Of a stretch of 32,000 nt of DNA, positions 1 to 32,000 are shown piece by piece. Position 1 is the first letter of the stretch. Each line of letters opens with the position of its first letter. The translations under genes were made by a program, and so were the position numbers. The DNA is taken from assembly GCA_934660865.1 (NCBI GenBank), contig CAKUIA010000001.1, positions 1-32,000 on the forward strand. Direction: 5' to 3'. The stretch comes from an uncultured Opitutales bacterium. GTDB taxonomy: Bacteria; Verrucomicrobiota; Verrucomicrobiia; Opitutales; Intestinicryptomonadaceae. The notes under the pieces were generated by a model that worked only from the letters and a program-made list of their open reading frames with translations, was not told the DNA's origin and did not search any database.

Positions 1-270
1 TTGCTAAGCTATAACCCTAAACCCCAGCAAAAAATATGCCCCGTAAACTGGCAGCGCCGTTGGCAAAAAATACGCAACAACGCAGGCTTTAGCGGCCGCT
101 GGGTGCAAGACGTTTTGCGCCACACCTACGCCAGCTTTTTTGCCAAACGTTTTAAAGACCTGCCGCGCCTACAGCTAAATATGGGGCACAGCAACCAAAT
201 GCTTTTGTGCCACCGCTACATCAACATGCGCAACATCTCCCGCCTTGAAGCCGAAAAGTTTTTTAAGTGA
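1..270 (+). CDS. Tyrosine recombinase / phage-type integrase, C-terminal fragment (5' part lies outside the window)
   Basis: The frame is open to the window edge. It shows the C-terminal catalytic pattern of tyrosine recombinases: ...DVLRHTYASFF... (HxxR box) and ...MGHSNQMLLCHRY... (GH...Y with the nucleophile Tyr). Confidence 0.7.
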   Translation: MLSYNPKPQQKICPVNWQRRWQKIRNNAGFSGRWVQDVLRHTYASFFAKRFKDLPRLQLNMGHSNQMLLCHRYINMRNISRLEAEKFFK

Positions 271-416
271 TAATTTGGCAACTTTACCGTTTGCATAAGC
301 CTTTTTATTGAGCTCTGGAATATATGCAGTTTGAAATAGCTTACATTTATCCAAGCAAAAAAAAGCGCTGACTTTTTGAGAAAGCCGCGCCTAAGTTGGC
401 GAATAAAACCTAGTTA

Positions 417-1295
417 TCAAACAGCAACGTCTCTTTTTGGAGAGGTGCCAAAATAGCGTTTATACTCGCGGCTAAACTGTGTGGGACTTTCGTAGCCTAC
501 GGCGTAGGCGGCGTTGGCAACGGTTTCGTTTTCGGAAATCATAAGCCTTTTTGCCTCGTGCAAGCGCAAATTTTTTTGATATTGAATTGGGCTAATAGAT
601 GTAACTTTGCGGAAGTGCCTATGGAATGTTGTAGGCGCCATATTCACATATTTTGCAAGTTCCTCTATCCTTACGGGTTTTTTAAAATTTGTTTTCAGCC
701 AGCCAACCGCCTTTGTTATTTGGTTGCTTTGGGTGCCAAGTGTGCAAAGTTGGCGAACGTGCCTGCCCATTGGGCTAATAAGCAGCCTTGTATAAATTTC
801 GTTTACAATAACGGGGGCAATAACCGGAATATCGTCGGGGGTGTCCAGCAATTTTAGGAGGCGCAAAAAGGCGTCCATTAAGCCCTCGTCGGCATCGGCA
901 ACCGCAAGGCCGTTAAAAACCTTGTCGCCCCTTATTTTGTCGAGCGGCATTTCGGCAATCATTTGCGAAATTTGCTTTAGGTTTAAATCAAGCGAAATTG
1001 TAAGCAAAGGTTTTTGCGGCGTTGCCTGCGCAATGCAGCTGGTGCCCGGTATATCTATGCCCGAAACCAGACACTGGTTTTCGTGATATGCCGTTTCTAT
1101 ATTGCCCGTAATTGCGCGTTTGCTGCCCTGTATAATAAGTATAATTTTCGGGGAATAAACGCACCTGTTATATCCGTTTTCGTGCTCTATTCTATGCGCA
1201 TAAAAACCCGGAATTGCCGTTTCGATAAAGTCTTCGTGAGGCAACAATTTTAAGACCAGACGTTTTAGCTGCGAATTTAAATTTGCAATACCCAT
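417..1295 (-). CDS. AraC/XylS-family transcriptional regulator
   Basis: 292-aa ORF with a C-terminal double HTH (ELAKYVNMAPTTFHRHFRKVTSISPIQYQKNLRLHEAKRLM...AYAVGYESPTQFSREYKRYFGTSP). The N-terminal ~190 aa look like an AraC_N-type ligand/dimerisation domain. It is co-directional with, and 93 nt downstream of, cbiO. Confidence 0.85.
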   Translation of the reverse strand: MGIANLNSQLKRLVLKLLPHEDFIETAIPGFYAHRIEHENGYNRCVYSPKIILIIQGSKRAITGNIETAYHENQCLVSGIDIPGTSCIAQATPQKPLLTISLDLNLKQISQMIAEMPLDKIRGDKVFNGLAVADADEGLMDAFLRLLKLLDTPDDIPVIAPVIVNEIYTRLLISPMGRHVRQLCTLGTQSNQITKAVGWLKTNFKKPVRIEELAKYVNMAPTTFHRHFRKVTSISPIQYQKNLRLHEAKRLMISENETVANAAYAVGYESPTQFSREYKRYFGTSPKRDVAV

Positions 1296-1321
1296 ATTTT
1301 TGCTACTATTTACCCCATACA

Positions 1322-1375
1322 GTTATAAAAAGATTTAAAATGTGTCAAATAAAAATTTGGCAGAATCGGGCAGAA
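1322..1375 (-). promoter_or_regulatory. Candidate promoter of the AraC-family gene with an adjacent direct repeat
   Basis: Read on the minus strand: TTCTGCC-cga-TTCTGCC (1375..1359, 10-bp period), then 10 nt, then TTGACA (1348..1343), N15, TATAAC (1327..1322). The ATG lies at 1295. The -35 hexamer is perfect but the 15-nt spacer is short. Confidence 0.3.
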
Positions 1376-1388
1376 AAATTTTTGCAGT

Positions 1389-2087
1389 TTAAATTAGCCC
1401 GCAGTTTTCCAAAAGGCTTTTGTTTGCAAGAATATCTTTTGTTCTGCCGAAAGCGGCAAGAGCGCCTTTGTTTAAAACCGCGCAATGTCCGCAAAGAGCC
1501 GCGGCAAAATCCAAATCGTGGGTAGTCATTAAAATTGTTTTGTTTAGCGATTTTAAAATGTCGGCCGTTTGCCTTTTGCATTTGCAGTCTAACAAGGCTG
1601 TAGGCTCGTCTAAAAGCAAAACTTCGGGGTTGGCCGCCAAAACCGAGCAAATTGCCACCCTCTTTTTTTCGCCGTCCGACAAATTTTGGATTGGGCGGTT
1701 GGCAAGGGGCAAAATGCCGTATTTTTCCATGAGGGCTTTTGCATTTTCCAGGGCAATTTGCTGCGGAATTTTGCGGTTTAAAAATCCGAACGCAATATCT
1801 TCTTGCACGGTGGAAAAGAAAAGCTGGTCGTCGCAATTTTGAAATACCAGGCCTGCCATACTCCTTATTTTAGAGAGGCTATGTTTTTCGAGCAAAACCG
1901 AATTTACGTAGATTTTGCCGCATTTCGGCTGCAAAAGCCCCATAATGGAATGCAGCAATGTTGTTTTGCCCGCCCCGTTTGCGCCTATTACCGCGCAACA
2001 GTCCCCCTTTTCGATTTCAAGCGAAAGCGAGCTTATGGCCGCAACATTGCCGCTGCGGCAAACGGTAAGGTCTTTAATTTTAATCAT
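1389..2087 (-). CDS. cbiO: ECF-type Ni/Co transporter ATPase (CbiO/NikO/LarO-like)
   Basis: Walker A GANGAGKTT, ABC signature LSDGEKKRV and Walker B LLLDEPTALLD are present. The start overlaps the cbiQ stop by 8 nt. Confidence 0.85.
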   Translation of the reverse strand: MIKIKDLTVCRSGNVAAISSLSLEIEKGDCCAVIGANGAGKTTLLHSIMGLLQPKCGKIYVNSVLLEKHSLSKIRSMAGLVFQNCDDQLFFSTVQEDIAFGFLNRKIPQQIALENAKALMEKYGILPLANRPIQNLSDGEKKRVAICSVLAANPEVLLLDEPTALLDCKCKRQTADILKSLNKTILMTTHDLDFAAALCGHCAVLNKGALAAFGRTKDILANKSLLENCGLI

Positions 2088-2850
2088 AAAAAAAGCTTTC
2101 TATAAAAAGGGGTATATTAAAAAATCTAAAAAACAAACTTGCCCCAGCAAAACACGCAAAAAATGCGGCGTCTTTAACGGTAAATTTTTGCGTTTGCCGT
2201 TTAAAGTTGCGGACATCGAAATTGCGGCACTGCATTGCGTTGTATATGGAATTTGCGCGGGCAAGCGTGCGCGTAAAAAGGCTTGCCAGCATTGTAGAAT
2301 AATGTGCAGATTTTATTTTTGGGTGCATGGGGCTGCGCAGTGCGTAGGCTTTTGCCATTCTTGAGGCCTCGCTGCAAATGCAGTTTAGGTAGCGTATTGT
2401 AAGCATAATTTGCACTACAACTATGCAGGGGATTTTAAGCTTTGCCAAAGCTCCCGCAATGTCGTTTGCGGGCGTTGTCTTTGCAAAAATTACCGATACT
2501 GCCACGCACAAATACGCCTTTAAAAGCAGCGTAAAAAGCGACAACATGCCAAAACTTACCCCAAAAGAAAAAACTTTAAACGCAGTTTTTGTGTCGATAA
2601 AAACGTTTGCAAACCCCGCAAAAAACGCAAGGCAAAGCGCGGGAATGGACTTCCTTAAAATTTCGCGTTGACCGATTTTGCACACAGCCCCCAAAAACAG
2701 CGGAAAGGCGAAATATACCGCCAAAGAAAAGGCGTTGTATTTGCCGAACGAGACAACGCACACAACAAACACGAACAACGCGGCCAATTTCGCCAAAGCG
2801 CCGGGCGTGTTGCGCATAGTGCAGTTGCGGGGCTGCAGGCTACTTTCCAT
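2080..2850 (-). CDS. cbiQ: ECF transporter transmembrane (T) component, CbiQ-like
   Basis: 256-aa polytopic hydrophobic ORF wedged between cbiM and cbiO with overlapping stop/start codons. The segment ...TIRYLNCICSEASRMAKAYALRSP... resembles the conserved coupling-helix region of ECF T components. The exact start is uncertain (11-nt overlap with cbiM if it is 2850). Confidence 0.7.
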   Translation of the reverse strand: MESSLQPRNCTMRNTPGALAKLAALFVFVVCVVSFGKYNAFSLAVYFAFPLFLGAVCKIGQREILRKSIPALCLAFFAGFANVFIDTKTAFKVFSFGVSFGMLSLFTLLLKAYLCVAVSVIFAKTTPANDIAGALAKLKIPCIVVVQIMLTIRYLNCICSEASRMAKAYALRSPMHPKIKSAHYSTMLASLFTRTLARANSIYNAMQCRNFDVRNFKRQTQKFTVKDAAFFACFAGASLFFRFFNIPLFIESFFYD

Positions 2851-3856
2851 TTAAGTTTGTTTTTGTTGCAAGTTTTACGGCAAAATACCCCGCAAACAGA
2901 AAGGCCGCCGTTATAAGCGAGCCAAACAGCCCTGCCGCCGCCGTAGAGGCGCTGCCGTTTAGCATAGGGGTTGAATAGTCGCCAAAAATTGCGGTGTTGT
3001 TTGCAATGTTTTCGCTGGCCAAATGCGCAGCACTTTTTTCGGCCACAATTTCGGTTTTGGCGGTATTTTGCAAAGACCATTCAAGCCCGTCGGGCTTTTC
3101 GCTGGCGTAAATGGAAAACAGCGAGCCGAAAACAAGTGCCGCCATTGCCACAATAAAAACCGCCCCCTTGTTTGACGGCAAAAACTTGCCGTCGCTTAGC
3201 CCGTTAAAAACAAAGGCGTTGGAACATTTAAGGGCCAACAGCACAAGGGCTGTGGCGACGCCTTCTACAAGGCCTATGGCCAAATGTATCGGCTGCATAA
3301 ACAAAAGAAATGTTTTAAAATCCAGCTCGGTTATGTCGGAGCACAAAGTTTCGAGCACAACGCAAAACGAGCCGCACTGCAAAGTTAGCACGCAAGACAA
3401 AACGCTTGCGGCTATAACCGCAAACTTGCCTTTGCTTTTGCGCACAATGGGCACAAAAAGCAAGGGGTAAGCAACAAAACACGCAAAAAAAGCCATATTA
3501 AAGGCATTGCAACCCAACGCCAAAATTCCGCCGTCGGCAAAAAACAAGGCCTGTATAAACAGCACCGAACTAAGCGCAATAAATGCGGGATAGGCCCCCA
3601 GTGCGGCCGCCAGCAAAATGCCGCCGCCAATGTGGCCGCTAGAACCCGTTGCCGGTATCGAAAAATTAAGCATTTGCGCCGCGAACACAAAAGCCGCCAT
3701 AACGCCCATTAAAGGAACGTTTAGCTTGCCGAAATTTTGGGCCGATTTCCTTGCCGAATAAAACAGCAAAAGCAAAAAAACAACCCACATTATGGCGCCT
3801 ACTTTTGCGGAAACCAGGGCGTCGGACATATGCATTGCAAGAACGGTATAAAACAT
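2840..3856 (-). CDS. cbiM: ECF substrate-capture component CbiM/NikM fused to a PDGLE (CbiN/NikN-like) C-terminal module
   Basis: Polytopic membrane ORF. The Met-His metal-binding N-terminus motif (MHMSDALVS) starts at residue 8. The core contains ...ATGSSGHIGGGILLAAALG.... The C-terminal ~110 aa contain PDGLEW (3080..3094) and a final TM helix. An AAGGAG Shine-Dalgarno (3864..3869) sits 7 nt upstream of the ATG at 3856. An alternative start is at 3835. Confidence 0.85.
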   Translation of the reverse strand: MFYTVLAMHMSDALVSAKVGAIMWVVFLLLLFYSARKSAQNFGKLNVPLMGVMAAFVFAAQMLNFSIPATGSSGHIGGGILLAAALGAYPAFIALSSVLFIQALFFADGGILALGCNAFNMAFFACFVAYPLLFVPIVRKSKGKFAVIAASVLSCVLTLQCGSFCVVLETLCSDITELDFKTFLLFMQPIHLAIGLVEGVATALVLLALKCSNAFVFNGLSDGKFLPSNKGAVFIVAMAALVFGSLFSIYASEKPDGLEWSLQNTAKTEIVAEKSAAHLASENIANNTAIFGDYSTPMLNGSASTAAAGLFGSLITAAFLFAGYFAVKLATKTNLNGK

Positions 3857-3859
3857 TTT

Positions 3860-4600
3860 TTAACTCCTTAAAATTAGGTGCGCGTTATAGGCGGCTCCGA
3901 AACCGTTGTCGATATTTACAACGCTAACCCCGTTAGCGCACGAATTTATCATAGAAAGCAAAGCAGAAAGTCCGCCAAAATTTGCGCCGTAGCCAACGCT
4001 TGTAGGCACCGCAATTACGGGAACGGCAACAAGCCCCGCCAAAACCGACGCCAACGCCCCCTCCATGCCGGCAACTGCAATTACAACTTTCGCCTTTCTT
4101 ATTTCGTCTATGCAGCCAAGCAGCCTGTGCAGCCCGGCAACACCGCAGTCGAAATATGTTTTTGTGCAATCTCCCAAAAAATTCAATGTAAGTTCGGCCT
4201 CCCTTGCAACGGGAATGTCGGAGGTGCCTGCCGTTATAATGGCAACTTCGCCAAGCGAATTTACGGGGCAATTTTCGCCTACCCTTACTATTTTTGCGGA
4301 TTTTTCGTACACGCAATTTTCGAAATTTTTTTGCAAAAGTTCGGCGATTTCCCCTGTTGCGCGGGTTATAAGAACGCCCTTTTGCCTCGCCAAAATTTTG
4401 CGGCAAATTTCAAGACACTGCCCCGGCGTTTTCGAGGCCCCGTATACGATTTCGCCCACTCCCGTTCGGCGCTTTCTGTCGAAGTCTATTTTGGTGTGGC
4501 CCATGTCGCAGCAAAACAGATTTTCTATTTCTTTGCCCGCGTTTTGCAGGTTAAGCGTGCCGTTTTTATAGGCGTTTAAAATTTCAAAAATTTCCTTCAT
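3860..4600 (-). CDS. larB: LarB, nickel-pincer nucleotide cofactor biosynthesis (NaAD carboxylase/hydrolase, PurE-like)
   Basis: 246 aa with ...RRTGVGEIVYGASKT..., ...VAIITAGTSDIPVAREA... and ...VIAVAGMEGALASVLAGLVAVPVIAVPTSVGYGANFGGLSALLSMINSCANGVSVVNIDNGFGAA. These are the PurE-like/LarB pattern. There is a 4-nt start/stop overlap with larE. Confidence 0.9.
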   Translation of the reverse strand: MKEIFEILNAYKNGTLNLQNAGKEIENLFCCDMGHTKIDFDRKRRTGVGEIVYGASKTPGQCLEICRKILARQKGVLITRATGEIAELLQKNFENCVYEKSAKIVRVGENCPVNSLGEVAIITAGTSDIPVAREAELTLNFLGDCTKTYFDCGVAGLHRLLGCIDEIRKAKVVIAVAGMEGALASVLAGLVAVPVIAVPTSVGYGANFGGLSALLSMINSCANGVSVVNIDNGFGAAYNAHLILRS

Positions 4601-5388
4601 ATCCTTACATTCATAGAGCCCGTTTTGTAGCCGGCCAAATCAAGCGAGCAGCGTTTAAAACCCAAAGAACTGGCCTCTTTGTTTATTTGGGCGGCGTTTT
4701 TTACAACCTTTTCGAAATCGCCTACGTTGCACTCTATCCTTACGGAATTTCCGTCGGTTCTCGCCCTCACTTTGCCTATGTCAAGGCTTCGCAAATAGCC
4801 TTCAAAGCCGTCTATTTTTTTGAGGGTTTTTGTCTCGATTTTCCTTCCGTGTTCAAGCCTTGTAAGCAGGCAGGCATAGGCGGGCTTTTCGGCAACTTCG
4901 GGCAGAATTTCGCGCGCAATTTGCCTTATCAAATCTTTGCCTACGCCGCATTCCAAAAAGGGGCTTTTTACCCCGAGCTCTTTTAAAGCCTTCATTCCCG
5001 GGCGGTAGTCCGACAAATCGTCGGCGGTTGTGCCGTCGCACAAAACACCCGCCTCTAGCGAAATTGCAGCCTTTTTAAATTTGCCGAAAATATTTTTTTT
5101 GCACAGATAACAGCGTTCGGGCGGATTGTACAGAATTTCGGTCGGTATGTTTTCTTCGGAAATTTTTACAAGTTTTACCCCCAGCTTTTTGCATAGAGTT
5201 TCGGCAAAAGAGCACTCGCTTTGCATTGCATACGGCATAACGGCGGTTATTGCAGTGCAGTTTTTTGCCCCCAATGTTTGCGCGCAAAAAGCCAAAAGCA
5301 CCGAGCTGTCCAGCCCGCCCGAAAGCGCAACGCAAACACGCCCAAAGCCTACAACCAGTTTTTTTAAGCTATCTATTTTCGAACTCAT
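4597..5388 (-). CDS. larE: LarE, ATP-dependent sulfur transferase of the nickel-pincer cofactor pathway (PP-loop ATPase)
   Basis: PP-loop motif VALSGGLDSSVL, a CxxC pair (ERCYLCKK) and ...KPAYACLLTRL... (position of the sulfur-donating/cluster Cys). It overlaps the larC stop by 20 nt. Confidence 0.9.
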   Translation of the reverse strand: MSSKIDSLKKLVVGFGRVCVALSGGLDSSVLLAFCAQTLGAKNCTAITAVMPYAMQSECSFAETLCKKLGVKLVKISEENIPTEILYNPPERCYLCKKNIFGKFKKAAISLEAGVLCDGTTADDLSDYRPGMKALKELGVKSPFLECGVGKDLIRQIAREILPEVAEKPAYACLLTRLEHGRKIETKTLKKIDGFEGYLRSLDIGKVRARTDGNSVRIECNVGDFEKVVKNAAQINKEASSLGFKRCSLDLAGYKTGSMNVRI

Positions 5389-6658
5389 TGCAAAGCATTT
5401 TCCTTACAACGCCTATGGCAAGCCCCGTTTTGCTGGATATTCTTTTGCAGTCTTCAAACTCGGGCTTTGCCTTTGTTTTCCCGTTAAACTCGGCAACTTT
5501 AAAGCTAACTTCGCCAAGCGACGAATTGAATTTTACGCATTTGCGCGAAATGCAAAACCTGTTTGCCGCAACAATTCTAACCCCCAAAGTTGTGGAGTTT
5601 TCGAAAACAAATTGTGCCGCTTTTTGCGCGTCCTTTTCAAAAACAAGGGCGCAAATTTTTGTTCCCAAGCGCGACTTTTTCATGGAAATTGCCTCCTGCC
5701 AAACGTCCAATGCGCCGACAGAAAACAGCCTTTCGCACAAATACGAAATGTCCTCGGCCGACATATCGTCGATATTACATTCTACAAGCGACATCTTTTC
5801 GCGCACAAGCGGCAAAGAGTCGGTATCTTCGCTTTCTACCAGGCTAATCCTTAAAATGTTGGGCAATTCGGGAGAATTTCGGTGCCCGATACCCACGCCG
5901 TTGGCTATAATCTTGCCGCTTATTTTTTCGGAAAAGCCGTCGCACAAAGCGGCAATAATGGCCGCCCCCGTAGGCGTTGTACATTCGTGCATAGCGCCGT
6001 TGAATTTTACGGGCATGCCCTTTACTATTTCGGCCGTGGCGGGAGCCGGAACGGGCAAAAGCCCGTGCGCGCATTTTACCGTGCCGCCGCCAAGCTCTAC
6101 GGCGGAACACACGAACTTGTCGGCGCCTACTATATCGGCGCAAACGGCGGCGGCAACTATGTCTATTATAGAATCTATTGCGCCCACTTCGTGAAAGCAA
6201 ACTTCGTCTATGTTTTTGTTGTGAACCTTCGATTCGGCCAGCGCAATTTTGTCGAATATTTTTAGCGCATAGATTTTGGCGCGCTGCGAAATTTTTGAAT
6301 TTTCTATAATCTTTTTTATTTCAAAATACGGACGGTGCAAATGCGAATGTACGTTGGCGTGCCCGCCGTGCGAATGTGCGTGTTCGCAGGAATGGGCATG
6401 CCCGTGCAGATGATGGTGTTCGGGCGAATGTGCGTCGCCCATATGCTCTGGCACGGGCAAAGTCTCGTCTATAACTTCGGCCTTTGTGCCCGAAATTCCG
6501 CCTCGCATATCGCGGCTAAAATTCAGGCGCCAGCCGTCTAAATTAAGCTTTTGCAATTCGCCGACAAGTACGTCTTTGTCTACGCCCAAATCCACGAAGG
6601 CGGCAATATTCATATCGCCGCTAATGCCCGCAAAACAGTTGTAATATAAAATTTTCAT
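5369..6658 (-). CDS. larC: LarC, nickel insertase (cyclometallase) of the nickel-pincer cofactor pathway, single unsplit ORF
   Basis: LarC/DUF111-type N-terminus MKILYYNCFAGISGDMNIAAF and a His-rich tract HMGDAHSPEHHHLHGHAHSCEHAHSHGGHANVHSHLH (6335..6445). I place the start at the ATG at 6658, not the ORF-track start at 6730. The extra 24 codons translate a palindromic intergenic element. Confidence 0.9.
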   Translation of the reverse strand: MKILYYNCFAGISGDMNIAAFVDLGVDKDVLVGELQKLNLDGWRLNFSRDMRGGISGTKAEVIDETLPVPEHMGDAHSPEHHHLHGHAHSCEHAHSHGGHANVHSHLHRPYFEIKKIIENSKISQRAKIYALKIFDKIALAESKVHNKNIDEVCFHEVGAIDSIIDIVAAAVCADIVGADKFVCSAVELGGGTVKCAHGLLPVPAPATAEIVKGMPVKFNGAMHECTTPTGAAIIAALCDGFSEKISGKIIANGVGIGHRNSPELPNILRISLVESEDTDSLPLVREKMSLVECNIDDMSAEDISYLCERLFSVGALDVWQEAISMKKSRLGTKICALVFEKDAQKAAQFVFENSTTLGVRIVAANRFCISRKCVKFNSSLGEVSFKVAEFNGKTKAKPEFEDCKRISSKTGLAIGVVRKMLCNEFENR

Positions 6659-6684
6659 GCAAAATAAAAAGTGTTTTGCCCCCG

Positions 6685-6713
6685 CAATTTTTGCGCAAAA
6701 TGCGCAAAAATTG
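6685..6713. promoter_or_regulatory. Perfect 13-3-13 palindrome (CAATTTTTGCGCA-aaa-TGCGCAAAAATTG) upstream of larC
   Basis: Read directly. The arms are 6685..6697 and 6701..6713 and are exact reverse complements. The element lies in the 81-nt gap between the reductase stop (6740) and the larC ATG (6658). No U-tract follows on either strand. Confidence 0.5.
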
Positions 6714-6739
6714 CCGAAGCGTAAATGCAAAAAACGGTT

Positions 6740-8524
6740 CTACTTTTTTGCCGCAAACTTGTCGTCTATAATTTTAACGCATTGCTCGGGCGTGCCCGCG
6801 TTTTTGCATGCGCTTTCCATAGGGCACATTCCGTCGCGCTTTGCGTTTTGAATGAAAGGCACAAGGTTTTTGTACGAAACTTCTATCCTTGCCTTTTTTA
6901 ACATAGCCAAAGCGGGGCTGCTTAAAGTTTCGGCATACACTTGCGAAACCGCCCCCATTGCAAAAACGGCAGCAGCCGCCTTGCCCACCGCCTTGTCGGC
7001 AACTATTGCGCCCTTTAGCAGCGCGGGCTCGTCTTTGTATATTTTATAAAGTTCGTCCAACCCGCGGCCTGTATAGGTGCGAATGTCGCCGTTGCCTATA
7101 ACAAGGGTATAGTTTTTGCCGTCTTCGGCAAACTTTGCCTTTACATCGCCGATTAAAGCCGCCGTGCGCTTTAGGTTTTTAACATAGGCGTCTATGCGGC
7201 GCAGCTCTTTGGGAATGTCTATGCCCTGCGGGCAGTGCGGGCGGCACTGGTCGCAACCCGTGCAGTGGCTTGCCTGCCTAAGCTTCGGAACGGAGCGGTC
7301 GTAGCCTACAAGGTAGGCGCGGCGCGCCATGGCGTAGTTTTTGTCCAAAGTGCTTTCGGGCGTTAAACGCTCGTTTAGGCATTTGTTGTAGTGCAGCAAA
7401 ATTGCGGGAATATCCAGCGCATACGGGCACGGCATACAATATTTGCAGTCGTTGCAGGGTATGTTGTTAAATTCGAGCATTGTTTTTGCAATTCCTTCCA
7501 AAAACTCCAGCTCTTCGGCGGTAAGCGGCTTTAGCGGCGCAAAGCTGCGAAGATTGTCCTTTAAATGCTCCATTTTTGCCATTCCGCTAAGAACGGTTAA
7601 AACTTTGGGGAAAGTTCCCGCAAAGCGGAACGCCCACGAAGCAACGCTGCGGTCGGGCTCTTTTTGCTTAAATTCGGGAACTATTGTGTGCGGTATAGAC
7701 GAAAGCCTGCCGCCCAAAAGAGGCTCCATTATAACGGCGGGAATATTGCGCTTTTCAAGCTCCCCATACAGATATTCGGCGTTTGTGTTGCTTTTGTTTA
7801 TCTCTTTGGCGTGCTTCCAGTCTATGTAGTTTAGCTGAATTTGCACAAAGTCCCATTTGTATTCGTCGTGCTTCGAAAGCAGGTAGTCGAAAACCTTTAT
7901 GTCGCCGTGGTACGAAAAACCGAGATTGCGTATTTTGCCCTTTTTGCGCTCCTCCAGCAAAAAGTCCAAAATGCCGTTGTCTATGTAGCGCTGTTTAAAG
8001 GCCTGCATGCCCGAACCGGTGCCCACCGCGTGCAAAAGCATATAGTCGATATAGTCTACCCTTAGGTTTTTAAACGAGTTTTCGTACATCTTAATCGAAG
8101 CCTCGCGCGGGTGCGTGGCCGTCGCAAAGTTGGAAAGCTTTGTGGCTATAAAATATTTGTCGCGCGGGTGCCTGCTTAACGCTATGCCAGTGGCCTTTTC
8201 CGATTCGCCCCTGCAATATGCCGGAGACGTGTCGAAATAGTTTACCCCGTTGGCTATCGCATAGTCTACAAGCTCGTTTACGGCGTTTTGGTCTATAATG
8301 CCGCCAGCTTCCCTGGCGGTTTTGCCGTCTATCGAGGGCCAGCGCATGCAGCCGAAACCCAAAAGCGAAACCTTTTCCTTTGTCTTTGGATTTTCGCGCA
8401 TTGTCATTTCGCCGTACTTTTCGGGCTTTGAATTGTCGGAACACCCGAAGAGTGCGGCCGACGCCGCAGTTGCCGAAATACCTTTAATAAAAGTTCTTCT
8501 TTTGAAAGTGTTTTTGTTTTCCAT
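6740..8524 (-). CDS. Tat-signal aldo/keto reductase with C-terminal Fe-S motifs (COG1453-like) fused to a TM1506/DUF1893-like domain
   Basis: The N-terminus KRRTFIKGISATAASAALFGCS has a twin-arginine motif, an h-region and a possible lipobox Cys. The AKR core contains GFGCMRWP, NYFDTSPAYCRGESE, YIDYMLLHAV, GKIRNLGFSYHG, WDFVQIQLNYIDW and VLSGM. Cys motifs are CNDCKYCMPCP and CTGCDQCRPHCPQGIDIP (7232..7456). The last ~125 aa (6743..7117) read YTLVIGNGD...GAIVADKAVGKAAAAVFAMGAV...GMCPMESAC. A GGA-containing SD-like element precedes the ATG. Confidence 0.8.
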   Translation of the reverse strand: MENKNTFKRRTFIKGISATAASAALFGCSDNSKPEKYGEMTMRENPKTKEKVSLLGFGCMRWPSIDGKTAREAGGIIDQNAVNELVDYAIANGVNYFDTSPAYCRGESEKATGIALSRHPRDKYFIATKLSNFATATHPREASIKMYENSFKNLRVDYIDYMLLHAVGTGSGMQAFKQRYIDNGILDFLLEERKKGKIRNLGFSYHGDIKVFDYLLSKHDEYKWDFVQIQLNYIDWKHAKEINKSNTNAEYLYGELEKRNIPAVIMEPLLGGRLSSIPHTIVPEFKQKEPDRSVASWAFRFAGTFPKVLTVLSGMAKMEHLKDNLRSFAPLKPLTAEELEFLEGIAKTMLEFNNIPCNDCKYCMPCPYALDIPAILLHYNKCLNERLTPESTLDKNYAMARRAYLVGYDRSVPKLRQASHCTGCDQCRPHCPQGIDIPKELRRIDAYVKNLKRTAALIGDVKAKFAEDGKNYTLVIGNGDIRTYTGRGLDELYKIYKDEPALLKGAIVADKAVGKAAAAVFAMGAVSQVYAETLSSPALAMLKKARIEVSYKNLVPFIQNAKRDGMCPMESACKNAGTPEQCVKIIDDKFAAKK

Positions 8525-8555
8525 ATTAAAAAATCCTTCTTTTGCAAAAGGTTAA

Positions 8556-10073
8556 CTACAATATGTTGTGAACTAAAACCGCCTCTACGCAGATTGCCGA
8601 AAGCGGACGGGCCGGGCACAAATTCTCGCATGCGCCGCAGCCTATGCAGCGGGCTTCGTCTACAACGGGCACCTTGCGCGATTTCGGGTTTTTGGCGTCT
8701 TTTGCCACCATTGTAATTGCGCTTGTCGGGCACTGCCTAAAGCAGTTGTCGCACTGCATTTCGTCGGTATTTACTATGCAGCGGCCCAAATGCACCTTTG
8801 CCATGCCGATTTGAACCGAAGACTTTTCCGCCATGCTTACAGGCAATATTGCGCCCGTCGGGCAAACTTTTGAGCACTCTATGCAGTCGGTTGCGCAATA
8901 ACCGCGCAAATAGCTCATATTAGGCTGCATAAAATTACCAAGTTTGTAGCTGGGCTCTAGAACATGCGAAGGACACGCCGAAACGCACAACTGGCATGCC
9001 GTGCACTTTTCCGACAAGTGTGCCGCGCTTTGCGCGCCTGCGGGAACTAGCGGAATTTCCCTTTCGGGGTTTTTGCGCGGTTTAATAGGGGCAAAACCGC
9101 CGTCTACGGTTTTTTCGGCGGCGTTTGCCGTGGCCGAGGCCGCCACCGTAAACAACGTCGCAAAAAAGCCGCGCCTGCCCTTTGATTTGCCTAAATCTAC
9201 CTTTTTCGGCGAAAGCCTGTTTGCCGTGTTTTTCAAAACGCCCTCGTTTTTCCTGCCCAATGCAAACTTATACGAAATTGCCGAATTTCTGCACTTTTTT
9301 ACGCAGTTAAAGCAATCTACACAGCGCGAATAGTCTATCTCGTGCGCCTTTGGGTCTATACATTTTGCCTTGCAGTTTCTCGCGCACAAGCCGCACGAAT
9401 TGCATTTCGACAAATTTATAATGGGCCTGAAAAACGCGAACCGCGAGAAAAACCCCAAAAAGGTGCCAACGGGGCAAACCGTGTTGCAATAGCCCCTGCC
9501 CGTGCGCCATGCAAAAACGGCAACAACTGCAAAAGTGGCCACGGCCACCGCCAATATGGCAAAGCCCTTAAACCAAACTTCTACGGGGTAAAAGGTATAT
9601 CCGCCCGCCTTTTCGGAGAAAAACGACAACACGTTTTCGCCCAACGCCCAAATTGGGGCAAACAAGTTCGATGCTATTCTGCCGTATGCGCTATACGGCG
9701 CAATTAAAGCCGCCACCGAAACAAAACCCAGCGCAAACACCGCAACAAACGCGGCCAAAAACGCCATTCTTACGGCAGTTTTTGGCTTTGCATACGCAAA
9801 TTTGTTGCGCTTGCGCGAGGCCGCCACATGCGAAACAATGTCTTGAAAAACGCCCAGCGGGCATATAACCGAACAGTATATGCGGCCGAAAAGCAGCGTC
9901 AACAAAAGCAAAATTGCAACCGCTAAAAAGTTTGCGGCAAGCAATGCGGGCAAAAACTGCATTTTGGCCAAAAAGCCAATTTCATTTTGCGCCGTGCCCG
10001 AAAAGTCGACAAACAGCCACGTTATTGCGCAAAAAAATACCGCGGCAAAAACAATCCTTAATCTGCGTAACAT
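8556..10073 (-). CDS. Membrane polyferredoxin: NapH/MauN-like N-terminal half fused to a NapG/MauM-like C-terminal half
   Basis: The N-terminal half has several TM helices, two CX3CP motifs (CSVICPLG, CNTVCPVG) and two ferredoxin motifs (CNSCGLCARNC, CVDCFNCVKKC). An internal GRRGFFATLFTVAASATANA segment lies at 9120..9188. The C-terminal half has LVPAGAQ plus four cluster motifs (CTACQLCVSACP, CATDCIECSKVCP, C...CDNCFRQCP, CIGCGACENLCP). An AAGGA SD sits 7 nt upstream of the ATG. Confidence 0.75.
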   Translation of the reverse strand: MLRRLRIVFAAVFFCAITWLFVDFSGTAQNEIGFLAKMQFLPALLAANFLAVAILLLLTLLFGRIYCSVICPLGVFQDIVSHVAASRKRNKFAYAKPKTAVRMAFLAAFVAVFALGFVSVAALIAPYSAYGRIASNLFAPIWALGENVLSFFSEKAGGYTFYPVEVWFKGFAILAVAVATFAVVAVFAWRTGRGYCNTVCPVGTFLGFFSRFAFFRPIINLSKCNSCGLCARNCKAKCIDPKAHEIDYSRCVDCFNCVKKCRNSAISYKFALGRKNEGVLKNTANRLSPKKVDLGKSKGRRGFFATLFTVAASATANAAEKTVDGGFAPIKPRKNPEREIPLVPAGAQSAAHLSEKCTACQLCVSACPSHVLEPSYKLGNFMQPNMSYLRGYCATDCIECSKVCPTGAILPVSMAEKSSVQIGMAKVHLGRCIVNTDEMQCDNCFRQCPTSAITMVAKDAKNPKSRKVPVVDEARCIGCGACENLCPARPLSAICVEAVLVHNIL

Positions 10074-10272
10074 TGAACAATCCTTTTGTTAGATTAACTG
10101 CAACATTTATATTATAGTTGCGGTTTTTTGTAAATATATATTTCTTTCAAAAATCTGCCTAATTGCACCAAATGTAAATATATTGAAAATCCAAAAAGGG
10201 GAAAGTTGGCCCCGAAAAATATTCAAAAAACATTTGAAAAAATTCCGTACAACAATGAAAATTCCGTAAAAT

Positions 10273-11376
10273 ATGGATTCGACGAAAAGATTTAATGTGC
10301 TTTTGATTTCTCCAAATCTGGGCGACTATATGACAAACAAGCTGGCCTTATGCCTGTCCGAAAACAAGCACGTTGCAAAGTTTACGCTTGCGGGCATGTC
10401 CAGAAGCCGCAATGCCGACAAAAACGGCATTGCCCTTGCCCGTTTCGAATCGGCAAACTTTTTCGGCAGAATTTTGCAATACCCTGCAATACTTTTCAAA
10501 ATAAGAAAACTGCTAAAAGACAGCGACGTTGTCGTTTCGTGGTCGCTAGACACCTCGCTTTTATGCGCGCTTGCCGCCAAATTTACGGGGCTTAAAGGCA
10601 AAAAGTTTGTATATTTTTACAGCGACGTGCACTACATGTGCACAAAAAAAGACTCTCTTATATCCAAAATTTTGCGCTTTGCGGAATGTTTTAACGCAAA
10701 GCATGCAAATGTAGTGGCCTTTACAAGCCCTTTGTATAAAAGCGAATATTTCGAAAAGATTGCGGGGCTTAAAATAGACAACTACGTTTTGGTGGAAAAC
10801 AAAGTCCCCAAAACTTCGGTCGAAAAGGTATTGGGCACTTTTGACCCCAAAAATAGGGATTTCTCGCAGCCGACCATAGGCTACTTCGGGCTGCTGTGCT
10901 ATAAGGCCACCTACAAATTTATGGTAAAAGCGGCAAAATCGGGCATAAAGACATATTTTAGGGGCAAGTTTTCGCCGCAAACAACAGACCATATAGATTC
11001 GTCTATAGAATATTCCGGGCCCTATAAAAACCCCGACGACCTGCCCGAAATGTATTCGAAAATAAATATGCTGTATATAATACACGATTTGGCCCTCGGC
11101 ACAAACAACCAGTGGGCAATGTCGAACCGCTTTTACGACGCATTGATGACCCAAACGCCCATTGTTGTGCAAAAAGGCACGGCAAACGAAAAGTTTGTGC
11201 TCGAAAACGACATAGGAATTTCGGTAGACATATACAATCCCGAAGAATCCGTAAAAAAATTGAAAGCCGTAAAAAAAGACGACCTTGTTAAATGGCACAA
11301 CAACATTGCAAGGCTAGCTCCCCATTACTATATGCTAACCGACGAATACGACAGGCTTTTCGAAAAAATAATGTAG
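10273..11376 (+). CDS. Putative glycosyltransferase (GT-B-like), weakly supported function
   Basis: This 367-aa ORF has natural amino-acid composition, whereas its antisense ORF is junk. The C-terminal segment ...NRFYDALMTQTPIVVQKGTANEKFVLENDIGISVD... parallels the E-x7-E/nucleotide-sugar region of GT4-type enzymes. The start is uncertain (ATG at 10273 or 10330) and there is no clear SD. Confidence 0.4.
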   Translation: MDSTKRFNVLLISPNLGDYMTNKLALCLSENKHVAKFTLAGMSRSRNADKNGIALARFESANFFGRILQYPAILFKIRKLLKDSDVVVSWSLDTSLLCALAAKFTGLKGKKFVYFYSDVHYMCTKKDSLISKILRFAECFNAKHANVVAFTSPLYKSEYFEKIAGLKIDNYVLVENKVPKTSVEKVLGTFDPKNRDFSQPTIGYFGLLCYKATYKFMVKAAKSGIKTYFRGKFSPQTTDHIDSSIEYSGPYKNPDDLPEMYSKINMLYIIHDLALGTNNQWAMSNRFYDALMTQTPIVVQKGTANEKFVLENDIGISVDIYNPEESVKKLKAVKKDDLVKWHNNIARLAPHYYMLTDEYDRLFEKIM

Positions 11377-11454
11377 CCTTGGTGTTCGGCAATGCAAACT
11401 TGGCGTTCCGGTTTTCCAGAATATATAAAAGCCGCCCCCGCTATTTGCACAAAA

Positions 11455-11482
11455 AAACGGCACTTTTTGAAAGTGCCGTTTT
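11455..11482. terminator. Bidirectional intrinsic terminator between the convergent GT-like and GH13 genes
   Basis: AAACGGCACTTT / AAAGTGCCGTTT form exact complementary 12-nt arms (11455..11466 and 11470..11481). An A-run lies upstream and a T-run downstream. Confidence 0.65.
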
Positions 11483-11500
11483 AAATGTGGCTGGCAACGA

Positions 11501-13015
11501 CTATTTTAGCTTGACTACAACATACCCGTAGGCCTGCAGGTGCGCCGTTGTGTTTTGCCCATTGCCGTCGAGCTTTGCGGCATATTCCAAAAGCGTTTTT
11601 GCCCCCCTTGTATCTAGCTTAATATCGGCCGAAACGGGCTTGTTTTTTGTGTTTACAACAACCGCGATTTTTTCGCCGCGGCTCTCTCTTGTAAAGCAAA
11701 GTACGTCTTTGGCGGCCGAGCATTGCGGCCACTTTGTTTGGCCGTCGTACAAGGCGCGGTATTGGCTTTTCATTTGCGAAAGCTTTTTAAGCAAATCCAT
11801 TCTCCTTTTGCCCGAATCGGTAAGCGCGTTTTGCCAACCTACAAAATAGCGGCCGTGCTTGGGCGACGAAAACATCGAAAAATAGCTGTCGTCGGCAATT
11901 TCGTTGCCCGAAAAAATCATCGGAATGCCGTCTATGGTGTAGTTTATCACAAAAACGGCGTCCATACCGCGGTGGCCGAACAGCTTTTCGTAGCGGGCGT
12001 TTGCGTTCATGCAAATGTCGCTTGCAGTATCGTGGTTGTCTATGTCTCTAAGCAGCCTAGAGCCCTTGGCGTATTTGTTTAAGTCCGATTCCCACTTGGC
12101 CTTAAGCGCATCGGCGTCGGCCTTGCCCGAAAACACCTTTGCAAGCTCCCTTTGCCAAACAAAGCCGTAGGTTGCGTCGTAGGCGTCTACCTGGCTGTCG
12201 GCGCGGCGGCTTTCGGCAAGCATAAACAAGTCGCCTTTTATTTTGCTTATGCGCTTGTAGCCTTCGGCCCAAAAGTCTTTGGGAACCGACCCTTCAACAT
12301 CGGTCCTATATCCGTCTATGTCGAATTTTTCCACAAAATACTCCATATTGCACCACATTTTTTCGCGCAATTTCGGGTTGTTAAAATTAAGCTCCGGGAA
12401 GCCCCACTTGCCGTTTTTAACGTTGCCGTTTTCGTCGCATACAACAAGGTTTTTGTCTTCGGCAATCATTGTGGCTTTGGGACCGCAGTGGTAGTAAACT
12501 AAATCCAAAATTACCCTTAGCCCCAATTTGTGCGCGTCGGCCACAAAATTTTTAAGGTCGGCGTCGGTTCCGTAGTCGGGCTCTATGGCAAAATAGTCTT
12601 TCAGCCTATAGGGATTTTTCGGGTTGCCCGTGTTCGACGCCCTTTGCCTTTTGCTCCAAAAGGCCCGGTCGTTATCGTCGTCTATCATAACTACGGGGCA
12701 CAAATACACAACATTTGCACCGCAGTCTTTTATGTGCGGCAACATTTTGCGTGCAGCGTCAAGAGTGCCATCCTGCGTAAATACGGGCAGCAAAATTTGG
12801 TAGACTATTGCCTTTTTGTTTTTTTCGGAAGTTGCCCTTGCCGTTAAATGCGAGGCATTTTTAGAGGTGTCGGCCTCGTCGGCCGCGGTTGTACCCTGCA
12901 GCTGCGCGGTTTTATTTTCGGCAACTTTAGGGGCTTTGCAGTTTACCAAATTGCAGCCCGCCAAAAGCAAAACGGCGGCAATTAAAGCCGTAATTTTATA
13001 TGTTAAATTTTTCAT
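11501..13015 (-). CDS. Alpha-amylase family glycoside hydrolase (GH13), predicted lipoprotein
   Basis: Signal peptide plus lipobox MKNLTYKITALIAAVLLLAGC. GH13 conserved regions are present: GLRVILDLVYYHCG, DGYRTDVEG, FMLAESRR and LRDIDNHDT. The ORF-track start (TTG at 13051) and the ATG at 13042 are alternatives. I prefer the ATG at 13015, which gives a canonical signal peptide. Confidence 0.85.
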   Translation of the reverse strand: MKNLTYKITALIAAVLLLAGCNLVNCKAPKVAENKTAQLQGTTAADEADTSKNASHLTARATSEKNKKAIVYQILLPVFTQDGTLDAARKMLPHIKDCGANVVYLCPVVMIDDDNDRAFWSKRQRASNTGNPKNPYRLKDYFAIEPDYGTDADLKNFVADAHKLGLRVILDLVYYHCGPKATMIAEDKNLVVCDENGNVKNGKWGFPELNFNNPKLREKMWCNMEYFVEKFDIDGYRTDVEGSVPKDFWAEGYKRISKIKGDLFMLAESRRADSQVDAYDATYGFVWQRELAKVFSGKADADALKAKWESDLNKYAKGSRLLRDIDNHDTASDICMNANARYEKLFGHRGMDAVFVINYTIDGIPMIFSGNEIADDSYFSMFSSPKHGRYFVGWQNALTDSGKRRMDLLKKLSQMKSQYRALYDGQTKWPQCSAAKDVLCFTRESRGEKIAVVVNTKNKPVSADIKLDTRGAKTLLEYAAKLDGNGQNTTAHLQAYGYVVVKLK

Positions 13016-13117
13016 AATGCTCTTTTTGTAAATCGAATACATTGTCTGCAAAAAAGGGCAATCTGTCGAGAACTAAGTTTTTTAGTTGCGCAAAAACAAC
13101 GGCATTCTACAAACGAC

Positions 13118-13150
13118 AAAAAAATAGGCCCTCCCCTTTCGGGAAGAGCC
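13118..13150 (-). terminator. Intrinsic terminator of the OMP gene
   Basis: A 10-bp GC-rich hairpin (13127..13150, loop TTTC/GAAA). Its two imperfect positions are G-U wobbles in the minus-strand RNA but C-A mismatches in the plus-strand RNA. It is followed on the minus strand by a 7-U run (13118..13124). Confidence 0.6.
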
Positions 13151-13175
13151 TGTTTTTGCTTACATTTAAGTTAAA

Positions 13176-13985
13176 TTAGAATTCGTAGCGGATTTTTACA
13201 AAGCCCAAATCCGCGTCGGAATTGGCGTCTTGCATAAACCAGTGCTGGTATTCTACGCTGGCAACCATATTGCAGGTAAATTTCCATGCAAATTCCGCAC
13301 CCAATACTTGATAGTATGTGAAGGGAGCCGATTCTACACGGTTGTACGAATATTTGGGGGTAAACGAGAAATCTTTGCAGAATGCAATTTCAACGCCAGC
13401 GCCAAGCTGCCAGGTAAAGAGCATGTCTTCCTTGTCGGCAACATTGTCCATATAGCTGTAAAGACCGCCTATGCCGCAATCGAGATAGGGAGTTATAACT
13501 ACGTCTTCGGTCTTTACCACGCGGTAGTAGGGACGAAGATTTACGGGGAACGCAAATTGGTGCGCGTCGGTATCGGCATTTACACTTACATAAGTGTACT
13601 GCAAAGGAACGGAAACGTCCAAACCGAAGTTGCAATCTTTGCATTCAAAAACATTTACGTTTAGCTGGGCAACTGCGCCAAAGGCAGCCAAGCCGTTTAT
13701 GTCGCCGCCAAAACCGCCGAACGACGCCCAATTTTTACCCAAAGCCGAAACAAACTGCTTTTTACATTCGGCCTTTTTAGCGGGGCATTGTGCCGCGGGG
13801 GCAGTTGCCGCTTCCTGTACGGGTTGGGCAACAACCACTGCAACCGTTGCCGTTTGGGCTTCGGGCTTTGCTGCTGCTTGCTGCTGCGCAGGCTGCGCGG
13901 GTTTTGCGACGGTAACCGCCACATTGTCGGCATTGGCCATGGCCGCAGCCGCGAGAATTGCTGTTAATGTAATAATTTTTTTCAT
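13176..13985 (-). CDS. Outer-membrane beta-barrel protein with an Ala/Pro/Gln-rich N-terminal linker
   Basis: Sec signal MKKIITLTAILAAAAMANA. The C-terminal half has alternating hydrophobic/aromatic beta-strand periodicity. The terminal ...FVKIRYEF ends in Phe, as in a typical OMP C-terminal signature. Confidence 0.65.
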   Translation of the reverse strand: MKKIITLTAILAAAAMANADNVAVTVAKPAQPAQQQAAAKPEAQTATVAVVVAQPVQEAATAPAAQCPAKKAECKKQFVSALGKNWASFGGFGGDINGLAAFGAVAQLNVNVFECKDCNFGLDVSVPLQYTYVSVNADTDAHQFAFPVNLRPYYRVVKTEDVVITPYLDCGIGGLYSYMDNVADKEDMLFTWQLGAGVEIAFCKDFSFTPKYSYNRVESAPFTYYQVLGAEFAWKFTCNMVASVEYQHWFMQDANSDADLGFVKIRYEF

Positions 13986-14226
13986 AGTCTGTCTGATAGT
14001 TATTGTATTAACTGTTACAGTTATAGGTTATTTCGGCAAAAAAAGTCAATTTTAAAATACTTTTGCAATGGGCAAAAAATCGCTTGCAAACCTTGCAAAG
14101 CTTCGTTTTACAAAGGGCAAATACAGGCTCTAAATGGCGCGGCAAAAAATGCGCCCGTTAAACGCAAGGCTAGCTGCAAATATTGCAGTAAAAAGTACAA
14201 CTATTCAAACAAAGCCAATGCAGAAT

Positions 14227-14254
14227 TTTGCAATGCCCGCAAATTGCGTATAAT
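14227..14254 (+). promoter_or_regulatory. Candidate sigma70-type promoter facing nrdD
   Basis: TTTGCA (14227..14232), N16, then a perfect TATAAT (14249..14254). This would give a leader of about 290 nt containing both palindromic elements listed below. The context is AT-rich, so a chance match is possible. Confidence 0.3.
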
Positions 14255-14334
14255 AGCCGATTTTTGCTATATACAGGCAATTTTGCAAAGCATTGCAGCA
14301 ATATTTATATGTTAATTACAAGCAAGTTGCAACA

Positions 14335-14356
14335 TTAGTTTCAATATTGAAACTAA
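14335..14356. promoter_or_regulatory. Perfect 22-bp palindrome TTAGTTTCAAT|ATTGAAACTAA upstream of nrdD
   Basis: Read directly; the sequence is an exact reverse complement of itself. It lies about 195 nt upstream of the nrdD ATG in the 566-bp divergent OMP/nrdD intergenic region. Confidence 0.45.
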
Positions 14357-14464
14357 CATGCAAATTCCTTAATTTTTGAAACTTTTTTATAAAAAATTTA
14401 TAAAAAACCGAATTTTTTGCCTTGTAAAAGACTAAAAATTGCCGTTGCCTATTCAAGCTAAACA

Positions 14465-14514
14465 CACTTGTATAGCGTCGCAAAATCTGCGTGTTTTTCG
14501 ACGCTATACAAGTG
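14465..14514 (+). promoter_or_regulatory. 16-bp perfect inverted repeat (CACTTGTATAGCGTCG-N18-CGACGCTATACAAGTG) in the nrdD leader
   Basis: The arms 14465..14480 and 14499..14514 are exact reverse complements with an 18-nt spacer. The element ends 37 nt before the nrdD ATG. No U-tract follows, so it is not a canonical terminator. Confidence 0.5.
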
Positions 14515-14551
14515 GAAAAAATTTTAAATCATTCTTAAAAAAACCAACACA

Positions 14552-16714
14552 ATGAAAATCATAAAGCGCAACGGCTCGGAGGAAAATTTCGAGATTCAAA
14601 AAATTTTAACCGCCGTAACAAAGGCAAATCAAACCATAGAGTTTAAAGACGCGTTAACTTCGACCCAAATAAAGGAAATAGGCGAATATGTTTTGGGCGT
14701 TTGCGACGCGCTAGACAGGGCGTTGTCGGTAGAGGAAATCCAGGATATTGTGGAAACGCAAATAATGCAAAAAGGCGCCTACGAAGTCGCAAAAAAATAC
14801 ATACGCTACCGCTATGTGCGCAACCTTATCCGCCACGCAAACACAACCGACAACAACATTCTTACCCTTATAGAATGCAACAACGAAGAGGTAAAGCAGG
14901 AAAATTCCAATAAAAACCCCACCGTTAACAGCGTACAGCGCGACTATATGGCGGGCGAAGTTTCCAAAGACATTTCAAAGCGCATACTGCTGCCCCCCGA
15001 AGTTATATCCGCCCACGAGGAAGGCCTTATACACTTCCACGATATGGACTATTTTGCCCAGCACATGCACAACTGCGACTTGGTAAACCTCGAAGACATG
15101 CTAAACAACGGCACTGTAATTTCGGGCACATATATAGACAAGCCCAAAAGCTTTGCAACAGCCTGCAACATTGCAACCCAAATTATAGCGCAGGTTGCCA
15201 GCAACCAATACGGCGGGCAAAGCATAACCCTTACGCATTTGGCTCCGTTCGTGCAAATCTCGCGCGAAAAGATTAGCGCGGCCTTAAAGGAAGAGCTTAC
15301 CGAAGGCGGCGTTTCGATGGAGTCCAGCAAATTCGACGCCATTGTGGAAAAACGCCTGCGCGAAGAGATTGCACGGGGCGTGCAGATTATACAATACCAG
15401 GTTGTAACGCTTATGACCACAAACGGGCAAGCCCCCTTTGTAACCGTGTTTATGTATTTGGGCGAAGCGCGCAACGAACGCGAAAAGAAAGACCTTGCAA
15501 TGATTATCGAAGAGGTCTTAAGGCAAAGATACAAGGGCGTAAAGAACGAAAAAGGCGTTTATATTTCGCCGGCTTTCCCAAAACTTATATACGTTTTAGA
15601 GGAAGACACAATGAACGAAAACTCGCCCTACTACTACCTTACGGTTTTGGCGGCGAAGTGCTCGGCTAAAAGGCTTGTGCCCGACTATATCAGCGAAAAG
15701 AAAATGAAGGAGCTAAAAGAGGGCAACTGCTTCCCGATGATGGGATGCAGGTCGTGTTTGGCTCCCTGGCGCGACGAAAGCGGCAACTACAAATTCTACG
15801 GCCGCTTTAACCAAGGGGTGGTAACAATAAACCTTGTAGACATTGCCTTAAGCAGCCAAAAAGACGAAAAGCTTTTCTGGAAAATTTTTGACGACAGGCT
15901 TGAAATTTGCTTTAAGGCCCTAATGAGCCGACACAACCGCCTAAAGGGCACGCTTTCCGACGCCGCTCCCATTCTTTGGCAGCACGGCGCAATAGCGCGC
16001 CTAAAGAAAGGCGAAACTATCGACAAGCTACTGTACGGCGGCTACTCTTCGATTTCGCTGGGCTATGCGGGCCTTTGCGAATGCGTAAGGTATATGAAAG
16101 ACAAAAGCCATACCGACCCCGAAGCCACACCCTTTGCCATTGCCGTTATGAAGCACTTAAACGAAGCTTGCGCAAAGTGGAAAAAGCAGACAAACATAGG
16201 CTTTGCCCTGTACGGAACGCCTTTGGAAACTACAACATACCGCTTTGCAAAATGCCTGCAAAAACGCTTCGGCAAAATAGAGGGCGTAACCGACAAAAAC
16301 TACATTACAAACAGCTACCATGTGCACGTTACCGAGCCTATCGACGCGTTCTCGAAGCTGGCGTTTGAATCGCAATTTCAGGCGTTGTCGACAGGCGGCG
16401 CAATAAGCTATGTGGAAGTTCCCAACATGCAAAACAACATCGAGGCCGTTTTGCAGATTATGAAGTTCATTTACGACAATATTATGTATGCGGAACTAAA
16501 CACAAAAAGCGACTATTGCCAAGTGTGCGGCTTCGACGGCGAAATAGAAATCGTAAAGGACGAGTCGGGCAAGCTCATTTGGAAATGCCCCAAATGCGGC
16601 AACACCGACCAGACAAAAATGAATGTTGCGCGCAGAACCTGCGGGTATATAGGCACGCAGTTTTGGAATCAGGGCAGAACGCAGGAAATTAAAGACCGCG
16701 TATTGCATTTGTAG
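14552..16714 (+). CDS. nrdD: Anaerobic (class III) ribonucleoside-triphosphate reductase
   Basis: 720 aa with an N-terminal ATP-cone (MKIIKRNGSEENFEIQKILTAV...). It also has a C-terminal Zn-ribbon CQVCG...CPKCG and the glycyl-radical motif RRTCGYIGT. Confidence 0.95.
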   Translation: MKIIKRNGSEENFEIQKILTAVTKANQTIEFKDALTSTQIKEIGEYVLGVCDALDRALSVEEIQDIVETQIMQKGAYEVAKKYIRYRYVRNLIRHANTTDNNILTLIECNNEEVKQENSNKNPTVNSVQRDYMAGEVSKDISKRILLPPEVISAHEEGLIHFHDMDYFAQHMHNCDLVNLEDMLNNGTVISGTYIDKPKSFATACNIATQIIAQVASNQYGGQSITLTHLAPFVQISREKISAALKEELTEGGVSMESSKFDAIVEKRLREEIARGVQIIQYQVVTLMTTNGQAPFVTVFMYLGEARNEREKKDLAMIIEEVLRQRYKGVKNEKGVYISPAFPKLIYVLEEDTMNENSPYYYLTVLAAKCSAKRLVPDYISEKKMKELKEGNCFPMMGCRSCLAPWRDESGNYKFYGRFNQGVVTINLVDIALSSQKDEKLFWKIFDDRLEICFKALMSRHNRLKGTLSDAAPILWQHGAIARLKKGETIDKLLYGGYSSISLGYAGLCECVRYMKDKSHTDPEATPFAIAVMKHLNEACAKWKKQTNIGFALYGTPLETTTYRFAKCLQKRFGKIEGVTDKNYITNSYHVHVTEPIDAFSKLAFESQFQALSTGGAISYVEVPNMQNNIEAVLQIMKFIYDNIMYAELNTKSDYCQVCGFDGEIEIVKDESGKLIWKCPKCGNTDQTKMNVARRTCGYIGTQFWNQGRTQEIKDRVLHL

Positions 16715-16717
16715 AAT

Positions 16718-17257
16718 ATGAACTACTCGGCAATAAAACCCAACGACATAGCCGACGGCGAAGGAGTGAGGGTTTCGCTTTTCGTTTCGGGCTGTTTAAG
16801 GCACTGCAAGGGGTGTTTTAACAGCTCGGCGTGGAGCTTTGAAAGCGGCAAACCCTTTACCGAAGAGGTACAAAACAACCTGCTCGGGCTTTTAGGCCGT
16901 TCGTATATAAACGGCCTTACGCTTTTGGGGGGAGACCCTTTTGAAATGCAAAACCAAAGGGCATTGCTGCCCTTTCTTGAAAGGGTAAAAATGCAGCTTC
17001 CGCAAAAGGATATTTGGGCGTATACGGGCTATGTTTTAGACGAAGACCTGATTGCGGGCGGCCAGCGCCATTGCGAGGCAACCTACCCCATGCTAAAGCT
17101 TATAGACGTTTTGGTAGACGGACCCTTTGTGGAGGACTTAAAAGACATTTCGCTGAAATTTAGGGGGTCTTCAAACCAAAGAATTATAGACTTAAAAAAC
17201 TTTTCGTTCGAAGATTTTTCGGTAAAAAACGAGCTTCTTTGGCGCATGCAAAAATAG
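16718..17257 (+). CDS. nrdG: Anaerobic ribonucleotide reductase activating protein (radical SAM)
   Basis: Radical-SAM cluster motif CLRHCKGC (CxxxCxxC) near the N-terminus, and ...LTLLGGDPF.... It starts 3 nt after the nrdD stop. Confidence 0.9.
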   Translation: MNYSAIKPNDIADGEGVRVSLFVSGCLRHCKGCFNSSAWSFESGKPFTEEVQNNLLGLLGRSYINGLTLLGGDPFEMQNQRALLPFLERVKMQLPQKDIWAYTGYVLDEDLIAGGQRHCEATYPMLKLIDVLVDGPFVEDLKDISLKFRGSSNQRIIDLKNFSFEDFSVKNELLWRMQK

Positions 17258-17313
17258 CGCTAATACAACCCTTTTATACACGAAAAAAGGTATAAAATTT
17301 TTTAAAACAAAAG

Positions 17314-17343
17314 GCCCCGACAAAAACAGTCGGGGCTTTTTTT
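17314..17343 (+). terminator. Intrinsic terminator after nrdG
   Basis: GCCCCGAC (17314..17321), a 7-nt loop and GTCGGGGC (17329..17336) form a perfect 8-bp GC stem. Seven T residues follow (17337..17343). Confidence 0.85.
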
Positions 17344-17569
17344 GCGGGCATCAACTGGCAAATAAAGTTTTGGCACTTTAAAATATAATTAGCACACAAG
17401 ATATGGCAGGCAAAATTATTGAAAATTGCGGCATTGCAGCCTGCATGTGGAAAAATCGCATTCAAAAATACAGGGCAAAAAACGGCTTTTAAAAAAAGTT
17501 TAATTTTTTTGAAAAAAAAGCTTGGCAAACAACCTAAAATATGTAGAGTTATAGACTTTATTTTACAGC

Positions 17570-17653
17570 GGTGGGGTATCCAAGTGGTCAAAGGATGCGG
17601 ACTGTAAATCCGTCCGGTTATGCCGTTCGTGGGTTCGACCCCCACCCCCACCA
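17570..17653 (+). tRNA. tRNA-Tyr (anticodon GTA), long variable arm, no encoded CCA
   Basis: Hand-folded cloverleaf. The acceptor GGTGGGG pairs with CCCCACC. The anticodon stem-loop is GCGGA-CTGTAAA-TCCGT. The variable arm is CGG-TTATG-CCG. The T arm is GTGGG-TTCGACC-CCCAC and the discriminator is A. Confidence 0.9.
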
Positions 17654-17669
17654 CTGTAAAGTGATTCAC

Positions 17670-17754
17670 GCTCAGGTGGTGAAATTGGTAGACACGTACG
17701 CTTGAGGTGCGTATGCTTAACGGCGTGCGGGTTCAAGTCCCGCCCTGAGCACCA
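17670..17754 (+). tRNA. tRNA-Leu (anticodon GAG), long variable arm, CCA encoded
   Basis: The acceptor GCTCAGG pairs with CCTGAGC. The anticodon stem-loop is TACGC-TTGAGGT-GCGTA. The T arm is GCGGG-TTCAAGT-CCCGC and the 3' end is ACCA. It lies 16 nt downstream of tRNA-Tyr. Confidence 0.9.
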
Positions 17755-17760
17755 TTTTAA

Positions 17761-17793
17761 AGCCCGCATTCCGACAAGGTTTGCGGGCTTTTT
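17761..17793 (+). terminator. Intrinsic terminator after the tRNA pair
   Basis: AGCCCGCA (17761..17768) and TGCGGGCT (17782..17789) form a perfect 8-bp stem. It is followed by TTTT. Confidence 0.8.
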
Positions 17794-17998
17794 GTTGGCT
17801 TAAATACTGGGTTTGCGGGCAATACGCAGGCTGCAACAAACGCATGCTACGCGCGCGATAAAAACAAAAAAATACTTAAATACTCCTCACAATCCCCTTA
17901 GTTTGCCCATCGGCAAACACCGCATTTATGGAAGGAACAAACGCAAAGAGGGATTAACTCGTTTTTTTGCATTTGGCATTAATGGGAAAATTCAAACT

Positions 17999-18108
17999 AT
18001 TGCAAAATTTACGGCATAAAAACCTTTTTAGTATTCTATCTTGCCCATTCCGCAACATTTAACTGAAAACGCAAAACCGCCGTGCGCCAGTAGCCTACGG
18101 CGGTTTTT
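17999..18108. repeat. 110-bp direct repeat, copy 1 (left flank of the higBA cassette)
   Basis: Hand alignment to 18868..18977 gives 102/110 identical positions with no indels and an 869-bp offset. The copy ends in the hairpin AAAACCGCCGT...ACGGCGGTTTT. Confidence 0.9.
18073..18107 (-). terminator. Terminator-like hairpin just downstream of higA (inside repeat copy 1)
   Basis: The CCGCCGT / ACGGCGG stem is extended by A/T pairs and has a 13-nt loop. T-runs flank it on both strands. It lies 19 nt from the higA stop. Confidence 0.5.
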
Positions 18109-18126
18109 ACAACACAACAAGCTAGT

Positions 18127-18480
18127 TTATGCAATAAGGCACTCAAGCGGCACATGCCAGTTATCATGCAGGTTTTTTATCATTTTTAGGGTAAGCTTTC
18201 TTTTACCGCTTAAAAATTCCGAAACCCTTGAAGGTGCCCCTAGTTGTTTTGCTAAGTCCTTTTTAGTGTACCCGCAATCTTCCATTAAATATTTTATTGT
18301 TTCTATTGGGGTTGGGGCTGGTAATGGATAAGCTTTGCTTTCGAAATTTTCTACAAGCACATAGAGTAATTCCAAGCGGTCGTCTTCTGCTTTGGTAAGA
18401 TGCGGTTTATTCATTAGCCTTGAAATTTCGGCCAATGCCTTTTCGTTTTCAGCTTCTGTTTTTATTACCTTTATTTCCAT
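18127..18480 (-). CDS. higA: HigA-type antitoxin (XRE-family HTH)
   Basis: 117 aa with an HTH segment YTKKDLAKQLGAPSRVSEFLSGKRKLTLKMIKNL. It starts 15 nt downstream of the toxin gene, which is the toxin-first order characteristic of higBA. Confidence 0.85.
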   Translation of the reverse strand: MEIKVIKTEAENEKALAEISRLMNKPHLTKAEDDRLELLYVLVENFESKAYPLPAPTPIETIKYLMEDCGYTKKDLAKQLGAPSRVSEFLSGKRKLTLKMIKNLHDNWHVPLECLIA

Positions 18481-18495
18481 TTTCGTGCTCCTTTC

Positions 18496-18792
18496 TTATA
18501 AGTTTGCGATATCCTTTATTTTATCGTATTCCGCGTGCGTTCCTATAAATCTAATTAACCCCCTATGTGGCGTAAACTGAATTACTACTACAAGCCTGTA
18601 AGAATTTCCTTTTATATTAAAAACGTAGTGGTTATTTCCCACAAAATCCGCCGAAGGGAACGCTTTTTTTAGATGGTTAAAATCAACCCAATCTGTTTGC
18701 GTAAAACGTTCGTGCCACGCCAACAACGGGCCTTTTGTTTCGGGGTGTTTCTCGTAATACGCTTGTATAGTCCTTTTTGAAACTATCCTCAT
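18496..18792 (-). CDS. higB: HigB-type toxin (RelE/ParE superfamily mRNA interferase)
   Basis: 98 aa. ...WHERFTQTDWVDFNHLKKAFPSADFVGNNHYVFNIKGNSYRLVVVIQF...IRFIGTHAEYDKI matches the HigB toxin family pattern as I recall it. It is paired with an XRE antitoxin. Confidence 0.85.
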   Translation of the reverse strand: MRIVSKRTIQAYYEKHPETKGPLLAWHERFTQTDWVDFNHLKKAFPSADFVGNNHYVFNIKGNSYRLVVVIQFTPHRGLIRFIGTHAEYDKIKDIANL

Positions 18793-18806
18793 TCTTTTTT
18801 ACCAAA

Positions 18807-18827
18807 ATGGTAAAAACATTACCATTG
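18807..18827 (-). promoter_or_regulatory. Candidate HigA operator: AATGGTA-N7-TACCATT
   Basis: A perfect 7-bp inverted repeat lies 15-35 nt upstream of the higB ATG (18792). A further overlapping TACC...GGTA repeat sits at 18800..18812. Confidence 0.4.
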
Positions 18828-18867
18828 TCAACATTTTGTTTAATAATTATATAGAATTTTAAAAAAA

Positions 18868-18977
18868 ATTACAAAATTTACAGCATAAAAACCTTTTTAG
18901 TATTCTATCTTGCTCATTCCGCAACATTTGACAGAAAACGCAAAACCGCCATGGGCTAGTAGCCTACGGCGGTTTTT
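18868..18977. repeat. 110-bp direct repeat, copy 2 (right flank of the higBA cassette)
   Basis: See copy 1. There are 8 substitutions and no indels. The terminal hairpin is retained with one mismatch. Confidence 0.9.
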
Positions 18978-19087
18978 GTGGTTTTGCCTTTTCGCTTACT
19001 TTGTAGGGAAATACAAAAACGGCAAGCGCCACAAGATAGCTTTGGCGAATATTAACTTGCAAAATTTGGGATATTGTTGAAAATAGA

Positions 19088-20212
19088 GTGAATATGAAAA
19101 GTAAATCTATTATGTTGGGAATTTTGGCTGTTATTACAGCCTTGCCGGTTTTTGCCGGCACGGGAAATACATTGATAAAAAACCATCACCGCCCGCCAGA
19201 CGTAAAGTTTGCCAACGAGCCCAAGTTGGAAAACCCGCAATCTTTTTCGTTCATTCTTTTTGGAGACCCTCAAAGCTACATAAAATTCGACTTTAACCAG
19301 CCTTTGTTTGAATATATGACGGCCTGGGCCGCCGCGCAAAAAAGCCACCTAAACGTTAAAACAGCCCTGTGCACGGGCGACTTAGTTGAGCAAAACGAAA
19401 ACATCGTTAACGGCGGGCAGCGCTACGAAGGGCAAAACTGCGGCAACCAAGCCAGCACTTTGCAATGGAAATCCATTTCGAGAGCCTTTGAGCGTTTGGA
19501 CAATGTTTACCCCTACATTTTAGCCACCGGCAACCACGACTACGGCTACGACGCCTCCGAAGTACGCCGCACGCGTTTTACGGAATTTTTTGACATTTCA
19601 AGAAACAGCGCTTTGTGGGGCAAACACATAGTAGCTTCGTACCCGAACGGCGAGGGAAAAGCCTCGCTTGAAAACACCGTTTTCGGCTTTGTTGAAGGCA
19701 ACTGGAAGCTGCTTGTTATTACGCTGGAATTTACTCCGCGCGACGAAGTTTTAGAATGGGCAAAGTCGGTTTGCTTGCGCAAAGAATATAAAGATTTTAA
19801 AGTTATAATTCTTACGCACTCTATTTTAAGCTCGAAGGGCGACTACGTTGTAGACAACTATAAAATGACGCTAAACAACGGCCAAGACATCTACAACAAG
19901 CTGTTAAAGCAATGCCCGAACATTAAGCTTGCAATTTGCGGGCATACGGGCGACCCAAGCACAATGGCGTCGCGCAAAACCGAAACAACCGAACATGGCA
20001 ACAAGGTTGAAATATTTATGTTCAACCCGCAGGCAATTTCGGGTTGGGATGGCAACGGCGGCGACGGGTGGCTGCGCATTATGGAATTTTACCCCGACGG
20101 CAAAACGGTTTCTATTAAAACCTATTCTCCCCTCTTTGCATTCTCGCAAAAAACGCAAAATTTGGCTTGGAACAATTCGCCCGAACACAAATTTAAATTG
20201 GTTTTGGAATAA
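19088..20212 (+). CDS. Secreted calcineurin-like metallophosphoesterase
   Basis: Signal peptide MNMKSKSIMLGILAVITALPVFAG. Metallophosphoesterase motifs are FILFGDPQ, CTGDLVEQ, ATGNHDYG, IILTHS and CGHTG. Confidence 0.8.
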   Translation: MNMKSKSIMLGILAVITALPVFAGTGNTLIKNHHRPPDVKFANEPKLENPQSFSFILFGDPQSYIKFDFNQPLFEYMTAWAAAQKSHLNVKTALCTGDLVEQNENIVNGGQRYEGQNCGNQASTLQWKSISRAFERLDNVYPYILATGNHDYGYDASEVRRTRFTEFFDISRNSALWGKHIVASYPNGEGKASLENTVFGFVEGNWKLLVITLEFTPRDEVLEWAKSVCLRKEYKDFKVIILTHSILSSKGDYVVDNYKMTLNNGQDIYNKLLKQCPNIKLAICGHTGDPSTMASRKTETTEHGNKVEIFMFNPQAISGWDGNGGDGWLRIMEFYPDGKTVSIKTYSPLFAFSQKTQNLAWNNSPEHKFKLVLE

Positions 20213-20240
20213 TAAAAAACCGAAACAAAAAACAACAAAA

Positions 20241-20273
20241 GGCTTGGCGGCGCACTGCCCCAAGTCTTTTTTT
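20241..20273 (+). terminator. Intrinsic terminator after the metallophosphoesterase gene
   Basis: GGCTTGGCGGC / GCCCCAAGTC form a stem of about 10 bp with one bulge. Seven T residues follow (20267..20273). Confidence 0.6.
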
Positions 20274-20524
20274 GCCCGCATATAAAAAAGCAAACATTGC
20301 CTATGCCTGCAAAAACGCATACGTTATAGCGCCAATGCCGCAAAAAAATCCCTCGCAACAAACTTGCAACCATAATGCAAACCCATTGCAAAGGAGCGTT
20401 TTTTTGCCCGGAAATTAATGCTTTCCTTTAAACGCTCGATTTTTTCCTCAAGTTGAACGCGCCGATACAAAACCTTATGGCGCGATACAAAAAAATGGCA
20501 AATTTACACTGTCTTATGGCGCAC

Positions 20525-20554
20525 AAAAAAGCGGGAGCATAAAAGAGCCCCCGC
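20525..20554 (-). terminator. Intrinsic terminator after gspF
   Basis: On the minus strand, GCGGGGGC-TCTTTTAT-GCTCCCGC forms an 8-bp stem. Its one imperfect pair is G-U on the minus RNA and A-C on the plus RNA. Six U residues follow (20525..20530). Confidence 0.6.
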
Positions 20555-20586
20555 CTTTTGCGATATAAAATTTTTCGGACTTCGGT

Positions 20587-21813
20587 TTAGCCTCCCGACA
20601 TTCTCGAAACGATTTCGATAATGGGCAGGAACAACGCAATAACTATGGTACCTACCATTACAGCCAAGAACACAATCATTACAGGCTCGATAATAGAGGT
20701 TACCGCGCTTACGGCGTTGTCTACTTCTTCGTCGTAGTTGTCGGCAATACGGTTAAGCATATCGGACAACTGACCCGTTTCTTCGCCAACTTCTACCATA
20801 CTTGTTACCATGTTCGGGAAAATCTTTTGCTGGTCTAGCGGGCCCGCTATGGGCTCGCCGTCTCTTACGCGGTCGTGCACGCGTTCGAGGGCTTTTGAAA
20901 CAACCGAATTTTTAATTGTGCCCTGCGTGATTTTAAGAGCCTCCAAAATCGGAACGCCCGAAGCCAGCAAAGTACCCAAAGTTCTGGTAAAGCGGCCCAC
21001 GGTTGTCTTGATAACCAAGTCGCCAACTTTGGGGCACTTAATCATAAAGGTATCGAAAAGCTTTATGCCGATTTTCGTTTTAAAGAAAAGCTTTAGCACA
21101 ATTATTACCGCGGCCAAAATGCCCAAAGTAATTGCAATGTTGTGCTGCATAAATTCCGAAATGTTTATAACCATTTGGGTTAGCTGCGGCATTTGCGCGC
21201 CGCCCAACATATCCTGGAATATCTGCTGGAATTTGGGAACAACAAACACCATCAAAACCGCAACAATGCCCAAAGCAACCGTAAGAATGATTGCGGGATA
21301 TATCATTGCGCCCTTAACTTTCTTTGCCGTTTTAATCGACTTTTCGCTAAACAGCGCGGTTCTGTCGAGAACAACGTCCAGCACGCCGCCCGCTTCGCCC
21401 GCCTTTACCATGTTAATGTAAAGTTTGTCGAAGATTTTGGGATACTGCGAAAGGCCGTCGGAAAATTTATTACCCGTGCGGACATTGTCGGCAAGCTTTT
21501 CTACCACCGACTTAAAGTAGGCGTTCTTTTCCTGACGGGCCACAACCTCTAAAGCCTTTAACAGGGGCAAGCCCGCCTTAAGCAAAATCGCCATTTGGCG
21601 GGTAAACACGGTAACTTCTTCGTGCGATACGCCCGCGCCAAACAGGGGTTTTGGCGCCTTTTTTGTTTTAGACTCGACAACCTCGGCTATGCGCGAAACC
21701 GCCAATCCCTGCGAAAGAAGCTGCGCTTTTGCAGCCCTTTCGGACGGGGCTTCGACAACACCCTGCACTTCGCGGGTGTCTTTGCCGACCGCTATGTATT
21801 TAAACTTTGCCAT
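20587..21813 (-). CDS. Type II secretion / type IV pilus platform protein (GspF/PilC family)
   Basis: 408 aa with the duplicated T2SSF-domain pattern (...FSDGLSQYPKIFDKLYINMVKAGEAGGVLD... and ...IAGPLDQQKIFPNMVTSMVEVGEETGQLSDML...). It has three hydrophobic TM segments. Confidence 0.9.
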   Translation of the reverse strand: MAKFKYIAVGKDTREVQGVVEAPSERAAKAQLLSQGLAVSRIAEVVESKTKKAPKPLFGAGVSHEEVTVFTRQMAILLKAGLPLLKALEVVARQEKNAYFKSVVEKLADNVRTGNKFSDGLSQYPKIFDKLYINMVKAGEAGGVLDVVLDRTALFSEKSIKTAKKVKGAMIYPAIILTVALGIVAVLMVFVVPKFQQIFQDMLGGAQMPQLTQMVINISEFMQHNIAITLGILAAVIIVLKLFFKTKIGIKLFDTFMIKCPKVGDLVIKTTVGRFTRTLGTLLASGVPILEALKITQGTIKNSVVSKALERVHDRVRDGEPIAGPLDQQKIFPNMVTSMVEVGEETGQLSDMLNRIADNYDEEVDNAVSAVTSIIEPVMIVFLAVMVGTIVIALFLPIIEIVSRMSGG

Positions 21814-21884
21814 AAAGAATAAGTAGAATTAAAATTTCAATTAACAGATTATCGCTTATTTTTAACCGTCTTGCAAGCGTAATA

Positions 21885-23573
21885 TTATGTATATTTCAAA
21901 ACTTCTTCAACGGTTGTAGCCCCGTCGAATATCGCGCGCAAGCCGTCGTCGCGCAAAGTGCGCATGCCAAGCTCTATAGCCTTTTGCTTTAGAACAAGCG
22001 TTGGCGCCTTGTTTGTTATAAGCTGGCGCAAAGCGTCGTTTACAAGCAGCAATTCGAACAAGCCCTGCCTGCCCTTATAGCCGCTATTTGCACATTCGCT
22101 GCAGCCTTTGCCGAAATAGAACTGCTTGTCCGCAATTTCTATCGGGTCTACGCCAAGCATATCTATAAGCTGTTGGTCGGGCTCGTAGGCGGTTTTGCAA
22201 ACGGGACAAATGCGGCGAACCAGTCGCTGGCCCAAAACGCCCTCAAGAGACGCCGCAATAAGGAAGGGCTCCAACCCCATATCCATCAAACGCGTTACGG
22301 CGCCCGGCGAGTCGTTGGTGTGCAATGTAGCCAAAACAACGTGGCCCGTCAGCGAAGCTTGCACCGCAATTTGGGCTGTTTCCAAGTCGCGGATTTCGCC
22401 GACCATTATTTTGTCGGGGTCTTGACGCAGGAAAGCCCTTAAGCACCTTGCAAAGTCCAAACCCACATGGTGGTTAATTTGCACCTGCATAATGCCGTCG
22501 ATTTCGTATTCTACGGGGTCTTCGGAAGTGAGAATTTTTATGTCTACGGTATTTACTTCGCGCAAGGCCGAATAAAGCGTTGTAGTTTTACCCGAACCCG
22601 TCGGCCCCGTTACAATAAATATGCCGTTGGGCAGCCTTACAAGCCTTCTGATATTCTCCTTAATATCGTCCGACATGGAAAGCTTTTCCAAGTCCAAATT
22701 AACAACGCTTTTGTCGAGAATACGCAACACAACCGATTCGCCGAACTGCGTGGGCAGCGTAGACACACGCAAGTCTACAGGCCTTCCAGAAATCGTCATT
22801 TTAATACGGCCGTCTTGCGGAATACGCTGTTCTGCAATGTTTAGATTTGCCAAAACCTTTATACGCGAAATTACGGGCAAGGCCAAGCTTTTGGGCGGCG
22901 GCGCCATTTCGTAAAGCGCGCCGTCTATACGGTATCTTATTCTAAACTGGTTCTCGAAAGGCTCGAAGTGAATATCCGAAGCCTTGTCGCGAATAGCCTG
23001 CTGCAACACCAAATTAACAAATCTGATAATGGGCGTTTCGTTTGCCATATTGGCAATGTCGTTTTCCGAAACGTCGCCGTCGGCGTATGTTGTAGAGCCG
23101 GAAATTTCGCTAAGTAGGTCGTCTATAGACGTATCTTCGTCGCCGTAGCATGCCTTAATTAAAGTGTCTACATAAGAAGGGTCGGTTACAATTATATGGA
23201 CGTCTTTATTAAGGGTAAATGTTAAGTCGTCTATAATCGAGTTGTTGAACGGGTCTTTTGCCAACAGGTCTATGGAGGTATCGGAAGCCCTTACCGGAAC
23301 AACTCCGTAGTTGCGCGCAAGCTGCGCCCTTAGCTGCTTGTGCACCGCCTCCTCTATGCTCGGCGGCGGAACAAGCATACATTCGTAGCCGAGGTAGTCG
23401 GCTATTGCCTTCAACAAATCGTCTTTCGAAACAAGCCCCGAATCTATAACAACGTCGGCAAATGATTTGCCCGTACTTAAGTGCGTTTCCTTAAGGTCGT
23501 CTAACTGGGCAACCGAAAGTACTTTCTTTTCTTTGAGGATTTCGTAAATAGTGCTGTTGTTGTCTTCAAACAT
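21885..23573 (-). CDS. GspE/PilB-family secretion ATPase (paralog 2)
   Basis: 562 aa with an N-terminal T2SSE_N-like domain. It has Walker [11 protein letters not shown], an Asp box, His box [17 protein letters not shown] and the tetracysteine motif CPVCK...CSEC. A GGAGA SD lies upstream. Confidence 0.9.
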
Positions 23574-23597
23574 TTTTAAAAATCTCCAAGTTGCGGA

Positions 23598-25319
23598 TTA
23601 GTCGGCCTCGTTCATTGTTACCTTAAGAACTTCGTCGGGGGTGGTAAGGCCGCTTGCAAATTTGCGGACACCGTCTTCCCTCATTGTTCTCATGCCCAAT
23701 TCGCGGGCTTTTTGCCTTAGCTCAACAAGGGTTCTGTTTTCGTAAATCATCTGCTGAATTTCCTCGTTTACGATAAACATTTCGAAAATACCCATTCGGC
23801 CCTTATAACCTATGTTGTTGCACTTGGGGCAACCCGTACCGTGCATAAACGACATGGAAGATGCGTCTAGCTCGCTAATGCCCAAGCCCTGTAAAACTTT
23901 CGAGTCGGGTGTATAGGCCTCTTTACAGTGCACGCAGTTTTTGCGGACAAGTCGCTGAGCCAAAGCCGCCCTTAAAGACGCGCTTACCAGGAAGGGCTTT
24001 ACGCCTATATCCACCAAACGCGTTACAGCGCTTGGCGCGTCGTTTGTGTGCAAGGTAGAAAACACCATGTGGCCCGTAAGCGAAGCGTTAATTGCAATGT
24101 CGGCGGTTTCCAAGTCGCGGATTTCGCCTATCATTATTATGTTCGGCGCCTGACGCAACATGGCGCGCAAGGCCGCGGCAAATGTCATGCCAACTTCGCG
24201 CCTTACCTGAACCTGGTTTATGCCAGCCATTTGGTATTCTACGGGGTCTTCAACCGTAATGATTTTGCGGTCGGGGTGGTTCAAGTAGTTCAGGGCCGAA
24301 TAAAGCGTTGTAGATTTACCCGAACCCGTCGGACCCGTTACCAAAAAGATACCGTCGGCCATACCGACAATTCTTTCGAATACGGCTTGGTCGTCGGAGA
24401 AAAAGCCCAATTCGGGAAGCCCCAAACGAAGCCCCTCCTTGTCGAGAATACGCATTACGATACTTTCGCCGTAAACCGTGGGCAAGCTGGACACACGCAA
24501 GTCGATTTCCTTGTTGTTGAAAGCAATCTGAATACGGCCGTCTTGCGGAACGCGCTTTTCGGCAATGGAAATGTTCGCCATTAGCTTTAGACGCGAAATA
24601 ATGGAAGGCTGCAGCCTTTTGGGCGGGTTTTCAACCTCTATCAGAACGCCGTCTATACGGTACCTTACCCTGAACCTCTTTTCGAGAGGCTCCAAGTGAA
24701 TATCGGAAGCCCTGCGCGCAACTGCGTCGGTTATAAGTTTGTGAACGTAGCGGATAATCGGGGCTTCCTCTTCGCCTACGCCCTCTTCGCGCCCGGTCTG
24801 CAAACCCTGAACGCCCGAAGACTGGTCTAGGTCGCCAACGCCGCCTAAAACGTCTTTATAGTGGTCTACGCCGTACTGCTCGTTTATGGCGTTTAAAATT
24901 TCGGCTTCGGTTGCCAATTTTGCGTCTATCGGCATATTAAGCTTGTGGCTTAAATCGTCGATAGTATCCATATTGAACGGATCGCAAATTACAAGCTCAA
25001 GCTGGCCTTTGTCCCTATTAAGGGGCATTACCTTGTGCTCTATGCAATATTCTTTGGGAACAAGCACCTTCAGCTCGTCTTCAAGAGCAAGCTCTGAAAG
25101 GTCTACAATAGGCATATTAAACTCTTTCGATAGCATCTTTATAATATCCTCTGGCGAGGTATATTTTTTTGCTATCAAAAGGTCTATAAGCTTGGAATCT
25201 ATGTCGGCTTGGTTTACGCCCTCGGAGGTCAACTGCGCCTTGCCGAGAGAGACAACGTCGCCGCTAACGGCGCCGCTGTCGACAAGCATTTGCACGATAT
25301 AATCGTCGCTAGATGTCAT
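23598..25319 (-). CDS. GspE/PilB-family secretion ATPase (paralog 1)
   Basis: 573 aa with an N-terminal T2SSE_N-like domain. It has Walker [11 protein letters not shown], His box [17 protein letters not shown] and the tetracysteine motif CVHCK...CPKC. It starts 22 nt after the rho stop. Confidence 0.9.
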
Positions 25320-25341
25320 ATATGTTGTCTGTTGTATATAA

Positions 25342-27558
25342 TTATCTGTTTACGCCCATTAGAAATTCTATGTTTGTGCGGGTCTTTTTCAACCTTTGAA
25401 CAAGCATTTCCATAGCCTCGCTGGAGGGAACTCCCTTCATCGCCCTGCGCAACGCATAAATCTTCTGCATTTCGTCGGGGTGATACAAAAGCTCTTCCTT
25501 ACGAGTACCGCTTTTCTCAATATTGATAGCAGGGAAAATTCGTTTGTCAACTAAACTTCTATCCAAATTTATCTCCATATTTCCCGTGCCCTTAAATTCC
25601 TCGAAAATAACTTCGTCCATCTTGCTGCCGGTCTCCACCAAGGCCGTGCCTATTATGGTAAGCGAGCCGCCGCCTTCTATGTTCCTTGCCGAGCCGAAAA
25701 ACTTTTTGGGCTTTTGCAGGGCGTTGGATTCCACGCCGCCCGACATTATCTTGCCGCTGTTGGGCATTAGGGCGTTGTAGGCGCGCGCCATGCGCGTTAT
25801 GGAGTCCAGCAAAACTACCACATTTTCGCCGCATTCCACACAGCGCCTTGCATAGCTTATAACCATTTCGGCGGCGTGAACGTGGCTTTGCGCGTCTTGG
25901 TCGAATGTCGAAGAAACTACAAGGGCGTCTACATTGCGCTTAAAGTCGGTAACTTCTTCGGGGCGTTCGTCTACAAGCAATATAATAACCTTTGCCTGCG
26001 GCGTATTTGCCCTTATCGACTTTGCCATACCCTGCATTAAAACCGTTTTGCCCGTGCGCGGCGGGGCTACAATCAGCGCCCTTTGCCCCAAGCCTATGGG
26101 GGTTAAAAGGTCTACGGCCCTCATCGAGATATTGTCCCAATCTCTGGCGGGCACCATTTCCATTATCATTCTGTCGGTCGGGTAATATGGAACTAGGTCG
26201 TTAAAGGGCGTAATTTCCTTTATTTCTTCGGGGCTTTTGCCCATTGCGCTTTCTATCTTTACGGCAAAGGGGCATTTTTCGGAAACTTCTTCGCCCGAAC
26301 GCGGCGGACAGCACACAGCCGACACTAAATGCCCCCTTTTCAACCCGTTTTCGTCTATCAAATATTGGGGAACAAACGCGCAAAAACGCCTAAGCTCGAA
26401 ATTCTCGTTAAAATATGTAATTGCGCCGCCGTAGCCTTTTTCGAACACGTCTAAAACGCCCTGTATGCGTACAAGTTTTTTGCCCTCGCGCAAAGTTTTA
26501 AAAAAGCCGTCTAGCAGGGCGTTTTTCGACATCTTTTGCGCTTGCGGCAAATAGCCGTCGGCGAACAGCTTTTCCGACAAATCCTTTGCCTGCAATTCGT
26601 TGTAGGGTGCAAAGTCAATAACTTCGGCGTCGGGGTAGTTTTCCGACAAAAAGGCGTTTGTTGCCTCCACGTTTTTAAGGGCTTCGAAAGAATAAAGCTC
26701 GCCTATTTGCAAGACGGAATCGTCGCCGTTTTTTGCGGTCATCCACTGGGGTTTTTGCGGCTTTTTGTTTTGCTGGTTTTTGTTATTGTTGTTGCCCTGC
26801 AAATTTCGGCTGTTTTGGTTGTTGTTGCGCTGGTTGCCGTTGTTGTTATTGCGCTGCTGGAAATTCTGCTGGCGGTTTTTGTTGTTATTATTGTTGTTGC
26901 GCTGCTGGAAATTCTGCTGGTTGCGGTTGTTAAACTTGTCTTTGTTAAAGCGCCCGTTTTTGTTCTCGAAATTCTGGAAACGCTTTTGGTTGCGCTTTTG
27001 TCCGAAAGAGGCGGCCTCCTCCATATCTTCGGGGTTTTGCGCCGAAATTTCGGCGGGCTGCCCGTCGGGCAAATCAGTAAAATCGTCGCCGCCGCTTAAG
27101 TCGCCATCGTCGTTTTTAGCGTAGTTGTCGGCAATCAAATCCTCGTCGGTGGTGCTGAACGAATCCGGCAAATCTTCTTCGTCGTCATCGTTGTCGAACT
27201 TTGCATACACGGGCTCGTACGACGAATTTTCGTCTAAAACAATCTCCCTTTGCGGGGTGTCTTTAAAGTGCACAACTTCGGGCTGGGCGGGCGCAGTTTC
27301 GGCATTTTCCTTTTCGCTTTCTGCGTCCGCACCCTGCTTTGCGGGGCGCTCTTGAAAACCGAAGCCGATGCCGCTTGCCGTATCGGAAGTTTCGGCTGCG
27401 GCCGCGTCGCCCGGCTTTCTTTTTCTTTTTGCGGGTTTTGCCTGCGGCTGCAAAATTTCTTCGCCGTTTTCGTCAAAAATTCTTTTTTTCGGACGCCCGC
27501 GCTTTTTCAATACGGGTTTGTCTTCGGGTACAGTTTGGGGGATATTGTTTTCTTCCAT
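25342..27558 (-). CDS. rho: Transcription termination factor Rho with a ~310-aa N-terminal extension
   Basis: The C-terminal ~430 aa are collinear with canonical Rho: ...[26 protein letters not shown]..., [59 protein letters not shown] and [16 protein letters not shown]. The N-terminus is low-complexity (basic, acidic, then N/Q-rich). Confidence 0.95.
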
Positions 27559-28128
27559 TTATTTTAAACGCAATTTTTTTATAACAACGTCTATCTGCTC
27601 GCCCAAAAACGAGGGCGAACCGTCGTTAAACAAAACAATGTCGGCCAACAAGGCCTTTTTCCCGCACGAAAACTGAAACGCATCGCGCCTGGAAATTTCC
27701 GTCTCCGACATTCCGCGAAGCCCCAAGCGCCTGCGCCTAACGGGCTCGCTACAAAATATACTAATGCACAAATCGAAATTCCTTTCAAGATTTTTTTCGA
27801 ACAAAAGGGGCACTTCGAACAGCGAAAGCGGCGCGTTGCACGAGTCTACAAAGGCGTTGAACCTTTTGTGGAAAACGGCCTCGTAGGCCCTTAAAAGAGC
27901 GGCGTCGGCAAATACCCTTTCGGAAATATATTTTTTGTCTGCCAAGCCCTTTTCGTCGAATGCCGCGCTGCCTATAAGCGATTTTACCTCGTTTTTTACC
28001 TCGGCGTTTGTGTTTAATAAATCGGCGCAAAACTTGTCGGCATTAACAACGTTAAAGCCCCTTTCGGCAAAAACGGCGCAAGCCGTGCTTTTGCCGCAGC
28101 CCATTGCGCCGCTTATTGCAAGTTTCAT
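27559..28128 (-). CDS. coaE: Dephospho-CoA kinase
   Basis: 189 aa with P-loop ISGAMGCGKST at the N-terminus and CoaE-like length and organisation. Its stop codon directly abuts the rho ATG (TAAATG). Its start overlaps the def stop by 4 nt. Confidence 0.8.
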   Translation of the reverse strand: MKLAISGAMGCGKSTACAVFAERGFNVVNADKFCADLLNTNAEVKNEVKSLIGSAAFDEKGLADKKYISERVFADAALLRAYEAVFHKRFNAFVDSCNAPLSLFEVPLLFEKNLERNFDLCISIFCSEPVRRRRLGLRGMSETEISRRDAFQFSCGKKALLADIVLFNDGSPSFLGEQIDVVIKKLRLK

Positions 28129-28703
28129 TTTCCGGATTTTAATTCGTCGCGCGTCAGTCTTTTAAGCTTTTTAAGCTTTGCCTCTATTTTTGCGTATTGG
28201 CGCGGGTGCAAATTGTCGGCAATGGTTATGCCGTCTAAATGGTCGTTTTCGTGCTGTATGCACCTTGCAAAAAGCCCGTCGCATTCTATGGTGTGCGGGT
28301 TGCCGCTTAAGTCGAAATACTTTAGGCGAACCTGCTCGGAGCGCGTTTTTTCCACATAAATTCCGGGAAAAGACAAACAGCCCTCTTCACCCGTGCTTAG
28401 GTATTCGCCTATCTCCTCTACCTGCGGGTTTACCGCATAAAGCGGCATATTTATGTCTACGGGCAGCTTTCTGCCGTCCATAAACATTTCGCAAGGCTCG
28501 TCTTTGCTGCGGCGGCACCGCATATCTATAACAAAAATGCGCTCCGACAACCCGGCCTGCGGCCCTGCCAGCCCCAAGCCTTCGTTGTCTATCATAAGCT
28601 TGTACATTTCCTCGGCGCGCTGTTTTAATGCCGAATCGAACACCTTTATTTCGGCCGCGCTTTTCTCCAAAATCGGGTCTCCGAATTTGCAAAGTTTTAC
28701 CAT
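28125..28703 (-). CDS. def: Peptide deformylase
   Basis: All three deformylase motifs are present: GLAGPQAG, EGCLSFPG and QHENDHLDG. Confidence 0.95.
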   Translation of the reverse strand: MVKLCKFGDPILEKSAAEIKVFDSALKQRAEEMYKLMIDNEGLGLAGPQAGLSERIFVIDMRCRRSKDEPCEMFMDGRKLPVDINMPLYAVNPQVEEIGEYLSTGEEGCLSFPGIYVEKTRSEQVRLKYFDLSGNPHTIECDGLFARCIQHENDHLDGITIADNLHPRQYAKIEAKLKKLKRLTRDELKSGK

Positions 28704-28713
28704 GGCAAAAACC

Positions 28714-29154
28714 CTATTCTTTGGGAATGATATTGTCGGTTCTTACAACCAAAACGGGCTCTTTGGTTTTCACCCAAAGCTTGTGCTCTTTAAATATTTT
28801 CGAAGAGCCGAACTCCATAATTTCCGAAACCTTCTTGGCGGGATACCTGCGGCCTTTGGGGCTAACGTTAAAGTCGTACGCCGACTGGTATACCCTTTCC
28901 AAGGCCGTCATTGCGTTGTCGTCTTCGGGAATTTGTATTACCCAACCCGAATAGTCTTCGTCCTTAAATTTGCCGTAGGGATCGCTTAAAACGAACACAA
29001 ACTGTTTTTTTACCGCGGGTTCCTTTTCGCCCTTTTCCTGCTGCGAAACCTTAACTTCGTAGCTTATGTCCTCTAAAATCTCCTTAATTTTCGACGAATC
29101 GAGATTGTTGCGAACCAAAACCTGTTTAACCAATTCAACGTCTATCTTTGCCAT
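28714..29154 (-). CDS. Hypothetical protein (146 aa), first gene of the def-coaE-rho array
   Basis: A clean ORF with globular-looking K/E-rich composition and no competing ORF. It ends 10 nt upstream of def. I recognise no family. Confidence 0.5.
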   Translation of the reverse strand: MAKIDVELVKQVLVRNNLDSSKIKEILEDISYEVKVSQQEKGEKEPAVKKQFVFVLSDPYGKFKDEDYSGWVIQIPEDDNAMTALERVYQSAYDFNVSPKGRRYPAKKVSEIMEFGSSKIFKEHKLWVKTKEPVLVVRTDNIIPKE

Positions 29155-29257
29155 GACAAAATAAAATAATTATATAACGAATAAAATATGCGTTTAAGAC
29201 TATATTCGGGCAGGGGAATGTAAAGCTTTCTTTAACGCGCTTAAAAAATTTTAAATT

Positions 29258-29803
29258 ATGCTCGCAATAAAAGCAAAATGGGCAATACTGGCTTTATATA
29301 CACCAATGATAGACTGGCAAATCAAACCCCTTTCGAAAAAGTCGGCACTTAGCGGCAAGCCCCTAAAGGCGGGAGATGTTGTTGTGTGCGCAGTGTTTTC
29401 GGGCGCAAACGGCGAGCTTGAACGCGCCGACATTTTGCGGGACGAATTCGAAAACGCAAAGTTCGACAAGCCCCTTTTGGGCAAGTGGTCGCGCAAGGTT
29501 TCCGAAAACCCCGAAGAGGACGAAAGGTTTGCAAAAAAATTGGCGCTGGCGTCTTCCGAAGATTTTTTCATTTCGCTTTTCGACGAAGGCACGGAACAAA
29601 GCCCGGAAAAAGACATTCTTAAAATGCTGCTTGCCTTGTTGCTGGAAAGAAAGCGCATACTAAGGGCGCAGGGGCGCCCCGTACGCAATGTGCAAAAATA
29701 CCTGCACATTCAAAGCAAAAGGGTTTTCGACGTTCCGCAGCAGAATATAGACGCCGAACTATTTGTGAAAATCCAGTCGCAGATAGACAGCATTATAATT
29801 TAA
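29258..29803 (+). CDS. Hypothetical protein (181 aa, or 165 aa from the ATG at 29306)
   Basis: I prefer this ORF over the antisense ORF 29251..29709, which is Ser-rich junk. It contains ...EKDILKMLLALLLERKRILRAQGRP... amphipathic helical segments. I recognise no family and the start is uncertain. Confidence 0.45.
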   Translation: MLAIKAKWAILALYTPMIDWQIKPLSKKSALSGKPLKAGDVVVCAVFSGANGELERADILRDEFENAKFDKPLLGKWSRKVSENPEEDERFAKKLALASSEDFFISLFDEGTEQSPEKDILKMLLALLLERKRILRAQGRPVRNVQKYLHIQSKRVFDVPQQNIDAELFVKIQSQIDSIII

Positions 29804-29827
29804 CAAATAAAACAAAATACACTACCT

Positions 29828-30346
29828 ATGAAAAAATTGGCGAAAATATTTGCGGGCGCGCTGGCGGTTGTGCTGCTTAGCTCGTGCATGCACGACGAAC
29901 CCGAAAACCTGTTTACTTTCCATTTGGCGCAAACCCGCCATTCGGGCTTGGAAAGAGATATAGAACAGTTCGAGCTGCCCTACAGCAAAATAAAGTGCAC
30001 ATTGCAAAAGAACCATTTTACAAGCATAAACGAGCTTGAAAAAGTCGAATTGGCCGAAGTTAAGCTTGAAACGGGCGGCTCTATTTTGGGCTATTATTTT
30101 ACCTTTACCCAAGTTGGCAAAAACAGGCTTTTGGCGGCTACGGCGGCCAACATCGGCGCAATTATAGTGCTTAAAGACAACGACAAGGTTATAGCCTCGC
30201 GCAAGATAGACACTACAATTTCCGACGGCATGCTGTTTATGATTCCCGAAGCGGACATAGAAAACAACGAAAAGCTTGCCGAGCAAATGGAACAATGGAG
30301 CGAATCCATTAGGAGAATGAGGGTTATAAGAGACAGTTTATGGTAA
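29828..30346 (+). CDS. Hypothetical lipoprotein (172 aa)
   Basis: Signal peptide plus lipobox MKKLAKIFAGALAVVLLSSC. The segment ...LLAATAANIGAIIVLKDNDKVIASRKIDTTISDG... weakly resembles the SecD periplasmic-head pattern. It overlaps the downstream M23 gene by 7 nt. Confidence 0.6.
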   Translation: MKKLAKIFAGALAVVLLSSCMHDEPENLFTFHLAQTRHSGLERDIEQFELPYSKIKCTLQKNHFTSINELEKVELAEVKLETGGSILGYYFTFTQVGKNRLLAATAANIGAIIVLKDNDKVIASRKIDTTISDGMLFMIPEADIENNEKLAEQMEQWSESIRRMRVIRDSLW

Positions 30347-31338
30347 AATTTGTTTCGGCATTTTTATCGCTATTGGCAATTTCGACGCGTCTGCTATGGG
30401 GCGTCGATATTGTTTGGCCTACGCCCTCAACGGAATTCCAAAACGGCGAGCCCATAGAAAAGTTCATTCAGCCGACGGCTTCGGGCATTCCAACCAGCGG
30501 GCTTTTCGGCGACGTTCGCAGCAACGGCTACAAATTCCACGAGGGCATAGATATTAAGCCCGTAAGCCGCGGCAAAAAAGGCGCGCCAAAAGACGAAATT
30601 TATGCCGCCATAGACGGCAGGGTTGTGCTTGTAAACAAAATTGCGGGCAACAGCGGCTACGGCAAGTATGTGGTGCTTGTGCACGATATGCTCGACGTTC
30701 CCGTATACACCCTATACGCCCACCTTTTCAGCATAGACGAATCCATAAGGGTTGGCATGGCCGTAAAGGCGGGGGCTACGCTTGGCATAATGGGGCATAC
30801 GGCCTCCTATTCAATTCCCGTAAGCCGCGCGCATTTGCATTTCGAAATCGGAGTACTAATGTCGCAGCATTTCGAATCGTGGTATGCAAAGCAAAACTAC
30901 AAGCAAAAGAATTTTTACGGCAACTACAACGGCATAAACCTTACGGGCTTCGACCCCATGTATTTCTTCGAAACGGTAAAAAGCGGCAAGCTTACCTCTA
31001 TGAAGGCGTTGATACAAAAAATCCCCACCGCCTTTGTGCTTAGGCTGTATACCAAACAAACGCCTGACTTTGTGCGCATGTACCCCGAATTGGCCGACGC
31101 AAAAAGCACCGAATACGGCTGGGACATTTACTTTACATGGTTTGGAATGCCCATAAAGTTTTCGCCGATAAAAAACCCGCGCGCCGGCGCACGCGAGGGC
31201 GACTGCGAAATTGTGGAGTACAACCCAAACGAACTTACGCGCAAATGCCGCAGGCACGTTGTTGTAAACAAAAAGGGCCTGCCCGTTCCCACGGCGGAAT
31301 TAAAAAACACGCTGCAAAAGCTGTTCCCAAAAAGGTAA
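30340..31338 (+). CDS. M23-family metallopeptidase (peptidoglycan endopeptidase-like)
   Basis: HxxxD motif FHEGIDI, ...GYGKYVVLVH...LYAHL... and the HxH motif AHLHFEI. The N-terminus is hydrophobic (signal or anchor). Confidence 0.85.
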   Translation: MVKFVSAFLSLLAISTRLLWGVDIVWPTPSTEFQNGEPIEKFIQPTASGIPTSGLFGDVRSNGYKFHEGIDIKPVSRGKKGAPKDEIYAAIDGRVVLVNKIAGNSGYGKYVVLVHDMLDVPVYTLYAHLFSIDESIRVGMAVKAGATLGIMGHTASYSIPVSRAHLHFEIGVLMSQHFESWYAKQNYKQKNFYGNYNGINLTGFDPMYFFETVKSGKLTSMKALIQKIPTAFVLRLYTKQTPDFVRMYPELADAKSTEYGWDIYFTWFGMPIKFSPIKNPRAGAREGDCEIVEYNPNELTRKCRRHVVVNKKGLPVPTAELKNTLQKLFPKR

Positions 31339-31367
31339 AAAGCCATTGGGCAAAATTCTAAAAAATA

Positions 31368-31403
31368 AAATCCGGCCAAAAAATATTTAGGGTCGGATTT
31401 TTG
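31368..31403 (+). terminator. Terminator-like hairpin between the convergent M23 and UDG genes
   Basis: AAATCCGGCC / GGTCGGATTT form a 10-bp stem with one G-U pair on the plus RNA and a long 13-nt loop. TTTTT follows, and an A-run lies upstream. Confidence 0.45.
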
Positions 31404-31440
31404 CGTTTTATGCAATGTGCAAATCTAAATGCGGAAATTT

Positions 31441-32000
31441 TTACAGGAAATACCCGCGCTGTTTTTCGGAAATCGGTATGCCCAGCTCTTCCATAACAAG
31501 CATCATATCCTCCCAAACGGTGCGCTTTGTTTTGGGTGTTGCATATTGCAATAGATACGACGGGTGGTAGGTAATCATCAACTTTCTGTCCATATAATTA
31601 TGCCACCTGCCGCGAACTGCCCCCAAACTTTTTACATTATTTGCCCCCAATAGCCCAACGGCCGCGGTTTTGCCCAATGCCACAATAACCTTGGGGTTTA
31701 CAATTTCTATTTGCGCCTTTAAAAACGGCAGGCAATAGGCCATTTCAACTTCGTCGGGGGGTCTGTTGCCCGTAAGAGTGGGCAACTCGGGGCGCCAATT
31801 CATTATATTGCCAATGTAAACGTCTTTGCGGTCCAGCCCCATTGCCTTTATTATTTTAGTAAGCAGCTGCCCCGCCCTGCCTACAAAAGGCTCGCCCTGC
31901 GTTTCTTCGTCGGCCCCGGGGGCTTCGCCGCAGAAAAATACGGGAGAATCTATAGACCCAACGCCGAAAACCAGATTTTTGCCCTCGTGCACGTGCTCCA
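31441..32000 (-). CDS. Family-4 uracil-DNA glycosylase, probably 5'-truncated by the window edge
   Basis: ...VFGVGSIDSPVFFCGEAPGADEETQGEPFVGRAGQLL... carries the GE(A/G)PG motif, and ...MITYHPSYLL... the HPS motif. The ORF-track start at 31992 is a GTG only 8 nt from the window end. The frame remains open, so the true start may lie outside the window. Confidence 0.8.
   Translation of the reverse strand, partial: EHVHEGKNLVFGVGSIDSPVFFCGEAPGADEETQGEPFVGRAGQLLTKIIKAMGLDRKDVYIGNIMNWRPELPTLTGNRPPDEVEMAYCLPFLKAQIEIVNPKVIVALGKTAAVGLLGANNVKSLGAVRGRWHNYMDRKLMITYHPSYLLQYATPKTKRTVWEDMMLVMEELGIPISEKQRGYFL

Follow-up and report, generated by a model that had tools for sequence, protein, structure and literature searches.

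A nickel-import and nickel-pincer cofactor gene cluster joined to an exported aldo-keto reductase/Fe-S enzyme, the likely cofactor user, in a gut Opitutales-like bacterium

The DNA stretch analysed here (the window, 32 kb in total) derives from a gut Opitutales-like bacterium and carries nine co-directional ORFs on the minus strand, located and spaced exactly as described in the initial annotation. They encode a polyferredoxin, an aldo-keto reductase (AKR) with additional Fe-S and DUF1893 domains, the proteins LarC, LarE and LarB, the three components of an ECF transporter, and a regulator. In the direction of transcription, the cluster comprises the following features.

10074..10272, minus strand: upstream intergenic region of 199 nt, AT-rich, candidate operon promoter region
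8556-10073, minus strand: polytopic polyferredoxin of 505 aa (Pfam Fer4_5, Fer4, Fer4_7, Fer4_9)
6740-8524, minus strand: Tat-exported lipoprotein oxidoreductase of 594 aa with AKR, two [4Fe-4S] and DUF1893/TM1506 domains
8441..8524, minus strand: its signal region, residues 1-28, with the twin-arginine sequence KRRTFIKG followed by the lipobox LFGC
7490..8362, minus strand: its AKR catalytic domain, residues 55-345 (phmmer to 9YEB; hhalign against NphT homologues)
7229..7456, minus strand: its two [4Fe-4S]-type Cys motifs (Fer4_17 and Fer4_9 matches)
6758..7117, minus strand: its DUF1893/TM1506 domain, deaminase-like fold with nucleotide-binding pocket (PF08973, E=2e-38)
6686..6712, no strand assigned: perfect 12-bp inverted repeat with 3-nt spacer, AATTTTTGCGCA-AAA-TGCGCAAAAATT, inside the AKR-larC gap
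5369-6658, minus strand: LarC, CTP-dependent nickel-inserting cyclometallase with a His-rich stretch (TIGR00299, 196 bits vs a cut-off of 90; NF052512 (LarC2), 124 vs 50; PF01969, E=1e-128)
4597-5388, minus strand: LarE sulfur insertase (TIGR00268, 248 bits vs 150)
3860-4600, minus strand: LarB, NaAD carboxylase/hydrolase (NF033503, 278 bits vs 175)
2840-3856, minus strand: ECF S component, CbiM/NikM-like and fused to a PDGLE (N-like) domain (PF01891, E=5e-47; PF13190, E=4e-19)
2080-2850, minus strand: ECF T component, CbiQ/LarQ-like (PF02361, E=1e-21)
1389-2087, minus strand: ECF ATPase, CbiO/LarO-like (PF00005; top NCBIfam matches ECF_ATPase_1 and ECF_ATPase_2)
417-1295, minus strand: AraC_N/HTH_18 regulator (PF06719 and PF12833)

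The spacing of these genes is operon-like. The polyferredoxin and AKR genes are separated by 31 nt, and the AKR gene and larC by 81 nt, counted from the larC ATG at 6658, which yields a product fitting the family N-terminus MKxLYYDCFAGISGDMN. From larC to cbiO all junctions overlap or lie within 3 nt, as had been claimed: the overlaps are 20 nt (larC/larE), 4 nt (larE/larB), 11 nt (cbiM/cbiQ) and 8 nt (cbiQ/cbiO), and larB and cbiM are 3 nt apart. A terminator or promoter at 6659..6739, which had been named as a sign of separate transcripts, was not found by sequence scanning; both the 81-nt and the 31-nt gap are free of terminator-like and promoter-like sites, and the former contains no T-tract terminator. 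It does contain the inverted repeat, a candidate operator or RNA hairpin that could mark a separate regulatory unit of the lar genes; it is unchanged in the 94%-related locus L007, and the corresponding gap of locus L092 holds another, GC-rich hairpin. The candidate promoter region lies divergent from the gene at 10273-11376 and includes a sigma-70-like sequence, TAGGCA-17-TATATT (10161..10133, minus strand), which is a consensus match only, such matches being no more frequent there than in shuffled sequences. The regulator gene, 93 nt downstream of cbiO, is probably transcribed on its own and may regulate the polyferredoxin-AKR pair; its product is 98% identical in L007, and homologues of 51-54% identity are encoded upstream of the pair in the lar-less loci L009 and L011. 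The LarA/DUF2088 family is without a match among the ORFs of at least 150 aa in the entire 32 kb, and to this extent the reported absence of a LarA-like ORF holds. LarE belongs to the [4Fe-4S]-dependent, non-sacrificial CXXC-C type, with an SGGLDS PP-loop and the cysteines C93, C96 and C173, which correspond to C92, C95 and C172 of the Thermotoga maritima protein (PMC9283937).

The polyferredoxin has NapG and NapH as its top NCBIfam matches, both below cut-off, and its likeness to these proteins, already recognized earlier, takes the form of a NapH-NapG fusion in one chain. According to a motif and hydropathy scan, the N-terminal part has four transmembrane helices and two CxxxCP motifs; there are two cytoplasmic CxxCxxCxxxC motifs, an internal twin arginine (R300 R301) followed by a weakly hydrophobic fifth transmembrane segment, and a NapG-like periplasmic domain, in which four Cys motifs end in CP. 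This architecture fits a family of NapH-NapG fusions with dual Sec/Tat targeting whose Tat dependence has been established experimentally (PMC5449189).

The 594-aa oxidoreductase belongs to a family of at least 8000 homologues (Pfam Aldo_ket_red, E=8e-36; Fer4_17; TM1506/DUF1893). The Tat-type signal described initially stands, with the addition of a lipobox: the codons for RRTF (residues 9-12) and LFGC (residues 25-28) were checked, R9, R10, F12 and C28 are invariant across the family (alignment A1), and a precomputed Pfam TAT_signal is listed for several homologues. The eight cysteines of the two cluster motifs, C357-x2-C360-x2-C363-x2-C366-P and C421-x2-C424-x2-C427-x3-C431-P, are likewise invariant, as is D510 within the ADKAVGK motif of the DUF1893 domain, which aligns to PDB 1VK9 (TM1506) and 9E9A. 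The AlphaFold model contains an AKR TIM barrel, for which Foldseek gave TMt values of 0.75-0.80 against AKR14A1 and L-galactose dehydrogenase; the AKR domain includes the tetrad positions D98, Y103, K129 and H165. The canonical Asn of the AKR 'SN' motif, which contacts the nicotinamide carboxamide, appears to be replaced by Tyr.

The premise that LarA-family racemases and epimerases are the only characterised clients of the nickel-pincer cofactor was valid until 2025 and is now outdated by NphT, an enzyme of the AKR fold to which NPMN is covalently attached (PDB 9YEB) and which was itself found by reasoning from larBCE without larA; ornithine cyclodeaminase is, as cited in the same paper (its reference 22), also set against the LarA-only view (PMC13524815, 2026). 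In NphT, H144 ligates the nickel and K200 tethers the cofactor, and 40% of the 427 AKRs that co-occur with larBCE but not larA have the histidine without the lysine (PMC13524815). H206 of the window protein (codon 7907-7909) aligns with H144 both by phmmer (9YEB) and by hhalign (probability 98.8%), and the NphT residues T142, D47 and H106, which contact the cofactor, have their counterparts in S204, D98 and H165. In place of the tether lysine the hhalign alignment has E267 (codon 7724-7726), and no aligned counterpart was obtained for the W218/Y219 contacts of NphT. Both H206 and E267 are invariant in the family alignment; H206 may be no reliable marker of the cofactor, because it is invariant in lar-less loci too. 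The class of nickel-pincer AKRs is not undescribed as a whole, since the NphT precedent removes the LarA-only premise; what survives of the proposed 'undescribed nickel-linked periplasmic redox system' is that the window AKR is probably, if by a modest degree, an Fe-S-wired, periplasmic variant of this newly known class.

Gene neighbourhoods across genomes, whose comparison the initial annotation had proposed, bear on this assignment in both directions. The order polyferredoxin-AKR-larC-larE-larB-cbiMN-Q-O is kept in L007/L008, L092 and L091, where LarC is 79%, 58% and 54% identical to that of the window, respectively, and the AKR is 79% identical in both L092 and L091, so that the link is also seen where LarC is just 54-59% identical; in L091 the AKR stop codon overlaps a NadD-like gene, which overlaps larC. 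Among 80 metagenome loci anchored on LarC proteins of 35-51% identity, distant AKR-2x[4Fe-4S] proteins, marked by the motifs GFS[YF]H and MEP..GG, lie next to the lar genes in seven and NapHG-type polyferredoxins in 11, and His-bearing AKR-FeS genes adjoin lar genes in unrelated lineages. In one locus, L130, two AKR-FeS proteins, one of them with a Tat signal, are encoded together with lar genes, a polyferredoxin and a Tat-DUF362 protein. On the other side, the polyferredoxin-AKR pair is common among gut Bacteroidales, and a set of 80 other species-representative genomes anchored on it, mostly from this group (polyferredoxin directly upstream of the AKR in 73), has no larB, larC or larE within 10 kb of the pair. 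The AKR family is far commoner than the cis link, so the model needs lar genes in trans.

The proposed use of the cofactor by the adjacent AKR, as a client other than LarA, is favoured by the NphT precedent, H206 and synteny; the missing tether lysine and the lack of lar genes near the pair in 80 of 80 species speak against it. The latter two points equally favour the possible but rather doubtful reading that the lar/nickel module and the polyferredoxin-AKR-FeS(-DUF1893) module are independent neighbours. The pair would then be a stand-alone periplasmic quinone-linked carbonyl oxidoreductase, either with an NAD(P) that is bound tightly and carried through Tat with the enzyme, as in the glucose-fructose oxidoreductase of Zymomonas, or with no nucleotide cofactor at all. 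In that case larCEB and the nickel transporter would serve some other client (a LarA homologue, a DUF362 protein or a further AKR, for instance) encoded elsewhere. The closest lar-less relatives, L009, L010 and L011, have no lar genes in cis despite 69-74% AKR identity, the AKR gene and larC are parted by 81 nt with a palindrome, and the conserved TM1506/AKR/5-TM neighbourhood was described in 2011 without mention of lar genes (PMC3239186). Against independence stand the survival of the adjacency at a LarC identity of 54%, the overlapping genes of L091 and the recurrence, in independent lineages, of lar genes with neighbouring polyferredoxins and His-bearing AKR-FeS genes, as well as the experimentally established use of the cofactor by the AKR fold in NphT. 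The presumed loss of the carboxamide contact in the 'SN' motif also argues against it.

Very unlikely, in our view, is a client other than the AKR barrel, namely the polyferredoxin or the DUF1893/TM1506 domain, whose deaminase-like pocket would hold the pincer nucleotide or a NaAD-derived ligand while the barrel has another role. The TM1506 crystal contains an unidentified nucleotide-like ligand in this pocket and an ADP-ribosylated Asp (PMC3239186), which appears to equal D510 if the PDB chain has a 12-residue tag, and the domain occurs in each of the four lar-linked loci (window, L007, L091 and L092); however, cytoplasmic AKR-FeS proteins beside lar genes and 41 of the 80 polyferredoxin-AKR loci lack it, and the nickel-ligand histidine is located in the barrel. 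With the AKR barrel as the client, DUF1893 may bind the cofactor's nucleotide moiety or take part in its loading.

Least plausible of all is a cobalt importer for cobalamin metabolism in an incidental position: the Pfam and NCBIfam labels of the transporter parts read 'cobalt' and one relative, L010, has B12-dependent methylmalonyl-CoA mutase genes near the AKR, but every NCBIfam cobalt-CbiM equivalog model stays under its cut-off (best 108 vs 219), no riboswitch of any kind (cobalamin, NiCo or other) was found in 1-11000 at E<=1 or across the whole window at gathering score, in line with the earlier claim for cobalamin, the transporter genes abut or overlap larB, the fused MN-Q-O set likewise follows larB in L007, L091 and L092, and a NicO nickel permease occupies its position in L111. 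The CbiM-PDGLE fusion, which likely starts at MHMSDA (residue 8), is equivalent to Lar(MN), and the Lar(MN)QO system of L. plantarum, encoded with lar genes, is reportedly a known nickel importer.

The cofactor is likely used by the exported AKR/Fe-S enzyme, and as a whole the cluster is best explained, with slightly better than even confidence, as encoding a self-contained nickel-pincer redox system. Ni2+ would be imported by the Lar(MN)QO-type ECF transporter, and NaAD would be converted in the cytoplasm to the nickel-pincer nucleotide by LarB, the [4Fe-4S]-type LarE and LarC. The AKR domain would be loaded non-covalently, with the nickel ligated by H206 and no lysine tether, and the folded holo-protein with its two [4Fe-4S] clusters would be exported by Tat and lipid-anchored via C28. 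Established Tat biology, together with the invariant RR motif and lipobox, suggests that the enzyme needs a pre-loaded cofactor, because export puts it where free NAD(P)H is unavailable. In the periplasm, the AKR domain may exchange hydride between the pincer cofactor and a substrate of the carbonyl/alcohol kind (probably an aldehyde or sugar), and electrons may pass via the enzyme's clusters to the NapG-like periplasmic clusters and the NapH-like membrane/cytoplasmic part of the polyferredoxin, and from there to the menaquinone pool or a cytoplasmic donor/acceptor; the flow could take either direction. To our knowledge, one-electron transfer from a nicotinamide-type cofactor to Fe-S clusters always involves a flavin, and the step from the nickel pincer to the Fe-S clusters would therefore be without precedent. 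If the AKR uses the cofactor, a nickel-pincer cofactor would feed an electron-transport chain, a role for which no earlier description is known.

Nine co-directional open reading frames (ORFs), claimed for the minus strand by the initial annotation, were recovered with exactly the same coordinates and were assigned by Pfam and NCBIfam as follows:

8556-10073, minus strand: polyferredoxin (505 aa) with Fer4_5 and several Fer4 families; best named matches NapG and NapH, both far under cut-off
6740-8524, minus strand: reductase (594 aa) with Aldo_ket_red at residues 55-345, a Fer4_17-type di-cluster region and DUF1893/TM1506 at residues 470-589
5369-6658, minus strand: LarC, exceeding the curated equivalog cut-off
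4597-5388, minus strand: LarE, exceeding the curated equivalog cut-off
3860-4600, minus strand: LarB, exceeding the curated equivalog cut-off
2840-3856, minus strand: CbiM fused to a PDGLE domain (Pfam)
2080-2850, minus strand: CbiQ (Pfam)
1389-2087, minus strand: ECF-type ATPase (Pfam, NCBIfam)
417-1295, minus strand: AraC_N/HTH_18 regulator (Pfam)

The gaps of 31 nt between the genes for the polyferredoxin and the aldo-keto reductase (AKR) and of 81 nt between the AKR gene and larC were also as described, as were the tight junctions from larC to cbiO, which overlap or are spaced by at most 3 nt; cbiO and the araC gene are 93 nt apart. A consensus scan for sigma-70 promoters and E. coli-type terminators, models that may not fit Verrucomicrobiota, revealed no terminator- or promoter-like site in the AKR-larC and polyferredoxin-AKR gaps. 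The 81-nt gap contains a perfect 12-bp inverted repeat (6686-6712, AATTTTTGCGCA-AAA-TGCGCAAAAATT), which is identical in L007, one of the two closest relatives' loci; of the more distant relatives, L092 has a different GC-rich hairpin at this junction, and in L091 the gap is missing. Possible roles for the repeat are those of an operator or of an mRNA element setting the ratio of structural to biosynthetic expression, and it is neutral with respect to a functional link between the AKR and the lar genes.

The nickel-pincer biosynthesis set is complete in the window (NCBIfam bit scores vs. cut-offs: LarB, 278 vs. 175; LarE, 248 vs. 150; LarC1, 196 vs. 90; LarC2, 124 vs. 50). LarE carries a CXXC-C motif (C93, C96, C173), and LarE proteins with this motif are of the [4Fe-4S]-dependent, non-sacrificial type (PMC9283937). 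The NCBIfam label "sacrificial sulfur transferase" for the window LarE (4597-5388) conflicts with this motif of the catalytic type and is, by the criterion of these cysteines, probably wrong. The importer genes, which abut larB, encode a fused M-N S component (PF01891 and PF13190), a Q component (PF02361) and an O component (PF00005), and the same arrangement after larB is kept in L007, L091 and L092. From its gene context, we regard the importer as Lar(MN)QO/Nik(MN)QO-like with a putative selectivity for Ni2+ over Co2+. A cobalt importer was considered and rejected, since the cobalt-CbiM equivalogs remained under cut-off and a B12 riboswitch is absent; Rfam detected no riboswitch within or ahead of the cluster, in agreement with what had been noted for cobalamin riboswitches. 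Likewise, the reported lack of a LarA/DUF2088 ORF in the 32 kb held for the scanned ORFs of at least 150 aa (excluding those inside a longer opposite-strand ORF), among which neither DUF2088 nor DUF362 was matched. Like the lar cluster of L. plantarum (larA-larB-larC-larD-larE plus larR(MN)QO), the window comprises LarB, LarC and LarE beyond the equivalog cut-offs and, alongside, a fused M-N ECF putative nickel transporter with Q and O. Unlike that cluster, it has no LarA, LarD or LarR, its LarC is a single polypeptide, and its LarE is of the CXXC-C [4Fe-4S] type, as in T. maritima, rather than of the sacrificial single-Cys type.

The AKR combines several modules. The twin-arginine motif at its N-terminus (KRRTFIKG), the following hydrophobic stretch ISATAASAALFG and the sequence LFGC with C28, together with the invariance of R9, R10, F12 and C28 in the family alignment, predict a Tat-exported lipoprotein. 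The AKR domain (PF00248, E=8e-36, residues 55-345) has D98, Y103, K129 and H165 at the tetrad positions of the active site and is followed by two Fe-S motifs (C357-x2-C360-x2-C363-x2-C366-P and C421-x2-C424-x2-C427-x3-C431-P), all eight cysteines of which are invariant. In the AlphaFold model (mean pLDDT 76), the barrel and the DUF1893 domain are well predicted and the Fe-S region poorly. Foldseek matched the AKR barrel to AKR14A1 and L-galactose dehydrogenases (TMt 0.75-0.80); 9YEB, the structure of the nickel-pincer AKR NphT discussed below, was not among the matches listed against a PDB copy ending April 2026, and the result supports the AKR fold only. The invariant D510 of the DUF1893 domain is probably the counterpart of the ADP-ribosylated aspartate of TM1506, and the domain, which has a nucleotide-type pocket, may bind the nucleotide part of the cofactor or act in its loading. 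Within residues 565-594 (6740-6830), fused DUF1893 domains have three conserved cysteines (C567, C573 and C582), only the first of which occurs in TM1506 itself; given a periplasmic location, disulfide formation or metal binding by these cysteines is conceivable. Linkage of TM1506-like genes to those for an AKR carrying a Cys-rich module and for a protein of about five transmembrane segments was described before in Bacteroidetes and Firmicutes, and binding or sensing of NAD or ADP-ribose by TM1506 was proposed (Iyer, Zhang, Rogozin and Aravind, NAR 2011; PMC3239186). This is the same trio as in the window, but it was presented there without any lar or nickel link.

The polyferredoxin is, to judge from its motifs, a single-chain NapH-NapG fusion. 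It has four hydrophobic transmembrane helices (residues 4-28, 37-76, 97-130 and 164-192), CxxxCP motifs at residues 67 and 196, cytoplasmic CxxCxxCxxxC motifs at 224 and 251, a twin-arginine at 300-301 followed by FFATLFTVAASATANA, which lies below the transmembrane threshold, within an internal GRRGFFATLF...ATANA segment, and four CP-ended Cys motifs between residues 357 and 487. For a family of fused polytopic polyferredoxins, insertion by both Sec and Tat with a periplasmic NapG-like domain was demonstrated experimentally (Tooke et al., eLife 2017; PMC5449189), and the window protein has in common with it the four NapH-like helices with CxxxCP, the cytoplasmic [4Fe-4S] motifs, the twin-arginine ahead of a weakly hydrophobic fifth transmembrane segment and the NapG-like tetra-cluster domain, which is periplasmic in that family. 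The NCBIfam scores (NapG, 72.8 vs. 269; NapH, 62.6 vs. 234) are so far under cut-off that it is not an orthologue of either. Unlike in the NapGH quinol dehydrogenase, its partner is an AKR-FeS lipoprotein and not NapC/NapAB.

The lar genes larB, larC and larE are found without larA in about 15% of genomes (PMC11796402). The statement that only LarA-family clients have been characterised was correct through 2024; it was outdated by an NPAD-dependent ornithine cyclodeaminase in 2025 (given as reference 22 of PMC13524815) and by NphT in 2026. The latter was found by mining LarC neighbourhoods lacking LarA, in which larBCE are accompanied by 427 AKRs (Semersky et al., Nat Chem, June 2026; PMC13524815). 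NphT, one of these AKRs, binds NPMN covalently, and in the 1.3-Å structure 9YEB H144 is located on the nickel and K200 serves as tether; both residues are present in 34% of the lar-linked AKRs and the His alone in 40%, and the latter were suggested to bind the cofactor non-covalently (PMC13524815). NphT is a soluble cytoplasmic monomer acting as a hydride shuttle between two substrates with a net electron flow of zero (PMC13524815). A full-text literature search yielded no further paper joining nickel-pincer cofactors with aldo-keto reductases.

The window AKR was compared with NphT in sequence. 9YEB was its second-best sequence match in the PDB (phmmer, E=1e-11). NphT homologues, up to 83% identical, were collected with a 149-residue fragment rebuilt from the phmmer alignment, and 28 of them were aligned, the first sequence keeping the NphT numbering (D47, H106, T142, H144, I199, K200, W218, Y219). 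When this profile was matched by hhalign to 24 aligned members of the window family, the probability was 98.8%. GITGHG of NphT pairs with GFSYHG of the window protein (T142=S204, H144=H206), and H206, which is invariant in 24/24 family members, is paired with the nickel ligand by both phmmer and hhalign. VIKAIA pairs with IMEPLL, so that I199-K200 correspond to M266-E267; the Lys of the covalent tether is absent from the window AKR, and an invariant Glu takes its place. D98, H165 and S204 match the cofactor contacts D47, H106 and T142, and the contacts W218, Y219 and G248 lie beyond the end of the alignment, many NphT homologues being C-terminally truncated or frameshifted. With H206 present and E267 at the K200 position, the window AKR falls into the uncharacterised "His without Lys" class, and cofactor binding, if any, would be non-covalent. 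The two proteins share the AKR TIM barrel, adjoining larB, larC and larE, the absence of larA nearby and the nickel-ligand His. Unlike NphT, the window AKR lacks the tether Lys, is fused to two [4Fe-4S] motifs and DUF1893, bears a Tat signal with lipobox and is paired with a membrane polyferredoxin.

Neighbourhoods were compared from both sides of the cluster; those anchored on LarC are described first. A LarC 81% identical to that of the window occurs in a sequence named "Opitutales bacterium", and the closest loci, L007 and L008 (LarC 79% identical), have the same nine genes. The order polyferredoxin-AKR-larC-larE-larB-cbiMN-Q-O is also kept in L092 (LarC 58%, AKR 79% identical) and L091 (LarC 54%, AKR 79% identical). 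In L091, a gene for a 208-aa NadD-like CTP_transf_like protein (cytidylyl/adenylyltransferase, 4396-5022) is inserted between the AKR gene and larC; the 5' end of this gene overlaps the AKR stop and its 3' end runs into larC. Its product could supply NaAD for LarB or adenylylate the mononucleotide cofactor to NPAD. In L092, the cluster adjoins a bacterial microcompartment locus (1-6118) with BMC and EutN shell proteins, aldehyde dehydrogenase, PTAC, acetate kinase and a class II aldolase, which hints at aldehyde metabolism nearby, coincidence being possible.

A survey of 80 LarC-anchored metagenome loci (LarC 35-51% identical) gave independent recurrences of both partners. NapHG-type polyferredoxins, 33-42% identical to that of the window, adjoin lar genes in 11 of the 80 loci, and cytoplasmic AKR-2x[4Fe-4S] proteins of 369-414 aa do so in seven. 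All six full-length lar-adjacent AKR-FeS proteins have the His at the NphT position, as GFS[YF]HD or SFSFHD, and five of the six have MEP..GG, the exception being L139 with MGPVGGG; the seventh locus, L119, holds a C-terminal fragment ending short of both motifs. Tandem His-bearing AKR-FeS genes occur in several LarC-anchored loci. The His motif of the lar-adjacent AKR-FeS proteins has the general form G-x-[ST]-x-H; their genes are accompanied by MerR-type regulators, and a NicO nickel permease is found with those of L111. In L130, larC, larB and larE are assembled with a Tat-signal AKR-FeS gene, a Tat-signal DUF362 gene, a polyferredoxin gene and a second AKR-FeS gene.

Lar-adjacent AKR-2x[4Fe-4S] genes, cytoplasmic or with a Tat signal, in LarC-anchored loci of unrelated environmental lineages
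L101: 4152-9879
L104: 12802-14984
L111: 6346-8551
L130: 13044-19222
L139: 8827-9948
L152: 1118-2362

A second type of module was encountered beside larC-larE-larB in ten loci, where a NapH-NapG-type polyferredoxin gene comes after a gene encoding a DUF362 protein (about 300-335 aa). A twin-arginine N-terminus (MKRR[DE]F...) is present in 8/8 of the DUF362 loci read at the sequence level, L174 (a Bacteroidales MAG) and L175 being known from gene calls only. In these loci, larB is often followed by a WbqC-like gene or a gene for a His-rich membrane protein.

DUF362 and polyferredoxin genes beside larC-larE-larB
L115: 7325-9820
L122: 7338-9830
L133: 7320-9808
L142: 7266-9752
L131: 7298-9818
L125: 7267-9743
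L124: 6890-9491
L093: 13564-16474
L174: 7348-9843
L175: 14851-17778

DUF362 and LarA/DUF2088 belong to one Pfam clan (PMC11770544), and the Tat-DUF362 protein has the look of a further exported client of the nickel-pincer cofactor, with a polyferredoxin as its wire. As the AKR-FeS and the DUF362 modules both stand beside lar and polyferredoxin genes, there are two unrelated exported candidate clients that have their wire and their biosynthetic neighbours in common, and this is the strongest circumstantial support for a connection from the pincer cofactor to Fe-S clusters.

With the AKR as anchor, a different picture was obtained. The family comprises at least 8000 candidates below 1e-10 and more than 600 matches in species-representative genomes, mostly of gut Bacteroidales (Muribaculaceae, Parabacteroides, Alistipes, Prevotella and Bacteroides), the best of these matches being an Opitutales MAG. 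In the best 80 of the more than 600 species-representative matches, the polyferredoxin gene is located directly upstream of the AKR gene in 73 and DUF1893 is fused or directly downstream in 39, and larB, larC or larE was found within 10 kb in none. The conserved core is therefore polyferredoxin plus AKR-FeS with or without DUF1893, and the cis link to lar is not general. In the gene-neighbourhood analysis proposed in the initial annotation, co-occurrence with larB, larC and larE and no larA nearby was observed for the window, L007/L008, L091 and L092, with conserved synteny, but not in cis for 80/80 other species with the pair. The nearest lar-less relatives, L009, L010 and L011 (AKR 69-74% identical), have no lar genes in cis. 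An exhaustive search with a Bacteroidales LarC as query returned 3937 representative clusters at E<=1e-30, the top ten of which led to nothing but MAGs named "Bacteroidales bacterium" or "Spirochaeta". No informative neighbours were seen in L141, a LarC locus from human gut (57% GC) considered as a possible Bacteroidales source, and a literature search for LarC/LarB in Bacteroidetes gave false word matches only.

No gene is better conserved between the window and L007 than that of the AraC_N regulator (417-1295; 98% identical), and homologues with 51-54% identity are located upstream of the polyferredoxin-AKR pair in the lar-less L009 (5210-6091) and L011 (approximately 7169). The regulator may control the AKR pair rather than the lar genes. 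In L009, the regulator gene sits with genes for a small AKR, a CMD-cupin protein and a flavodoxin-like protein, and it is next to the pair in L011 as well; this company hints at a role in carbonyl stress. On the plus strand, the 3' end of a phage-integrase-family gene (1-270) at the window edge lies beside the araC gene, is absent from the syntenic position in L007 and may mark a mobile-element boundary. Two adjacent tRNA genes (17570-17751) precede a stretch of low GC content (37-42%); in it lies a small overlapping minus-strand ORF pair (98 and 117 aa, 18127-18792), which resembles a HigB/HigA-type toxin-antitoxin system and is a candidate for one. The region 20587-28128 encodes a type II secretion/type IV pilus F-like protein, two tandem T2SS-E ATPases with MshEN domains and a 738-aa protein that resembles Rho at its C-terminus and is extended considerably at its N-terminus. 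Together with the anaerobic ribonucleotide reductase genes nrdD/nrdG (14552-17257), these genes fit an anaerobic member of the PVC group (Planctomycetota-Verrucomicrobiota-Chlamydiota). With nrdD/nrdG, the 81%-identical LarC and the best species-representative AKR match, the latter two both carrying the name Opitutales, the source is probably an anaerobe of the Opitutales (Verrucomicrobiota).

If the parts of the cluster act together, nickel would enter via the Lar(MN)QO-like ECF importer, and the cofactor would be made from NaAD by LarB, LarE and LarC. The apo-AKR would take up the cofactor in the cytoplasm, with H206 on the nickel and no covalent link, along with its two clusters, and the folded holo-enzyme would be exported by Tat and lipid-anchored at C28. 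At the periplasmic AKR site, hydride would then be exchanged with a carbonyl or alcohol substrate, and electrons would pass between the enzyme clusters, the NapG-like domain and the NapH-like domain, with menaquinone or a cytoplasmic partner at the end. By established Tat biology, a periplasmic enzyme would have no access to free NAD(P)H and would therefore need a pre-loaded cofactor. With respect to redox potentials, the oxidation of aldoses or aldehyde hydrates to menaquinone would be exergonic, but the reduction of simple aldehydes by menaquinol would not. A partial parallel is the glucose-fructose oxidoreductase of Zymomonas mobilis, a periplasmic sugar oxidoreductase which is Tat-exported with a pre-bound, non-dissociable nicotinamide cofactor. 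Tat export with a pre-loaded cofactor, as proposed here, would be common to both; the Zymomonas enzyme differs from the window reductase in having a Rossmann fold with NADP instead of an AKR fold and in lacking Fe-S clusters and a membrane link.

On balance we lean, by a little, towards the window AKR being a nickel-pincer AKR. This reading is favoured by the AKR precedent, the conserved His, the local absence of LarA, the predicted periplasmic location, the synteny maintained over deep LarC divergence, the overlap in L091 and the AKR-FeS and polyferredoxin genes that recur independently beside lar. It is weakened by the 0/80 cis associations where the pair is commonest, by the missing Lys, by the invariance of the His even where lar genes are not nearby, and by the fact that transfer from a pincer cofactor to Fe-S clusters is without precedent. 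That the AKR pair and the lar genes are simply independent neighbours appears less likely to us and is hard to square with the overlaps of the AKR, NadD-like and larC genes in L091.

As a nickel-pincer AKR, the window protein would only in part be the "undescribed" nickel-linked redox system that had been claimed. An AKR beside larBCE as a non-LarA client is already published (PMC13524815), but the terms iron-sulfur, Fe-S, 4Fe-4S, ferredoxin, fusion and Tat are all absent from the main text of that paper, in which fusion to Fe-S clusters, export as a Tat lipoprotein, a DUF1893 domain and coupling to a polyferredoxin do not feature. [quoted passage not shown] Only tentatively, and with considerable doubt, do we propose that the cofactor can serve as a converter between two-electron hydride and one-electron Fe-S chemistry and not only as a closed hydride shuttle, in a class of Tat-exported "nickel-pincer respiratory oxidoreductases" that are membrane-wired by NapHG-type polyferredoxins. 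Two unrelated folds, AKR-FeS(-DUF1893) and Tat-DUF362 of the LarA clan, appear to be on the same wiring, and the window presents importer, biosynthesis, enzyme and wire as a compact eight-gene unit. If true, this would be the first case of a nickel-pincer cofactor feeding or draining an electron-transport chain and the first periplasmic nickel-pincer enzyme. It would also give a function to the COG1453-type AKR-FeS family, to DUF1893/TM1506 and to the orphan NapHG-fusion polyferredoxin family, all of which are very common in gut Bacteroidales; if the Bacteroidales pairs use the cofactor in trans, nickel-pincer enzymes would be common and as yet unrecognised in the periplasmic metabolism of gut anaerobes.
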